Shown here: positions 1 through 39,198 of the stretch, one piece after another
Layout: each line of letters begins with the position of its first letter
Position numbering within the stretch: the first letter of the stretch is position 1
IMG/VR virus record: IMGVR_UViG_3300045988_156947
Span: 1 to 39,198 of that record
Reading direction: 5' to 3' (one strand)
DNA length: 39,198 bases
From: a virus
Notes under the pieces: generated by a model
The model's database searches: none
Told to the model about the DNA's origin: nothing
The model's input: only the letters and a program-made list of their open reading frames with translations
Program-made: the position numbers and the translations under genes

Positions 1-286
1 GCTGTTGCCATACGCCAAAACGCTGCTGTTGTCATACGCCAAAACGCTGCTGTTGTCATTCACCAAAACGCTGCTGTTGTCATACGCCAAAACGCTGCTG
101 TTGTCATACGCCAAAACGCTGCTGTTGCCATACGCCGAAACGCTGCTGTTGCCATTCGCCGAAACGCTGCTGTTGCCATACGCCGAAACGCTGCTGTTGC
201 CATACGCCGAAACGCTGCTGTTGTCATACGCCAAAACGCTGCTGTTGTCATTCGCCAAAACGCTGCTGTTGTCATACGCCAAAACG
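1..286. repeat. Tandem 24-nt coding repeat, about 12 units (left part of one array)
   Basis: Unit on + strand is GCTGCTGTTG[T/C]CAT[A/T]CGCC[A/G]AAAC, repeated head to tail from position 1 to about 286. Confidence 0.95.
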
Positions 287-417
287 GGGTATTTAAAGCG
301 TCTGTTCAGCACCGCGCGGTTATTCGGTGTGCCAAACTTAATTATCACCCTGCCGTTATAGTCCGCGCTCACAGCGTCAAGCTCTGCTTGCGTTGTGCAA
401 ATTATCTCGTTCATCAT
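1..417 (-). CDS. Octapeptide-repeat protein, N-terminal part (ATG at 417; ORF leaves the window at position 1 and continues at 39198)
   Basis: Reverse strand reads MMNEIICTTQAELDAVSADYNGRVIIKFGTPNNRAVLNRRFKYPVL, then AYDNSSVL-type octads with no stop before the edge. Frame is continuous with 38344..39198. The track shows no ORF in this frame here; the listed 5..361 (+) and 60..275 (-) ORFs are other frames of the repeat. Confidence 0.75.
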   Translation of the reverse strand, partial: MMNEIICTTQAELDAVSADYNGRVIIKFGTPNNRAVLNRRFKYPVLAYDNSSVLANDNSSVLAYDNSSVSAYGNSSVSAYGNSSVSANGNSSVSAYGNSSVLAYDNSSVLAYDNSSVLVNDNSSVLAYDNSSVLAYGNS

Positions 418-420
418 TTG

Positions 421-1296
421 TCATTCCCCTTTTACTTTCCGATAGATTTCTTCGAGGTTTTTTAGATTCGCCTCAGTATACACAGTCTGGCGCCCGCATG
501 TACCCTGCGTTTCCTCCGCGCTCAGGAGAGCATCCTCCCAGCATCGCGCCTTGAGCCATCGCGCGGGAGCGGGAATGAACCGCCCTCGCTCCTTCTGCCA
601 CTGTGCGGAGGCTTTCTGTTCTTCGAGCGCCTTGAGCATTGCGTCGAGATCAACGGTACCGAGCTTTTCAAAAGCCCGCTTCGCCTCGTCCTTGTAGACC
701 TGTCTCGGATAAGCATTCCAAAACATATCAAACTTGTCACTCACACAGTGCGCCTCGCGCGCACACGCGGTGTGTGTGTCTACGATAGTAGATACACACT
801 TTACTTTGCTTTCCTTTACTATACTTTCCTTTACTTTACTTTGTTCGTTTCTGCTTGCATTTTCCGAGAAAATGTTGACATAAACGCGGTTGATGTTGAC
901 ACGACTCGAAAAATTGGTAGCATCCACTAAGAGTATGTTGTAATCGACATCAACAACCTTGCGTCGGGACGCAACCCCGAAATACCTTTTTTGTATACCC
1001 CTGGAGGTGAGCACATGGTATTTCTCATAAATGTCTTTGTCGAACATACCCCGCCGAATCGAAGCCGCTATTACCTGTGAAACGACGCCCGCACCCTCGC
1101 CAATCTTCCGCGAGAACAAGAGCGCAACCTCACTATCCCATTCAATGTAGTATCCCGCTTTGCCGTATATCTCTTGGAGCAAGTGCACCACTATACCAAA
1201 GCCAACTACCCCGAATTCTGCTTCTATCAGCTCCATCTTAGAGTCGAGACTAACATCGAGCGGAAAGTATGAAATGCCGCTTCGGTTAATCTCCAT
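421..1296 (-). CDS. Replisome organiser / replication initiator
   Basis: N-terminus YFPLDVSLDSKMELIEAEFGVVGFGIVVHLLQEIYGKAGYYIEWD fits the DUF4373 (Lin1244/Lin1753-like) pattern. C-terminus FDMFWNAYPRQVYKDEAKRAFEKL...WQKERGRFIPAPARWLKARCWED fits the phage replisome-organiser/DnaD-like tail. Family names are from memory. Confidence 0.8.
   Translation of the reverse strand: MEINRSGISYFPLDVSLDSKMELIEAEFGVVGFGIVVHLLQEIYGKAGYYIEWDSEVALLFSRKIGEGAGVVSQVIAASIRRGMFDKDIYEKYHVLTSRGIQKRYFGVASRRKVVDVDYNILLVDATNFSSRVNINRVYVNIFSENASRNEQSKVKESIVKESKVKCVSTIVDTHTACAREAHCVSDKFDMFWNAYPRQVYKDEAKRAFEKLGTVDLDAMLKALEEQKASAQWQKERGRFIPAPARWLKARCWEDALLSAEETQGTCGRQTVYTEANLKNLEEIYRKVKGE
809..901. repeat. Direct repeats in the AT-richer linker of the replication gene: candidate origin iterons
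   Basis: CTTTCCTTTACT at 809-820 and 824-835. ATGTTGACA at 872-880 and 893-901, spaced 21 nt. Confidence 0.3.
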
Positions 1297-1312
1297 GCCG
1301 GACCGCCTCCGG

Positions 1313-1564
1313 CTATGCCTTCTGCACTCGGCTTATCGCGTCGCGCGTTTCCGCAATAGGAATATCGAGCGCGGCAGCCATTGAGAGCGCTGCCGCTATT
1401 CGCCACTGATCGGAAGGCTTGCGAAACATCGTGTCAAGCTGCGAGCGCGTCACGCTCATTCTCTCGGCAAGCTCCGTGTTGGTCATGCCGAGTGTTGCCT
1501 TGCGACCGAGCACAAGCTCCTTGAGCGGGTCGCGCGGCTTTTTGTCAAATCTCGTCTTGGGCAT
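1313..1564 (-). CDS. Small HTH DNA-binding protein (early regulator, Cro-like candidate)
   Basis: TAAGGAGG RBS before ATG 1564. LGMTNTELAERMSVTRSQLDTMF looks like a helix-turn-helix. Sits directly upstream of the replication gene. Confidence 0.7.
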   Translation of the reverse strand: MPKTRFDKKPRDPLKELVLGRKATLGMTNTELAERMSVTRSQLDTMFRKPSDQWRIAAALSMAAALDIPIAETRDAISRVQKA

Positions 1565-1576
1565 TGCATATCCTCC

Positions 1577-1720
1577 TTATTTGTTGTAGCGTTCGCGCCT
1601 CTTGGCGCATTCGCGCTCGGCTGCGTCCGCAAAGCTTACCATCGCGTGTATCGCGCCGCCGATGATAAAGAAAACTCCCATCAGTATCATCACGCACTTG
1701 CAAAGTGTGATAGCTCCCAT
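1577..1720 (-). CDS. 47-aa hydrophobic peptide (MGAITLCKCVMILMGVFFIIGGAIHAMVSF...)
   Basis: AAAGGAGAAG RBS before ATG 1720. One predicted TM helix and a basic tail. Its stop overlaps the RBS of the next gene. Below the track length cutoff. Confidence 0.45.
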   Translation of the reverse strand: MGAITLCKCVMILMGVFFIIGGAIHAMVSFADAAERECAKRRERYNK

Positions 1721-1739
1721 TTTTATCTTCTCCTTTCGA

Positions 1740-1898
1740 TTAAGCGCTCTCGCGCTTGTCGTCCTTGTCCTCGGCTTTTGCCTCCATCAGGTCTGCCACC
1801 GCGTCGGCGTAGCCGTTGAAATACTGCTGCTTGCTGGGCGGCAGCTTCTCAAAAGCTCCTGCAAGCTCCCTCAGCGCGTTTCTCTCCTGTTCGCTCAT
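1740..1898 (-). CDS. 52-aa acidic helical protein (MSEQERNALRELAGAFEKLPPSKQQYF...)
   Basis: GGAGGTGAAACC immediately upstream of ATG 1898. First RBS-led ORF of the minus-strand early operon. Confidence 0.5.
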   Translation of the reverse strand: MSEQERNALRELAGAFEKLPPSKQQYFNGYADAVADLMEAKAEDKDDKRESA

Positions 1899-1925
1899 GG
1901 TTTCACCTCCTTGTGTTGTCCGTCC

Positions 1926-1954
1926 TTGACAACCTGAAAATCTCCCGATACAAT
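1926..1954 (+). promoter_or_regulatory. Near-consensus sigma-70-type promoter TTGACA-17-TACAAT
   Basis: TTGACA at 1926-1931, exact 17-nt spacer, TACAAT at 1949-1954, pointing into the ORF-free segment. Confidence 0.6.
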
Positions 1955-2690
1955 ATTCTTTATCCCCGACGCTGACGCGGCGGAAGAAAGGGGGTGTTTC
2001 CTATCGCAACAGCAGAGGTTTTACTTACTGCCTGTATAAGCGGAGGATTTTCACCGCCCCGTACCCGAAGTTGGGCGACCCTTACCCGACTGTCCGATGC
2101 GTGGATACCGTGAGCCACCCACGGAGTGAAGACGCAAGGTCAAGAAGCGTTGCTGTTCGACGCGCACCGAACCGCCAACCACAGCGGGAAAGTGCTGCAA
2201 CCGCATCGGGAAAAATGTGGGGAGGGAGTGACCGCAGAACAGCTACGGTCGTTCCCTTCTCGCATCGGGAGATTTTCAGATTGTCAAAGTATGTTGTTTC
2301 CAATAGCGCTTGTGAATGAAATGCATACAAAACTGCGAAGCCCCGTTAATCTGCATCCTGCGGCCCGCGCCGTATAATAAGGGAGGTGTTGAAGTTTGAA
2401 AGCAATTTTGACTCTTCCCGTGCGCAGGGACTGAAAACCACAGTCCGTTGATGCGTGGATACGCGGAACTCAAACCGTGAGTGAAACGAGCGGATAAGCA
2501 AAGCGTGTTTTGCCGCTTGATTTCTGTCGCCGACCATAGCGGTGGAAATCTGCATCCGCTTCTGCGCGAAAATTGGGGGATATGGCGGGCAGCGAGTGAA
2601 AAGCTGCAAAACCGTTGTCCGTCATGTTCTCCTCCGCAGTCCTGTATGCATTGTCAAAGTTTCTGTATCTTCAACTAATAAGGAGCAGCC
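1955..2690 (+). ncRNA. ORF-free segment of two diverged tandem units of about 355 nt; candidate large structured RNA or long regulatory leader (strand not proven)
   Basis: No RBS-led ORF. The track shows only short mutually overlapping ORFs on both strands. Internal duplication at offset about 354 nt (GATGCGTGGATAC at 2096 and 2450, plus further blocks). Preceded by a strong promoter. Confidence 0.35.
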
Positions 2691-3017
2691 ATGAATTTTG
2701 ATAAAGTGTTTCTCTCGTCCATGGATACTCGCGTGCTTTTAGCGGTCGCCACTGCCGAAGTGGTGCGCCTGCATCCGGTAGATGCCGAGCATCTTCTGTC
2801 TCTCGGCTTCATCGCGCCTTATGCGCTGTCAGAGCGCGCGGACGAGTTTGTCATAACCCTCGAGGGCTCTCGCTATGCCGAATACCATCGGCAGAAAGAA
2901 AGCGACAAGGCGAAAGCCGAAGAGTTCGCCCGGTTCTCGCGCCGGGTTTCACTTGCGTCTTTGGGCGTTGCGATATGCAGTTTTCTGCTTTCGCTTTATG
3001 CGCTCTTCTTTCGTTGA
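2691..3017 (+). CDS. Hypothetical 108-aa protein with C-terminal TM anchor
   Basis: AAGGAG RBS before ATG 2691. C-terminal hydrophobic helix VSLASLGVAICSFLLSLYALFF. Confidence 0.6.
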   Translation: MNFDKVFLSSMDTRVLLAVATAEVVRLHPVDAEHLLSLGFIAPYALSERADEFVITLEGSRYAEYHRQKESDKAKAEEFARFSRRVSLASLGVAICSFLLSLYALFFR

Positions 3018-3125
3018 GAAGATGGTGCGCTCCGCAATCACAAGTATGATGAACATTCCTGTTCCCACGCCCGCGCCGAATGCCGCCAAAAGCCCCATGA
3101 GCAAATCGAGCTTATCGACTAACAA
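2949..3125 (-). CDS. Possible 58-aa small membrane protein (TTG start), convergent with and overlapping the 3' end of 2691..3017
   Basis: GAGGAGG lies 8 nt upstream of TTG 3125. LLMGLLAAFGAGVGTGMFIILVIA hydrophobic helix followed by the polybasic tail KEERIKRKQKTAYRNAQRRK. Confidence 0.25.
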   Translation of the reverse strand: MLVDKLDLLMGLLAAFGAGVGTGMFIILVIAERTIFSTKEERIKRKQKTAYRNAQRRK

Positions 3126-3227
3126 CCTGTTCACCTCCTCGCGCTGTATCTTCAATGCTACTTTTTCATTGTTAATCCTTGTTATTTCGTGATATTGATG
3201 GTAATATCGACATAGGAGGGATAAAAA

Positions 3228-3620
3228 ATGAAAAATTTCAAACAACAAGCAATTAGCATCCTCGTCGCGCTCAGTATGATTTTCACTTCTGCACTTTCTC
3301 TTTCGGCTTGCAGCAGTGACCAATCACTCAGCAAAGAAACCCCCGCAGCTACAACAGGAATGGTCTTGCCGAAGCCGACACCAGCGTATACCCCAACTCC
3401 TGCACCCGCATACACTCCAACTCCTGCGCCTGAAAAAGTCCAAACTCATTACGCAACTCGACCTCTTTCAGGCTATTCTCTTGAAATGACCGTTTATGTA
3501 TCGGATAGCGGCGGCAAAATCCATATCAATCCGCATTGCAGTGGCATGAAATACTACACAGTTATGAGCTACGGCGATGCGTGTGAATATGGGTTTTCTC
3601 ACTGCAAGAACTGTTTTTGA
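3228..3620 (+). CDS. Secreted lipoprotein with Pro/Thr-rich linker and Cys/His-rich C-terminal domain
   Basis: AGGAGGG RBS. Signal peptide with lipobox LSAC. PTPAYTPTPAPAYTPTPAP repeat. C-terminus HINPHCSGMKYY...SHCKNCF. Confidence 0.8.
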   Translation: MKNFKQQAISILVALSMIFTSALSLSACSSDQSLSKETPAATTGMVLPKPTPAYTPTPAPAYTPTPAPEKVQTHYATRPLSGYSLEMTVYVSDSGGKIHINPHCSGMKYYTVMSYGDACEYGFSHCKNCF

Positions 3621-3704
3621 GTTTCATTAGTTCATTGCTCGGCTATATAGTATCATTGCTAAGGTATGCTGTCAAGCCTTTTTTATTGCCGGGCAATATT
3701 TTTC

Positions 3705-3733
3705 TTGACGAGCGGGTTATAATATGCTATTGT
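3705..3733 (+). promoter_or_regulatory. Promoter-like hexamers upstream of the repressor gene (TTGACG-17-TATTGT; a TATAAT also lies inside the spacer)
   Basis: TTGACG at 3705-3710, TATAAT at 3718-3723, TATTGT at 3728-3733. Which -10 element is used cannot be decided by eye. Confidence 0.3.
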
Positions 3734-3756
3734 CTTTACCGAAAGGAGGTAAAGAC

Positions 3757-4167
3757 GTGAGCACATTTGCAGAAAGACTTTCAGAGGTTATTGCTGACTC
3801 CAAGTTAACTAAGACGAAGTTTGCCGAGGTAGTCGGAATATCTCAGCCGTTTCTAAGTCAGATATGTTCTGGTGTTAAAGTCCCGAGCAGTCGCACCGTA
3901 TCGGACATTTGCAGCAAATTTCATGTTGATGAGATCTGGCTCAGGACTGGTGACGGAAAGATGCACCTCGATGTGACGCGCCGCGAAGCTGTCGCGGACT
4001 TCCTCGCGGAGATTCTCAGCGGCGGCGGCACTCCCGAACAAATCGCGTTCATATCCGTCATAGCGAAAACCACGCCCGAACAATGGAAACTGTTCCGCGC
4101 AAAGCTCGCCGAACTCAACGGCGAAATATCACTTTCCGAAAAAGAAAACGGAGAGAACACCGAGTAA
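3757..4167 (+). CDS. XRE/CI-type repressor
   Basis: GGAGG lies 7 nt upstream of GTG 3757. HTH LTKTKFAEVVGISQPFLSQICSGVKVPSSRTVSDICSKFHVDEIWLRTG. Lies in the lysogeny module. Confidence 0.8.
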   Translation: MSTFAERLSEVIADSKLTKTKFAEVVGISQPFLSQICSGVKVPSSRTVSDICSKFHVDEIWLRTGDGKMHLDVTRREAVADFLAEILSGGGTPEQIAFISVIAKTTPEQWKLFRAKLAELNGEISLSEKENGENTE

Positions 4168-4186
4168 GTGTTCTCTCCGTTTTTCC
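4144..4186 (+). terminator. Strong bidirectional rho-independent terminator
   Basis: ACGGAGAGAACAC (4148-4160) pairs with GTGTTCTCTCCGT (4168-4180). A-run upstream and T-run downstream. Confidence 0.8.
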
Positions 4187-4201
4187 TTGTCCGCTCTGCC
4201 G

Positions 4202-4312
4202 TCAAAGCTTCAGCGCGACCTTGAGCAGAAGCCGAAGCCGTTCCGCGTCCAGTTGCGACGCGCACCGCATAAGCTCGTCAAGCAATAGCTCTTTTCGTTC
4301 ATTGTTTTCCAT
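4202..4312 (-). CDS. Possible 36-aa helical protein (MENNERKELLLDELMRCASQLDAERLRLLLKVALKL)
   Basis: GAGGAAGGG RBS before ATG 4312. Own promoter at 4368-4396. Ends at the bidirectional terminator. Confidence 0.4.
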   Translation of the reverse strand: MENNERKELLLDELMRCASQLDAERLRLLLKVALKL

Positions 4313-4367
4313 TTGCCCTTCCTCTATCTCATTGTGATATTATCGCCTCTTTGCTTATCTGATTAAG

Positions 4368-4396
4368 ATAATACATTGTTTTTCGGAAACAATCAA
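4368..4396 (-). promoter_or_regulatory. Minus-strand promoter TTGATT-17-TATTAT with a palindrome in the spacer
   Basis: Plus strand shows AATCAA at 4391-4396 and ATAATA at 4368-4373. The spacer contains ATTGTTT-TTCGG-AAACAAT. Confidence 0.5.
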
Positions 4397-4445
4397 GCGA
4401 TTATTATTCTTTTGCGTAATTTATAGCATATTTAACAGATTTAAT

Positions 4446-4523
4446 GCGCATTGTTGTGTCAATGTGCCGAAATATCAAGGCGCATTGGATTTTGTAAGAA
4501 AAAAGTGTTAATATTGTTATAGT
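4446..4523 (+). promoter_or_regulatory. Operator-like GCGCATTG half-sites plus an extended -10 (TGTTATAGT) upstream of the 4697 gene
   Basis: GCGCATTG at 4446-4453 and 4480-4487. Inverted copy CAATGTGC at 4460-4467. TGTTATAGT at 4515-4523. Confidence 0.35.
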
Positions 4524-4696
4524 TTTGTAAGACGTTCTGCCCGCCGCTGCAACCTGACGGGCAGAACTGCGGCAGTACCCTTGTAGACGCTTCTGCCGTA
4601 TATAGAGCCTATCAAAAAGAGCTGCCGAAAGCTACACCGCAAACGGCGAAATGGGGGATTTACTGGCTTTTCGGCGTTCTCAATAACAATTCGGAG

Positions 4697-5251
4697 GTGT
4701 GTATTTTGTCAACACAGGAGAACTGTCCCGACCTATGCGATATGCTCTTGAAGATACGCAAAGCAAAGGACGCATCAGGGCTCACCAATCAGGAGCTCGC
4801 CGACATCGCAAACATCCCGTATAACTCTGTGTGTACCATCACAGGCTGCACGGCAAAGCAAGTGACGCTTGCCAATGCCGCCGCGCTGTGCGCCGCTCTG
4901 GGCATATCGCTCGATGAGCTGGCGGGCTTGCGAGATACTGATGAGGCGGGATATATACACAGCCTTGAGCTTGATAATGCGTGCTTGCGCGGGAGCGTAG
5001 AGCACTATAAGCGCGTCGGAGCGGTATGCCGTCAATTTATTCTCGGCCTCGTAAGCGTGGCTGCACTGCTCATCTGCGTGATAATCGGCTATATCATTTT
5101 TGATATACAGCTTAGACATATGGGCTTATTCCAATCAGGCGGGCTTACCGCTCTTGCGGTGACGCTTGGCGTTATCGTGCTATCGGCGCTGGTGGTGATG
5201 GTGTTTGCGATAAAAACCGTGATACGCGATACTCGAAAAACAGGGAGATAA
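4697..5251 (+). CDS. Membrane-anchored XRE-family HTH protein
   Basis: HTH LTNQELADIANIPYNSVCTITG...LGISLDELAG, then two hydrophobic helices (ILGLVSVAALLICVIIGYIIF, LTALAVTLGVIVLSALVVMVFAI). Start is ambiguous: GTG 4697, TTG 4706 with GGAGG 8 nt upstream, or ATG 4742. Confidence 0.75.
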   Translation: MCILSTQENCPDLCDMLLKIRKAKDASGLTNQELADIANIPYNSVCTITGCTAKQVTLANAAALCAALGISLDELAGLRDTDEAGYIHSLELDNACLRGSVEHYKRVGAVCRQFILGLVSVAALLICVIIGYIIFDIQLRHMGLFQSGGLTALAVTLGVIVLSALVVMVFAIKTVIRDTRKTGR

Positions 5252-5253
5252 AA

Positions 5254-6351
5254 ATGAAATGCCCGAATTGCAAGAGCGAGCTGCCCGACGAGCTGCATTT
5301 TATATACTGCGGCTACTGCGGCGCACGGCTCGTCCGCGAGAAACAAAAGAAGAACGATATAAGGATACCCTCGCCGAGAAAGCGCGGGCAAAGGTGGTAT
5401 ATAGATTTGCGGCGCGAGGGTGTGACGGTCATTGAGGACACCGAAGCCGAAGCAATAGCAAAAGCAAAAGCCATTCGCGCGGGCTTTATTAAAGCCGAGC
5501 AGAAGCACCCACCGCTGACGCTGCGGCAAGCGATAGATAAATATATAAGCGACCGCGACAACGCCCTCTCGCCCGCCACCATACGCGGCTACTACACTAT
5601 CCAGCGCAACGCCTTTGCCGATGTGATGGACCATGATATCCACGAGGTCGGCAACTGGCAGGCAGTCGTTAACCGTGAAGCAGGGCGCGTTTCGGCAAAA
5701 ACCTTGCAGAACGAATGGCGGCTTGTAAAAACGGTGTTGCAGAAAAACAAAATTGATTTCGATGTCACATCGCTGCCTCAGGTGATACGCAACGAATTAC
5801 CATGGCTTGATTATGGTCAGATAAAGATATTCCTCGAAGCCGTGCACGGCGCCCCTTGTGAGCTGGGGGCATTGTTCGCGCTTCACGGTCTGCGGCGTTC
5901 CGAACTCCTTGCATTAACACCGGATAAAATACAAGATGGGCGAATATTGGTTTATGGTAGTGCAGTTGTTGACAAAACCGGAAAGCTCGTTATCAAGTCC
6001 GAAAACAAGAACATTACTTCGCGGCGCGAAGTTGACATTATGATACCGCGGCTTGCCGAACTGCTTGCTGAGAGCACTACGCCACCGGGCACGCCGTATA
6101 TCCCGTTCAATCACAATACACTGCGCAAACAAATAAACCGCATTTGCGAACAAAACGGGCTGCCGCTGGTCGGCGTTCACGGTCTGCGGCGCAGCTTTGC
6201 GTCACTGGCATATCATCTCGGTTGGTCGGAACGCCAAACCATGAAAACAGGCGGCTGGGCAGATTTCAAAACCGTGCACAACATTTATGTGAAGCTTGCC
6301 GATGCCGATGAAAAAAGCGATATAAACCGCATGAAGGCGTTCTTCAATTGA
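5254..6351 (+). CDS. int: Tyrosine integrase with N-terminal zinc ribbon
   Basis: GGGAGATAAAA RBS. MKCPNCKSELPDELHFIYCGYCGARL zinc ribbon. Catalytic-type motifs LHGLRRSELLAL, VHGLRRSFASLAY, GGW...HNIYVK. Confidence 0.9.
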   Translation: MKCPNCKSELPDELHFIYCGYCGARLVREKQKKNDIRIPSPRKRGQRWYIDLRREGVTVIEDTEAEAIAKAKAIRAGFIKAEQKHPPLTLRQAIDKYISDRDNALSPATIRGYYTIQRNAFADVMDHDIHEVGNWQAVVNREAGRVSAKTLQNEWRLVKTVLQKNKIDFDVTSLPQVIRNELPWLDYGQIKIFLEAVHGAPCELGALFALHGLRRSELLALTPDKIQDGRILVYGSAVVDKTGKLVIKSENKNITSRREVDIMIPRLAELLAESTTPPGTPYIPFNHNTLRKQINRICEQNGLPLVGVHGLRRSFASLAYHLGWSERQTMKTGGWADFKTVHNIYVKLADADEKSDINRMKAFFN

Positions 6352-6354
6352 AAT

Positions 6355-6375
6355 TTTACGACATTATTTACGACA
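6355..6375 (+). repeat. Two TTTACGACA direct repeats (candidate integrase arm-type sites, left arm)
   Basis: TTTACGACA at 6355-6363 and 6367-6375. Confidence 0.5.
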
Positions 6376-6382
6376 CCCGCTC

Positions 6383-6408
6383 AAAAGCCTTGATTTATCA
6401 AGGCTTTT
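6383..6408 (+). terminator. Terminator hairpin after int
   Basis: AAAAGCCTTGA-TTTA-TCAAGGCTTTT: 7-bp GC-containing stem flanked by A and T runs. Confidence 0.65.
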
Positions 6409-6420
6409 AGCCGTTATTTT

Positions 6421-6448
6421 GCGGGTTCGATCCCCGTCTGTCGCTCCA
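6421..6448 (+). other. 3' fragment of a tRNA (T-arm, acceptor 3' strand, CCA): putative attP core
   Basis: GCGGG-TTCGATC-CCCGT-CTGTCGC-T-CCA. No complementary 5' acceptor strand (GCGACAG) lies upstream, so this is not a full tRNA. Confidence 0.6.
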
Positions 6449-6454
6449 TGCTTT

Positions 6455-6500
6455 AAAAAATCCCGTAGTCATTGAAACTACGGGATTTTCTTTGTTTTTC
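6455..6500 (-). terminator. Bidirectional terminator closing the minus-strand late operon
   Basis: AATCCCGTAGT (6459-6469) pairs with ACTACGGGATT (6477-6487). A-run on one side, TTTTCTTTGTTTTT on the other. Confidence 0.65.
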
Positions 6501-6585
6501 AAGGGTTTGCTGACTTTTTGATGTGCAGATTTTCCGCGCATCGTGCAGATAATATGTGCAAAATTAAGCCTTTTTAAGCGTCGAT

Positions 6586-6626
6586 TTTACGCAATTTTAC
6601 GACAGATTTACGACAACTTTACGACA
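6586..6626 (+). repeat. Four phased TTTACG(A)CA repeats (candidate arm-type sites, right arm)
   Basis: TTTACGCAA at 6586-6594. TTTACGACA at 6596-6604, 6607-6615 and 6618-6626. Spacing is 10-11 nt. Confidence 0.5.
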
Positions 6627-6846
6627 ACTCGCCGTAGAGAGCCGCGCGAGCCGCCCTCCATTCCTCGGTAAGGTCGGGTACAGGCTTGCCCTCCATCTCA
6701 AGAATGCTACGAAGATTTTTTGCGTGCTGCATTTCCTCTCCGGCAATATCCTTGAGCATAGAGCCGTATTCGCTGTGCCGTGCCATATCGCTATACTTTA
6801 CGACATCTTGCAGTTCGTCAGCGAGCGAAGCAGTTATATTATCCAT
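6619..6846 (-). CDS. Hypothetical 75-aa helical protein (contains EEMQHAKNL, an ExxH-type motif)
   Basis: AGGAGG RBS before ATG 6846. Last gene before the terminator and attP. Confidence 0.6.
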   Translation of the reverse strand: MDNITASLADELQDVVKYSDMARHSEYGSMLKDIAGEEMQHAKNLRSILEMEGKPVPDLTEEWRAARAALYGELS

Positions 6847-7210
6847 TTGCCGCCTCCTGTAAATACCTTGTCAGCGCGTCAATGTCAGCCACGCCGAAAC
6901 TGAGCGTTTTCTCCTCTTTGAGGATAAGCGGGATAGGCGATATTGTAATTGGGAATGTGCCGCACTCTGCGAGGGCAGAACGCATAGCGTCGAGAGCTGC
7001 GTCAAGTTCGTAACTTCCGTTTCTCTCGGGCAGCAGGGTTTTCACAACGCCGTTGGACAAAATGCCGTCAACTGCCGCGTCGGACTGCTGCATCAGTTTT
7101 GTTCCCGCCACGATGATTGCTTTCAGTGCCGTATCGTTTACTGCGGGAACGACCTCCCTTGTTACGAAGTTCGCCACCCCGCTCACTAACTGTTGCTTTG
7201 TGACTGTCAT
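6839..7210 (-). CDS. Hypothetical 123-aa protein
   Basis: GAGAGGTAG RBS region before ATG 7210. Overlaps the next gene by 8 nt (coupled). Confidence 0.6.
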   Translation of the reverse strand: MTVTKQQLVSGVANFVTREVVPAVNDTALKAIIVAGTKLMQQSDAAVDGILSNGVVKTLLPERNGSYELDAALDAMRSALAECGTFPITISPIPLILKEEKTLSFGVADIDALTRYLQEAANG

Positions 7211-7223
7211 GCCGCGCTACCTC

Positions 7224-7697
7224 TCATGCCGCGGCAGTCGCAGGAGCGACCGACACGGTAGCCTCACCCCAGCCAGGGCAAACATTGCCGTTGGGGATAA
7301 CTATCTTCGTGAGGGACATGAGCTGCGCGATGTTGTTCTGAGCAACCGCAAGAGCGGAGGTCGTTGCGCAGTTGGTAACTGCCTGAGCGCTGTTGATCGC
7401 CGCCTGCTCGGAAACAACGCTGTTGATTTTGTCGTTGAGTTTGTTGAAAACCTCGACCATTTTCTTCTCGGTGTTCAGCTCCGCGGAGAGAAGCGCGTTC
7501 GAGCTCTCGCTTGCCGAAAGCTTGAGGGCAAGGTCGAAGGTCTCGCGGGAAACAGGCTCCGCACAGTTTGTGCCCATTGCACCGCGATAGTTGCCGCCGA
7601 GTATCGGAAGGATGCCCGAAGCCGCGGCGCCGAGCGCAGTGCCGATGATGCCGGTCGTCAGTCCGGCAGTGCCTACAGATTTAGATGCATACTCCAT
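7224..7697 (-). CDS. Hypothetical 157-aa protein with Gly-rich hydrophobic N-terminus, coiled coil and Cys-containing C-terminus
   Basis: Second ATG (7697) follows AAAGGA. GLTTGIIGTALGAAASGILPILGG glycine-zipper-like segment. C-terminal NGNVCPGWG. Confidence 0.6.
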   Translation of the reverse strand: MEYASKSVGTAGLTTGIIGTALGAAASGILPILGGNYRGAMGTNCAEPVSRETFDLALKLSASESSNALLSAELNTEKKMVEVFNKLNDKINSVVSEQAAINSAQAVTNCATTSALAVAQNNIAQLMSLTKIVIPNGNVCPGWGEATVSVAPATAAA

Positions 7698-7800
7698 GAT
7701 AATAATTCCTTTCATGTGATTTAAGCGTGCGCACCGCTTGCTGTAGTCATTATTACATAATAACAGACCCGCAACGTGTCAGTTACGGGTCTGTTTTCTG

Positions 7801-8043
7801 TCACTGTGCCGCAAGCGCGGCTATTTTATTTTTGATACTGCGTATGCGTCGGTTGACGGTCTCCGCGCTGCAATGCTGTCTATCCGCTATTTCAATGATT
7901 GACAGCCCGTCGGCGCGAAGATTGAGCACCGTCTTTTCTTCGATCGTAAAACCACATTCAGCAATCAGCCTTTCGCGCAGCGCCGTCGGAAATTGGAGTT
8001 TGTCCTTCCTCCCTCGCTGCGCTATGTTCTCCAGAGTTTGCAT
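7801..8043 (-). CDS. Sigma-70 region-4 / LuxR-type HTH protein
   Basis: EEKTVLNLRADGLSIIEIADRQHCSAETVNRRIRSIKNKI. ATG 8043 is preceded by AGGCGGTG. The upstream ORF overlaps it in another frame. Confidence 0.6.
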   Translation of the reverse strand: MQTLENIAQRGRKDKLQFPTALRERLIAECGFTIEEKTVLNLRADGLSIIEIADRQHCSAETVNRRIRSIKNKIAALAAQ

Positions 8044-8143
8044 TTTCACCGCCTATCAAAGCCTCAAAAATCAAATCGGCGAGAAACGGGGATGCCTCGT
8101 CGATGCCGTTAATACGGCAAAACTCTTTAATGGTTGCAGTCAT
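7958..8143 (-). CDS. 61-aa ORF overlapping the HTH gene; possibly the frameshifted N-terminus of the same protein
   Basis: MTATIKEFCRINGIDEASPFLADLIFEALIGG, then a low-complexity tail. Overlaps 7801..8043 by 86 nt. Confidence 0.3.
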   Translation of the reverse strand: MTATIKEFCRINGIDEASPFLADLIFEALIGGENANSGEHSAAREEGQTPISDGAARKADC

Positions 8144-8171
8144 TAAAGCCTCCGTGGTCTACAAGGGATTT

Positions 8172-11100
8172 TTATTTTTTGTAAAGCGAGTAATAAAGCG
8201 CGTTCTTCTGCTCGGTCGTAAGGGACTTGAGAGAGTAGATGTACCGCTGTACTCTCTTTTTCTTCAAGCCCGAAACGGTCTTTCCGCTTGCGTCCTTGCC
8301 GCTTGCATTATTGTAGAACTCGTAGACATCGAGCGTGACGGTGTCGGGTACTTTCACGCGCTGCGCTCTTTCGAGCATATCGCCGAGCTGACAATTGCCG
8401 TTCTCCGTGGTCATGTATTCGCGCACCTTTTCGACAAGCTTCTTGCCCGAGTAGCCGCCGCCAATCAAACCGCGCACCTTTTCGGCGTTGCTGAAATTGC
8501 CGTTGCCGTCGGTGTCGGCAGATTGCAGATATTGCGAGTCAAGGAAATACTCAGCAGTCTTGCGGGGGTTGTTCTCAGCGAGTTTTATCCACGAACTAAC
8601 ATTCGCTTCTTCGCCCCTGCCGACGATGCCACGAGATTTAAGGAATTCCATCTTTGCCTCAGTGCGAGACGCCTTCGCAAGGTCAGCCAAAGCGTCAGCC
8701 TTTTGGTCGGCGCTCAAATTACTATATGCGGAGCTGTTCATGAATTGTGAATACAGTTCCTCGGTACGCTTGCCCGCCGTCCGCAAATACTGTTGCCGCT
8801 CCTCATAAGTCATGGCGTATGAGCTGCCGCCATAGTCGATTTTTGTCGGAGCGGTTTTGTCAGGGTACATATCAACTCGTGATGTCTCGTTTTTAATGCG
8901 TTCCATCTCCTTGCTGACATCGCGCTTGGTGTAGGTGTTTAACCCAGCGGGGTTTACCATGGCGTTTAATACGTTGGAGAGCGTAGAGCCTCCATACTTC
9001 TTCTCATCGCCGAATGGATCAAGTTTGACCGGCAACGTTTCTCTGAGCCCTGGCAGTGAATTCTTCGCGTTGTCCATGAGGTTTTCGCCGAGGCTGTCAC
9101 CTGAATACACATCTCTGTAATATGGGTCTATGCCTCTTGCGAGCTGCCGGAAAACATTCGGGATGACCGAGCTCGTTGCGGTCTTTACAAACATTTCGGC
9201 GAGAGCTTCGCCGAAGTCCTGCTTATACTTAATCGTGTTGACAGCAAGCGTCTGTATATTCTGAATAACGGGCAGCTCTGCGGCGCTTTCAAGCAGCGCA
9301 TTGAACGAGGCGGATGCCTTGTCGCCGAACGTTGTGTCTTCGTCCCACGTTGACACGATAGTGCCGAGCGCCATGATGGAGTTCACCGGCTCAAAGCGGG
9401 ATAGATCGAGCAGTTCGTCGCCGTTCCTCCACTCCGTACTCTCTCCGGCAAGAGCCCTCGACAGTGCAGATATATTTAGCTGTGTACCGGCGATGCCCTC
9501 GGCAGCGTTAAGTGCGGCAATATCGGGGTCGTTCTCGTCATCAGCCCTGCGCAGCAAGCCCGCTGCGGATATTGCGGCAAATAGGGCTATCCCCGCAGTG
9601 CCTGTCGCGCCGCGCCCCATGTGCTGTACTGCCTGGGCCTGTCTGCTGTGGTTTGGTTTCCCGCTCCTTTTCGCGTTATACACAACGCTGCACGCTTCGG
9701 CAAAGCCTCTCGCAAAGCCGATAGGAGTATAGTCTACTGCCGTTGATACGAGGTTTCCCGCAACTCTGGTAAACGGCGCAACCATGTCGCCAACGCCAAA
9801 GGAGCCGACCTTATAGTCTTTTTCCCTGCCCTTAATACGCTTGCCGCTGTCGCCCACGCCGATAACATTAAGCCCATCATGTACTCCGCCCAGCATTGTT
9901 GCGAGCCATGAGTCATTTTGAAATGTGCGATATTTAGCTATCTTATCGGCGTAATTTTCGGCATAATCCGCATCGGCGTCTACAACCTTGCCTTCGGCAA
10001 TAAGCCGCTCCATAGCCGCTTTGTGTCTCCCACTGGCAAAACCTTTTGCGATTTCGTCAGGCAATACCATGCCGTACTTCTGATTTCGCTCGAGGACGTG
10101 CAAAACGCGGTCAAATATATTGCCGTTAGCTTTAAATGTGTACCCTGTGTTTTGATATCGGCTATCTGCGCCCATGTCTACATCAAGAGCTATCTCCGCT
10201 ATCGTTCTGTTCAATGCCGTCCGCGCGGCTTTCCATCCCTCGGCATCAAATATGCCCTTGTCCGCGGCTACGCTTCGCGTGCCGGTCATGCTGCTCATAA
10301 TTTGGTCGGCGAGCGCCGAGCCGTTCATTGCAACAGTGTCAATAACAGAGAACACAGAGTTGCCGGAAACGTTCACGAGCTTCGTTTTCGGGTTAGACAG
10401 CATCGCAAGCATTTGGATGCACTTCATCTTTTTGCCCACATCGGCAGAATATACTTGATCGTTCCCGACCTGAGCAAGGGAGTTGTACGCGAGCGCCTGC
10501 AAATCCTCGCCGCTGAGAGCGTTGAGCGATTTTTCAACCATCGACCTCGTGATTTCTGCGCGCTTGCTCCGAATGGTCGCCCAGTTGAGCACCCCGCGCT
10601 GTTCCCCTATTTCCATTATGGTGCGCGTCAGGTCTAAACGCCCTTGTTCGGTGTTCGGGTTCGAGTTTTCAAGAAGTGCTTGCCATCTGACAACCTGTCG
10701 TACCGCGTCATAGCGCTCCTGTTCGCTAAGGTTTTCGTTTTCGATTATGGCGCTAAGAGCTGTATCGCCCGCCGCCGCTCCCGAGTCCTCGCTTTCACGC
10801 GTCCACTTCGCAAGCGATTGTATGACCTGTCCGGCATTGGTCATATGTGCAGCCTTCGTATGTGCGATAAGAGCCCTCGTCTCGGCAAGCTCGTTGTACT
10901 CGCTTATGCTCATATTCGGGTCGTTGAGCCCATCTTCAAGTTGCCGCGTTATCTCTCTCGTAGCAATTTCGGCAAGGTCGGTATCCTCCGCTGTCCACTC
11001 CTGTTTTTCAAGGAGCCATTCCGTAACGGCGCTTATTCCGTCCTCTTGCGTCAGTTGGTCGAACAAAGACTGTGCGCGGCTCTGCGTTGTACCTTCGTGC

Positions 11101-13205
11101 TTGACTTCGTACTGGAAATAAGGGTTATCTGCCTCCATTCCGTAGTCGGCGACACTCTCAGGGTCATATGAGCGCTCAATGGTATTTGAGCGATAGCGCG
11201 ACGTATTGAGCTCGCGGTTTTCCGTAAATCCGAGCTCTGCCGCGCCTGTGCCCTTGGGGAGATTGGATTGCTCTGCTTCAAGCGCCGTAGTCAAAGTTTG
11301 TTCGTTGCGGGGGTTGACATCAGCAGTCTCCTGTGATACAGTGTTACTAACAGCAACCCTCGCTGCGTGTCCGGGCGTGACGCTTGGGGCATTATTGCCA
11401 TAGGCGGACGAGGGGGCTGTTTTTTTTGCGCCATTTTTCGACATATAGGCAGAAACTATGTAGGTCGTTTTCTTTGCGGTATCCGGCACGGCTTCAATTA
11501 CATAGTATGTGCCGTTCACGGCTTTTTCAAATACTACGGTGCGAGCCCTTCCGTGCTTCCCGTTTGGCTTAACAGTCACATACGCCTTTGTCGTCCCGCC
11601 GTCCTTTGACGAGTCGTAATTGTCAATGACCCACTGTATGCGTCCAATATCATTTATATCGCGCATAGTTTGATCTGCGAGCCCGTTCTCCCCGTGGTCT
11701 TTGAGGATATGAGCCACCTGCCGAGCTTCAATGACGGTTTTATTGCCGGAAACATCCACGCCCGTGATACGCTTAATGTCCTTCGCCGCTCGGTCTGATA
11801 CTGGTTTCAGTTCATATCGGGCGTTTTGTTTTGTTATCCGTTTTGATGCTACGTCACTAACGAATTTCGTAAGCCCCTCGTCAACGGCTGACTGATATTC
11901 GTCTATCACCCTTTGCTCAACTGCGGTGTGTTCGCTCGGGTTAGTGTTGACGACAGTGCTCTCATCCTGCCCCGCTGTATCGCTGCGTGTGCCGCTCTCT
12001 GCGGCTACCATGTCCGCTATTACTCTTGAAGCGCTGCGCCGTCTTGGCTTGGTCTCTCGCTCTCGTTCTTCCTGCCGCTGCTGTGCGTTCTCTGCCTTGT
12101 ACTGTCCGCTTATAACATTTGTTCCAGCTCCGACAAGACCGAGCGCCGCGCCGATAATGTAGTCCTTTGCCATCTCCTCAGCGTCAAAGTCGTTGCCAAT
12201 GGTAGACCAGTCACCATTGCCGTCGTCGAGCTTGAGTATTCTGTCTGCTATCGGGTTGAGAATATCCGAAAGGACTTCCTCCAAGCCTTCCTCGTTCGCA
12301 CCCACGATAACCTTGAGCGCTGTTCTGCCGGCGTCCGTTTTCGCAAGCTTGTTTACTATTCCGTTTACAAGACTTTCATTGCGAATAATCCCCTTGCCAT
12401 AAGCAACGTGCGAAACCGCGCCGAAGAGTTTTTCGGTCATTATTTCTATCGCCGCGCTTTTAAGACCGGTGACGAGCTGAGTATCTAAGTCTTTTCCCGC
12501 AAGCCTCGCCTCATGCGACGCACCACCGGCTGCACGAGCGCCCATCATTGCAAGACCGCTGCCGGGAAGAACGGCGTTCATGACAGCATCGCCGGCAAAC
12601 TGCGTTGCGGCGATCCCGAAGTCTACCATGCCCTGACCGAATTTGCCGAGTCCCGCCTTTGCGCTCTGCTCATAATCATAGGCGGTCTGCTGCAATCTGT
12701 CTGCTCTGTCAAAGGCTTTCTGTCCCGCTCCGGCAAGCTTTACCGCGCGTTCGTCAAAGTCTTTTCGGCTGTCCTCGCTCTGCTTCTTAAGACCGCCCTC
12801 GCGTGTGTTGATGTCCTCGCCCTGCAACGAAGCCTCGCGCCCCGCTCTGAGCCTTGCACTGTCTGCCTCGTCTCTTGCTCTGGTCTGCGCGTCCTTCTCA
12901 TCGAGCAGACCAAACAGGTTTGATAACGACGCTCCCGCACCGTATATAGCCGCGTTAACGGTTTTGTCAAAGCGTGTGGGATTAGACGCGCCGTAGTCTC
13001 CCGCGCCCATTGCGTTTATCTGACCGGGCTTGCGCTCCTCCTCTTTCTTTTTGCCGTTCGTGAGCGAGCCGTAGTTGAATGTAACATCCGCGGCTTTGCT
13101 TTTGCCTGTGCCCTTGACAAGTACGGCGTGACCGTTGGCATCGACCGCGGGCTTAGTATCGCCTATCTCCTTGCGCACATCGGCTATAATTTTATCAACA
13201 TTCAT
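8172..13205 (-). CDS. Giant 1677-aa virion-associated (internal/ejected, polyvalent-type) protein
   Basis: Uninterrupted ORF with a GAGG RBS, coupled to the upstream gene. Gly-rich hydrophobic segments near the N-terminus. Embedded HILKDHG nuclease-like module. Long helical region. EF-hand-like loop DTDGNGNFSNAE. Confidence 0.85.
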   Translation of the reverse strand: MNVDKIIADVRKEIGDTKPAVDANGHAVLVKGTGKSKAADVTFNYGSLTNGKKKEEERKPGQINAMGAGDYGASNPTRFDKTVNAAIYGAGASLSNLFGLLDEKDAQTRARDEADSARLRAGREASLQGEDINTREGGLKKQSEDSRKDFDERAVKLAGAGQKAFDRADRLQQTAYDYEQSAKAGLGKFGQGMVDFGIAATQFAGDAVMNAVLPGSGLAMMGARAAGGASHEARLAGKDLDTQLVTGLKSAAIEIMTEKLFGAVSHVAYGKGIIRNESLVNGIVNKLAKTDAGRTALKVIVGANEEGLEEVLSDILNPIADRILKLDDGNGDWSTIGNDFDAEEMAKDYIIGAALGLVGAGTNVISGQYKAENAQQRQEERERETKPRRRSASRVIADMVAAESGTRSDTAGQDESTVVNTNPSEHTAVEQRVIDEYQSAVDEGLTKFVSDVASKRITKQNARYELKPVSDRAAKDIKRITGVDVSGNKTVIEARQVAHILKDHGENGLADQTMRDINDIGRIQWVIDNYDSSKDGGTTKAYVTVKPNGKHGRARTVVFEKAVNGTYYVIEAVPDTAKKTTYIVSAYMSKNGAKKTAPSSAYGNNAPSVTPGHAARVAVSNTVSQETADVNPRNEQTLTTALEAEQSNLPKGTGAAELGFTENRELNTSRYRSNTIERSYDPESVADYGMEADNPYFQYEVKHEGTTQSRAQSLFDQLTQEDGISAVTEWLLEKQEWTAEDTDLAEIATREITRQLEDGLNDPNMSISEYNELAETRALIAHTKAAHMTNAGQVIQSLAKWTRESEDSGAAAGDTALSAIIENENLSEQERYDAVRQVVRWQALLENSNPNTEQGRLDLTRTIMEIGEQRGVLNWATIRSKRAEITRSMVEKSLNALSGEDLQALAYNSLAQVGNDQVYSADVGKKMKCIQMLAMLSNPKTKLVNVSGNSVFSVIDTVAMNGSALADQIMSSMTGTRSVAADKGIFDAEGWKAARTALNRTIAEIALDVDMGADSRYQNTGYTFKANGNIFDRVLHVLERNQKYGMVLPDEIAKGFASGRHKAAMERLIAEGKVVDADADYAENYADKIAKYRTFQNDSWLATMLGGVHDGLNVIGVGDSGKRIKGREKDYKVGSFGVGDMVAPFTRVAGNLVSTAVDYTPIGFARGFAEACSVVYNAKRSGKPNHSRQAQAVQHMGRGATGTAGIALFAAISAAGLLRRADDENDPDIAALNAAEGIAGTQLNISALSRALAGESTEWRNGDELLDLSRFEPVNSIMALGTIVSTWDEDTTFGDKASASFNALLESAAELPVIQNIQTLAVNTIKYKQDFGEALAEMFVKTATSSVIPNVFRQLARGIDPYYRDVYSGDSLGENLMDNAKNSLPGLRETLPVKLDPFGDEKKYGGSTLSNVLNAMVNPAGLNTYTKRDVSKEMERIKNETSRVDMYPDKTAPTKIDYGGSSYAMTYEERQQYLRTAGKRTEELYSQFMNSSAYSNLSADQKADALADLAKASRTEAKMEFLKSRGIVGRGEEANVSSWIKLAENNPRKTAEYFLDSQYLQSADTDGNGNFSNAEKVRGLIGGGYSGKKLVEKVREYMTTENGNCQLGDMLERAQRVKVPDTVTLDVYEFYNNASGKDASGKTVSGLKKKRVQRYIYSLKSLTTEQKNALYYSLYKK

Positions 13206-13222
13206 GTTGCTACCTCACCGGC

Positions 13223-13939
13223 TCACACTGTACCGCCTTTGCCGCCGTACTTGCCGCCCGATATCTGCTTATTGGCTATCTGTGCTTTCTTGCCGCCCTT
13301 GACCTTCCCGTCAATCACATTAAGAGCCATCAAGTATTCTGTTTCGGTTATTTCGCCGTTATTGCGGCGGTTAGCCAGTTCCTTCTTCGCTTCTTCTCTC
13401 GTTGAGATACGCTTTACTCTGCTGCTTGTGGACGCAGGGAGGTCGAAGGGGGAGTCAGTGCTGCTCCCAACTCGCCGCGCCGCTGCCGCTGCCGCCGCTT
13501 CTTGCTGCTGCTGCTGATAAAGCTTGTACAGCGCAGCCGCCTTGTCAGCGTCGTTGTTAAGAATTGCGTTCTTGACCTCGGTTTGGTAGGTCTGCGCGAG
13601 CTGTGCTTTCTGCCTGTCAAACTCAGCCTGAGCCGCAACACGCTTGACCTCTATGTCGTTAAGCTCCGCGGCTTTCTGATTGAGCAGGGCAAGATTTGCC
13701 TGCCCCATCGCACCCGTGTTGAGCCCGTTTGCGGCGAAGGTCTCATTAAGCCGCTGACGAGTGACGGCGGCATTTCCCGCCGCCTCTCGCTTTGCGTTGT
13801 ATGCGGTTGTGTCCGTGTTCTGTTTTGCAGTGTCCACGGACGAAACATTGCTGTCGTATGCAGATTTGAGTGCGTTAAGTGCCGACTGTTTTTGCGAGTC
13901 GTATATTTTCTCTATGTACTGCTCGTCGGTTGTTGCCAT
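13223..13939 (-). CDS. 238-aa coiled-coil virion protein candidate with a poly-Q/poly-A tract
   Basis: AAAGGAAG RBS. QQQQQEAAAAAAA low-complexity tract. Gly/Lys-rich C-terminus. Confidence 0.7.
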   Translation of the reverse strand: MATTDEQYIEKIYDSQKQSALNALKSAYDSNVSSVDTAKQNTDTTAYNAKREAAGNAAVTRQRLNETFAANGLNTGAMGQANLALLNQKAAELNDIEVKRVAAQAEFDRQKAQLAQTYQTEVKNAILNNDADKAAALYKLYQQQQQEAAAAAAARRVGSSTDSPFDLPASTSSRVKRISTREEAKKELANRRNNGEITETEYLMALNVIDGKVKGGKKAQIANKQISGGKYGGKGGTV

Positions 13940-13969
13940 ATATGCACTTCCTTTCAGAACGGCGGGGTT

Positions 13970-14149
13970 TTACGCCCCGCCTGTTTTCTCGTGCTGTGTG
14001 CCGAAGTAAAACGCAATGACCATGAGCGCGACATTGTCCACAGCATCGGCGTTAATAGTTCCCGTCACGGCGAGATATGCCCAGACGGCCAGCACGATAA
14101 GTGTCACGATTGTTTTAACCTTTATAAGGTTTGCAAGATTTTTAAGCAT
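13970..14149 (-). CDS. Holin candidate (59 aa, two TM helices)
   Basis: GAGGAGG RBS before the internal ATG 14149. IVTLIVLAVWAYLAVTG and VALMVIAFYFG helices. Adjacent to the endolysin gene. Confidence 0.65.
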   Translation of the reverse strand: MLKNLANLIKVKTIVTLIVLAVWAYLAVTGTINADAVDNVALMVIAFYFGTQHEKTGGA

Positions 14150-14159
14150 ATGTACCTCC

Positions 14160-14393
14160 TCAGTGATGGTGATTTCGCATTTCTGCTTCAAGGTCAGATA
14201 TTCTATGGTTTGCCACCTTTATCTGCTCCTCGACTACAGGCATACGGCGGGCGAAGTTGTTGTGCTCCCTGACTTCTCGCGTCAGCTCGTCAACTCGCGT
14301 CTGCACGACCGCCTGTGACTTGCTGTTGCTTATAAGCACGCCTATTAGCGTGAGCACGCCGGTTATAATGGCGACAATTATGCTATCGCCCAT
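14160..14393 (-). CDS. Holin-like / lysis accessory protein (N-terminal TM plus coiled coil)
   Basis: IIVAIITGVLTLIGVLISN helix, then RVDELTREVREHNNFARRMPVVEEQIKV. Follows the endolysin stop directly. Confidence 0.55.
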   Translation of the reverse strand: MGDSIIVAIITGVLTLIGVLISNSKSQAVVQTRVDELTREVREHNNFARRMPVVEEQIKVANHRISDLEAEMRNHHH

Positions 14394-14397
14394 AAGT

Positions 14398-15201
14398 TCA
14401 CTGTACCTCCACGATTACCTTCAACCGCTTCTTGAATTCCTCAAACAGCTCGTCCTTGTCGATGCTGTTGTCAGGGAGCGCCGCGATGAGTGCCTTACAC
14501 ATACGCAGACACACTATCTGATCGCGCAGCATATCCAGCGTAATATCAAAGCCGCTTGCGTCGCCGTTACCCTTGAGCGCTCCGATTTCTACGAGCTCTT
14601 TTGCTTCCGCCTGTGCCCACGCGGGCATTTCTTCGATTGTCTTGTACCTTGCCATATCGTCATCCTCCTGTTTTTCGGCAAGCCGCCTGTTCACTTCGGC
14701 AGCTATCTCGCCGTGTCTGTCATAAAGCCACTGTCCGGGGCAAGCCTTGTTTTCGTAGTCGCGGTGCACCGTCATATTGCACCCATTCTTGTGGTTTACG
14801 CGGTCTGCCTTGCTGGTGCTCCACACGAGTTTCTTAATGCCGTTGCGCTCGCATATATCCGTCACGAGATCGAGCAGCGCCTTGTATGCCCTGTCCCTCA
14901 CTGCGTAGGGATGTTTGTTATCGCACGCCACCTCAATGGTCACGGCTCGACGGTCATTGTAACTGTTAGAGGTCGCCCAGCTACAGTCACGCTCCTCGAC
15001 ATACATCCCTACCCTTCCGTCGGGACCGATGCCGTAGTTTGCACTTGCCCGCTTTGTCTGAAATAGCTTGCCAAGTGTTTCAACTGCCGCCTGAGCCGCC
15101 GAGCAGTGTATCGTGATAGTGTCTATTGCGTGTCCACCTCGGCTTGACCTCATTGGGCTTATCCGAGTATACGACACAAGGGGAGAGTTTGTATATTCCA
15201 T
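14398..15201 (-). CDS. Endolysin, N-acetylmuramoyl-L-alanine amidase (Amidase_2/PGRP type)
   Basis: GGAGGAGG RBS before the internal ATG 15201 (MEYTNSPLVSYTRISP...). IDTITIHCSAAQ and HRDYENKACPG motifs. Extra C-terminal domain. Confidence 0.85.
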   Translation of the reverse strand: MEYTNSPLVSYTRISPMRSSRGGHAIDTITIHCSAAQAAVETLGKLFQTKRASANYGIGPDGRVGMYVEERDCSWATSNSYNDRRAVTIEVACDNKHPYAVRDRAYKALLDLVTDICERNGIKKLVWSTSKADRVNHKNGCNMTVHRDYENKACPGQWLYDRHGEIAAEVNRRLAEKQEDDDMARYKTIEEMPAWAQAEAKELVEIGALKGNGDASGFDITLDMLRDQIVCLRMCKALIAALPDNSIDKDELFEEFKKRLKVIVEVQ

Positions 15202-15251
15202 ATCAGTCCTCCTCCAAAAGCCCTGAATATACTTTCTCATCGTCTTCCATG

Positions 15252-16091
15252 TCATTCGCTCCTTACTGTGTAGTTTCCCGATTGCAGCTCGGTTTTCAGT
15301 GCGGCGGTGTCTGCTTTTACCCATGCGCCGCTCACTTTTTTATAAGCCGTCTGAGCCTGCGCATAAGCCCCGCCGGTCTTGACATACATTCCGGTGCCGT
15401 CGATAGTCGCTTTGGCGTAGAGCGTAAGGTCTGCGGCGGCTGCGGCGTAGGTCTGCTCCGTGCTCACGAGCTGCGTGCACGCTGCATCCGAATACCAACC
15501 GTGCCACGTAGCGCCGGTCTTGAGCGTCGCCGTAAATGTCACGCTCTCGCCGTCATAGGCTTCAACTTTGTCAACACTCGCCGCCGTGACACCGTTACCG
15601 GCTACATTTGCCGAACAGGTGTATTCGTTGAAATACAGCGTGAATATTGCGTCACCGGCATTAACTATCGTTGTGCCGGATGACCGAAAATGCACCTGTA
15701 TCGTCGATGCGCGGGTTGCCGATGTAATGTGTGCATCCGTTATGCCGGTAACAGGGTAATCGGTGTCGTCCGTTGTCAGGTTCGTTCGGCAGTATTCGCC
15801 GCCGTTAAATGTGATCCAGCCCTGATTTTTATCCGATGTTGAGCCGTACTGCCTTACCGCATTTGCAAGCGTGATATCTGCCATATACGGCTTTGCGGCA
15901 ACGGTTGGGAACAGATGTTCCTTTGCCGATGAGTTTAATTCGCCATAGCCGGATTTTGCGCCGTTCAGGTACAGTCTGAACGCCTTTTTGCCGTGACCTG
16001 AAACAGTTTCGTTAAGCCTTAATGTATGCGCAGTACACAGACTGTCAACGTTGCTGGCGGTTATGTGCAGTGTTTTTGCTACGGTCTGCAT
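15252..16091 (-). CDS. Tail fibre / receptor-binding protein candidate with a Listeria-Bacteroides-repeat-like C-terminus
   Basis: Internal ATG 16091 (MQTVAKTLHI...). C-terminal TFTATLKTGATWHGWYSDAACTQLV...DLTLYAKA resembles the GWY...LYAKW repeat. Last gene of the fibre cassette. Confidence 0.55.
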   Translation of the reverse strand: MQTVAKTLHITASNVDSLCTAHTLRLNETVSGHGKKAFRLYLNGAKSGYGELNSSAKEHLFPTVAAKPYMADITLANAVRQYGSTSDKNQGWITFNGGEYCRTNLTTDDTDYPVTGITDAHITSATRASTIQVHFRSSGTTIVNAGDAIFTLYFNEYTCSANVAGNGVTAASVDKVEAYDGESVTFTATLKTGATWHGWYSDAACTQLVSTEQTYAAAAADLTLYAKATIDGTGMYVKTGGAYAQAQTAYKKVSGAWVKADTAALKTELQSGNYTVRSE

Positions 16092-16095
16092 CTGG

Positions 16096-16311
16096 TCACC
16101 CCATATCAAGATAAATGTCGCCGTCGGAGCCGAGGCTTGCCGCCGGCGCTCCGGAGCCGGTGTAAACCGTAGCAAGCGCGACCGTGCCGGTTATCTGTGA
16201 GCCGGTCTTATCATGCGCGGTTGCGCCTTTGAGGAGCTTATCCGCCGACACGGTGTCGTTTCTCAGGTCAACTACAGGCTCACCGTTTATAACAACATGA
16301 TTTACCGCCAT
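16096..16311 (-). CDS. Fibre-module protein (71 aa), paralogous to the N-terminus of 16316..16903
   Basis: VVDLRNDTVSADKLLKGATAHDKTGSQITGT aligns with LIDLSADTADAAHVLSGSTFHDKSGAPVTGT in the neighbouring ORF. Confidence 0.55.
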   Translation of the reverse strand: MAVNHVVINGEPVVDLRNDTVSADKLLKGATAHDKTGSQITGTVALATVYTGSGAPAASLGSDGDIYLDMG

Positions 16312-16315
16312 AGCC

Positions 16316-16903
16316 TTAGCCTATCGTCACGGTCTTGCCGCCTGCCGCGTTGTCCGCATACGCAACAGGGATAGCCGCGACCGTGACCGACGATAAATAG
16401 TCATAGCCGTTATCCGGCTGAATTACCTGCTGCGCAAACGACGGTGTAACGCTTTTTGACTGTGCACTTACGCTTTCGCCGCCGTATGTGCCGGTCTCAC
16501 CCAGAAGCGTTACCCCCGCCTTGATGTTGGCGGGGATTATCTTTGCCTTCTCTGCCGCGCTTATCTGTGCCTTACCGGAGCCGTCATGATAGCCCTGCGG
16601 TATCGTATAGCTGCCGTCTTTGGTGCTGATCTCGCCCGTTACAGCACCATTGTTCGGCATCGTACCGGTTATCTTCACACCGCGCGCGTGGCAGGTTTTG
16701 TTTAAAAGCATCTCCGACGCAGCAACGGTATCTTCCGATGTGTCGCTGTCATAAGTGCAAGTGCCCGTTACCGGCGCGCCGGACTTGTCGTGGAATGTCG
16801 AGCCGCTGAGAACATGCGCGGCATCGGCGGTGTCTGCGGAAAGGTCTATGAGCACCTCGCCGCTTGATAGCACGACTTTGTTGTTATACTGATTTTCAGC
16901 CAT
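16316..16903 (-). CDS. Tail fibre module protein (195 aa)
   Basis: Contains GTMPNNGAVTGEI...YTIPQGYHDGSGKAQI and KSVTPSFAQQVIQPDNGYDYLSSVTVAAIP, the same modules as the 399-aa fibre. Confidence 0.65.
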   Translation of the reverse strand: MAENQYNNKVVLSSGEVLIDLSADTADAAHVLSGSTFHDKSGAPVTGTCTYDSDTSEDTVAASEMLLNKTCHARGVKITGTMPNNGAVTGEISTKDGSYTIPQGYHDGSGKAQISAAEKAKIIPANIKAGVTLLGETGTYGGESVSAQSKSVTPSFAQQVIQPDNGYDYLSSVTVAAIPVAYADNAAGGKTVTIG

Positions 16904-17147
16904 TTATTAAGCCTCCTATGTAGACTGTTCTGCCGCCCGCCGCATTGGACACTCGCTGTACCTCTATCGCATTGACGGTGACATCATCGCGCATGAGCTT
17001 TGACTTTGTGCCCAGCACATGGCGTTCAAAATCCGGATCGACAGTGTATGCCCCGTCGTAAACATCTATGTCCGACGGCGGTATCTCGTGCAGCGTCTCA
17101 AATTGCACTTCGAAATTTCCGTCAGTTTCAAAATCTATCTTCGCCAT
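16896..17147 (-). CDS. Small fibre-associated protein (83 aa)
   Basis: Internal ATG 17147 lies one nt after the upstream stop. KIDFETDGNFEVQFETL resembles the N-terminus of 18901..19239. C-terminal NAAGGRTVYIG resembles NAAGGKTVTIG of 16316..16903. Confidence 0.55.
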   Translation of the reverse strand: MAKIDFETDGNFEVQFETLHEIPPSDIDVYDGAYTVDPDFERHVLGTKSKLMRDDVTVNAIEVQRVSNAAGGRTVYIGGLING

Positions 17148-17148
17148 T

Positions 17149-17679
17149 CTACTTATAGCGCCCAATGACATAGTACGATAACTTCGGGTTATAAATTGTT
17201 CCCGCGCTCGGCCGGACGAGGTCAAAAGCGGGAGCGTGAGTCAGCGCGTTTATGTTATTGCCCATGCTGGAGGCAAGCCACGCGTCGCTGTTGCCGCCGA
17301 TATACTGCGCTGTCACGGACGGCTCGCTGACAAAGGCAAAGGGATATTTACGCCCTGCCTTATTCGCGTCCGAGCTCATCCAGCCGCCGTAGTATACGCC
17401 GCCCCACGCGGTTTTAATTTCCACCATACTATCGCCAAAAGTGCCCCAGCATTCGCCGATGCCGCTCGCCCACTTGCGGTAATTCCAGCGCGGCCCAAAT
17501 GTGCCCTGCTCGATTACATAGTCTGCCTCGTCCGACGCTGCCGCCGAAATGCTGTTTATCGTCAAGGCGAGGCTTGCCACATTCTGCGTCGCCGGCATGG
17601 TAGCACCCTTGCCCTGCGCAGCAGTGTACGCAGCCGAGATCGCATTATTAATTCTGTCGATTTCAGATGTAATGTCCAT
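17149..17679 (-). CDS. Fibre/baseplate-like structural protein (176 aa)
   Basis: GAGGTG RBS before the internal ATG 17679. N-terminus DITSEIDRINNAISAAYTAAQGKGATMPATQNVASLALTINSI parallels the N-terminus of the 399-aa fibre. Confidence 0.55.
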   Translation of the reverse strand: MDITSEIDRINNAISAAYTAAQGKGATMPATQNVASLALTINSISAAASDEADYVIEQGTFGPRWNYRKWASGIGECWGTFGDSMVEIKTAWGGVYYGGWMSSDANKAGRKYPFAFVSEPSVTAQYIGGNSDAWLASSMGNNINALTHAPAFDLVRPSAGTIYNPKLSYYVIGRYK

Positions 17680-17689
17680 GCTGCGCACC

Positions 17690-18889
17690 TCATATCGCCG
17701 CAAGCGCGTTTGCGATGTCGTCGGTAAGCGTCACCTTACCCGTTCCGTTGTGATAGCCCGCAGGTATCGTGTAGCTCGTCACCGTCAGTCCGTCGATGCT
17801 GCCCGACACAGCGCCGTTATTCGTCATTGAGCCTGTAACGGTCGCTCCTGTAGCATCAACGATTTTCTTGCCCGCGAGTACGTCCCCCGCCGCCGCCGTG
17901 ACAACCGTGATGTCCTTATACTTAGCGGGTATCGCAGTCACGGTTACTTTACCGAGCACGCATCCGGAATCAGGAGACACGATCTGCTGCGTCTCAAGCG
18001 GGGTAGCAGTCTTGTCCACTGTCTTAATGCTGACTTTGCCTGTGCCATCATGATAGCCTTTCGGGATAGTGTAGCTCTGGTTTCCCTCCTTGGTATCAAG
18101 CACTTTGGTAACGCTGCCGATATTCGGCATCGTGCCGGTATATTTATATCCGTAGCCGCTGCCTTCGGGGTCGTCGCCGTATGCGGTCACGCCTTCAAGC
18201 AGGTCGCCCGCTCGCACGGTCGCGTCGGTTACATCTTTCCACTGCGGCGGGATTGGCTTTATCGTGACCTTGCGGATGACCTTGCCGTCGCTGGCGGTTA
18301 CATGAGTAACTTCATCTTGGGCACTTACGGATATGTCCTCGGGGACTATCGCGACGGTGCCCTTGCCGCTGTGGTAGCCCGCAGGGACTGTGTAGCTCGT
18401 CGTTTTGGTATCAAGCGTCGCACTCACTGCGCCGTTATTGGGCATAGTGCCTGCGACAGACTTGCCGGTCGCATCGACGATGATTTTGTTTGCCAGCACA
18501 TCCCCCGCAGCCGCAGTTACGCTTGAGACGTTCTGATATGCTTCGGGGATCGCTTTGACCGTCACGTCAGATAGACCGTAAAAGCCTTGGTCTGCCGTGA
18601 TGCTCTGCTGTGCCTTGGTCGGCGTGACGGTCTTGGACTGCAAGTTGTAGTTGCCGCCGCCCGCTACACCCGATACCGTACCGCTGCCGTTGTGGTAGCC
18701 CTTGGGGATGGTGTATGTCTCGCCCTCCTGCACCGATGCAGACACAGCGCCTTTGTTCTCGATGCCGTCCACCGCCGTTGCGAGCGCGTCCATTTTCGCC
18801 GTGGAGGTTGCAAGCCCGAGCTCGATGAGTTTGTCGCGAATAGTATTTCTCGCTCCTGTCAGGCGAGTTATTTCTGTTGCTGTGCTCAA
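17690..18889 (-). CDS. Tail fibre with four internal repeat modules
   Basis: Four copies of a Y-T-[IV]-P-x-G-Y-H-x-G-x-G-x-V module (YTIPKGYHNGSGTV, YTVPAGYHSGKGTV, YTIPKGYHDGTGKV, YTIPAGYHNGTGKV). Three of them are preceded by G-[TS]-M-[PT]-N-[NI]-G-[AS]-V, and they are interleaved with TVTP...VTVKAIP-type segments. Confidence 0.7.
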   Translation of the reverse strand: MSTATEITRLTGARNTIRDKLIELGLATSTAKMDALATAVDGIENKGAVSASVQEGETYTIPKGYHNGSGTVSGVAGGGNYNLQSKTVTPTKAQQSITADQGFYGLSDVTVKAIPEAYQNVSSVTAAAGDVLANKIIVDATGKSVAGTMPNNGAVSATLDTKTTSYTVPAGYHSGKGTVAIVPEDISVSAQDEVTHVTASDGKVIRKVTIKPIPPQWKDVTDATVRAGDLLEGVTAYGDDPEGSGYGYKYTGTMPNIGSVTKVLDTKEGNQSYTIPKGYHDGTGKVSIKTVDKTATPLETQQIVSPDSGCVLGKVTVTAIPAKYKDITVVTAAAGDVLAGKKIVDATGATVTGSMTNNGAVSGSIDGLTVTSYTIPAGYHNGTGKVTLTDDIANALAAI

Positions 18890-18900
18890 ATCGTAGCCTC

Positions 18901-19239
18901 CTATATCGCTCCGAGCAGAGCGTTAATGTTGCCTATTGATGTGTACACATGAGCCGATGATATGGGGCGCGTGTTGTCCTTTTCGATGTCGCTTGCCATA
19001 TCCACGCTCAACGTGCCGTCCTCGGTCACATTGAGATTGCTGCCGACGATAATGCCGCCGAGTCTCGTCCTCGTCGCGGGCAGAAGCTCACCGCCCCCGC
19101 CTGTGTGCACAAGCATAAGGTTTTCAAAATCCGTGTCCAGCGCCGTGTCTGCGTCGAACTCCGTCTTGAACGCATCCTGTGACGCAAACTGCACGTCGAA
19201 TTCGTCTCGCGGCTCAAATTGCGCGTTGAATGTGAGCAT
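18901..19239 (-). CDS. Virion protein (112 aa), acidic FE/FD-rich N-terminus
   Basis: ATGA overlap with the upstream gene. FEPRDEFDVQFASQDAFKTEFDAD. Confidence 0.6.
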   Translation of the reverse strand: MLTFNAQFEPRDEFDVQFASQDAFKTEFDADTALDTDFENLMLVHTGGGGELLPATRTRLGGIIVGSNLNVTEDGTLSVDMASDIEKDNTRPISSAHVYTSIGNINALLGAI

Positions 19240-19538
19240 TAAATCTCACCGTCCTTGAGCACCCTTTCGGCAGTCGCTGAGAAGATGCGAGAGGCAAGCG
19301 CAGTACCATCGTTAAGGCGTATGCGCATTTGTATTTCTATGTTGGAATCGGGGCTTAAAAGCATTGTCTCTTTCTGCGAGAGTTTGACGGAAACCTCCGT
19401 CCCGCTTCGCGTCCACTCCTCAAGCGGCTTCTCGATCACATTTCTGTTTTTCTGCGTCAGCGTTATGTATCCCGCCGCGATCGTGTTTGAATCGAACGGC
19501 AGCGAGAATTTGAGCGTCGGCGTTGTTGCTATAAACAT
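19239..19538 (-). CDS. Virion protein (99 aa)
   Basis: Compact ORF in the structural operon, translationally coupled to its neighbours. Confidence 0.6.
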   Translation of the reverse strand: MFIATTPTLKFSLPFDSNTIAAGYITLTQKNRNVIEKPLEEWTRSGTEVSVKLSQKETMLLSPDSNIEIQMRIRLNDGTALASRIFSATAERVLKDGEI

Positions 19539-19549
19539 TGCTCAACCTC

Positions 19550-21748
19550 CTATTTGACATTGTTCGCATATGCGATGTTTATCTGCGCTCCTGTTATCGT
19601 CATGCGCGAGGTCGTCGAAAGTCGGAGCTTGCTTGTTGTGAGCTTGCGCAGTTTGAGCCTTGTGCGCATTGTAGGCTTTACCGATCCAACGGTCGGCGTA
19701 GCAAGGTCGGCACTTCGGGCATCTCCTGTGTCGGAGGACACGCCTACTGTGAAAGCCTTGCCGTTTTCGGGCTTTATGTTCACCCATACTTCGGGGGAAT
19801 ACTTGAGGACATTCGGTTTGTCATAGTCAATGTCGCCGCTCTCAAACACAGCTTCAGAGTCGGGCTGCGCGTCATAGATCATTGTTGCAAGCCCGCCGTC
19901 GCTGAGGAGACAGAAGTTTTTCCCCTCGTGGCCGCATATCTGCGCAACATCAAAGCCTCCGTATTCATACCATGCGTTTGCGTCAATATTCTGCACAAGC
20001 GCCGAGCCGCCGTAGATGCAGTAAAACTCATGCCTGTACTTGTCATAGTGCATGACACTCTTTGCAAGGTCAAAGCCGCCGAGCGTGCGCTGTACCCTCT
20101 GCGATATGCGTTCGGCGTTTCGCTGGTCGTATGTGATGTTGCCGGTGTTTGATGTCGGTCGCCACTCGTATATATCACAGCCGTCAAGAGTGCGTATTCG
20201 GTTTTCGACGAGTATCGCTTGTGCGCTCGGTGCACAGCCTATGTCCTTGTTGACGGAGGTTATATAAAATCCCGTCGTTGCCGAGCCGTCAGCAAGCGTC
20301 ATAACGCTCGCATATATACTGTATGCCTCGTTATCCTTAAACGCTAAAAGCCTGTTGTAGTGCTTTACAAGTGCCGTTAACGGCGCGTTCGTCGCGCCTA
20401 TCTCGGCTTCGTTCAGGTCGGGGAAGTATTCCGCGGACGCTCTGCCTGTTTCCGTTATGCCGCTGTAATAGGTCTTACAGCTTCCGTCTCCGTACAGGAA
20501 TATGCGGTTATCCTGAGCGCCGTTGAACATCTCGGTATATTTCATTTGCAGAAGGTCGTCTCGCGGCGTTCTCTTGCGGTACTCTACGCGCAGCGTTGCA
20601 CCCGCTTCGGGCGGAAGTCTTGATATAGACAGCACCTTTGTTTCGGCATTATAGCTGTACTCGCCCGCCGCGACATTGACGAGCGTGCCATTGGCGGTCT
20701 TGTAATGCACCTTGAGGATAACGAGTTTCGCGTCACCGTCACGGACATATACCGCATAGTCTGTTTCATATGCGATTGTCTGAGACTTCTCGGGATTCAT
20801 TATCGAGTAGACGATTTCGACATTGTCCGTTCCTGACGGAGGGTTTTCCTTGAGCATGACCGTACCGTCAAACTGCGACCATCCTTCGGCTTTCACACCG
20901 CCCACATATACCTCCGAGATAAGCGCATCTGCCTCAAGGACTTTGAATGACTTTGTGTCGCCTGTTGCCGAATACCGAGCCTTGCGGTAAAGCGAAAGAT
21001 TGTTAACTCGCTCAAGCGTCGTGCCTGAGCCGTTAGGCTCGCAAGCGGTGAGAACACAGGGCGTATAGCCTTGCACTTCCGTTGCGGTCGCACCGTCATA
21101 GACGATGTAATGCCCGCCGCCGAGCATATACACCTTGTCGTCAAAGCCGAACACTTCAACATGGTCGGCGCTCGCAAAGTCCGTGAACGCAGCAAGCTTG
21201 TAAAGCGAAAAATACTTGTCGCTTTCAGACACTCTGAATAAGCCGCTCCCAGTAACCGCGAGGAGGCTGACATAGCCGTTAAAATATCCACTCCACAGCG
21301 TCAGCACTTTCCCCGCAGGCTGCATTTCGTCGCCGTAGACCCTGTTGTACATCGGGCTATATCCCGTGAGCGCATAGACTTTTTCGTTTTTCACGAAAAA
21401 GCTTTTGCCCAAGTACGGGAGCATCGGCGTTGCGAATAGATCCGTCACCGTGCATATCGGCTCGCCGACAACCGAAAACTTGCCGCCTGTTTCCTCGATG
21501 TCCCCGTAAAGAGTCAGGGGCGCACTCTCGGACACGACAAAGTCGACAGGCGCCGATGTCTCGCTGACCATCTTCTTGCTGAGAACAGGGCGCGGGGTCA
21601 GCTCGCCCGCGTCCGTCACGCGGAAGTTGACGAGCTTCGATGCCTCCCCCGCCTTGAGGTGCGTTTCGCCGCTGTCGCTCTGATTGAGCCCAAGGAATTT
21701 CTTTATGCTGTATGTTGCGCGGTTTATGTTCGCATTAAGCTTTGCCAC
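19550..21748 (-). CDS. Large tail structural protein (732 aa; nozzle/tubular-B-like by size and position only)
   Basis: GTG 21748 is preceded by GAGGTGG and lies just after the upstream stop. The longer track ORF would overlap the upstream gene by 44 nt. No motif recognised. Confidence 0.55.
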   Translation of the reverse strand: MAKLNANINRATYSIKKFLGLNQSDSGETHLKAGEASKLVNFRVTDAGELTPRPVLSKKMVSETSAPVDFVVSESAPLTLYGDIEETGGKFSVVGEPICTVTDLFATPMLPYLGKSFFVKNEKVYALTGYSPMYNRVYGDEMQPAGKVLTLWSGYFNGYVSLLAVTGSGLFRVSESDKYFSLYKLAAFTDFASADHVEVFGFDDKVYMLGGGHYIVYDGATATEVQGYTPCVLTACEPNGSGTTLERVNNLSLYRKARYSATGDTKSFKVLEADALISEVYVGGVKAEGWSQFDGTVMLKENPPSGTDNVEIVYSIMNPEKSQTIAYETDYAVYVRDGDAKLVILKVHYKTANGTLVNVAAGEYSYNAETKVLSISRLPPEAGATLRVEYRKRTPRDDLLQMKYTEMFNGAQDNRIFLYGDGSCKTYYSGITETGRASAEYFPDLNEAEIGATNAPLTALVKHYNRLLAFKDNEAYSIYASVMTLADGSATTGFYITSVNKDIGCAPSAQAILVENRIRTLDGCDIYEWRPTSNTGNITYDQRNAERISQRVQRTLGGFDLAKSVMHYDKYRHEFYCIYGGSALVQNIDANAWYEYGGFDVAQICGHEGKNFCLLSDGGLATMIYDAQPDSEAVFESGDIDYDKPNVLKYSPEVWVNIKPENGKAFTVGVSSDTGDARSADLATPTVGSVKPTMRTRLKLRKLTTSKLRLSTTSRMTITGAQINIAYANNVK

Positions 21749-21752
21749 AGGT

Positions 21753-22163
21753 TCACCACCTCGCGTAACTTGTCGGGTCAACGCAGCCGTAAACATCCTC
21801 TATCGGCTCAAAGCCGTGAGGGATGCGCCGCGCATTGAGAAGCCCCTCCTCGTACTGCTGCTGCCACGAGTTAGCCCGAAGCGGGTCTTCGTCGAGGTAC
21901 AGCGCCGCCGCGAGCCCATAGGGAATAACGCCGAGCAGTATCGTCTGGTCAAAGCCTGTTATTACATCCGTGGGCTCTTCGATAGGCTGCCAATTTGAGC
22001 GCGGGTCGCCGTCGTATGCTTCGCTGTACTGGTAGCACTGCGACAACAGCGCGTTTATGATAGGAACTGCCCTTGCCTTATAGCTCAGGTCGTCATCCGT
22101 TTCGTTCATTATTGCCAGCGCAGACTGATACACTTTGTCTGCGCTTATAAAATCTACTGCCAT
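21753..22163 (-). CDS. Head-tail adaptor / head completion candidate (136 aa)
   Basis: First gene after the capsid gene and its attenuator hairpin. Assignment is by position only. Confidence 0.45.
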   Translation of the reverse strand: MAVDFISADKVYQSALAIMNETDDDLSYKARAVPIINALLSQCYQYSEAYDGDPRSNWQPIEEPTDVITGFDQTILLGVIPYGLAAALYLDEDPLRANSWQQQYEEGLLNARRIPHGFEPIEDVYGCVDPTSYARW

Positions 22164-22185
22164 GGCATTCTCCTGTTTCTATTTC

Positions 22186-22216
22186 AGAAAAAGGCGCACG
22201 GTTAGTGCGCCTTTAG
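22186..22216 (-). terminator. Hairpin plus T-run downstream of the capsid gene (attenuator/terminator)
   Basis: AAGGCGCAC (22191-22199) pairs with GTGCGCCTT (22205-22213). On the minus strand it is followed by TTTTTCT. Confidence 0.6.
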
Positions 22217-22226
22217 GTTGTGCCGC

Positions 22227-23288
22227 TTAGGCTTTAACTGCGTCGTATGCAGTGATGGGGCTGGACAGCATTCCGGTCTTGGAAGCATAGGCGCGGAAAG
22301 TGGTGTCTGCGCTTATGGCAACTGCTGCCGAGTAAACCTTTGCGGTGTCGGAAGTTTTGGGATTGGTGCCGTCGGTGGTGTACTTGATGGTCGCGCCGCT
22401 GGTGGTGCTCTCGATGGTCACCTTGTTGCTCGCATTGGAGAATGTAGGTGCCGCGCACACTGCGTCAGCGTCGGAAGCATAGACATAAATGCCGTCTGCC
22501 TTCTGCGCGAGAACGAAGGAGTCGTAACGGACAAGACCTTCGAGGAGAACGCCCGCAATGCCCGGGGGATTCTCGTGCGCGCGCAGGGTCTTAAGCTTGG
22601 TGGGGTCTGCCGTAGCCTGCTTGTGCTTGATGAGGAACACGACGCCCTTCGGCATGAAAGTGGGCGGAATAGCGACAACAGGAGTGCCGTTAATGTCGCC
22701 TATCTGACGCTTGCTGACGCGCTCGCCGAGACCGTCAGCCTTGAATTCGTCTGCAAGGCGATACTCAATAGCGATGTCGGAGCGCACATACATGACTCTG
22801 CCCTCGAAAGGAACGCCGGCATCGTCAAGTGCGGTCAGACCGGTGAGCATCGCCTTGACGACGGTCGCTTTACCGAGTGCGGTCGCATTGAGCGTGCCGA
22901 GACCCGCGCCCTCTGCCCAAGTGTGGAGACGGTACTTGTCCATTTCGGGAACATAGGCATAGTCCCACATCTGCTTGAGGTAGTTGGATGCCTTCTTGAG
23001 GAAGAGCTGGTCCTGAGTGTTGGTGACGTCGATGGTCTCGGAAAAGCTGCGCTTGCGGCGGAGCTGATAGGTGTTGACCTCGTCCTCGACCTCGTGAGGA
23101 GTACCAAAGCGGTTTGCGGTCTTGGTCGCGTCGTAGTCGTTGAGTTTGCCGGTGTTGATGGTGTAGACCTTGATGGCGTTTACGCCCTCCCACTCGTAGG
23201 AGTTGCCGCACCATGCGTCGGTAAAGGAATTGTGCTTGTATCTCTCGTCAAGCTTGGGAGAGAATTTGAGTGCAAGATTTATTGCCAT
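22227..23288 (-). CDS. Major capsid protein with C-terminal Ig-like (chitobiase/hexosaminidase C-terminal-type) domain
   Basis: GGAGG RBS. Position after the scaffold gene. C-terminus ATIKYTTDGTNPKTSDTAKVYSAAVAISADTTFRAYASKTGMLSSPITAY fits the IxYTTDGSxP...Y...I...T.I.A.A motif. Confidence 0.75.
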   Translation of the reverse strand: MAINLALKFSPKLDERYKHNSFTDAWCGNSYEWEGVNAIKVYTINTGKLNDYDATKTANRFGTPHEVEDEVNTYQLRRKRSFSETIDVTNTQDQLFLKKASNYLKQMWDYAYVPEMDKYRLHTWAEGAGLGTLNATALGKATVVKAMLTGLTALDDAGVPFEGRVMYVRSDIAIEYRLADEFKADGLGERVSKRQIGDINGTPVVAIPPTFMPKGVVFLIKHKQATADPTKLKTLRAHENPPGIAGVLLEGLVRYDSFVLAQKADGIYVYASDADAVCAAPTFSNASNKVTIESTTSGATIKYTTDGTNPKTSDTAKVYSAAVAISADTTFRAYASKTGMLSSPITAYDAVKA

Positions 23289-23328
23289 AATTTATAACCT
23301 CCGTATCTTGCCCCACGGAGATGGATTA

Positions 23329-24183
23329 TCAGTCTTTCCAGTACGAGTCAAAGAGCGCGTCCTTTGCGCTTGAATTGTCCGTTGACTGACTGCCCGTGGA
23401 GCGCTGTTTATTAGCGTTATGCTGCTTCTGCTGCTCCAACTGTCGCGTCAGCTCGGCGATCTTCGCGTCCTTCTGCTTATCGAGATATCTGCCGTATGCG
23501 GCAACGAGACTCCCGCTCTGCTCTACATCTTCCCAAACCTCTTTGGGGATGGACTGCGGGTCTTTCGCCGCATCGGGATATTGACGCATGAACGCTTCAA
23601 TGTCCGCATTTCGGGTATCGTCTGCGGTCTGTCGGTCGCTCTGCTTCTGCTCCCAGTCGGTTTTTTCTTTTGCGAATTTCTTCTTCTCGAAGTCAAACTG
23701 CACTTCACGCAGTGCGGCTTCATAGGGGATTTGCTTTTCTTCGGCTCTAACTGCCGCCGCAGTCGCTTCTATGAACTGGTCGAGCGTCTTGCCCTGACTG
23801 TCCGCCAGTGTTTTGAAGAACTCAAGCCGTTCGTCCGCGCCCTGAAGCGCGGCAAGCTGCGCATTCGCAGCCGTGAGTTTTTCTTTCACGCGGTCATAGT
23901 CAAGTCCTCGCTGTGCAAGTGAGATGACTTCATCGCGTCCAACCGTCTTTGTTTCGTCAAGATGCTTGAGCGTGAATTCTTCGGGCTTGGCGCCCTCGTC
24001 TGCGCTTGGCTCAGTCTGCGCCTCGTCGGGCTGGTCTGCCCCGTCTTCGGCGGTCTGCTCGCCGTCAGCGCCTTCCGTTTCTTCTTCGCTCCCTGCTTCG
24101 GGTATCTCGTCGCTCTCGTCGAGGACAATGTCACTCCATTCGTCGTCAGGGTCGAATACTGCGTTGTTTACGGTTTCGTTCAT
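23329..24183 (-). CDS. Scaffolding protein
   Basis: AGAGG RBS before the internal ATG 24183. Very acidic N-terminus, long charged helical stretches. Lies between the portal and capsid genes. Confidence 0.7.
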   Translation of the reverse strand: MNETVNNAVFDPDDEWSDIVLDESDEIPEAGSEEETEGADGEQTAEDGADQPDEAQTEPSADEGAKPEEFTLKHLDETKTVGRDEVISLAQRGLDYDRVKEKLTAANAQLAALQGADERLEFFKTLADSQGKTLDQFIEATAAAVRAEEKQIPYEAALREVQFDFEKKKFAKEKTDWEQKQSDRQTADDTRNADIEAFMRQYPDAAKDPQSIPKEVWEDVEQSGSLVAAYGRYLDKQKDAKIAELTRQLEQQKQHNANKQRSTGSQSTDNSSAKDALFDSYWKD

Positions 24184-24272
24184 GTGTACCTCTTTCTGCC
24201 TATGGTCGGGCATTTTCGCCTATGGTCGGGCGAGTGTTTTTGAAAATATAACTTCGGCTGGTCTGCCGTTGT

Positions 24273-25955
24273 TTACTGCTGTGCTGCTACCTCTCTTTGC
24301 AGCTGTGAGTTGCCCGAAGTTTCGGGAATGCTCGTTTCGGGGTTGTTCTGTGCTATGACATCGCCGTCGGGAGACATCGCCGCCATTGATGCCGCTTCTG
24401 CCTGCGCCGCCTCCTGCGCCTTGTACTTTTCAAGAAGCTCCTGACGCTTTGCAATATATCCGTCGGGAATTCGTTCAAGGAAGTCCGCCACGGAGATGTG
24501 ACCGAGCTGCAACAGGTTTTCAAGCGTCTGCATGGATGCAACCTCGCTCCAATACGAGCTTGCGCCGACATCAAGTCCGATGGTCATCGGGCAGTCTTTG
24601 ACAAGCGCAAAATCGAAATCGACCTGCATCGATCCTGACGACACGCCCGCAAACTGCGCCGCTTCTTCGCCGACTGCCGCCTCTGCGGGGATATCCACGG
24701 GACGAACGCCATAGTTTGCGCCCATCAGCGCAATGTATATGCTGCCGAGGTCTTCGATGCATTCGTACAGGTTCTGCTTTGTCAGCTCTGCGGGAATGCT
24801 CGCGGCTCTTTGCAGCGCGATAATTGCCGAGGTATTATCGGGTCGGGTATTGCCCAGTGCCGCCGCAGTCGCACCCGTAAGGCTCTGCGTGTTTTGTATC
24901 GTAGAGTCGATAAACTGCGAGATTTGCGGCGACACCTGAGCGGGCTCAAGGATTTTTGCGATGCCGTCAACATTGCCCTGCACTGCGATCTGTGCGCCCA
25001 CCTGATTGGACCATGACTTAACTCTCGTCTTGTCGTAAACTCGCGTCGGAAATGCCGACATCATTAGCGACAGCATCGTCATTGCATAGGCTTTGTTTAT
25101 GAATTCCTGATTGGGGATAAGCCCCGTTATAAGCGCCTGTCCGTGATAGCTGTCCTGTACATAGTCCCAGCATATCCATGTCACGGGATATAGGCTTATC
25201 TCAAGGTCATACGGCTTGCGGATGAGGACATTTCTGCACGTCTCTACGCCCCACACTGTGCCGGTCTCCTTGTTCTTGTATAGTTTGAGCAGAACGGTCA
25301 CTTTGTCGTTTGCGTAGCCGTCCATGCGGGATGCATTGTCGTCATCGTCGCCGCGTATCTGCTCGATCTCAGCCTCCGGCACTCCGTTTGCCCTTGCGGT
25401 CTCTTTCACTTCATCGACCATGCGGCGCTTCCAGATGATGATGTACGGCTGCTTCTGAACGTCGCGGCAGTTTACATTGCCGAACATGACGCGCGAGTTT
25501 TCGATGACTTCGGTGCATATAGCACCTCTAACGCCGTCTATGCCTGTCGGCGCGTCAGCGTCAAAATATGTGAACAGACAGCCGTCACCGTCTACGGCGG
25601 CATTGCGCATCATGATACGCGCGAGCCTCGGCAGCTTATTTACTTTGAACAGCGCCCGCAGCTCGGCATTGACGATTTGCGACAACACTTCAAGCTGCTT
25701 GTCGTTCGCCGTAGCTCTGAGCGGCGTTGCAGAAACCGTGAAGTTATCGGAGGTGATGGTCGCCACCTGATGCAGAACTATCTGCTTGAGAATGTTGAAA
25801 ACAGGCGTCGGGAGCCCATTGCTCGATACGCCCTCCCACTGCTTGCCTATGAAGAAGTTTTCGTTGTTCTTCGCTGTGTCGGCAAGGCGTATCTGATTGT
25901 TAAATTCAAGACCCTTTTCGTACTGCTTCCAAACCTTAGCGCATATATCCCTCAT
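24273..25955 (-). CDS. Portal protein
   Basis: 560 aa, immediately downstream of terL and a small gene. N-terminal NNENFFIGKQWEG motif typical of portal N-termini. Flexible polar C-terminal tail. Confidence 0.75.
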   Translation of the reverse strand: MRDICAKVWKQYEKGLEFNNQIRLADTAKNNENFFIGKQWEGVSSNGLPTPVFNILKQIVLHQVATITSDNFTVSATPLRATANDKQLEVLSQIVNAELRALFKVNKLPRLARIMMRNAAVDGDGCLFTYFDADAPTGIDGVRGAICTEVIENSRVMFGNVNCRDVQKQPYIIIWKRRMVDEVKETARANGVPEAEIEQIRGDDDDNASRMDGYANDKVTVLLKLYKNKETGTVWGVETCRNVLIRKPYDLEISLYPVTWICWDYVQDSYHGQALITGLIPNQEFINKAYAMTMLSLMMSAFPTRVYDKTRVKSWSNQVGAQIAVQGNVDGIAKILEPAQVSPQISQFIDSTIQNTQSLTGATAAALGNTRPDNTSAIIALQRAASIPAELTKQNLYECIEDLGSIYIALMGANYGVRPVDIPAEAAVGEEAAQFAGVSSGSMQVDFDFALVKDCPMTIGLDVGASSYWSEVASMQTLENLLQLGHISVADFLERIPDGYIAKRQELLEKYKAQEAAQAEAASMAAMSPDGDVIAQNNPETSIPETSGNSQLQREVAAQQ

Positions 25956-25964
25956 CGGCTCTCC

Positions 25965-26303
25965 TTACTTGTCCGCTCCATAGCTCTGGCTGCTGTAATT
26001 GAGAATGGAGTTGATGCCCTCCTGTAATCTGCGCTCAGTGTCCTGAGCTGCCTTTGCTGCCTTCGCTTCTTCTTCGGCGGCGTCTTTCGCCGCGTCTATC
26101 AATTCCCGCGCCTTATTAAGCAGCTCTTGTGCCTCGCCTATCTGCTGCTCACAATCTGTGACGCGCGTTTTGAGTTTGCCTATTTCAGTGGCAAGGCTCG
26201 CCGCCATGCCTATTGCATCGTCGGCATTGACTGATACGCGCCTGAGCGCAAACAGTGTGATTACAAGCGCTAACGAGAGCGCCGCTATGGCTATCTGTAT
26301 CAT
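25965..26303 (-). CDS. 112-aa protein with N-terminal TM helix and coiled coil
   Basis: AGGAGG RBS. IAIAALSLALVITLFAL helix followed by a charged helical region. Confidence 0.6.
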   Translation of the reverse strand: MIQIAIAALSLALVITLFALRRVSVNADDAIGMAASLATEIGKLKTRVTDCEQQIGEAQELLNKARELIDAAKDAAEEEAKAAKAAQDTERRLQEGINSILNYSSQSYGADK

Positions 26304-26311
26304 TTGTCCTC

Positions 26312-27742
26312 CTAAGCGAATATGTAACTTTTCGTGATGCAGCCGCCTGTCATGTAGCTCTCATAGTCCTCGTCGGCGTCATCTATGTCATCTTCTGCGA
26401 CATTCCCGCCGCGCTCTTCGTCAGCCTCCGCAAGTGTGCGGGATATGCAGAAGTATCGCAGCATATCGGGCAAGTGCGTTATTTCGTGCGGCTGGCTCGC
26501 GCAGTCGTTCGGGTCTTTGTCGTCTGCCTGTATCGCCTGGATGTCGTCTATCATGTTCCGGCAATTGCTGAACACGATAAGCCCAGGCTTTCCGTCGTCG
26601 AGGTTTTTGAAATACTCCTTGACTTGAAGCCAGCCTTGAACGCGGCTTCGGCTTGCCTTGACGATGGACACGCCGTTTTGCAGAAACACTTCTGCCATCG
26701 TCTTGCCTGTGTCCTTCTGCCGCGACCATATATCGTCAGGGGCATATGTGCACATGATTTTCTCGTCAAGCCCCGTGTATTCGAGTATCTTGTCCGCAGC
26801 GTCCGACACTATCAGTCCGCTTTCCTTTATCTCGCGGTACATGTACACTCGACCGTCGGGGGATATCGCAAACCAACCTACGGCAAGACAGTCAAGACCA
26901 TAGTCAATTGCCCTGTACCGCACCCAATTCTTCGGGATTGGAAACGGCTTGCAAGTATGCGTCGCCGTCTGGAACTCAGGAAAATAGTTTCCGCTCAATG
27001 CATCCCAGTCGCCATACCTGTGCGCCTTGCGGATGTTCTCGGGCAAGTGGGACAGCATCGCAAGATAACCCTTGCCGCCTTCGGAATTCATCAGCGCCGT
27101 ATTGTCTGTGACAAGCGCCTGTATGAACTCGTATTCGTTCGGGTCTTCGTTTTCTTCGGGGTTTTCACTGTCCGTTATGAACTGCCTGTCTATAAACAAG
27201 CGCTTCACCCAGCGATGCCCGACACCGCCGGGGTTCATCGTCAACCTGAATTTCTTAGGTATCCTGTTGACGCCTCGCAAGCAGCCGCCTAACAGCCTGA
27301 ATTCTGCCTCTGTGAACTGCGTCGCCTCATCCATGAATATCCAGTCAAATTCCTGCCCCTGATATTCATCTGCCGCCTGTTGATACGACTGGAAGTGTCC
27401 GAGTTTGATCGTCGAGCCGTTTATGAAATAATACTGGTGAAGCTGCGAGTTGTACTCTGCAATGGTGCTCGGTATCAGTTTGTTGAGGGGCTCAACATAG
27501 TTGCCCTGCAAGTCCGTGTAGCGCCGTCTCACGATGAGTATCTTGATGCCTGAATATTTCAGCGCTCCGCGTACTGAATCTATCCTGACAGCATGGCTCT
27601 TGCCGCCGCCTCTCGCCCCGCCATACCCGCAATACTTCGCTTTGCTGTTGAGAAATTCCACCTGTTTGGGGTTGAGTTTTCCGAGGTCTATCTGCGTGCC
27701 GTTGGCCTTCACCGCCGCTTTCGCTGTGCTAATTCTTGCCAA
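26312..27742 (-). CDS. terL: Terminase large subunit
   Basis: Walker A-like GGARGGGKSH, Walker B-like WIFMDEATQF, C-terminal nuclease-type region. Apparent TTG start directly after an in-frame TGA. Confidence 0.9.
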   Translation of the reverse strand: MARISTAKAAVKANGTQIDLGKLNPKQVEFLNSKAKYCGYGGARGGGKSHAVRIDSVRGALKYSGIKILIVRRRYTDLQGNYVEPLNKLIPSTIAEYNSQLHQYYFINGSTIKLGHFQSYQQAADEYQGQEFDWIFMDEATQFTEAEFRLLGGCLRGVNRIPKKFRLTMNPGGVGHRWVKRLFIDRQFITDSENPEENEDPNEYEFIQALVTDNTALMNSEGGKGYLAMLSHLPENIRKAHRYGDWDALSGNYFPEFQTATHTCKPFPIPKNWVRYRAIDYGLDCLAVGWFAISPDGRVYMYREIKESGLIVSDAADKILEYTGLDEKIMCTYAPDDIWSRQKDTGKTMAEVFLQNGVSIVKASRSRVQGWLQVKEYFKNLDDGKPGLIVFSNCRNMIDDIQAIQADDKDPNDCASQPHEITHLPDMLRYFCISRTLAEADEERGGNVAEDDIDDADEDYESYMTGGCITKSYIFA

Positions 27743-28096
27743 TCACTTCACGCCCCCATCTTTCAAAATTTCTCGCTATCATTTCGTAAAGCCCTACGCC
27801 CTCTTTTCCCCTACCCCCTTATAGTTTCCTATAATTGAGTTTGTGGCTGTATGTATATATCTCTATACCCTTCGCCCGAAGGCACCGCCTGTTTTCCGGC
27901 ACCCCCACCACAGGCACGAGGACGGCGGGACCGTCTGCCGCCGGAGGCGGGGCAGGGCATCGCCCAGGGCGCGGAGCGGGACAAATCGCCATTGATGCGG
28001 TGCTGAATACATCGCCCCGTGTATGCACTGATTATGCATTGATATTGGGGTATATCAGGCAGTTATTAAACAAAATATAAATTATGTTTAATTCGC

Positions 28097-28124
28097 AATT
28101 GCAAGAAATGCAGTAATTGCAAGG
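28097..28124. repeat. Two AATTGCAAG direct repeats in the terS-terL spacer
   Basis: AATTGCAAG at 28097-28105 and 28116-28124. Confidence 0.4.
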
Positions 28125-28190
28125 CTTTGCGGGTTTTGTGCCTAAATGAATAATATGCATCGCGGAATTGGTAAATCGAAACGGATAAAT

Positions 28191-28685
28191 TTACATCTGC
28201 CGCCCCTGATCGTCCAGCAATTTAATGCTGATTTTCACATCGCCGGAGGTGCTGCCGTCTGCCCTATCTGAATACCCGCCGTAATATTTTTGTTTCGATA
28301 GCCATATGCAGTAGGTTTGTAACTTCGGGTTGATAAAACCTGTACGAATTACACCAATTCCAAGTTTTATTTCCGCATTTTTTATAGATTTTTGAAGCTC
28401 TATTCTTTGTGTATACAATGCTATATACACTTTATAATCTTTATCTTTAGCATTTTGATTACTCTCTGTAAAACTATCAGGAGATAATAGATTATCGTTA
28501 AAATCTCTGTATTTATCCCAATAACTACGGGATATAGATAGTGCATCTAATAGTTCTTCGATCAACAGCGGGTACGCCTTCGCGGGTTCGGCGGCGTTGG
28601 CTTCGTCGCGCTCTGCCAGGAGCCTTTCAACTGTAGCATCTACTACACTTCCAGTAACTTTTAAATCCCTGTACGGCTGTTTCAT
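28191..28685 (-). CDS. Terminase small subunit candidate (164 aa)
   Basis: GAGGAGGTGG RBS before the internal ATG 28685. PLLIEELLDALSISRSYWDKY resembles the terS HTH segment. First gene of the late operon. Contains an AT-rich island. Confidence 0.5.
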   Translation of the reverse strand: MKQPYRDLKVTGSVVDATVERLLAERDEANAAEPAKAYPLLIEELLDALSISRSYWDKYRDFNDNLLSPDSFTESNQNAKDKDYKVYIALYTQRIELQKSIKNAEIKLGIGVIRTGFINPKLQTYCIWLSKQKYYGGYSDRADGSTSGDVKISIKLLDDQGRQM

Positions 28686-28724
28686 TTTGTCCACCTCCTC
28701 TGCTTTTGTGTAGCATTTACTACA

Positions 28725-28753
28725 CACATAGTAGCCCCGCATTTATGTGGCAA
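28725..28753 (-). promoter_or_regulatory. Weak promoter-like hexamers for the late operon (TTGCCA-17-TATGTG), overlapped by a palindrome
   Basis: Plus strand shows TGGCAA at 28748-28753 and CACATA at 28725-28730. Palindrome TGTGTAG...CTACACA at 28707-28726. Confidence 0.25.
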
Positions 28754-28872
28754 AAAGTACGCAAAATTTTTGCGATACGTTGCCGACGGCGTGCAGCTTG
28801 TGCGCATTTGTGCAAACTGCACCATTTCGACAGCTTGTCTTTGTGCAATCCTCCAAATGTGGCGAAAAGGGG

Positions 28873-28902
28873 TTGACATACTGCGATGTATGGCGTTAAG
28901 AT
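28873..28902 (+). promoter_or_regulatory. Early promoter TTGACA-18-TAAGAT
   Basis: TTGACA at 28873-28878 and TAAGAT at 28897-28902, about 60 nt upstream of the first plus-strand early gene. Confidence 0.55.
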
Positions 28903-28960
28903 ATGGCCACAAAGCAAAAACACCCACAACGAAAACGAAAAATGAAAAGGAGACAGAAAA

Positions 28961-29299
28961 ATGAGCAACACTAAATTCACAATCACCGCCGAAGAAATCA
29001 TTAACATGGGCGTGAAGAAAACCCCCATCGCATGGGCCGAGGACGGCACCCTCGCCGAAAACATTTACAGTGGCGACCGCGAGTATTTATACAACGGTTT
29101 TAACGATGATGTCGTTGCCGGTGGCTGGCTGGCGGGAACCAATGCCGGGTACGAATGTGAAAATTCGCTGGAAGCCTGCGACGCATGGAATCACATCGCG
29201 GCGCTGCAAGACGAAATCGCGTCAAGTACCACATGGTACGATATCGACGAAGACGAAGCCGGACGCATTGCCGACTACCTCAACGCGGTTAACGCTTAA
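28961..29299 (+). CDS. Strongly acidic 112-aa early protein (anti-defence / DNA-mimic candidate)
   Basis: AAAGGAG RBS. About 20 Asp/Glu against about 5 Lys/Arg by eye. First gene after the early promoter. Confidence 0.7.
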   Translation: MSNTKFTITAEEIINMGVKKTPIAWAEDGTLAENIYSGDREYLYNGFNDDVVAGGWLAGTNAGYECENSLEACDAWNHIAALQDEIASSTTWYDIDEDEAGRIADYLNAVNA

Positions 29300-29303
29300 A
29301 TCT

Positions 29304-29321
29304 GAGGGGCGCAAGCCCCTC
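29304..29321 (+). other. GC-rich hairpin with GNRA loop (GAGGGGC-GCAA-GCCCCTC) right after the first early gene
   Basis: Perfect 7-bp stem. No T-run follows. Confidence 0.6.
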
Positions 29322-29340
29322 CCCTACACCATGGAAGGAG

Positions 29341-29550
29341 GTGATCCGAACGGCACGCAAAACCACCACCAGCAGCGAGGTAAAAAGCCGCTGGATCAAC
29401 GCCAATTACAAACGATACGGCGTTAGCCTGCGGTATGATACCGACGGCGATCTGATCGAATACCTCGACGCGCACAAGGGCGACGACGGCAAAGGCACAA
29501 CGCAAATCATCCGGCAAGCCCTAATCGATCACATCAACAACAGCGACTAA
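29341..29550 (+). CDS. Ribbon-helix-helix-like small regulator
   Basis: YKRYGVSLRYDTDGDLIEYLDAHKG...TTQIIRQALIDHI fits a beta-strand plus two helices. The GTG start overlaps the GGAGG, so the start is uncertain. Confidence 0.5.
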   Translation: MIRTARKTTTSSEVKSRWINANYKRYGVSLRYDTDGDLIEYLDAHKGDDGKGTTQIIRQALIDHINNSD

Positions 29551-29624
29551 AAACGGGGACTAATCCAGTCCCCGTTAAATAATAACATACATCGATGTAT
29601 GTACAATCTGAAAGGAGCACGCAA

Positions 29625-29810
29625 ATGAAATTTAGTTTCAAGGAATGGGCAGCCATTAAGCACGATTTAGAGGTCGCTGAGCGAAAATATATAGAAATGA
29701 TGAATACCAGCGAGATATCAGAAGATGCAAATTCGCTCTATCAGATTTTCAAGAAGCAAGCAGCGCGCACCAGGGAATTTATAGACCGCATTGAAAATGC
29801 GGAAATTTGA
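29625..29810 (+). CDS. Hypothetical 61-aa helical protein
   Basis: GAAAGGAG RBS before the internal ATG 29625. Confidence 0.6.
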   Translation: MKFSFKEWAAIKHDLEVAERKYIEMMNTSEISEDANSLYQIFKKQAARTREFIDRIENAEI

Positions 29811-29842
29811 GCCCCTATCCGGTATTGAAAAGGAGTATAAAA

Positions 29843-30340
29843 ATGAAATTTTTTAACGGAATTACCACCCTCGATGAGCTCAAAGCGGAGTATCGCCGTC
29901 TGAGCCTAAAGCACCACCCCGACAGAGGCGGAGACACCGCCACCATGCAGGCAATCAACGCCGAGCATGATGAATTGTTTGAACTGCTGAAGAAGCAGCA
30001 CAACGCCACTGCGGACGAGTACCACCAGACCACCGAGACCCCCGAAGAATTCCGCGACATCGTGGACGCCCTGATGCACCTTGACGGGCTGACGGTTGAA
30101 TTGTGCGGCTCGTGGCTGTGGATCGGCGGCAATACCCGCGAGCACAAAGACGCGCTAAAGGCTGCTGGTTGCCGTTGGAGCAAAAATAAATGCCTGTGGT
30201 ACTGGCATCACGCCGAAGATGGCCGTAAGTGGCACCGCGGCAAGGCTACAATGCAGGACATCCGCAGCAAATACGGCTCTCAGGTAATCGACGCAGCCGG
30301 AGAGCGCACCGGACACGCACGCATAGGGGCGACGGCTTAA
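29843..30340 (+). CDS. J-domain (DnaJ-like) protein
   Basis: AAAGGAG RBS before ATG 29843. LDELKAEYRRLSLKHHPDRGGD carries the HPD motif. C-terminal WLWIGGNTREHKDALKAAGCRWSKNKCLWYW module. Confidence 0.8.
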   Translation: MKFFNGITTLDELKAEYRRLSLKHHPDRGGDTATMQAINAEHDELFELLKKQHNATADEYHQTTETPEEFRDIVDALMHLDGLTVELCGSWLWIGGNTREHKDALKAAGCRWSKNKCLWYWHHAEDGRKWHRGKATMQDIRSKYGSQVIDAAGERTGHARIGATA

Positions 30341-30439
30341 CGCCGTCCCCCTGCCCCCCTGACCCCTCCGTTAATGCAGCCTATGCCGGTTACAAGCCCG
30401 GACAAATGCAGAGTAGCGGACTATCAAGGAGGTTTTCAT

Positions 30440-30907
30440 ATGGAGTTAAACAAAATTTATGCGCCGCTCTTTGAGCGGTACGGCAGCCCGACGCGATCGG
30501 CGGAGTTCTCGCGCTCTTACACGCACTTCTACCGCCCCGACCTTATCGAGAGTGTGGAGAGCGTCGCGAGTTATGATGGGCAGGCGAAGCGCGTCATTGC
30601 CGAGTGTCAACAGCTTATCGCGCAACTGACGGCATACCGTCAGGACCTTGTCATCAGGTACGGCGAACTAGCGACCATGAGCAGCCACGAGGAAATTAAA
30701 CTTGAGCGGTATCGTGGCTATGATCGCATTAGCTACTATCTCCGCTTTACCACCGTGTACGAGGATGGCACGCGCTGCGAAACCGCATCGGAAATATACG
30801 AGGGCAAGCAGCGGCACGAAGCTATAGCGCGCTTCGAAGCGCTAAAAAAGGAGCGCCGCAGCGCCGAATTTGTCAAAGACATTGATAAAAAGCAATGGGA
30901 GCGATAG
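30440..30907 (+). CDS. Hypothetical 155-aa protein
   Basis: AAGGAGG RBS before ATG 30440. Confidence 0.65.
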   Translation: MELNKIYAPLFERYGSPTRSAEFSRSYTHFYRPDLIESVESVASYDGQAKRVIAECQQLIAQLTAYRQDLVIRYGELATMSSHEEIKLERYRGYDRISYYLRFTTVYEDGTRCETASEIYEGKQRHEAIARFEALKKERRSAEFVKDIDKKQWER

Positions 30908-31045
30908 CCCCCATTGCCAAACCTGCACAAAGTTTTAGCTTTTGCGTACTGCCATTGTTCTTGCACCTGTGGTATTGTGTTCTTGGGCAGATGCTGGGCA
31001 TAGTTGGTGTTTCATTTTTATCTCCTTTCCCTTTATTTTGTTGGC

Positions 31046-31080
31046 AAAAACGGCGGTCGAAAGACCGCCGTTTTTGTTTT
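31046..31080. terminator. Bidirectional rho-independent terminator between the convergent operons
   Basis: AAAAA-CGGCGGTC-GAAA-GACCGCCG-TTTTT. Confidence 0.85.
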
Positions 31081-31083
31081 GTT

Positions 31084-31527
31084 TTATCCCATATGCCGCC
31101 GCGCATACTCTGCCATTAACAGCGCTTCCGCGTAGCCGTCCGAGGGCTTTTTGCATCGGCTCGTCGGCAGCAGCGACACATCAGGGAAAAGCCGAGAGCA
31201 CACCGCTATTGCGCCGTTTTTATCCGCCGTAATGCTGTATTCCTTTTTCCATTTCTGCGGGCGCACAAGCTCATAGGGCACTCCGTGAGCCGTGAGCAAG
31301 CCGCGTATAAAGCCGAAGTTATCGCCGAAGGAAAACATACTCGTTACCCCCTGCCCCGGCATTGCCCCGACGTGTTCAAGGCAGCACCGCACACCGTCAC
31401 CGAGGGACACAACTGCGGCAAGGGCTTCGTTGTATACCACCTCGGAGTATGCGTGTATTTCTATGCCGTCGGGCTTAATGATCGCCATCGCGCCCTTTTT
31501 GCCTGGGTCGATGCCGATGTATATCAT
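31084..31527 (-). CDS. RuvC-like Holliday junction resolvase
   Basis: MIYIGIDPGKKGAMAII N-terminus and C-terminal SDGYAEALLMAEYA, typical of phage RuvC-type resolvases. Confidence 0.75.
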   Translation of the reverse strand: MIYIGIDPGKKGAMAIIKPDGIEIHAYSEVVYNEALAAVVSLGDGVRCCLEHVGAMPGQGVTSMFSFGDNFGFIRGLLTAHGVPYELVRPQKWKKEYSITADKNGAIAVCSRLFPDVSLLPTSRCKKPSDGYAEALLMAEYARRHMG

Positions 31528-31754
31528 TGCCTCGCCTCCTCTCGGAGGGAATACCTCGCGTAATGCACCCGCTCGCCGTACCTGTTGCGCCCTGCTTCCG
31601 TCGTTTTCACGACATCGTAGCCGAGCTGCTTAATGTCGTGTATTCGGCTTGCGGCGCGGGCTATGCCGTACTCCTGCATTGCCTCAACACTCGTGATACT
31701 GCCGTATTCGCGCATATGCCGCAGCATCCGCTGCACCTGATTGTTTTTGCGCAT
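31524..31754 (-). CDS. Winged-helix DNA-binding protein (76 aa)
   Basis: GSITSVEAMQEYGIARAASRIHDIKQLGYDV...YRL-like pattern of small phage wHTH proteins. Confidence 0.6.
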   Translation of the reverse strand: MRKNNQVQRMLRHMREYGSITSVEAMQEYGIARAASRIHDIKQLGYDVVKTTEAGRNRYGERVHYARYSLREEARQ

Positions 31755-31766
31755 TTCGCCGCCTCC

Positions 31767-32153
31767 TTACCACGGCAATTCATCGTCGTCCGTCGTTATC
31801 TCCTGCATCACTCCGTTGTAGATGTCCGTGGTATCGCCCTGCGGTATAAATCGCTCTGTGTGCTTGGTCGCGGAGGCTACCGAGGCTATCACGGCATTGC
31901 AGCTCACCTTGTCGCGCCACTTGCCTTCTCTGTCTTTTTGCGCTCCCCACTTTACGGAGGTAATGCTCCCGATTTTAAACATTCCTCCCTCCTGCACTCC
32001 GCAGGGGGCATTGTCAACGAAAATCACGATGTCGCGCCCCGCCTTGCTCTGGTCCTTGACGACTATCATCTCCCATTTCTCGCCGTTGGTCTTGGTGCCG
32101 CCGCGCACATAGCCCGCCTCAAGCGGCTCATTAAGCTTGATTATAGTGCTCAT
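31767..32153 (-). CDS. SSB-like protein with acidic C-terminal tip
   Basis: Sits downstream of recT. C-terminus TTDDDELPW resembles the SSB DDDIPF-type tail. OB fold not verified. Confidence 0.5.
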   Translation of the reverse strand: MSTIIKLNEPLEAGYVRGGTKTNGEKWEMIVVKDQSKAGRDIVIFVDNAPCGVQEGGMFKIGSITSVKWGAQKDREGKWRDKVSCNAVIASVASATKHTERFIPQGDTTDIYNGVMQEITTDDDELPW

Positions 32154-32163
32154 TCCGTCCTCC

Positions 32164-32805
32164 TTAAAGCTCGTAGGTAACTACGGGCTTTTCTTCCTTT
32201 TCGGCGCCGTAAGTGTCGCGCACCTCGTCGGCAGTCTGTAAGCCCATCAGCAGGTCAGGGCAAAATACGCGGGCAAAGAATGTTGCCGCTCGGTACTGCA
32301 ACATCTGCTGCGGCATCGTTTTCCACTTTGAGCCGTTTTTGTCTATCCAGCCCTCGGCCTTTGCCATCTGCATGGTGATCTTGGTGCCGGTGCAGAGTTT
32401 GCCGTCGGAAATCCGCGTTGCCTGTGCATAGCAGCTCGCTTGCTCTGCTCCTTCTCCGCCGAAAAAAAATTCAAGCGGCGAGAAGCGCCCCGAGCCGTTT
32501 ATTTGCGAAATGCAAAATTGCCCCGACCATGCCGGCTTGCCCTTGACAATGTAAAGCTGCTGTGCAATGAGCATCGGAGAGATGTTCATTCGCATAGAGA
32601 GATCAAGCGCAATGAGCACATTCTCGGGCTTGTTGCGGTATGTGTCCGGCAGAAGGTCGCTCTTTGAGAGCATCGTCGCCGTTCTCCATGCCGCGTTCAT
32701 GCTCTTTGCGTCCGTCCACATCATCGGCGCTTTGCCCTGCTGCACCGCCACGACCGCTGTTGTCTGCTGCTCCTGAGTGTTTTCCTGTTTCGTCGTTTCG
32801 TCCAT
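32164..32805 (-). CDS. recT: RecT-family single-strand annealing protein
   Basis: LSKSDLLPDTYRNKPENVLIALDLSMRMNISPM...IVKGKPAWSGQ...MAKAEGW...SKWKTMPQQMLQYRAATFFARVFCPD. Confidence 0.85.
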   Translation of the reverse strand: MDETTKQENTQEQQTTAVVAVQQGKAPMMWTDAKSMNAAWRTATMLSKSDLLPDTYRNKPENVLIALDLSMRMNISPMLIAQQLYIVKGKPAWSGQFCISQINGSGRFSPLEFFFGGEGAEQASCYAQATRISDGKLCTGTKITMQMAKAEGWIDKNGSKWKTMPQQMLQYRAATFFARVFCPDLLMGLQTADEVRDTYGAEKEEKPVVTYEL

Positions 32806-32809
32806 TTTT

Positions 32810-32959
32810 TCAGCTCTCCTTTATGTCGTTTTTCGTTACGCCCCAGCCGCAGTAATGCCGCCGATTTCTTCGGGCTGCGTAGGCGCAGACCTTGCGTCCC
32901 ACGCACTCCGAGCAGACTATTGTTTTTTTCTTGAGCTTATCGTATTCCTCTTTAGTCAT
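32810..32959 (-). CDS. 49-aa Cys-rich mini-protein (MTKEEYDKLKKKTIVCSECVGRKVCAYAARRNRRHYCGWG...)
   Basis: ATGACTAA overlap with the exonuclease stop. Its stop lies in the recT RBS region. Below the track cutoff. Confidence 0.45.
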   Translation of the reverse strand: MTKEEYDKLKKKTIVCSECVGRKVCAYAARRNRRHYCGWGVTKNDIKES

Positions 32960-33569
32960 CGGCTTCCTCCTCGGTCTTTTTCCGCTTTCGCGGCGTGATT
33001 TTCAGTGCGTGATGCATGATTACGCAGCTCTCCGCAAGCTTATCCATCGACACAAGCTTGTGCAACTTGTATGTGCCGTCCTTTTTGAGCTGCAAAATCA
33101 CGAGCTGTTTTATGTCCTCGTCGGGAAACATCTTGCGGTAAAGCGTCAGACACACGCTGTAAAGCGTTCTGTGCCGCTTTGATATGCTCTGCGTAGTTTT
33201 TATGTCGAGCAGCGTCGGAACGCCGTCAACGCATCCTAAGCGGTCTATCGTGCCCGCGTAGCGCTTCGCGGGTTCGTAGCTCTGCCGCTCGATGTACTTC
33301 CATTCACACTCATGCTCCTTGCGGAAAGCCACATAAGCCTTGATGTACGGCTCTATGTCCTCTGATATCTCCACCTTGCCGTACTTGTCGAGCACCTCCG
33401 TCGCCTTGTGCACTGCCGTCCCCCGCTCAGCGGCTCGATCGAGGTTGAATTGTCCGATATCGCCGTATATCTCGCGGGAGATAAAGCGCGTTACCTCCGA
33501 CACACTCGGCAGCTCCTCGCCGTCGAGTGTATAGCGGTGCTCCGTATCAAAAAACAGCAGTTTAGCCAT
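32952..33569 (-). CDS. PD-(D/E)xK exonuclease (partner of RecT)
   Basis: FFDTEHRYTL...LPSVSEV, GTAVHKA, AGTIDRLG...TLLDIKTT motifs. Confidence 0.75.
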   Translation of the reverse strand: MAKLLFFDTEHRYTLDGEELPSVSEVTRFISREIYGDIGQFNLDRAAERGTAVHKATEVLDKYGKVEISEDIEPYIKAYVAFRKEHECEWKYIERQSYEPAKRYAGTIDRLGCVDGVPTLLDIKTTQSISKRHRTLYSVCLTLYRKMFPDEDIKQLVILQLKKDGTYKLHKLVSMDKLAESCVIMHHALKITPRKRKKTEEEADD

Positions 33570-33717
33570 TGCTCGTCCTCCTTCCCTTAATTTCGTATCG
33601 TGCGCCCCAGCGCAGTTTGCCGCAGTTGGCGCACTTTGTCCGCGTCTTGTCCTCTGCGATCTTGCGCAGCTCGTATGCCGTGCCGATGCTCTCGGCGCAG
33701 TAGGGGCAAAGCTCCAT
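33562..33717 (-). CDS. 51-aa zinc-ribbon mini-protein (MELCPYCAESIG...KCANCGKLRWG...)
   Basis: CxxC...CxxC. Its stop overlaps the exonuclease start (ATGGCTAA). Below the track cutoff. Confidence 0.45.
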   Translation of the reverse strand: MELCPYCAESIGTAYELRKIAEDKTRTKCANCGKLRWGARYEIKGRRTSNG

Positions 33718-33730
33718 GTCGTGAATGTCC

Positions 33731-33961
33731 TTAATCATCGTTCAGCCCCTCCGCCGTGTGGTATTTCACGCCGAGCATATCCGCAAGCTCTGCCGTGCTT
33801 ATGCCGTCGATCTCCTCGCGGAAGCATTCCTCACAGAGATACAATCCGCCGCTCTCATATACCGCCTCGTCGCCGTAAAGCCACGCCTCGCACTTGTCGC
33901 AGACATAGTCCGGCTTTTCCGTCGGCGGCTCTATGGGGCGCTCAGGCAAATAGTTGTTCAT
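33731..33961 (-). CDS. 76-aa zinc-ribbon protein
   Basis: CDKCEAWLYG...YLCEECF. Confidence 0.6.
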   Translation of the reverse strand: MNNYLPERPIEPPTEKPDYVCDKCEAWLYGDEAVYESGGLYLCEECFREEIDGISTAELADMLGVKYHTAEGLNDD

Positions 33962-34428
33962 TCGTCTCGTCCTTTCGTCAGCTCGTCAGCGCTTATTTCA
34001 AGCGCCTCGCAAAGCTTGTCTATGTAGTACAGTGTTGGCTTGCAAATCCCCCGCTCCCACTGGTACACCTTCGGCGGCTGCGCCCCGATTATCTCGGCAA
34101 GCTGTGCCTTGTTGAGGCTGAGGGTACATCGGCGAGCCTTTATCCTCTCGCCGATGCTGCCGCCGTCGGTCGCCGTGTCAGGGTAAAGCGCCGCCGTGTA
34201 CTGCGCCGTGTCATCGCCGTACATGAGCCAGTCGAGCGTCACCCCGCACACCTCGCAAATGCGCTCAAGGTAGTACAGTGTCGGCGTTGGGGGCATTCCG
34301 TCTGCCTCCCATCGGGCTACCGTCACCGCACTGCAAGCCTCATCTAAAGCCCGCGCAAAGCGCCGCCGACCGTAGCCCGCAGCGCATCGCGCTTGCTTGA
34401 GTCTGCCGTTTAGCCCTTCGGCTATCAT
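33958..34428 (-). CDS. Protein with two tandem XRE-type HTH domains
   Basis: Two LKxAR...TLYYLERICEVCGVTLDWL / IKARR...TLYYIDKLCEALEISADEL halves. Confidence 0.75.
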   Translation of the reverse strand: MIAEGLNGRLKQARCAAGYGRRRFARALDEACSAVTVARWEADGMPPTPTLYYLERICEVCGVTLDWLMYGDDTAQYTAALYPDTATDGGSIGERIKARRCTLSLNKAQLAEIIGAQPPKVYQWERGICKPTLYYIDKLCEALEISADELTKGRDE

Positions 34429-34441
34429 TGCACCGCCTCCC

Positions 34442-34642
34442 TCATCTGAAATTCAGTCTTATGCGCTGCTTTCGCCGTTCATATCCGCTTTTAATCAGCG
34501 CATCCGCCTCCGCAACCTTGTACCGCTTCGCGTTCGCGGCATCCCGCTCTGCCCTCACCCGCTTATATTCCTCGCAGTCGGCGTGGCAGAGAAAATGCCG
34601 CTTTTCGCACTTGTAGCACGGCTTATTGTTCATGGTGCTCAC
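34442..34642 (-). CDS. 66-aa Cys-rich basic protein
   Basis: CYKCEKRHFLCHADCEEY. Confidence 0.55.
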   Translation of the reverse strand: MSTMNNKPCYKCEKRHFLCHADCEEYKRVRAERDAANAKRYKVAEADALIKSGYERRKQRIRLNFR

Positions 34643-35061
34643 CCGCTTATCAATTTATAAAACTGCACTTCGGGTATCAGCGCCCACCGCGTCAGCTCGC
34701 CTATGTTTTTAATGCACAGTATAATCGCAGCTAAAGATATCCCTATCGCAAACGCTATGATTATAATTCCGGCTACATTCGGCTCGATGCCTCCGCCGCA
34801 GTTCCAAAACCAAAAGTTATCCTCTTGGCTTTCTACGCAGCGCTTTCGTGCCGGCAGAACCCATCTTTTCAGCGCGATATAAACGCCTACTCCCCATCCT
34901 ACGCAGAGCAGCACAATCAGCACACTGATTATTATTTCGCACGTTCTATATCTTGCCATGATATCGAACACCTGCGGAATGATGTTGTCGGCAGTCCAAT
35001 CAACCGCCACTCCGATTTTCTCGGCAAGATGATCTATCACCTTTATGATTGCATCGCTCAT
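34639..35061 (-). CDS. Integral membrane protein (about 3 TM helices)
   Basis: Hydrophobic segments IIISVLIVLLCVGWGVGVYIAL and AGIIIIAFAIGISLAAIILCI. Confidence 0.6.
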   Translation of the reverse strand: MSDAIIKVIDHLAEKIGVAVDWTADNIIPQVFDIMARYRTCEIIISVLIVLLCVGWGVGVYIALKRWVLPARKRCVESQEDNFWFWNCGGGIEPNVAGIIIIAFAIGISLAAIILCIKNIGELTRWALIPEVQFYKLISG

Positions 35062-35243
35062 TTCTTATCCTCCATTCTTTTTTCAAGCCTCAGCAGTTTT
35101 ACCTGCTCATAGTCCGCAACGAGCACACGGCAGCCGTGCAGCAGTTCCATCTGGTCAAGCATTATGCGCACATCGGCTATTTCCTCCGCGATCTGATGCA
35201 CATTGTCCGCGCCGCAGCGGTCACAGATCAGTTTTGTCGCCAT
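35058..35243 (-). CDS. Hypothetical 61-aa protein (EEIADVRIML segment faintly MazG-like)
   Basis: Coupled ORF. The motif resemblance is weak. Confidence 0.45.
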   Translation of the reverse strand: MATKLICDRCGADNVHQIAEEIADVRIMLDQMELLHGCRVLVADYEQVKLLRLEKRMEDKK

Positions 35244-35412
35244 CTTCGCCCTCCTCGCAGTTCCGCTCTACGATTTCGGCAATCGTCTGCGCAATGCGCA
35301 AGCCTGTTGTGATGCCTTTTTCGTATTCGTTGGGCGCTTCTTCCGAAAACCACTCGATAAAATCCAAAATTTCAAGCGAGATGGGCTTATTCGGCTTATG
35401 TATCGTTTTCAT
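35221..35412 (-). CDS. Hypothetical acidic 63-aa protein
   Basis: ATGA-type coupling with the upstream gene. Confidence 0.5.
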   Translation of the reverse strand: MKTIHKPNKPISLEILDFIEWFSEEAPNEYEKGITTGLRIAQTIAEIVERNCEEGEDGDKTDL

Positions 35413-35963
35413 TTCTGCCCCTTCCTTATCGTCGTTTTCACGCTCTCGATGCCGTCGCGGACCGTTGCGGTCAGCACATCAAAATTCGCGTTCATGCAAT
35501 CCTCGTTGAGCTTCCGCGCCGTTGTCACCGTCTGGCATATATCGTCTGCCGCTTCTGTTATCGCGTTTACCGCCGCGTCGAGCTTTTCAAGCAGTTTGAT
35601 GATTGCCGCCGCCGTGTTGTCAATCGGCTCTGCGGGCGGCTCGGGCTTCGGTGCTGCTTCTGCCGCTTTGGGCGTTGCGCCGCGATACCGTACCGCCTCA
35701 ATAGTCTCCGCGACTTCCTGCGGCAACTGCGTATCGAGGTATTCGCACGCCCAGGAAATCACCCCCCCGGTTGTCGCGTACCGAGAATACTCTATAAGCT
35801 CATCCCACTGCGCATTGGCAATGTGCTTTACCACAGTGTACAGTTTGTTGCAGTAGCTTCCGCTCACGCCGGCCATGAACGCCGCCTGTTCGCCCGTCTT
35901 GCCCATCGACATAAGCGCAATTATCTTCTCGTTCGTCGCATTTGAAATTCGTCTTGCTCCCAT
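35409..35963 (-). CDS. Hypothetical 184-aa protein with N-terminal HTH-like segment
   Basis: NEKIIALMSMGKTGEQAAFMAGVSGSYCNKLY. Pro/Ala-rich linker. Confidence 0.6.
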   Translation of the reverse strand: MGARRISNATNEKIIALMSMGKTGEQAAFMAGVSGSYCNKLYTVVKHIANAQWDELIEYSRYATTGGVISWACEYLDTQLPQEVAETIEAVRYRGATPKAAEAAPKPEPPAEPIDNTAAAIIKLLEKLDAAVNAITEAADDICQTVTTARKLNEDCMNANFDVLTATVRDGIESVKTTIRKGQK

Positions 35964-35986
35964 TTTTATTCCTCCTTAAAATGTCG

Positions 35987-36643
35987 TTATCCCCACTGGT
36001 CAGCCATTGCTTTGGCTATGCCGGGGAAGGTTTTGCTTCTGATTTTTGCCGTGCGAGGATCATTCCATCGCAGGATCTTGCCTCGCTCATCTCTTGCACA
36101 ATCCGCGCCTGCTCCGACGCTGTATCCCCCCTGCAAAATCTCTCCAGCATCCACAATGTTGGTCGGGGACAAAGCAGGGAGCCCTTTAAGCCACAGACAA
36201 GTCTTTTTCCTGGCATTATGCCCAAACTCATACGGCTGGATAATGCAATCCGGTTTTCGGTAGTACGATGACATTTTGCCTACTGGATTTTCGACGCAGA
36301 TTTTTGGGATATCTGCTTCTGCAAAATGGAGGAAAAACGCCGCGCTCTCAAACCGCAAATATAGCGGTTTCCGCCCCTCCGAAAACCATCTCTCGCCGGA
36401 CGCTGCCAAATGCGTGCACGGCGGGTGAGCTATCAGCATATCCCACTTGCCCACATCATGCTCAACGCCGTCCATGGTAATAATTACCCCCCCATTCAGG
36501 GCAACGAGCGCATCGCCGAGTATGTGCCACTCAGGATGCCCGCCCGACGGCTCGATTATGTCGCAGCTGTACGCCTCGTGCCCCTTTGCGCGGAAAGCCT
36601 TGCACACAGTCTGGCTCTCCTCACAGGCTATCAGAACTTTCAT
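35987..36643 (-). CDS. Cytosine-5 DNA methyltransferase-like protein
   Basis: IAHPPCTHLA (PC motif IV) and CVENPVG (ENV-type motif VI). N-terminus MKVLIACEESQ replaces the canonical FxGxG. Confidence 0.55.
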   Translation of the reverse strand: MKVLIACEESQTVCKAFRAKGHEAYSCDIIEPSGGHPEWHILGDALVALNGGVIITMDGVEHDVGKWDMLIAHPPCTHLAASGERWFSEGRKPLYLRFESAAFFLHFAEADIPKICVENPVGKMSSYYRKPDCIIQPYEFGHNARKKTCLWLKGLPALSPTNIVDAGEILQGGYSVGAGADCARDERGKILRWNDPRTAKIRSKTFPGIAKAMADQWG

Positions 36644-36677
36644 GCAGTATGTCCTCCATTCAAAAATCTCCCTTAAA

Positions 36678-37376
36678 CTAATTGATCCACCTAATCACGG
36701 TCTCGCCGGTATACCCCTTCTGCCAGACAAACCACGCATAAGCCACCGCAGATCCGCCACCGGCTTTCATCTTCTCGAAATCGCCGTTTTTCGCGCACAG
36801 CAGCCTGCCGGATGCTACATACACGCACTTGGGGGGATATTTCTCAAACAGTGCCCTGCGAGCTTTGCCCTCAAGGAATTGCAGTTTAAGAAACATGCAC
36901 ACCTTGCAGCCATCAGCCACCGTGTCTATTGCGTGCTCCACAAACTCTTTGGCGTACTTGTAGGGCGGGTTGGTGACTATATCGCCGTGAAAATGTACGT
37001 TTTCCTTGAGGAAATCGACACCTCCACAGCCATAGCCCCGATCTATCAGGTCGGTTGCTTTAACGATGTGCCCGCGCTTGCGGAGCACTTCGGCAAGATG
37101 CCCTTCACCGCAGGCGCACTCCCATATAGCGGGTGAGAGGCTTTCGACTTCACAGAGTAGTTCGGCGGCTTTAGGCTCGGTCGCATAATAGTCATGGGCC
37201 TCCCGTTCGTTTTCTGTATGGTTGGAGGCTCCGAGGGTCTTGTAGATGCTGTTGCCGTTGCCTATCCAATCCGCAGGCTTCACACTCAATACACCCCCCT
37301 GAACACATTCTCCGAGCCGTTGCCGGTAAAACCACAGATACCCACTTACGTAACTCCCTTCATAAAGCAGCCCCAA
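36678..37376 (-). CDS. N6-adenine DNA methyltransferase (NPPY)
   Basis: WECACGEGHL (SAM-binding-like) and IVTNPPYKYAKEF. The start is uncertain; it overlaps the upstream gene by 31 nt. Confidence 0.7.
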   Translation of the reverse strand: MGLLYEGSYVSGYLWFYRQRLGECVQGGVLSVKPADWIGNGNSIYKTLGASNHTENEREAHDYYATEPKAAELLCEVESLSPAIWECACGEGHLAEVLRKRGHIVKATDLIDRGYGCGGVDFLKENVHFHGDIVTNPPYKYAKEFVEHAIDTVADGCKVCMFLKLQFLEGKARRALFEKYPPKCVYVASGRLLCAKNGDFEKMKAGGGSAVAYAWFVWQKGYTGETVIRWIN

Positions 37377-37843
37377 AAGGTTTTTGATTTTTTGCCGCTA
37401 TGATGCCCGAATAGCGGTTTTCGCCCGATTGCTCGCCATAGTTTATCCGCGGGGATCTGTGTTTCCGACCACTTGAATATCAGCACGCCATCTGGTTTTA
37501 ATACACGCATACACTCCGTGAAACCTTTTTGAATTGTCTGTTCCCAACCTTGATCGAGCTTGCCGTACTTTTTAACCATCCACGAATTATCCCCAGCGCG
37601 TATTAAATGCGGCGGATCAAAAACTACAAGTGAGAAACTGTTGTCGTCGAAGGGTAGGCAAGTAAAATCACACTGAATATCAGGATGTACATAGCACGTT
37701 CTTTCACTAAGCCCGTTTGTGCTTTTCCATATCCCTGTTAATGCTTCATCCCGTTTATCGCAATAAATCGCATTAGGATGATTTTTGTTAAACCACATTG
37801 TGCGAGATCCACACGTTACATCAAGTATCTTTTTGTTGGACAT
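37346..37843 (-). CDS. SAM-dependent (DNA) methyltransferase with DPPH motif
   Basis: ILDVTCGSRTMWF (motif I), VVFDPPH (motif IV), RVLKPDGVLIFKW. Confidence 0.65.
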   Translation of the reverse strand: MSNKKILDVTCGSRTMWFNKNHPNAIYCDKRDEALTGIWKSTNGLSERTCYVHPDIQCDFTCLPFDDNSFSLVVFDPPHLIRAGDNSWMVKKYGKLDQGWEQTIQKGFTECMRVLKPDGVLIFKWSETQIPADKLWRAIGRKPLFGHHSGKKSKTFWGCFMKGVT

Positions 37844-38347
37844 TCAGTACGCCTCCCGAAAGTGATTTGTCTCCCCATCGCCGGTGAACCAGCAGTATGT
37901 ATCAGGCAGCTCCCTTGTAACCGCCGCGCCCTGCTTCTCCATGCTCCAGCGCGTGAGCACATCGAGCGCCACCGCACGAAGCTCGTCCCACACAGGAAAG
38001 TGCGGACTGTAGCCGTAAAACTGCCCCGACTGGCTCACTACGCCGACGATGGTCTCGGGGAAACGCGGATCGTCCACGCGATTGAGCACGCACCACACGC
38101 ACTTGCGCTGATTGTCCACCGTGCACCCTCTCGCCTCGCCGTATAGCATCTGCGCGAGCGCCGTGACATCAGCCTCGGTAAAATACAGCTCGTATTCAGG
38201 CTCTTTCACCTCCACCACGCAAAGCCCCTTTGTGTCCACCTTCGGCGGCTCAGGCTCGGCGGGCTTGTCCAGCGCACAGCTTATCAGCACAAGTAGCGCC
38301 ACGATTGTCATGCACAAAAACGCTGCCATGATTTCAAATCTCCTCAT
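37844..38347 (-). CDS. SleB/CwlJ-type cell wall hydrolase with lipoprotein-type signal peptide
   Basis: IVALLVLISCALD lipobox. LAQMLYGEARGCTVDNQRKCVWCVLNRVDDPRFPETIVGVVSQSGQF fits the Hydrolase_2 pattern. The start may be ATG 38329. Confidence 0.75.
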   Translation of the reverse strand: MRRFEIMAAFLCMTIVALLVLISCALDKPAEPEPPKVDTKGLCVVEVKEPEYELYFTEADVTALAQMLYGEARGCTVDNQRKCVWCVLNRVDDPRFPETIVGVVSQSGQFYGYSPHFPVWDELRAVALDVLTRWSMEKQGAAVTRELPDTYCWFTGDGETNHFREAY

Positions 38348-39198
38348 GCCTTAGCCCGCCTTTTCGCAATCATTTTGCCTTGCAGCCCGCATTCTTCGAG
38401 CGGTACTTCGCGCAGCACCTTCGCTTTGCGCGCCCTAACTTTGCCCTCGCTGCGCAAAGGCACGAGCACATCGGCTTTTTTGCATTCGAGCTCGAGAATC
38501 GCAACATCATCCCAGTTTGCGCCATCCGCAAGCGCCCATGCCTTGTGCGCAAGATGGATACCGGCGCCGCAGCTATGCAGTGCGTCCTCGTCAAAGCCGT
38601 TGCGGGGTGTAACAATGGCGCCTATATCGTAGATAAAACTGCCCCAGTAGTCGGCGTGATATGCGTCGTTGTAGAAATGCACCGCTTTATACAGTTTTAC
38701 CGTCGCATCAGTCGCATCAAGCCCGTGAAAGTCTATATATTCCTCTATGTTCGTCGGATTATAAACTATGCGAGCATTGCCGCTTACTTTGATATTGTTG
38801 CTCTGCGTATTGTCCACGATTTGGCTGTTGCCATTCGCCGAAACGCTGCTGTTGCCATACGCCAAAACGCTGCTATTGCCATACGCCGAAACGCTGCTGT
38901 TGTCATTCGCCAAAACGCTGCTGTTGTCATTCGCCAAAACGCTGCTGTTGCCATTCGCCGAAACGCTGCTGTAATCATTCGCCGAAACGCTGCTGTTGTC
39001 ATACGCCAAAACGCTGCTGTTGCCATACGCCAAAACGCTGCTGTTGTCATACGCCGAAACGCTGCTGTTGCCATACGCCAAAACGCTGCTGTTGTCATAC
39101 GCCAAAACGCTGCTGTTGTCATTCACCAAAACGCTGCTGTTGTCATACGCCAAAACGCTGCTGTTGTCATACGCCAAAACGCTGCTGTTGCCATACGC
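38344..39198 (-). CDS. Octapeptide-repeat protein, C-terminal part (continuation of 1..417)
   Basis: Open to the window edge. About 15.5 octads, then a globular domain KLYKAVHFYNDAYHADYWGSFIYDIGAIVTP...HSCGAGIHLAHKAWALADG... Confidence 0.8.
   Translation of the reverse strand, partial: AYGNSSVLAYDNSSVLAYDNSSVLVNDNSSVLAYDNSSVLAYGNSSVSAYDNSSVLAYGNSSVLAYDNSSVSANDYSSVSANGNSSVLANDNSSVLANDNSSVSAYGNSSVLAYGNSSVSANGNSQIVDNTQSNNIKVSGNARIVYNPTNIEEYIDFHGLDATDATVKLYKAVHFYNDAYHADYWGSFIYDIGAIVTPRNGFDEDALHSCGAGIHLAHKAWALADGANWDDVAILELECKKADVLVPLRSEGKVRARKAKVLREVPLEECGLQGKMIAKRRAKA
38824..39198. repeat. Tandem 24-nt coding repeat, about 15.5 units (right part of the same array)
   Basis: Same unit as at 1-286. 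Degenerate octad periodicity continues to about 38770. Confidence 0.95.

Follow-up and report, generated by a model that had tools for sequence, protein, structure and literature searches.

The region between positions 1926 and 2660 of the window (the whole 39,198-nt stretch of viral DNA analyzed in this study) appears to consist of two tandem, diverged copies of the phage FuFi-1 cassette (Rfam accession RF02986), both on the plus strand, an assignment that is well supported by the comparisons below. Together the two copies represent a tandem form, not described before, of an established but orphan class of RNA. In 2017, FuFi-1 was among the orphan bacterial motifs flagged for a likely sophisticated biochemical function (Weinberg et al. 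2017, PMC5737381), and no later work on it was found in full-text searches of the available literature.

Two diverged structured units

Unit A occupied positions 1926-2290 and unit B positions 2320-2660, with no long gene in this region. The duplication had been proposed in an earlier note on this DNA, whose sequence observations on the gap were all re-checked and all stood. The units share the exact repeats GATGCGTGGATAC (2096-2108 and 2450-2462) and ATTGTCAAAGT (2280-2290 and 2650-2660), and the block at 2173-2223 is 75% identical to that at 2528-2580. A local alignment of the A and B blocks scored 35, compared with 18.8 ± 2.4 (maximum 30) for shuffled sequences. Overall, the two units were only about 65-75% identical, yet all helices were kept through compensatory differences. 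Loops and joiners were conserved between them, namely GAUGCGUGGAUAC, GAGUGAA, the CRACCAYA loop, and CUGCA, while the helix sequences differed with their pairing kept.

Two helices drawn in the earlier note, 2094-2101 with 2202-2209 and 2224-2234 with 2246-2256, were present in the MFE/centroid folds and in the alignment folds. When folding was compared with shuffled sequences, the plus strand gave z-scores of -7.3 for unit A and -6.4 for unit B, and the fold of unit B reached -144 kcal/mol on the plus strand versus -117 kcal/mol on the minus strand. The proposal of a duplicated structured RNA is supported, with the plus strand as its strand.

The gap had also been described as free of ORFs led by a ribosome-binding site (RBS), which held only for long genes: unit B carries a Shine-Dalgarno (SD) site followed by a 12-codon ORF, and unit A an SD-like site with a 39-codon frame. 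Long protein-coding ORFs across the units were considered and rejected, as they lack an RBS, overlap on both strands, and are broken by natural deletions. No conserved translated ORF spanning the units was found, and conservation of this kind was confined to micro-ORFs upstream of the structured cores.

Searches with cmscan against Rfam covered the entire window at the gathering threshold and positions 1700-2900 at E <= 10. They returned only FuFi-1 matches and one microRNA model at chance level, with no match to any model of a known riboswitch class. ROOL and GOLLD, named earlier as candidates, were not borne out, as no match to them was found in either search. By eye, the earlier note had matched the units to no riboswitch or known RNA core, but both matched FuFi-1 across the whole model (model positions 1-175): the unit A core (2092-2258) scored 34.3 bits (E = 1.8e-5) and the unit B core (2446-2627) scored 41.3 bits (E = 3e-7). 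These scores are significant, yet they lie under the RF02986 gathering cut-off of 59.6, at which no match was obtained in the window, and bona fide phage members score 80-140 bits (95.6 bits for locus L195). RF02986 matches were likewise found in sister contigs of the window. Unit B was detected at full length (19.6 bits, E = 5e-4) by R1, a small model of our own based on 10 canonical cores, which did not detect unit A. The window was detected neither by a sequence-only nhmmer profile of canonical cores nor by a pattern scan built on the conserved FuFi-1 linker.

The cassette and its parts in the window

The comparison set comprised about 120 FuFi-1 loci on contigs of gut phages, in which the cassette proved larger than the Rfam entry. 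It included, in order, its own promoter, a 5' hairpin, an SD site, a micro-ORF, a pseudoknotted three-way-junction RNA, and a 3' hairpin, where only the pseudoknotted three-way-junction part corresponds to Rfam's FuFi-1. In the canonical set, 89.7% of cells were paired versus 75% in shuffles, double changes were observed in 32 of 42 pairs, and the helices were G.U-rich and A.C-poor in the plus orientation. A covarying pseudoknot (column pair UA 9, CG 6, AU 1) was absent from the nested Rfam consensus structure displayed by cmscan.

An SD site and a micro-ORF were found upstream of 97 of the 114 canonical cores. The micro-ORF spans 12-26 codons with a conserved N-terminus, MTKLLxLP[CV][SP]..., and its start codon varies among ATG, TTG, and CTG. 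Between loci L119 and L102, solely synonymous changes were found across LPCSLYELS. Conservation of the micro-ORF is also high in its nucleotides, and part of it could operate at the level of RNA or DNA rather than of the peptide. A type I toxin was rejected as a candidate: the conserved peptide has only about 12 residues, which is too short for the membrane helix of such a toxin.

Unit A begins with a sigma-70-type promoter at 1926-1954 (TTGACA-17 nt-TACAAT, 11/12), with an expected transcription start site (TSS) near 1961. It was the best promoter-like site in positions 1500-3800, where the scan returned 8 sites versus 1.6 expected. TTGACA and TACAAT were kept in the related loci L035 and L176 with a variable spacer between them, and a strong promoter occupies the same relative place in bona fide FuFi-1 cassettes. 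The 5' leader hairpin follows at 1967-1996 (CCCCG..CGG..GGGG) and ends in the SD-like AAAGGGGGTG; its inner stem, CCGACGC/GCGGCGG, is changed in a compensatory manner to CCGGTGC/GCACCGG in L035, and its counterpart in canonical cassettes is a similar hairpin plus GAAAGGAG. An open 39-codon frame (1994-2113, ...EVLLTACIS...) starts with a GTG inside the SD-like site, and L035 shows two synonymous and one non-synonymous changes across LLTAC. Translation of this frame is doubtful because the spacing from SD to start is poor. A second, start-less micro-ORF remnant was recognized at 2047-2070 through comparison with L195, L067, and unit B, and by this comparison the frame and the remnant together are the degenerate micro-ORF region of unit A.

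The core of unit A includes P1a (2108-2112/2120-2124), P2 (2134-2140/2200-2204), P2a (2147-2152/2158-2163), P2b (2164-2167/2192-2195, with a nested hairpin at 2172-2187), a UGCA joiner (2196-2199), and the 3' hairpin (2224-2234/2246-2256). P1a reads CCGUG-AGCCACC-CACGG, where the stem is kept while the loop has diverged from GAACnAAAAC. A putative pseudoknot, identified by inspection, joins CCAC (2115-2118) to GUGG (2217-2220), and its counterpart in L035 is CCGC with GUGG. Unit A shares collinear patches with the bona fide locus L195, namely the linker plus 3' hairpin at 74% identity (E = 0.003) and CAAGAAGC..GCTGTT.

In unit B, the promoter looks decayed (ATGAAA ... AGCCCC at the left arm of its inverted repeat), as judged by aligning the left arm with the reverse complement of the right arm. 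A 5' hairpin at 2359-2374 was seen in the MFE fold, followed by an SD site at 2381-2388 (GGGAGGTG) in the architecture of canonical cassettes and by the micro-ORF at 2396-2434, with a TTG start, 12 codons (MKAILTLPVRRD), and a stop. Homologues of this micro-ORF read MKALLILPVHGD in L176, MKAILKLPCSYII... in L109 and L116, and MTKLLTLPVP... in L067, L061, and L195. The core consists of P1 (2446-2449/2485-2488), P1a (2462-2466/2475-2479), P2 (2489-2494/2555-2560), P2a (2501-2505/2514-2518), P2b (2519-2524/2545-2550, with a nested hairpin at 2527-2542), a UGCA joiner (2551-2554), and the 3' hairpin (2582-2588/2619-2625). P1a reads CGCGG-AACUCAAA-CCGUG, its loop being a good match to the conserved GAACnAAAAC loop, and P2 shows a compensatory change from G-C to A-U in L176. 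Inspection also suggested a pseudoknot between CUCAA (2469-2473) and UUGGG (2573-2577).

Both units resemble FuFi-1 in their full-length same-strand match, the possible loop-to-linker pseudoknot, the 3' hairpin, and the three-way junction P2/P2a/P2b with its AAGAA (AUAGAA-like) and UGCA joiners (UCAAGAAGC and UGCA in unit A, AUAAGCAAAGC and UGCA in unit B in the cmscan alignments). Further likenesses are the GAAC..AAAC-type P1a loop of unit B, the A-rich linker ending in UUGGGG, the upstream micro-ORF, intact in unit B but degenerate in unit A and found here in bona fide members too, and the phage switch context. The window differs in its lower scores, its diverged loop in unit A, and its linker: of the conserved GGUAAAcAAAUUUgGg, just the 3' portion remains (AAAUGUGGGG in unit A, AAAUUGGGGG in unit B), and GGUAAAC is absent. 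It also has two tandem copies, where a second copy was found in none of the approximately 120 fetched loci, a nested hairpin with a conserved CRACCAYA loop in P2b, and a long inverted repeat enclosing each unit.

A final difference concerns the 3' ends. Neither 3' hairpin in the window was called as a Rho-independent terminator by a terminator scan; 2224-2256 is followed by CCCUUCUCGC and 2582-2625 by CAUGUUCUCC, and the sole plus-strand call in the gap was the internal unit B hairpin at 2501-2518. Since both 3' hairpins lack a U tract behind them, an attenuator based on an intrinsic terminator is not evident in the window phage. The U tract is also weak in the bona fide member L195.

These ends bear on whether each unit is an independent sRNA gene, giving a discrete, stable RNA of about 300-350 nt that acts in trans on a protein, the ribosome, or an mRNA and is possibly dual-function through its micro-peptide. 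Its position at the switch would then only reflect co-expression with the repressor in lysogens. The Rfam type of FuFi-1 is sRNA, and the motif was noted to have 3' terminators and to lie rarely in 5' UTRs (Weinberg et al. 2017, PMC5737381). Canonical cassettes have a strong promoter to themselves and a terminator rich in U, in many cases right beside a convergent gene, and the cI-like gene of canonical loci has its own promoter after the FuFi terminator; the pseudoknot and junction are also more elaborate than a simple attenuator requires. However, a good U tract after the 3' hairpin is lacking in the window, L176, and L195, the same-strand downstream genes of the window have no convincing promoter, and a strict orientation toward the cI-like gene would be unnecessary for a trans-acting RNA. 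Free-standing sRNA genes are regarded as doubtful.

Recurrent clean deletions of one or both cores were observed in phages of 97-99% identity; since such near-identical phages have lost cores, the element is dispensable, and it may be decaying in the window lineage. That the units are decaying remnants without present function in this lineage is nevertheless considered unlikely. The deletions would fit such decay, as would the loss of a usable micro-ORF start in unit A and of the promoter in unit B, and Rfam scores far under those of canonical members. It would leave unexplained that every helix is kept by compensatory differences at the 65-75% identity of A and B, that change is compensatory rather than random in L035 and L176 (89% and 76% identical, respectively), and that folding z-scores reach -6 to -7.

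Inverted repeats and the opposite strand

The inverted repeats around each unit, overlooked in the earlier note, were the most conspicuous feature of the gap. Around unit A, the left arm (1926-1949) coincides with the promoter -35 and spacer and the right arm (2264-2287) lies directly 3' of the core hairpin, the arms being 24 nt long and 96% complementary. Around unit B, the left arm (2320-2340) lies in the apparent decayed promoter and pairs with the right arm (2632-2652) over 21 nt at 86% complementarity, with three mismatches that are all A.C on the plus strand. Co-variation of the arms was seen in L035, L176, L067, L195, and the L109 family. For example, the unit A arms show three double compensatory changes and one repaired mismatch in L035, while seven positions differ in L176, six of them compensated. 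The mismatches across lineages (about nine) were without exception A.C on the plus strand, equivalent to G.U on the opposite strand, and in each significant case the minus strand gave the more stable arm duplex. The inverted repeat is missing from most canonical types, the commonest among them.

In unit A, the promoter itself serves as the left arm and lies upstream of the FuFi TSS, so that the enclosing helix cannot form in the FuFi RNA. Most likely, the enclosing repeats pair in read-through RNA of the early lytic genes from the opposite strand. A stronger form of this idea would make the opposite-strand early lytic transcript the key molecule, with the cassette as a convergent-transcription or antisense barrier between immediate-early and later early genes and the inverted repeat as a helix of 18-24 bp, such as an RNase III processing site through which the antisense stretch would be cut out. 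It draws on the position of the left arm, which allows the helix only in minus-strand RNA or DNA, on the uniform G.U mismatches and greater stability of the minus-strand duplex, and on the canonical cassette lying within the early operon, with cro-like genes on one side and anti-repressor or replication genes on the other. However, most canonical types do without the repeat, the mismatch bias comes from few events, some of them related by descent, and the conserved plus-strand fold, pseudoknot, and micro-ORF would be left unexplained. In the L109 family, moreover, a third, direct half-site copy lies within the cI promoter, which suggests an operator. The primacy of the antisense transcript is held to be rather improbable.

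The arms were also considered as general operators, a candidate rejected on finding no other copy in the 39-kb window. Nor was the earlier suggestion of a P4-like immunity RNA with repeated targets supported, as no further copies of the arms or of the unit motifs were found in the 39-kb window.

Alternatively, the units could be invertible segments with the repeats as recombination sites, where flipping would turn promoter and cassette away from the lysogeny genes and onto the early lytic operon, which lacks a nearby promoter of its own. The 24-bp repeat flanks 314 bp with the -10 just inside the left arm, homogenization by recombination would also produce co-variation of the arms, and no leftward promoter was seen beside the gene for a 52-aa protein. 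Inversion is nonetheless very improbable: the flipped orientation was seen in none of about 20 independent related metagenome contigs, no invertase gene lies nearby and the phage integrase is the only recombinase, and the arms are imperfect, those of unit B above all. In addition, early-operon transcription is driven from further to the right in sister phages that have a cro module, and the one-sided A.C mismatch bias would be unexpected for DNA sites.

Phage context and candidate mechanism

Two arrangements were found downstream of the cassette across the 18 canonical sequence types: a convergent small XRE gene with a co-oriented cI-like gene after it, or the cI-like gene immediately. The cassette is invariably directed at the cI-like repressor gene and opposed to the early lytic operon, and it sits inside that operon. 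PHROG assignments were confirmed in five types, with an anti-repressor gene upstream in one. The window shows the same context: the units lie in the lysis/lysogeny region, antisense to early lytic genes, and a cI-like gene follows downstream in their orientation. This gene, on the plus strand at 3724-4167, encodes an XRE HTH repressor (Pfam HTH_3 and PHROG transcriptional repressor). Placing the units at the genetic switch, as done earlier, is only loosely right, since the back-to-back promoter pair beside the repressor gene lies at 3647-3733. The canonical layout with both units was also found in the sister phages L008 and L183.

The first downstream gene (2691-3017, plus strand) encodes 108 aa, has an RBS, and matched no family. 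As no convincing promoter was seen for this gene alone, its expression probably comes from read-through that starts at 1926-1954. The other proposal of the earlier note, a long leader, agrees with this arrangement: the units are located in the leader of the plus-strand lysogeny-side genes, and the 1926-1954 promoter is directed into them.

The most likely mechanism, as we infer it, is a leader or attenuator in the lysogeny direction. Unit A would contribute the promoter (1926-1954), its micro-ORF being crippled, and unit B would contribute the intact micro-ORF, its promoter being decayed. As A keeps its promoter and B has lost its own, both are probably transcribed as one RNA, which would continue into the gene for the 108-aa protein and on in the direction of those for the lipoprotein, the cI-like repressor, and the integrase. 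The cassette would act as a lysogeny-direction transcription unit against the leftward early lytic operon, and the fold of its RNA may be coupled to translation of the micro-ORF and perhaps also to a ligand or protein. This fold would set the share of transcription that gets beyond the 3' hairpin to the genes on the repressor side, as well as the strength of opposition to the antisense early transcript, and two units in series could provide two checkpoints. The joint reading, in which tandem FuFi-1 cassettes form a lysogeny-direction unit with a micro-ORF-coupled fold and inverted repeats that pair in the antisense RNA, is considered moderately probable. A wider generalization is offered only tentatively: FuFi-1 cassettes might serve temperate gut phages of Firmicutes as a widespread RNA decision module, in which an attenuator that senses translation or a ligand takes the position of CII/P_RE in lambda, controlling establishment transcription bound for the repressor and working against the early lytic transcript. 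The window phage would have a two-stage form, with the inverted repeat as an antisense processing helix.

Known systems offer partial parallels. The lambda P_RE/oop and P22 sar transcripts are convergent, lysogeny-direction transcripts inside the early operon, and they are short, simple antisense RNAs or depend on an activator-dependent promoter. By analogy, the FuFi-1 promoter lies downstream of cro and would fire against the early lytic transcript toward the repressor. As with P22 sar and lambda oop, the transcript is antisense to the stretch that separates the first early gene from those after it, and as with P22 sar, the next gene is an anti-repressor in one canonical locus. In contrast, the cassettes have a near-consensus promoter, a complex conserved fold, and a micro-ORF, and there is no sequence or structural kinship, so that the likeness is one of function and not of membership.

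Leader-peptide attenuators of the erm/cat and ARE-ABCF type share with the cassette the order of promoter, SD, short conserved ORF, structured RNA, and 3' hairpin or terminator. In a GC-rich FuFi-1 subfamily, the micro-ORF stop falls in or next to the 5' strand of a helix (GAUGCG), and a terminating ribosome would therefore disturb folding. Unlike these attenuators, canonical FuFi-1 loci have a convergent gene just downstream, at least 100 nt separate micro-ORF and core in many types, and the fold is far more elaborate. Tandem riboswitches likewise have two homologous structured domains in series in one leader, whereas the window has no evident expression platform and its unit B, by appearance, is a once-independent cassette minus its promoter.

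The window and the comparison set give FuFi-1 a biological address, in the phage lysis/lysogeny region, aimed at the repressor and against the early operon, and add testable parts, a conserved micro-ORF with a strong RBS and a covarying pseudoknot. The window contributes a natural sub-threshold tandem variant whose copies are missing complementary parts, and together with the core deletions of the sister phages this variant amounts to a set of alleles ready for genetic work. Should the RNA prove to gate lysogeny, it would be the RNA counterpart, in a large group of gut phages, of the decision that CII makes as a protein.

Searches of 50,697 GenBank phages returned no match with blastn of positions 1900-2700 and none with the canonical cassette L048, and IMG/VR yielded neither matches to the patterns of blocks shared by A and B nor relatives of the downstream 108-aa protein. 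The RNA was also absent from IMG/VR phages with a 55% identical replication initiator. A loose three-part FuFi pattern gave only chance matches in coding regions, and the two matches of the shared-block pattern in GTDB genomes (a Planctomycetota MAG and Halomonas) lay in unrelated bacteria and were taken as chance. In JGI metagenomes, this pattern returned eight matches, the sole real one being L176, and the neighboring 52-aa protein had just two protein relatives.

Gene layout and Rfam matches of the duplicated units

The window looks like a complete temperate phage (about 39 kb) of gut metagenome origin, with sister contigs of 38-39 kb each and a portal protein 30% identical to Bacillus phage portals. 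Its minus strand includes, leftward from 1898, a 52-aa gene that is the first of the early set, followed by genes for a 47-aa membrane peptide, an 83-aa protein with a weak XRE HTH, and a Lin1244_N replication initiator (421-1296). The plus strand includes an unassigned 108-aa protein gene from 2691, a 130-aa lipoprotein-like gene, a cI-like XRE repressor (3724-4167), and, beyond it, genes for an HTH-plus-TM protein and a tyrosine integrase. The two sets are separated by 790 nt, where unit A (1926-2290) and unit B (2320-2660) were found. Just 5' of the cI-like gene, back-to-back promoter-like sites at 3647-3733 (TTGACA-17-TACTAT at 3675-3647 on the minus strand, TTGACG-17-TATTGT at 3705-3733 on the plus strand) are probably the real PR/PRM-type switch, from which a leftward transcript would run antisense to two plus-strand genes and both RNA units, and then into the early genes. 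Additionally, a 24-nt tandem repeat at 1-286 (11.9 copies, 95% match) encodes, on the minus strand, the octapeptide repeats of a DUF7666-like early protein whose gene continues past the left window end, and nine copies of ACTTT (also three of a 15-nt unit) at 798-842, inside the initiator gene, look like the iterons of an origin within an initiator gene.

The earlier note had described the gap as a promoter and two tandem, diverged units, a candidate structured RNA, and its sequence observations were confirmed. The promoter TTGACA-17-TACAAT at 1926-1954 scored 11/12, and the exact repeats GATGCGTGGATAC and ATTGTCAAAGT had been placed correctly. The likeness of the units was significant yet distant: the best local block (2173-2223 against 2528-2580) was 75% identical and scored about 6.7 sd over shuffles. 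Plus-strand folds had z values of -7.3 (A) and -6.4 (B) against shuffles. The minus-strand fold of unit A equaled its plus-strand fold in quality, and that of unit B was far worse (-116.5 kcal/mol, versus -144.4 on the plus strand). Each unit was also found to be enclosed by an inverted repeat that the note had missed, at 1926-1949/2264-2287 for A (24 nt, 96% complementary) and at 2320-2340/2632-2652 for B (21 nt, 86% complementary).

An Rfam scan of the whole window gave no match at the gathering score. A permissive scan of 1700-2900 returned exactly two meaningful matches, both to FuFi-1 (RF02986, gathering score 59.6), on the plus strand, one per unit, and none to the ROOL and GOLLD classes raised earlier. 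Both spanned the full model (positions 1-175), with 41.3 bits for unit B (2446-2627, E 3e-7) and 34.3 bits for unit A (2092-2258, E 1.8e-5). FuFi-1 is an orphan motif, one of four with features of 'sophisticated biochemical function' and 3' terminators; self-cleavage was not observed, and a riboswitch was judged unlikely because the motif is rare in 5' UTRs (Weinberg et al., 2017; PMC5737381). No FuFi-1 papers after 2017 were found in a full-text literature search.

Fold and cassette of the bona fide FuFi-1 class

A search pattern from the conserved linker (TGCA N8-14 GGTAAANAAATTTNGG) matched more than 120 IMG/VR contigs, mostly from a human gut virome, which group into about 18 sequence types with representatives scoring 80-140 bits in Rfam. 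In an alignment of 17 types, the helices P1, P1a, P2, P2a, and P2b and the terminator were strongly supported: 89.7% of the cells were paired versus 75% in shuffles, both sides had changed in 32 of the 42 pairs, and pairing dropped to 36-45% when the partner was slid by 1-3 columns. An added pseudoknot of the P1a loop with the linker was 97.6% paired, its variable pair occurring as UA (9), CG (6), and AU (1). As G.U pairs were common and A.C rare, the RNA strand is the Rfam strand.

The FuFi-1 cassette, from promoter to 3' hairpin, exceeds the Rfam model in extent. Strong promoters (TTGAAA-17-TAAAAT, TTGACA-17-TATCAT, and TTGACT-17-TACTCT among them) precede the core in nearly all types, followed by a small hairpin, a Shine-Dalgarno (SD) of the AAAGGAG type, and, at a spacing of 7-9 nt, a micro-ORF such as MTKLLNLPCSLL, MTKLLNLPVPMF, MTKLLTLPVPLI, MTQLLTMPAPLLQGRI, MTKLLTLPCSLYELS, MTKLLTLLVPNREVGVMR, MTNLLTLPVPTRRNGAMR, or MKAILKLPCSYIITMRKADL. 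Under a strict filter, the micro-ORF was present 5' of 97 of the 114 cores. The position of its start is fixed but the codon there may be ATG, TTG, or CTG, its Leu and Pro codons vary synonymously, and two loci (L119 and L102) differ over LPCSLYELS by six synonymous and zero non-synonymous changes. From such sequence patterns we infer that the micro-ORF is translated; its nucleotide sequence is itself unusually conserved. The strong SD with MTKLLNLPCSLL and variants recurs in the IMG/VR loci L048-L167 (for example L048:7130-7170, minus strand), and both the micro-ORF and the pseudoknot are absent from the Rfam model structure examined.

Divergence, deletion, and inverted repeats of the units

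Both units match the consensus architecture helix by helix. Their helices differ in sequence but keep pairing, as in P1a (CCGUG/CACGG in A versus CGCGG/CCGUG in B), P2 (GC..GGU/ACCGC versus AGCGGA/UCCGCU), P2a (GCGUUG/CGACGC versus AAGCG/CGCUU), P2b (GCAC/GUGC versus GAUUUC/GAAAUC), and the pseudoknot (CCAC/GUGG versus CUCAA/UUGGG), while loops and joiners are conserved. Unlike canonical FuFi-1, both carry a nested hairpin in P2b (2172-2187, 2527-2542) with a conserved 8-nt loop CRACCAYA (CAACCACA, CGACCAUA), a possible site for docking or protein binding. The 5' module is complete in unit B, with a hairpin (2359-2374), the SD GGGAGGTG, and the micro-ORF MKAILTLPVRRD (2396-2434), which has the homologues MKALLILPVHGD (L176) and MKAILKLPC... 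(L109). The contig L176, the only real relative from large scans, has a single unit 76% identical to B, with a promoter and inverted repeat of the unit A type. The bona fide locus L195 (MT835537.1, 95.6 bits) bridges canonical FuFi-1 and the window units: its promoter and post-hairpin inverted repeat are arranged in the same way, its U tract is weak, its micro-ORF reads MTKLLTLPVPDRGDTA, its 3' hairpin is similar in sequence to that of unit A, and further patches are collinear with the window.

A covariance model of ten canonical AT-rich cores, terminator left out, matched the full length of unit B (19.6 bits, E 5e-4) but did not detect unit A; a sequence-only profile of canonical cores detected neither. 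The units also score below the gathering level and have neither the GGUAAAC linker nor a U-rich terminator, and so lack three features that define FuFi-1. Given the sub-threshold scores and model results, they are filed as remote relatives: a tandem, diverged, sub-threshold new variant of FuFi-1 that is a non-member by Rfam's criterion. The finding of the earlier note is real and more specific than proposed there; the units lie in the leader of the lysogeny-side genes.

Unit A keeps its promoter, and its SD-plus-micro-ORF segment consists of two damaged copies, one (1986-2040) with the SD but no properly spaced start, the other (2038-2070) missing the start region that L195 and unit B have. 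Unit B keeps the micro-ORF, and its promoter place reads ATGAAA ... AGCCCC. As the promoter is in A and the micro-ORF in B, the units probably form a single transcription unit served by the promoter at 1926-1954.

Among about 20 sister contigs (L002-L011, L178-L188) that are 95-99% identical elsewhere, clean deletions of the A core, the B core, or both were recurrent. For example, 2421-2509 was missing in four contigs, taking part of the B core, and 2074-2242 in three, taking the A core; others had larger losses, and several phages had no intact core. These phages can therefore do without the RNA. The promoter and repeat arms were retained in all contigs surveyed.

The left arm of the unit A repeat comprises the promoter -35 and spacer and hence precedes the FuFi transcription start. 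L035, L176, L067 (18/18), L195, and the L109 family share this arrangement, with arms of unrelated sequence. The arms co-vary: in L035, three changes are double and compensatory and one mismatch is repaired, and in L176, six of seven differing positions are compensated. All arm mismatches seen (about nine, some non-independent) were A.C when read on the FuFi strand and thus G.U on the opposite one, and RNAduplex favored the minus strand in every significant case. The repeats are best explained by pairing within the early-lytic read-through RNA of the opposite strand, where the helix may be an RNase III site. An inverton would be a neat alternative, but none of about 20 related contigs was flipped. 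The repeats may also be read as operators in the L109 family, which has a third half-site in the cI promoter. In L109, L189, and L190 (IMG/VR), the half-site AGTTAGGA(T/A)AT has three copies in an operator-like arrangement: one each in the spacers of the FuFi and cI promoters, and one, inverted, directly behind the FuFi terminator. The repeat is absent from most canonical types and thus not part of the core function.

Orientation and proposed function of the cassette

With the cassette drawn left to right, the minus-strand early genes lie upstream, the adjoining one being an anti-repressor in L048. In most types, the stop codon of a convergent small XRE (cro-like) gene lies -21 to +29 nt from the 3' hairpin, followed by a co-oriented cI-like gene; in L109, L057, L067, L123, and L195, a cI-like gene with its own promoter directly follows the hairpin. 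The cassette is thus always directed toward the repressor gene, against the early lytic operon. The window sisters L008 and L183 have the canonical layout with both units. Lambda P_RE/oop and P22 sar share this position and orientation. The P4-like immunity RNA suggested earlier was decided against, as the arm sequences and unit motifs showed no further copies in the window.

Beyond the anatomy, RNA strand, class covariation, orientation, and dispensability, all of which were shown, the cassette would be a transcription unit in the lysogeny direction, with a structured RNA possibly linked to translation of the micro-ORF. The micro-ORF of the GC-rich subfamily ends in or beside a GAUGCG strand, which in the window units can either pair as an outer helix (2094-2101/2202-2209) or free its partner for P2. 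The fold would set the amount of transcription reaching the repressor-side genes and the degree of opposition to the early transcript. Weak points for this mechanism are the window 3' hairpins, which have no U tract, and the canonical loci with a separate cI promoter; the main rival is that the cassette is a free sRNA, possibly with a dual function. Context, micro-ORF, pseudoknot, and the natural deletion series make this orphan class directly testable.

Among the sister contigs, the stretch from the units to the repressor gene was also swapped as a module, containing the 108-aa gene, the lipoprotein gene, or a cro/HTH module. In L179, an insertion of about 460 nt (L179:1841-2299) separates the 52-aa early gene from unit A; it carries ORFs of 68 and 74 aa and is bordered by a duplication of window 1903-1921.

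Follow-up and report, generated by a model that had tools for sequence, protein, structure and literature searches.

The giant gene and its late-gene setting

The window analysed here is the whole 39,198-nucleotide stretch of the IMG/VR virus record IMGVR_UViG_3300045988_156947. Its minus strand carries an intact ORF of 1677 aa, which starts with ATG and runs without an internal stop according to the ORF list and its translation (Table 1). The same-strand genes upstream encode TerL, a P22-type portal, a major head protein, fibre-like proteins and the lysis genes, and an integrase lies near the giant gene, placing it between the lysis cassette and the integrase. The original prediction of a single 5-kb ORF downstream of the fibre and lysis genes is correct on both counts, with an Amidase_2 endolysin among the genes upstream. 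The lysis cassette also holds a 77-aa protein matching phrog_1863 and a 59-aa ORF that we read as holin-like from the hydrophobic stretches in its translation.

Table 1. Coordinates of the giant gene, its modules and the adjoining genes in the window
Feature	Residues	Position	Strand	Basis or description
Whole ORF, giant polyvalent-type candidate ejection protein	1-1677	8172..13205	-	ORF list, translation; 672 homologues
N-terminal leader	1-52	13050..13205	-	common to close relatives only (BLASTP map)
N-module	53-385	12051..13049	-	helical, Gly/Ala-rich hydrophobic segments
Exchangeable cargo cassette	~386-660	11226..12050	-	charged linker, PBECR3 domain, Ala/Ser/Thr-rich linker
PBECR3 RNase-like domain	469-592	11430..11801	-	Pfam PF18812, E 2.6e-12, 47.1 bits, cut-off 30
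C-scaffold	~661-1525 (about 860 aa)	8631..11225	-	family-conserved, mostly helical
Most hydrophobic segment, ATGTAGIALFAAISAAGLL	1200-1218	9552..9608	-	Kyte-Doolittle 1.71 over 19 residues
C-terminal tail	1526-1677	8172..8630	-	helical, conserved end LTxEQKNALYYSLYKK
Putative EF-hand-type loop, DTDGNGNFSNAE	1564-1575	8481..8516	-	pattern match, between two predicted helices
Shine-Dalgarno GGTGAGG		13213-13219	-	sequence read; 7 nt ahead of the giant ATG, within the 17-nt spacer
Conserved 238-aa partner gene		13223..13939	-	ends 17 nt upstream of the giant gene
Lysis cassette, upstream of giant gene		13970..15324	-	Amidase_2 endolysin, 77-aa phrog_1863 protein, 59-aa ORF
59-aa holin-like ORF		13970-14149	-	hydrophobic stretches in translation
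77-aa phrog_1863 protein		14160-14393	-	
Amidase_2 endolysin		14398-15324	-	

A conserved gene for a 238-aa partner protein separates the lysis cassette from the giant gene. The giant ORF had been described as translationally coupled to this partner; the tight linkage within one operon stands, but the genes are divided by a gap and do not overlap, so the term is only loosely correct. The spacers ahead of the giant and partner genes measure 17 nt and about 30 nt, each with a ribosome-binding site. A hairpin at 13961-13981, between the lysis genes and the partner gene, was considered as a terminator and rejected, since its T-run is on the opposite strand only. Because the coding strand lacks this T-run, transcription likely reads through from the lysis cassette into the partner and giant genes, and no promoter or terminator separating the giant gene from the late genes was found.

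The partner protein shares 69% identity with its counterpart in the related locus L004 and 35% with that in L022. The N-domain (aa 1-150) accompanies the giant gene, upstream of which it is also found in L021, and has a homologue in phage Page, Page_18 (BLASTP E 9e-4; jackhmmer 7e-47). At its C-terminus, a SHOCT-like Pfam match of 26.6 bits falls just under the cut-off of 27. Searches of PHROGs and NCBIfam returned no match for either the giant protein or its partner.

In related phages (L001-3, L021 and L024), the giant gene lies inside the virion module or closes it, immediately ahead of the lysis genes. Its placement downstream of the lysis genes in the window is a trait of this lineage and not a defining one. 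Two further relatives of the gene sit in small elements without virion genes.

A conserved frame and its exchangeable cassette

The giant protein consists of an N-module and a long C-scaffold flanking a central cassette. The core of the N-module (aa ~150-385) is conserved family-wide, with the motifs LPGxGLAxMGxRAxG, TEKLFG and EEGLEEVLSD and the invariant residues E306, E309, E310 and G352, and it is present in 250 of 297 family proteins. The N-module as a whole is 73% identical to that of polyvalent proteins of 2317 and 2588 aa. Its AlphaFold2 model is unreliable (pLDDT 46) and was judged unusable for a fold search. Scanning a genome collection with the N-module alignment identified seven loci, all in Clostridia or Oscillospiraceae MAGs; the same scan with the whole giant protein found nothing, and the more diverse alignment offered no usable conserved stretch for it.

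The C-scaffold is marked by the motifs MLSNPKTxxxNxxGN, PFTRVAGNL, (E/D)Y(S/T)P, RGxTGTA followed by a hydrophobic helix, LEPxN and IPGLRETLP. A phmmer search with aa 881-1677 retrieved 4074 clusters at 50% identity with E<=1e-3, 662 of them at E<=1e-30, and nearly all match aa ~885-1525. Proteins of this family range from 508 to 4450 aa, and the C-scaffold matches no Pfam (E<=10), PHROG or NCBIfam model. AlphaFold2 predicts a mostly helical structure for aa 881-1677 (pLDDT 83, pTM 0.71), in keeping with the very long helical region foreseen from the sequence.

Hydropathy analysis places Gly/Ala-rich hydrophobic peaks at aa 83-101, 203-221, 349-367 and 1200-1218. These four peaks substantiate the earlier suggestion of Gly-rich hydrophobic segments, and the peptides quoted for them are found where they had been placed. 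The strongest, ATGTAGIALFAAISAAGLL, lies inside the C-scaffold and is a candidate membrane-inserting helix. It is conserved in A1 as RGxTGTA plus a hydrophobic helix and aligns with a similar segment of a cyanophage protein encoded at the gp16 position.

The C-terminal tail is common to P0012-type and other proteins. Within it, DTDGNGNFSNAE fits the canonical 12-residue loop D-x-[DNS]-x-[DNS]-G-x(5)-[DE], and the model shows a helix-loop-helix, consistent with a putative EF-hand-type calcium-binding loop. Of 176 family representatives, 38 have such a loop within their final 260 aa, compared with 0.5% of shuffled tails, which backs the EF-hand-type loop of the original prediction; several BFVD relatives also carry the name 'EF-hand domain-containing'.

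The central cassette contains a PBECR3 RNase-like domain well identified by Pfam, giving a name to what had been noted as an embedded nuclease-like module. This domain is 60% identical to the PBECR3 region of the homologue P0010, and both share the HILKxHG motif. In another homologue, P0004, the flanks are 93% and 97% identical, and aa 419-641 are replaced by an unrelated module of ~265 aa. The cassette has thus been replaced between near-identical frames. Family-wide, the insert between the frame modules spans 264 to 2829 aa, and the tripartite layout of N-core, insert of this size and C-module recurs in 137 of 184 representatives. An immunity gene co-varying with the cassette was also sought and rejected, as downstream genes of 80, 157, 123 and 75 aa keep their sizes and order whether the neighbouring cassette is PBECR3 or the alternative one.

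These features identify the giant protein as a member of the phage "polyvalent protein" class (Iyer et al. 2017, PMC5512222). It is a large phage protein of 1677 aa whose gene follows those for TerL, portal, head, fibre and lysis proteins on the same strand, and it bears the signature domain PBECR3. Among its 672 homologues, many enclose ART-PolyVal, MuF_C or PBECR5 within the same pair of N- and C-modules, and diverse family members carry LPD3, a zeta toxin, DdrB-ParB or LPD23 on the same frame. Relatives at 92-95% occur on the P0001-P0003 contigs. The polyvalent status first proposed for it is upheld by its own domain and by the class domains on its relatives' frames. Relatives with at least two disparate activities exist; the giant protein has a single recognisable catalytic-type domain, with the rest formed by the unannotated frame and the EF-hand loop. 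Because it has one recognisable effector domain, its 'polyvalent' label reflects its family and not its own number of domains. Proteins of this kind are already known, but the conserved frame carrying the module has no entry in standard domain libraries.

Proposed capsid-internal ejection and alternative roles

Structural comparison links the C-scaffold to proteins annotated as internal to the virion. Foldseek searches of BFVD with its model yielded 51 matches at E<=1e-3, some named internal virion protein, including those of Pelagibacter phage Eyrgjafa (7e-15) and Synechococcus S-CBP3 (1e-10, TM 0.49), S-CBP2 and S-RIP1. These matches to internal virion proteins have a probability of 1.0 and TM values of 0.45-0.49, with predicted models as targets and names that rest on synteny, and structural scores can be inflated for long helical proteins. 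The S-CBP3 gene (S-CBP3_0053) is located where T7 has gp16, and its relatives, at about 1280 aa, match gp16 in size. A profile-profile comparison of the C-module with this cyanophage gp16-position family is collinear over 290 columns with conserved motifs aligned, although weak (hhalign probability 14-26%, E 7e-4 to 2e-3).

Other searches returned no relationship to characterised proteins. Foldseek found no solved fold in the PDB, a library that should hold the deposited T7 ejectosome chains (best E 0.066, TM about 0.1), and sequence searches of the PDB gave nothing but a spurious low-complexity match. Profiles of the C-module and N-core showed no similarity to T7 gp16, T7 gp15, N4 gp50 or Page gp20 with hhalign (probability below 3%), and a comparison with T7 gp16 and N4 gp50 remained below 1%. 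An HMM of 167 C-modules matched none of the ORFs of S-CBP3, T7 and Page. Against 50,697 deposited phage genomes, the whole protein had no match by megablast or tblastn, and the C-scaffold alone had just two weak ones, in uncultured Caudoviricetes (tblastn, E<=10). Pfam detected no muralytic (SLT) domain in the giant protein; T7 gp16 shows its SLT in the same type of scan. In its genomic setting, the protein resembles internal virion protein D (IVP-D), as the phage has a P22-type portal and no long-tail genes, and the relatives' genes lie within the virion module or are the last in it.

Taken together, the protein is probably a capsid-internal ejection protein, a delivery frame with a replaceable payload. 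The combined internal and polyvalent role put forward in the original prediction is supported by the fold resemblance of the C-scaffold, the virion-module synteny in relatives and published analogues, with packaging and ejection as its more conjectural parts. Production of the giant protein would be late, from an operon shared with the lysis genes and the conserved partner. The phage, temperate and short-tailed with a P22-type portal and a host among gut Oscillospiraceae or Clostridia, would package a few copies in its head. At infection, the protein would exit via the portal and tail, either before the DNA or together with it. The N-module and C-scaffold, the latter with its hydrophobic helix, could then extend or line a conduit across wall and membrane, allowing the PBECR3 cassette to reach the cytoplasm. 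There, the RNase-like domain may cut host RNA (tRNA, rRNA or mRNA), blunting defence or shutting off the host in the first minutes. In the tail of the protein, the EF-hand loop may tie release or refolding to a change in the ionic environment.

Two other roles would place the protein elsewhere. It could serve lysogenic conversion or competition as a 'moron' or polymorphic-toxin-like factor outside the virion, expressed from the prophage or freed at lysis against competitors or other phages. Such genes accumulate at the integrase end of prophages or between lysis cassette and integrase, relatives of the giant gene occur in small non-structural elements, and the toxin-like RNase cassette is exchanged among near-identical relatives, as in polymorphic toxins. 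This role is nonetheless unlikely. No promoter or terminator sets the gene apart from the late genes, to which it is joined by short spacers with ribosome-binding sites, and homologues lie inside virion modules; moreover, the toxin-like domain is central and not C-terminal, and no immunity-like gene varies with the cassette. If the conversion reading held, cassette swapping would be the mark of a prophage-carried toxin system.

The protein might also be an external or tail-associated structural component, such as a central fibre, a plug or a wall-penetrating device, with PBECR3 as an incidental passenger. This, too, appears improbable, even though fibre genes adjoin the giant gene in relatives, the Page counterpart comes after a lytic protein of virion type that has SLT and NlpC/P60 domains, and the hydrophobic helices could work at the cell surface. 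The protein has no beta-rich fibre, receptor-binding or muralytic domain, and its modelled part is almost all helical. The payloads of the family (ART, RNases, ParB nuclease and zeta kinase) have cytoplasmic targets, and the closest functionally named structural neighbours are internal virion proteins.

A tape-measure or tail-length function in a long-tailed phage, for which large size, helical content and Gly/Ala-rich hydrophobic segments would be typical, can be dismissed with near certainty: tube, sheath, chaperone and tape-measure families are absent from the window (Pfam, PHROGs, NCBIfam) and from six related contexts, the portal is P22-type, the nearest cultured relatives are podophages verified by TEM, a family of 508 to 4450 aa with inserted enzymes is unfit for a ruler, and the giant gene is located after the lysis genes. 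The remark that no tail tube or chaperone genes precede the gene, and that it is not a tape measure, is borne out.

Returning to capsid-internal ejection, this role would give gut Clostridia phages a natural protein-injection device, with a conserved frame and a central slot for varied enzymes. It would connect the concept of polyvalent proteins with the ejectosomes of short-tailed phages and predict early host RNA cleavage in infection by these uncultured gut phages. Naming both frame modules would also allow annotation of thousands of 'hypothetical' giant phage proteins, and the cassette boundaries (about aa 386 and 660) would be usable to engineer phage-delivered cargo.

More speculatively, the N-core and C-scaffold might form one very widespread, unnamed delivery frame of short-tailed phages, distantly related to T7-like gp16-type ejectosome proteins. 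Such a frame would inject interchangeable effectors, including RNases, ADP-ribosyltransferases, zeta kinases and ParB nucleases, across Gram-positive envelopes; we regard this wider scheme as possible but somewhat less likely than not. Under it, cassette turnover between frames 93-97% identical would record an ongoing arms race, and copies in small integrase-replication(-TerS) elements would suggest satellites loading their own effector into helper capsids.

Comparison with known systems

For PBECR-bearing polyvalent proteins whose genes lie among those of the virion, Iyer et al. (2017, PMC5512222) predict packaging and injection. The giant protein resembles these in being a very large phage protein with a PBECR-family predicted RNase among virion genes, and the same delivery is predicted for it. 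Unlike them, about 70% of its length is a two-part frame matching no LPD or other Pfam model. It also differs from MuF-type polymorphic toxins, having no MuF N-domain, a gene far from the portal and a central RNase-like domain.

Like T7 gp16 and the gp16-position proteins of cyanophages and pelagiphages, it is a large, helical, late-encoded podovirus protein, and the predicted fold of its C-scaffold matches the marine models. To T7 gp16 itself, however, it has no detectable sequence or solved-structure similarity, and it further departs from it in the missing N-terminal transglycosylase, the Gram-positive host and the inserted effector cassette.

By portal, the nearest cultured phages (30% identity) are Bacillus podophages of the Page group, whose morphology is confirmed by TEM. 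Page gp20 of the Bacillus megaterium podophage is nearly equal in size (1679 aa, with LPD38) and closes the virion module, next to the lysis genes, with Page_18, the homologue of the partner N-domain, two genes upstream. In contrast to the giant gene, the gp20 gene comes before the lysis genes and after that for a virion lysin (SLT plus NlpC/P60), and Page is lytic. The close lengths of 1677 and 1679 aa raised the prospect of orthology, which was rejected in view of the absent sequence similarity; Page gp20 is a positional analogue only.

In gut Clostridia, the Clostridium clostridioforme LM41 prophages phi1 and phi4 carry an 8-kb ORF at the 3' end, similar to LPD3-type polyvalent proteins, whose product was suggested to help incoming DNA establish (PMC11318856). 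These are likewise predicted podovirus-type prophages with one very large 3'-end ORF. Their proteins, at about 2700 aa and with LPD3-type similarity, differ from the giant protein in these respects, the comparison drawing on the published description.

N4 gp50 likewise divides into three: its N-terminal region is needed for injection, its centre is the enzyme, and its C-terminal region is needed for encapsidation. An N-terminal SLT is not universal across the extended IVP-D family. Hardies et al. (2016, PMC4819975) place N4 gp50 and Pseudomonas phage H66 gp60 in this extended internal-virion-protein family, each joining an IVP-D module to an enzyme that acts inside the host. The giant protein shares this design principle of an IVP-D-like module with an intracellular domain, although the payload of gp50 and gp60 is an RNA polymerase or methylase and not an RNase.

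A closely parallel proposal concerns phi24B gp47, a 2811-aa polyvalent protein of an Stx podophage with LPD5, LPD1, LPD38 and MuF-C, which is found in virions by mass spectrometry, is absent from the cryo-EM map and is proposed as an encapsidated ejection protein (bioRxiv 10.64898/2026.04.10.717836). It too is a giant polyvalent protein of a temperate podovirus with the same combined role proposed. Its host is Gram-negative, and LPD38 and its other domains are not detected in the window protein; the comparison draws on its published description. Capsid-internal ejection of the giant protein agrees with the published proposals for N4 gp50, H66 gp60 and phi24B gp47.

The giant gene in its operon

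The giant gene, a single uninterrupted ORF in the window's ORF list and translation, lies in a minus-strand run that has the large terminase at its upstream end. The original prediction held that it is translationally coupled to the 238-aa partner ORF in front of it; tight linkage stands, with a 17-nt spacer, but the two genes do not overlap. The stop codon of the 59-aa holin-like ORF falls within a GC-rich hairpin (GGCGGGG...CCCCGCC) situated about 20 nt before the partner gene. Because its T-run is on the opposite strand only and the coding strand has none, read-through from the late and lysis genes into the partner and giant genes is likely. The hairpin may serve to terminate antisense transcription or to affect RNA stability.

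Features of the window and parts of the giant protein
Feature	Position	Strand	Remark
Tyrosine integrase	5254-6351		convergent, downstream of giant gene
Four small ORFs			downstream of giant gene
Giant ORF	8172..13205	-	ATG start, 1677 aa
Leader	aa 1-52		common to close relatives only
N-module	aa 53-385 (nt 12051-13049)		helical, Gly/Ala-rich, hydrophobic; core aa ~150-385
Cargo cassette	aa ~386-660		linkers and PBECR3 RNase-like domain (aa 469-592)
C-scaffold	aa ~661-1525		conserved helical frame
Tail	aa 1526-1677		EF-hand loop; conserved terminal motif LTxEQKNALYYSLYKK
EF-hand loop DTDGNGNFSNAE	aa 1564-1575 (nt 8481-8516)
Ribosome-binding site GGTGAGG	within 17-nt spacer	-	7 nt before giant gene ATG; sequence read
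Partner ORF, 238 aa	13223..13939	-	ends 17 nt upstream of giant ORF
GC-rich hairpin	13961-13981
59-aa ORF	13970-14149	-	hydrophobic stretches, read as holin-like; next upstream of partner
77-aa phrog_1863 protein		-	upstream of 59-aa ORF
Amidase_2 endolysin	14398-15324	-	upstream of 77-aa protein
Overlap of 307-aa and amidase ORFs	15252-15324		73 nt as listed
Several fibre-like proteins		-	upstream of endolysin
748-aa protein	19550-21796	-	directly after head genes
Major head protein	22227-23288	-	CHB_HEX_C_1 / Fn3_assoc domain at C-terminus, aa 285-346
Scaffold-sized protein, P22-type portal, large terminase		-	with major head protein, farthest upstream in run
Two adjoining DNA methyltransferase ORFs	35987-37376	-	early region
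167-aa protein	37844-38347	-	early region

The 748-aa protein has no match in Pfam, PHROG, NCBIfam or by tblastn. By position and size it is likely a tail hub or nozzle; its size counterparts are 656-734 aa in relatives and 730 aa for the 'tail protein' of the cultured phage Page. The C-terminal domain of the major head protein resembles an integral module for surface decoration or glycan binding. The 307-aa ORF, a Listeria-Bacteroides-repeat protein listed with a TTG start, probably has its true start further downstream. The remainder of the window holds recombination, regulation and methylase genes. There, the 167-aa protein has weak endolysin-like or cell-wall-hydrolase matches, and relatives carry a Hydrolase_2-like gene in the same place.

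A frame with an exchangeable cassette

Homologue searches and pairwise maps define five parts in the giant protein. Gly/Ala-rich hydrophobic peaks at aa 83-101, 203-221, 349-367 and 1200-1218, the nuclease-like module, the long helices and the DTDGNGNFSNAE loop were all found, those quoted in the original prediction at the positions it gave. The loop occurs in 38 of 176 family representatives, compared with 0.5% of shuffled tails, a count by which it is judged genuine and recurrent in the family; any role for it is speculative.

In 250 of 297 family proteins the N-module core was found, with its motifs LPGxGLAxMGxRAxG, TEKLFG and EEGLEEVLSD. Across the N-module the window protein shares 73% identity with 2317- and 2588-aa proteins bearing MuF_C plus ART-PolyVal or PBECR5, whose source names are 'PolyVal ADP-ribosyltransferase' or 'nuclease'. 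Homologues P0042 and P0043, encoded elsewhere in their genomes, share this 73% over the N-module but only about 25% over the C-scaffold, a gap that reflects either independent module recombination or a much stronger constraint on the N-module.

Between these parts the cassette is exchanged. The homologue P0004 (locus L010) matches the window protein at 93% identity in aa 1-418 and at 97% in aa 642-1677, with an unrelated module of about 265 aa, lacking a Pfam match, between these flanks; P0006 keeps aa 594-1677 at 93% and has a different N-part. The PBECR3 cassette and that of P0004 are each found again, 30-60% identical, in many family members that otherwise differ. Copies of the P0004 replacement module (aa 415-705) in many members are 40-60% identical, and part of it, LDCYGEGLVTLYAQYGFVPVARV, looks by eye like an acetyltransferase core. 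The order N-core, insert, C-module holds in 137 of 184 representatives, among which inserts span 264-2829 aa and tails 2-527 aa. Nineteen diverse members carry LPD3, zeta toxin, MuF_C, DdrB-ParB, PBECR3, ART-PolyVal or LPD23, all domains of the polyvalent-protein class (Iyer et al. 2017, PMC5512222).

The gene's position varies among relatives. In L001-3 (2317 aa) it sits within the virion module, flanked by hub-sized and fibre-sized genes and ahead of the lysis genes; in L021 (1134 aa) it is the last virion gene before XhlA/amidase; and in L024 (1210 aa), a SU10-type podovirus, it closes the virion module after a LysM protein. L004 and L022 (1488 and 1345 aa) match the window, with the gene after the lysis genes, a homologous partner in front and an integrase behind. 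Placement after the lysis genes is therefore variation between lineages and does not define a distinct type of gene. The N-domain of the partner is encoded along with the giant gene in L004 (69% identity), L022 (35%) and L021, and has a homologue in Page, Page_18 (BLASTP E 9e-4, iterated E 7e-47), which adjoins a virion-type lysin and lies two genes ahead of the 1679-aa LPD38 protein that Page itself encodes.

Cassette swapping and the location near the integrase are all that favor a conversion or toxin gene, a reading weakened by operon continuity, by the homologues inside virion modules and by the lack of an immunity partner changing along with the cassette: no payload-linked immunity gene was found, and the small downstream genes keep their size and order beside either the PBECR3 or the P0004 cassette.

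C-scaffold proteins also occur in two small elements, at L020 10001-13561 (P0150) and L025 10001-13987 (P0133). In the stretch examined, which for L025 ends with the contig 4 kb downstream of the giant gene, both have integrase, repressor and replication genes but lack head and tail genes. L020 adds DnaB and a small terminase, and L025 an IstB/DnaC-like gene; these elements may be phage satellites with their own injectable protein.

Family extent, fold and phage type

A phmmer search with aa 881-1677 against 1.84 billion cluster representatives returned 4074 proteins at E<=1e-3, of which 662 also pass E<=1e-30; among the matches listed, lengths run from 550 to 4450 aa and the C-scaffold module is always near the C-terminus. 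One 1273-aa protein, P0155, in which a Terminase_6N domain is fused to sequence 96-99% identical to parts of the frame family, is probably a chimera that arose in assembly or gene calling. Even at E<=10 the C-scaffold is matched by no Pfam, PHROG or NCBIfam model, and tblastn found the frame in none of 50,697 deposited phage genomes.

An AlphaFold2 model of aa 881-1677, built from a 34-sequence alignment, is confident and mostly helical (pLDDT 83, pTM 0.71); the N-module model, at pLDDT 46, was too unreliable to use. Foldseek matched the C-scaffold model to no solved structure (best E 0.066, TM ~0.1), but among predicted viral structures 51 matched at E<=1e-3. Polyvalent proteins of gut phages rank first. 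After them come proteins named 'internal virion protein' from Pelagibacter phage Eyrgjafa (E 7e-15), Synechococcus phage S-CBP3 (E 1e-10, TM 0.49), S-CBP2 and S-RIP1, and one from cyanophage NATL2A-133 labelled just 'predicted protein'. The S-CBP3 gene follows two tail-tube genes and precedes a fibre gene, the place of T7 gene 16, and relatives of its product are gp16-sized single ORFs of about 1280 aa. S-CBP3 genes 0052 and 0053 (L018 20265-24079) are annotated as separate 'internal virion protein' genes (389 aa and 863 aa), whereas over 100 close relatives carry a single ORF of 1260-1340 aa, which suggests that the gp16-position gene contains a frameshift or was split in annotation.

Profile-profile alignment of the frame and cyanophage families is collinear over 290 columns, pairing PFTRVxGN, (E)YSP, RGxTGTA plus a hydrophobic helix, and LEPxN, and is statistically weak (probability 14-26%, E ~1e-3). 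T7 gp16, T7 gp15, N4 gp50 and Page gp20 show no detectable similarity. The libraries lack the two-part frame and its possible tie to gp16-position proteins; the class is already known. An external tail component fits poorly with an all-helical frame carrying enzymes with cytoplasmic targets.

The window portal matches Pfam P22_portal, and its nearest cultured relatives, at 30% identity, are those of Bacillus megaterium podophages Page, Pony and Palmer, of which Page has podophage morphology under the electron microscope. Metagenomic contigs of 34-53 kb closely related to the window keep its gene order, and some of them continue into host DNA; among genome bins the N-module occurs only in Oscillospiraceae, Clostridia or Eubacteriales MAGs and one unclassified bacterial bin. 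Because of this portal, its kin, the host-joined relatives and the bins, the element is assigned from sequence to the temperate, short-tailed prophages of gut Clostridia. A tape measure, which the original prediction had also rejected, is effectively excluded by this phage type and by gene content: as that prediction held for tail tube and chaperone genes, Pfam, PHROG and NCBIfam searches across the window matched no tail tube, sheath, chaperone or tape-measure family.

Proposed role and precedents

On the best-supported reading, the giant protein would be an ejection protein that is carried in the capsid and brings a payload with it. The polyvalent, ejected protein first proposed is supported by the frame-and-cassette architecture, fold resemblance and synteny. 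The protein would be packaged in the virion and leave through the portal, its hydrophobic helices would form a conduit, and the cassette may act as an RNase on some target in the host.

Similar giant ORFs at the 3' end of predicted-podovirus prophages in gut Clostridia have already been remarked on (PMC11318856). In N4 gp50 and H66 gp60, an internal-virion-protein D module is joined to an intracellular enzyme (Hardies et al. 2016, PMC4819975). The 2811-aa polyvalent protein gp47 of phi24B, detected in virions by mass spectrometry and absent from the cryo-EM map, is proposed as an ejection protein by the authors of a 2026 preprint (bioRxiv 10.64898/2026.04.10.717836). For PBECR-bearing polyvalent proteins encoded among virion genes, packaging and injection have been predicted (Iyer et al. 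2017, PMC5512222), exactly the role proposed here for the window protein.

Follow-up and report, generated by a model that had tools for sequence, protein, structure and literature searches.

A phage gene joins a variable array of octapeptide repeats, predicted to form a solenoid, to a RIIB-like C-terminal domain

Across the two ends of the window, the whole 39,198-nt stretch of viral DNA analysed here, runs a minus-strand gene (417..1, then 39063..38344 once a terminal overlap is removed) whose 378-aa product consists of a 44-aa head, 21 full octads of the form NSSVxAxx and a 137-aa tail. We interpret this array gene, with moderate confidence, as an early phage gene whose head, octad solenoid with exposed variable residues and RIIB-like domain together make a host-interaction or anti-defence factor of variable length. 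It is a member of a large phage family with length-changing arrays, for which variable region 2 (VR2) of Bordetella phage BPP-1 sets a precedent. The features are as follows.

421..1296, minus strand: replication initiator (Lin1244_N), the upstream gene of the same operon (PHROG 2562, E 2.6e-45; Pfam PF14297, E 3e-25).
286..417, minus strand: start codon and 44-aa head, MMNEIICTTQAELDAVSADYNGRVIIKFGTPNNRAVLNRRFKYP (translation; ATG at 417-415, second ATG at 414-412).
1..285, minus strand: partial unit VLAYD and the first 11.25 full NSSVxAxx units, the 5' part of the array (Tandem Repeats Finder, period 24; unit list).
39064..39198, no strand: exact 135-nt copy of 1-135 (terminal overlap comparison).
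38830..39063, minus strand: remaining 9.75 full units, the 3' part of the array with the duplicate removed (Tandem Repeats Finder; unit list).
38758..38829, minus strand: degenerate octads NSQIVDNT, QSNNIKVS and GNARIVYN (alignment and AlphaFold2 model).
38344..38757, minus strand: C-terminal domain, residues 242-378 (Pfam, hhalign, Foldseek, AlphaFold2; TGA stop at 38346-38344).
37844..38347, minus strand: downstream gene for a 167-aa protein with a SleB-type cell-wall hydrolase domain (Pfam Hydrolase_2, 30 bits; PHROG 30550, E 2.7e-41).

The array gene and its surroundings

The protein layout first proposed, a 44-aa head followed by NSSV[L/S]A[Y/N][D/G] octads, stands, with three degenerate octads and a tail of 137 aa rather than about 150. 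The head is conserved across 80 full-length relatives and is predicted to cap the solenoid at its N-terminal end. The three degenerate octads lead from the solenoid into the C-terminal domain, with G234, N235, R237 and V239 invariant in the family. The C-terminal domain carries the motifs CGxGIH and GKVRA..KVLREVPLEE and has a basic helix at its end.

The array-gene start is preceded, at a distance of 8 nt, by a Shine-Dalgarno sequence (AAAGGGG), which falls within the end of the upstream gene. The array gene sits between the replication initiator and three DNA methyltransferase genes, and genes for RecT and an exonuclease belong to the same leftward gene block. The suggestion that it is expressed early fits this position; it is translationally coupled to the replication initiator and its TGA overlaps the ATG of the next gene (ATGA). 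The 167-aa product of that next gene has a hydrophobic N-terminal stretch and a lipobox-like LISC. By tblastn synteny, the hydrolase-like gene directly follows the array gene in eight related loci (L002-L008 and L012), and the contig of a further relative, L001, ends 48 codons into it. An obligate pairing of the array gene with a hydrolase-like lipoprotein was considered and rejected, because the arrangement is confined to those close relatives (the eight hydrolase-like proteins being 61-83% identical to that of the window) and does not occur in 38 more distant MAG loci.

Unit number and the terminal overlap

Tandem Repeats Finder places a 24-nt array at both ends of the window, with 11.9 copies at 1-286 (95% matches) and 15.6 copies at 38824-39198 (92% matches). 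The plus-strand unit, GCTGCTGTTG[T/C]CAT[A/T]CGCC[A/G]AAAC, is the one originally reported, which confirms both unit and array. The last 135 nt of the window are an exact copy of its first 135, and the overlap lies inside the array. Because these ends are identical, the 27.5 copies contain 5.6 that are counted twice; the original count of about 27 units is thus an overcount of the assembled array and is not secure. Removing the overlap leaves 21 full octads and a partial first octad. Joining the window ends as they stand, as had been proposed, keeps the reading frame but breaks the 8-residue register (..YGNS running into AYGNSS..); that register is kept in 75 of the 81 full-length members (80 relatives and the window protein).

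Two origins are conceivable for the 135-nt copy: an overlap due to circularisation, or a higher-order block that truly occurs twice. Closure of a circle is the simplest reading, because the 135-mer is present at the two window ends only and the longest exact repeat internal to the array is 47 nt. The assembled unit order is also self-consistent, since no 48-mer recurs in the circularised array. There is nonetheless a substantial chance, somewhat short of even, that the array was assembled at the wrong length, both contig ends having stopped in it where the assembly graph branches; the 135-nt block might then be truly double with unassembled units between its copies, or the sample might hold several length variants. 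The place of the overlap speaks for this, as a 39-kb circle cut at random would be opened within the 526-nt array in only about 1.3% of cases, and 135 is not known to be a default maximum k of the common assemblers. Higher-order duplications are known in the family, for example in MW202485. Contigs also end inside the array in 4 of 7 IMG/VR loci and 10 of 35 MAG loci, and N-gaps fall inside it in 4 more. In L001, whose flanks are 99.4% identical to those of the window, about 3 units are assembled against 21 here, yet at a coverage of only 1.1x. Besides the uniqueness of the 135-mer and the shortness of the internal repeats, complete arrays of 18-23 units within long contigs and arrays of 16-24 units in deposited phage genomes argue against an artefact of this kind, which would in any case alter the unit number alone and not the nature of the feature. 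The early warning that assembly may have altered the array was justified, given the terminal overlap and the MAG contigs that break inside arrays.

Array length differs among close relatives

A total of 342 word-indexed proteins and, at 50% identity, 2,430 clusters are related to the window protein, most of them encoded by phages or prophage regions of gut Clostridia. The earlier remark that similar proteins occur in other phages is correct (ThetaBob gp59; UOF77773.1 of MW202485). The longest complete array in the MAG loci has 23 octads, and that of the deposited genome MW202485 about 24; in 75 of 81 proteins the distance from head to tail grows by multiples of 8 aa. One 1,485-aa protein holds three head-plus-array modules together with ArdC-N and Toprim domains.

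The proposal that the protein is length-variable is supported by three comparisons: L001 with the window; L005, which has 8 units, with L006, which has 15, their adjoining flank blocks being 98.7-99.95% identical; and phages BPP-1, BMP-1 and BIP-1, in which, according to their GenBank records, VR2 measures 330, 498 and 474 nt, respectively, arrays of 14, 20 and 21 units occurring among these isolates. Isolate-level proof of length change comes from the last comparison alone, as L001, L005, L006 and the window are short-read assemblies.

Three codons vary within the unit

Among the window octads the common toggles are L/S (13:8), Y/N (13:8) and D/G (11:10), as had been described. Four further changes occur once each: A to V, the previously noted N to Y (TAC), and the synonymous changes GAC to GAT and AAC to AAT, the last lying near 38876 and not, as first placed, near 38885. 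Three nonsynonymous toggles in the window alone would be unremarkable, since about three-quarters of random changes are nonsynonymous; the pattern is significant only in light of the relatives examined, all of which vary at these three codons. Across the window, 6 IMG/VR relatives (read codon by codon in the DNA) and 35 MAG loci (read at the protein level), N, S, S, V and A of the octad are fixed and positions 5, 7 and 8 vary. At these three codons within-array pN is 0.21-0.41 against a pS of 0-0.125 in 7 arrays, values to be read with only about 2 synonymous sites per unit and with the arrays related to one another. At codons 1-4 and 6, variation is absent in 4 of the 7 arrays and is low in the other three (the window, L003 and L004), where it consists mostly of serine-codon switches. 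The idea of combinatorial surface residues is borne out in that 7 of the 8 possible haplotypes are present and variation is held to positions 5, 7 and 8, whose exposure is predicted.

This variation could have arisen with no role in recognition, the array being a spacer or structural rod whose neutral or structural toggles are shuffled by recombination; we regard this as possible but unlikely. A given lineage mostly uses two residues at each position, one nucleotide change apart, and arrays are homogenised within lineages in the manner of concerted evolution. Position 7 has a weak periodicity (z +2.8 at lag 3 and -2.5 at lag 2 in a lag analysis of 39 arrays), suggesting stacking of successive coils, and two-state toggles could serve structural needs such as stacking or solubility. 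However, pN exceeds pS at codons 5, 7 and 8 in all 7 arrays, whereas neutral change should bring their ratio close to 1, and the residue sets differ widely among lineages, being L/S, V/E or T/S/W at position 5 and Y/N, W/R or H/C/Y/Q/R/M at position 7.

A diversity-generating retroelement was rejected as the source of the variation. The unit core occurs nowhere outside the array in the window, so that a second copy of the unit is lacking; the toggles (T/C, T/A and A/G on the coding strand) are not adenine-specific; and the window ORFs scanned include no reverse transcriptase.

A predicted beta-solenoid

The AlphaFold2 model of the full-length monomer has a mean pLDDT of 87 and a strict 8-residue strand periodicity, each octad forming one 4-residue strand (S-V-x-A) and one 4-residue turn (x-x-N-S). 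The pLDDT is 93-96 over the head and only about 60 over residues 200-240, a stretch of the query covered by few alignment rows. The octads are thus predicted to stack into a single-chain beta-solenoid, and the solenoid originally proposed finds support in the high-confidence strand and turn of each octad. The strand alternation in the model suggests that V and A point inward, that N and S line the corners as ladders and that the three variable residues lie at the surface. The model shows weak structural similarity to right-handed beta-helices. We propose three octads (24 residues) per coil only tentatively, as the lag-3 signal at position 7 is weak.

Octapeptide repeats also build the C-terminal needle of T4 gp5 (gp5C), a beta-helix with the 8-residue repeat VxGxxxxx (PMC3004832), and the octads could by analogy form an intertwined trimer that makes the protein a virion fibre or spike. 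We consider this improbable. Pfam Gp5_trimer_C gives weak matches (E 0.0028 for the window protein and 0.00058 for the MW202485 protein), as does PHROG 430 (baseplate hub; E 0.048), yet these Pfam scores are 18-20 bits (18.3 for the window protein against PF22178, the gp5 C-terminal family) where the cut-off is 30.9. Whereas three intertwined chains make up gp5C in the virion baseplate, the monomer model here is a confident single-chain solenoid, and the gene lies in a replication and methylase block away from the structural genes, as its BPP-1, ThetaBob and MW202485 homologues likewise lie in early regions. The virion-fibre reading is not supported.

Slightly less probable still is a DNA mimic like MfpA or Qnr, an option raised originally, in which the solenoid would block restriction or other DNA-binding enzymes. 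The early operon with its three adjoining DNA methyltransferase genes and the rod shape of a solenoid scaffold would suit such a role, and MfpA and Qnr are likewise short-period beta-solenoids with small hydrophobic residues inside. Their repeats, however, have a period of 5 and four faces and are acidic, whereas the period here is 8, and no pentapeptide Pfam family (PF00805 and related) matches the window protein or 58 family members at E<=1. The modest acidity of the array (net charge -12 over 173 residues; an average of -0.43 per octad in homologues) weakly disfavours mimicry, and many relatives display R and W at the surface.

Remote homology between the tail and T4 RIIB

We assign the tail to the DUF7666/DUF5758 superfamily. 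At E<=1, 56 of 58 family members have a match to Pfam DUF5758 and 36 of 58 to DUF7666. The window protein itself scores 16.5-16.7 bits against DUF5758, below the cut-off of 26.9, and lacks a DUF7666 match, but relatives at 49-53% identity pass the Pfam cut-offs (P0119 with 28.9 bits for DUF7666, P0118 with 27.8 bits for DUF5758). Its score against Phage_L5_gp82 (PF25735) is 22.2 bits, below the cut-off of 27. PHROG 15773 matches the window protein with an E-value of 1e-19. The superfamily core motifs YKAV..., C-G-x-G-[IL]-H and GKVR are all present in the window protein, and the second of them recurs in ThetaBob gp59, the MW202485 protein, Bbp36 and T4 RIIB. In alignment A1, A266, H268, Y274, G307, E330, E332, G346 and R349 are invariant and C304, G305, I308 and H309 nearly so. 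Our literature search found no papers on DUF7666, DUF5758 or Phage_L5_gp82.

Several comparisons show distant homology between the tail and the RIIB C-terminal domain of T4. With hhalign, residues 195-307 of T4 RIIB align over 108 columns, C-x-x-G-[IL]-H included, at a probability of 83.6% and an E-value of 8e-6; two PHROG families annotated 'RIIB lysis inhibitor' also match (PHROG 609, E 0.0014; PHROG 36818, E 0.018). The AlphaFold2 model of the domain alone has a pLDDT of 89.6 and a pTM of 0.82. A Foldseek search of BFVD returned 28 matches at E<=1e-3, and about half of those with descriptions are RIIB, rIIB-like or equivalents, the RIIB matches having E-values of 4e-6 to 7e-4, a probability of 1.00 and an rmsd of 2.4-3.3 Å. 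Pfam DUF7666 gave no match to T4 RIIB, and a PDB sequence-profile search with alignment A1 returned nothing at E<=1.

That the domain is instead an ADP-ribosyltransferase, and the protein an enzymatic effector, was rejected as the least probable reading of all: rifampin ADP-ribosyltransferase Arr is the top PDB match of the full model (E 0.11, probability 0.80), CNFy, whose domain 4 is ADP-ribosyltransferase-like, gives the best domain-only matches (E 0.3-1.2, including a fragment of domains 4-5; Arr-2 at rank 31), and H268, Y274 and E330-x-E332 are invariant, but all TM-scores are below 0.4 (Arr 0.38, CNFy 0.33), all E-values exceed 0.1, with none below 0.3 for the domain alone, the PDB profile search offers no match, and no ADP-ribosyltransferase Pfam family occurs in the 58 members at E<=1.

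Discussion

We envision that units, which share up to 47 nt of exact identity, would be gained and lost through slippage or unequal recombination, processes that RecT and the exonuclease encoded by the phage might promote, and that point changes at the three exposed codons would then be shuffled among units. The protein would be active early, in the cytoplasm, where it would interact with the host or counter its defences, its RIIB-like domain being the conserved working module and its solenoid a platform adjustable in length and surface. The diversifying pressure on this platform could stem from binding variable host targets or from escaping host sensors of RIIB-like proteins. The anti-defence role originally proposed draws only indirect support, through the remote homology of the tail to T4 RIIB; a search of PADLOC-DB 2.0 with the window protein, its downstream neighbour and three fusion relatives gave no match at E<=0.01.

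A bolder version, which we hold to be rather unlikely, makes the octad solenoid a programmable recognition surface, the three hypervariable residues of each unit reading out or evading a variable host partner. Such a partner might be a RexAB-like abortive-infection system or a sensor of RIIB-like proteins, and recombination between units would yield new lengths and surfaces on short time scales. If true, an intracellular anti-defence effector would be diversified by recombination, and this would offer an experimental handle on the role of the RIIB C-terminal domain.

The mechanism of the rII proteins is a decades-old question, and RIIB, which is toxic, has recently emerged both as an anti-defence factor, countering RexAB in T4 and T6 (PMC10312443), and as a trigger of other defences, being itself sensed by the gasdermin/CARD-NLR and Tmn systems (PMC10312443, PMC13001434). 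Our results equate its C-terminal domain with DUF7666/DUF5758, which is found on quite different scaffolds: the octad solenoid in phages of gut Clostridia, mycobacteriophages and Bordetella phages, and, among the Foldseek matches, giant-virus proteins whose descriptions name ankyrin or DUF4116 repeats. This variety of scaffolds suggests that the domain is an effector module that can move between proteins and be fitted with different targeting parts. There is also a practical consequence: octad arrays break short-read assemblies and can yield apparent terminal repeats that may be mistaken for proof of a complete viral genome.

Comparison with known systems

The Pfam models DUF7666 (PF24703) and DUF5758 (PF19062) cover the globular domain alone and not the octad array. 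The arrays of mycobacteriophage Tweety gp54 provide a parallel in variation: tetrapeptide/octapeptide arrays of 48, 26 and 15 units occur in related phages, and their third codon positions are invariant while first and second positions vary, which the authors read as selection for variation (PMC2884959). The Tweety repeat (AA[GWQ][SY], 12 bp) is unrelated to the window unit, and disorder, not a solenoid, was suggested for it (PMC2884959).

The same architecture is found in mycobacteriophage proteins (ThetaBob gp59, Squirty gp51, Che8 gp59/60, and Pfam family Phage_L5_gp82) and in UOF77773.1 of Podoviridae sp. ctHz2215, which combine a short head, 16 to about 24 octads of the form [GDE]S[SA][RHS]V[EV]A[WRSC] and DUF7666 (46.7 bits for ThetaBob gp59), and whose genes lie in early regions. 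They share 26-31% identity with the window protein and differ from it in an extra variable octad position before V and in their hosts, which are actinobacteria or unknown.

T4 RIIB (NP_049889) has the homologous C-terminal domain, and both are early, non-structural phage proteins. It differs from the window protein in its N-terminal helix-turn-helix (HTH_7 and HTH_28, residues 7-50), its length of about 312 aa and its lack of repeats. T4 RIIB works with RIIA; PHROG or Pfam scans of 24 window ORFs gave no rIIA-like match.

VR2 of BPP-1 is the published precedent for the variable array of the window; it was described by Liu et al. 2002/2004, according to the passage citing them in Pham et al. 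2007 (PMC2884959), where bbp36 is given as non-essential. Bbp36 differs in the reversed order of its parts, DUF7666 preceding the array where the window protein has the array before the domain, in an unrelated octad (GTATAGxx rather than NSSVxAxx), in lacking the head domain and in its proteobacterial host; hhalign aligns only the CGxGLH region of the two proteins, at a probability of 10%. Like the window protein, Bbp36 couples a DUF7666 domain (41.7 bits) to octapeptide units of 24 bp, in which only the last residues vary (GTATAG[YR/ES/EK]). Its gene likewise lies in the early region, adjoining exonuclease and annealing-protein genes, and, as here, the number of units differs among close relatives.

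The assembled array and its terminal overlap

The plus-strand 24-nt unit and its variable positions, as given in the original prediction, agree with the sequence, and Tandem Repeats Finder places the array at both window ends. What the prediction overlooked is an exact 135-nt terminal repeat, positions 39064–39198 being identical to positions 1–135; this overlap lies entirely within the array. The prediction's figure of about 27 units came from plain end-joining, which counts 5.6 units twice. The junction so produced (..YGNS/AYGNSS..) is in-frame but off the octad register; of 81 full-length proteins in the family, the window protein and 80 relatives, 75 hold the 8-residue register. Removing the overlap leaves a circle of 39,063 bp with the following features.

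Repeat array and array gene
1–286: 24-nt array at one end, 11.9 copies, 95% matches
38824–39198: 24-nt array at the other end, 15.6 copies, 92% matches
417..1, then 39063..38344, minus: array gene, 378 aa with the overlap removed

The 378 residues comprise, in order, a 44-aa head, a partial unit VLAYD, 21 full octads NSSVxAxx, three degenerate octads and a 137-aa tail. The common toggles occur in the ratios L/S 13:8, Y/N 13:8 and D/G 11:10, and all but one of the eight haplotypes that the three sites allow are present; there are four singletons (A to V, N to Y and two synonymous changes).

The assembled unit order is supported by the uniqueness of all 48-mers in the circularised array, where the longest exact internal repeat is 47 nt, and by the restriction of the 135-mer to the two window ends. 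A random cut of the circle would land in the array only ~1.3% of the time, so contig assembly probably stopped because of the array itself. This could reflect a mixture of array lengths in the sample, or the 135-nt block could be truly duplicated at a higher order, the units separating its two copies having failed to assemble. The ~24-octad array of phage MW202485 (UOF77773.1, locus L010 2749–3918) carries a higher-order duplication of ~8 or more units; thus block duplications and single-unit changes both occur in the family. Short-read assemblies are systematically broken or gapped by octad arrays: the contig ends within the array in four of seven IMG/VR relatives, the reading frame runs off the contig while still in the array in 10 of 35 loci from metagenome-assembled genomes (MAGs; L019, L020, L022, L024, L026, L028, L030, L031, L032 and L045), and runs of N interrupt it in four further MAG loci (L036, L037, L040 and L044). 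The IMG/VR relative L001, with flanks 99.4% identical to those of the window, has ~3 units at 1.1x coverage. The cut odds, the broken relatives and L001 leave the unit number insecure; the array is real, but its 21 units are best taken as an assembled minimum. A 135-nt terminal repeat inside an array of uncertain length could mislead pipelines that equate terminal repeats with a complete circular genome.

Unit variation and turnover

In the window and six related IMG/VR arrays the units are near-identical at the DNA level and variation is limited to codons 5, 7 and 8, at which the residue sets are lineage-specific.

Toggle residues by octad position
Position 5, sets by lineage: L/S, V/E, T/S/W
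Position 7, sets by lineage: Y/N, W/R, H/C/Y/Q/R/M
Position 8, set: D/G/E

Within arrays, pN at these codons is 0.21–0.41 vs a pS of 0–0.125 in all seven. This suggests that exposed residues are under diversifying pressure, with the caveats that synonymous sites are few and the arrays interrelated. Codons 1–4 and 6 are invariant in four of the seven arrays and vary little, mainly by serine-codon switches, in the window, L003 and L004. The arrays of two relatives, L005 and L006, have 8 and 15 units between near-identical flanks (98.7–99.95% across adjoining blocks), and whole-unit deletions account for the difference; array length therefore changes by gain or loss of 24-nt units, with point changes shuffled among them.

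A predicted solenoid

AlphaFold2, run with an 85-sequence alignment, models the full protein at a mean pLDDT of 87, with the head as a cap, the tail as a globular domain and each octad as one 4-residue strand (S-V-x-A) plus one 4-residue turn. In this model, strand alternation should direct V and A toward the core and position 5 outward, while positions 7 and 8 would form the turn together with N and S. The predicted architecture is a single-chain solenoid exposing three variable residues per octad. A lag-3 signal and low-scoring right-handed beta-helix matches weakly suggest three octads per coil.

The tail domain and its family

The window protein itself has sub-threshold Pfam matches to Phage_L5_gp82, Gp5_trimer_C and DUF5758; it matches PHROG 15773 (E 1e-19) and, weakly, two 'RIIB lysis inhibitor' PHROGs. 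With the tail as query, 342 relatives were recovered, whose head-to-tail spacing grows by 8-aa steps, and an exhaustive profile search gave 2,430 clusters at E<=1e-3, in which protein lengths of 300–620 aa are common. Among 58 family members scanned against Pfam, 56 carry DUF5758 and 36 DUF7666. A GTDB genome scan found 39 loci, nearly all in MAGs of gut Clostridia (Oscillospiraceae, Lachnospiraceae and Ruminococcus among them), the largest complete arrays having 23 octads. One relative (P0227, 1,485 aa) contains three head-plus-octad-array modules lacking the RIIB-like domain, set between ArdC-N and NT5C on one side and DUF3991 and Toprim on the other; the array module is thus used independently, in a protein with an anti-restriction-type ArdC-N.

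Fold and profile comparisons both link the tail to RIIB proteins. Foldseek searches of BFVD with the full model returned 28 matches at E<=1e-3, every one with probability 1.00, over 108–149 aligned columns (typically ~120) and at rmsd 2.4–5.5 Å (mostly 2.4–3.3 Å). About half of those bearing a description are RIIB proteins, from T4-like, N4-like and other phages; just beyond the threshold (E 0.0075–0.015) come DUF7666 proteins from phages and giant viruses. The family profile aligns by hhalign with T4 RIIB over residues 195–307 (E 8e-6, probability 83.6%), an alignment that includes the C-x-x-G-[IL]-H motif. The relationship is remote, since Pfam DUF7666 does not match T4 RIIB; searches of the PDB gave no significant match for the protein by sequence or by fold. 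Outside the RIIB-aligned region, residues 365–377 (window ~38347–38385, minus) form a conserved basic C-terminal helix, G..GK.IAKRR, which may serve as a tail that binds membranes or nucleic acids.

Genomic neighbourhood

An integrase and a repressor-like regulator are encoded on the opposite strand, and the array gene shows translational coupling to the replication initiator encoded upstream of it; the genome is of a temperate, siphovirus-like type, and this is its early region.

Genes in the leftward block of the array gene
37844–38347, minus: 167-aa lipoprotein-like SleB-type hydrolase (Hydrolase_2), start overlapping the array-gene stop (ATGA)
35987–37843, minus: run of three DNA methyltransferase genes (PHROGs 954, 799 and 757), two genes downstream of the array gene
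32164–33569, minus: exonuclease and RecT (single-strand annealing protein) pair, further along

In its N-terminal part the hydrolase carries a hydrophobic stretch that includes a lipobox-like LISC. Its gene directly follows the array gene in the relatives L002–L008 and L012 (L001 stops 48 codons into it); this adjacency is absent from 38 loci that are more distant. The methyltransferase run suggests an anti-restriction block. In three unrelated phages, the window, MW202485 (L010 90–1943) and BPP-1 (L051 14131–16108), an exonuclease/annealing-protein pair is encoded no more than a few kb from the array gene; it may promote recombination between units, or its proximity may reflect a shared early module alone.

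Three further elements were observed. Nine ACTTT pentamers (alternatively a 15-nt unit) at 798–842, inside the replication-initiator gene (421–1296, minus), may be origin iterons. Just downstream of the integrase gene (5254–6351, plus), four copies of the 11-nt repeat TTTACGACAAC at 6586–6629 may be arm-type or operator sites. A 1,677-aa reading frame (8172–13205, minus) that matches no PHROG encodes a PBECR3 domain (Barnase/EndoU/ColicinE5-D/RelE-like nuclease; Pfam E 2.6e-12); phages and conjugative elements both have large 'polyvalent' proteins in which PBECR domains are found.

Interpretation and known precedents

The protein's architecture, its family, the variation pattern and the differing unit numbers of close relatives are shown directly. 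From these we infer that the array protein is an early cytoplasmic host-interaction or anti-defence factor, in which the RIIB-like domain would serve as working module, with the solenoid as a platform of adjustable length and surface. DNA mimicry is only weakly disfavoured, the acidity being modest. A virion fibre is unsupported, given the early-region location of the gene and the sub-threshold gp5 scores. An ADP-ribosyltransferase (TM-scores <0.4, no Pfam family of that kind matched) and a diversity-generating retroelement target (template repeat absent) are likewise unsupported.

RIIB counters RexAB and is toxic on overexpression, and gasdermin/CARD-NLR and Tmn systems sense it (PMC10312443, PMC13001434). 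A comparable repeat was described in Tweety gp54 by Pham et al. 2007 (PMC2884959), and a passage in that paper relays that the non-essential gene bbp36 of Bordetella phage BPP-1 contains variable region 2 (VR2), a 24-bp element whose repeat number ranges from 9 to 20 among isolates. The annotated VR2 measures 330 nt in BPP-1, 498 nt in BMP-1 and 474 nt in BIP-1. Bbp36 has DUF7666 at its N-terminus (41.7 bits, over the cut-off) and, after it, 13 octads GTATAG[YR/ES/EK], and exonuclease and annealing-protein genes adjoin the array genes of MW202485 and BPP-1. Given the VR2/Bbp36 precedent, proteins that pair DUF7666 with a 24-bp array of varying length are of a kind already described, and the array protein is a further member of that kind.
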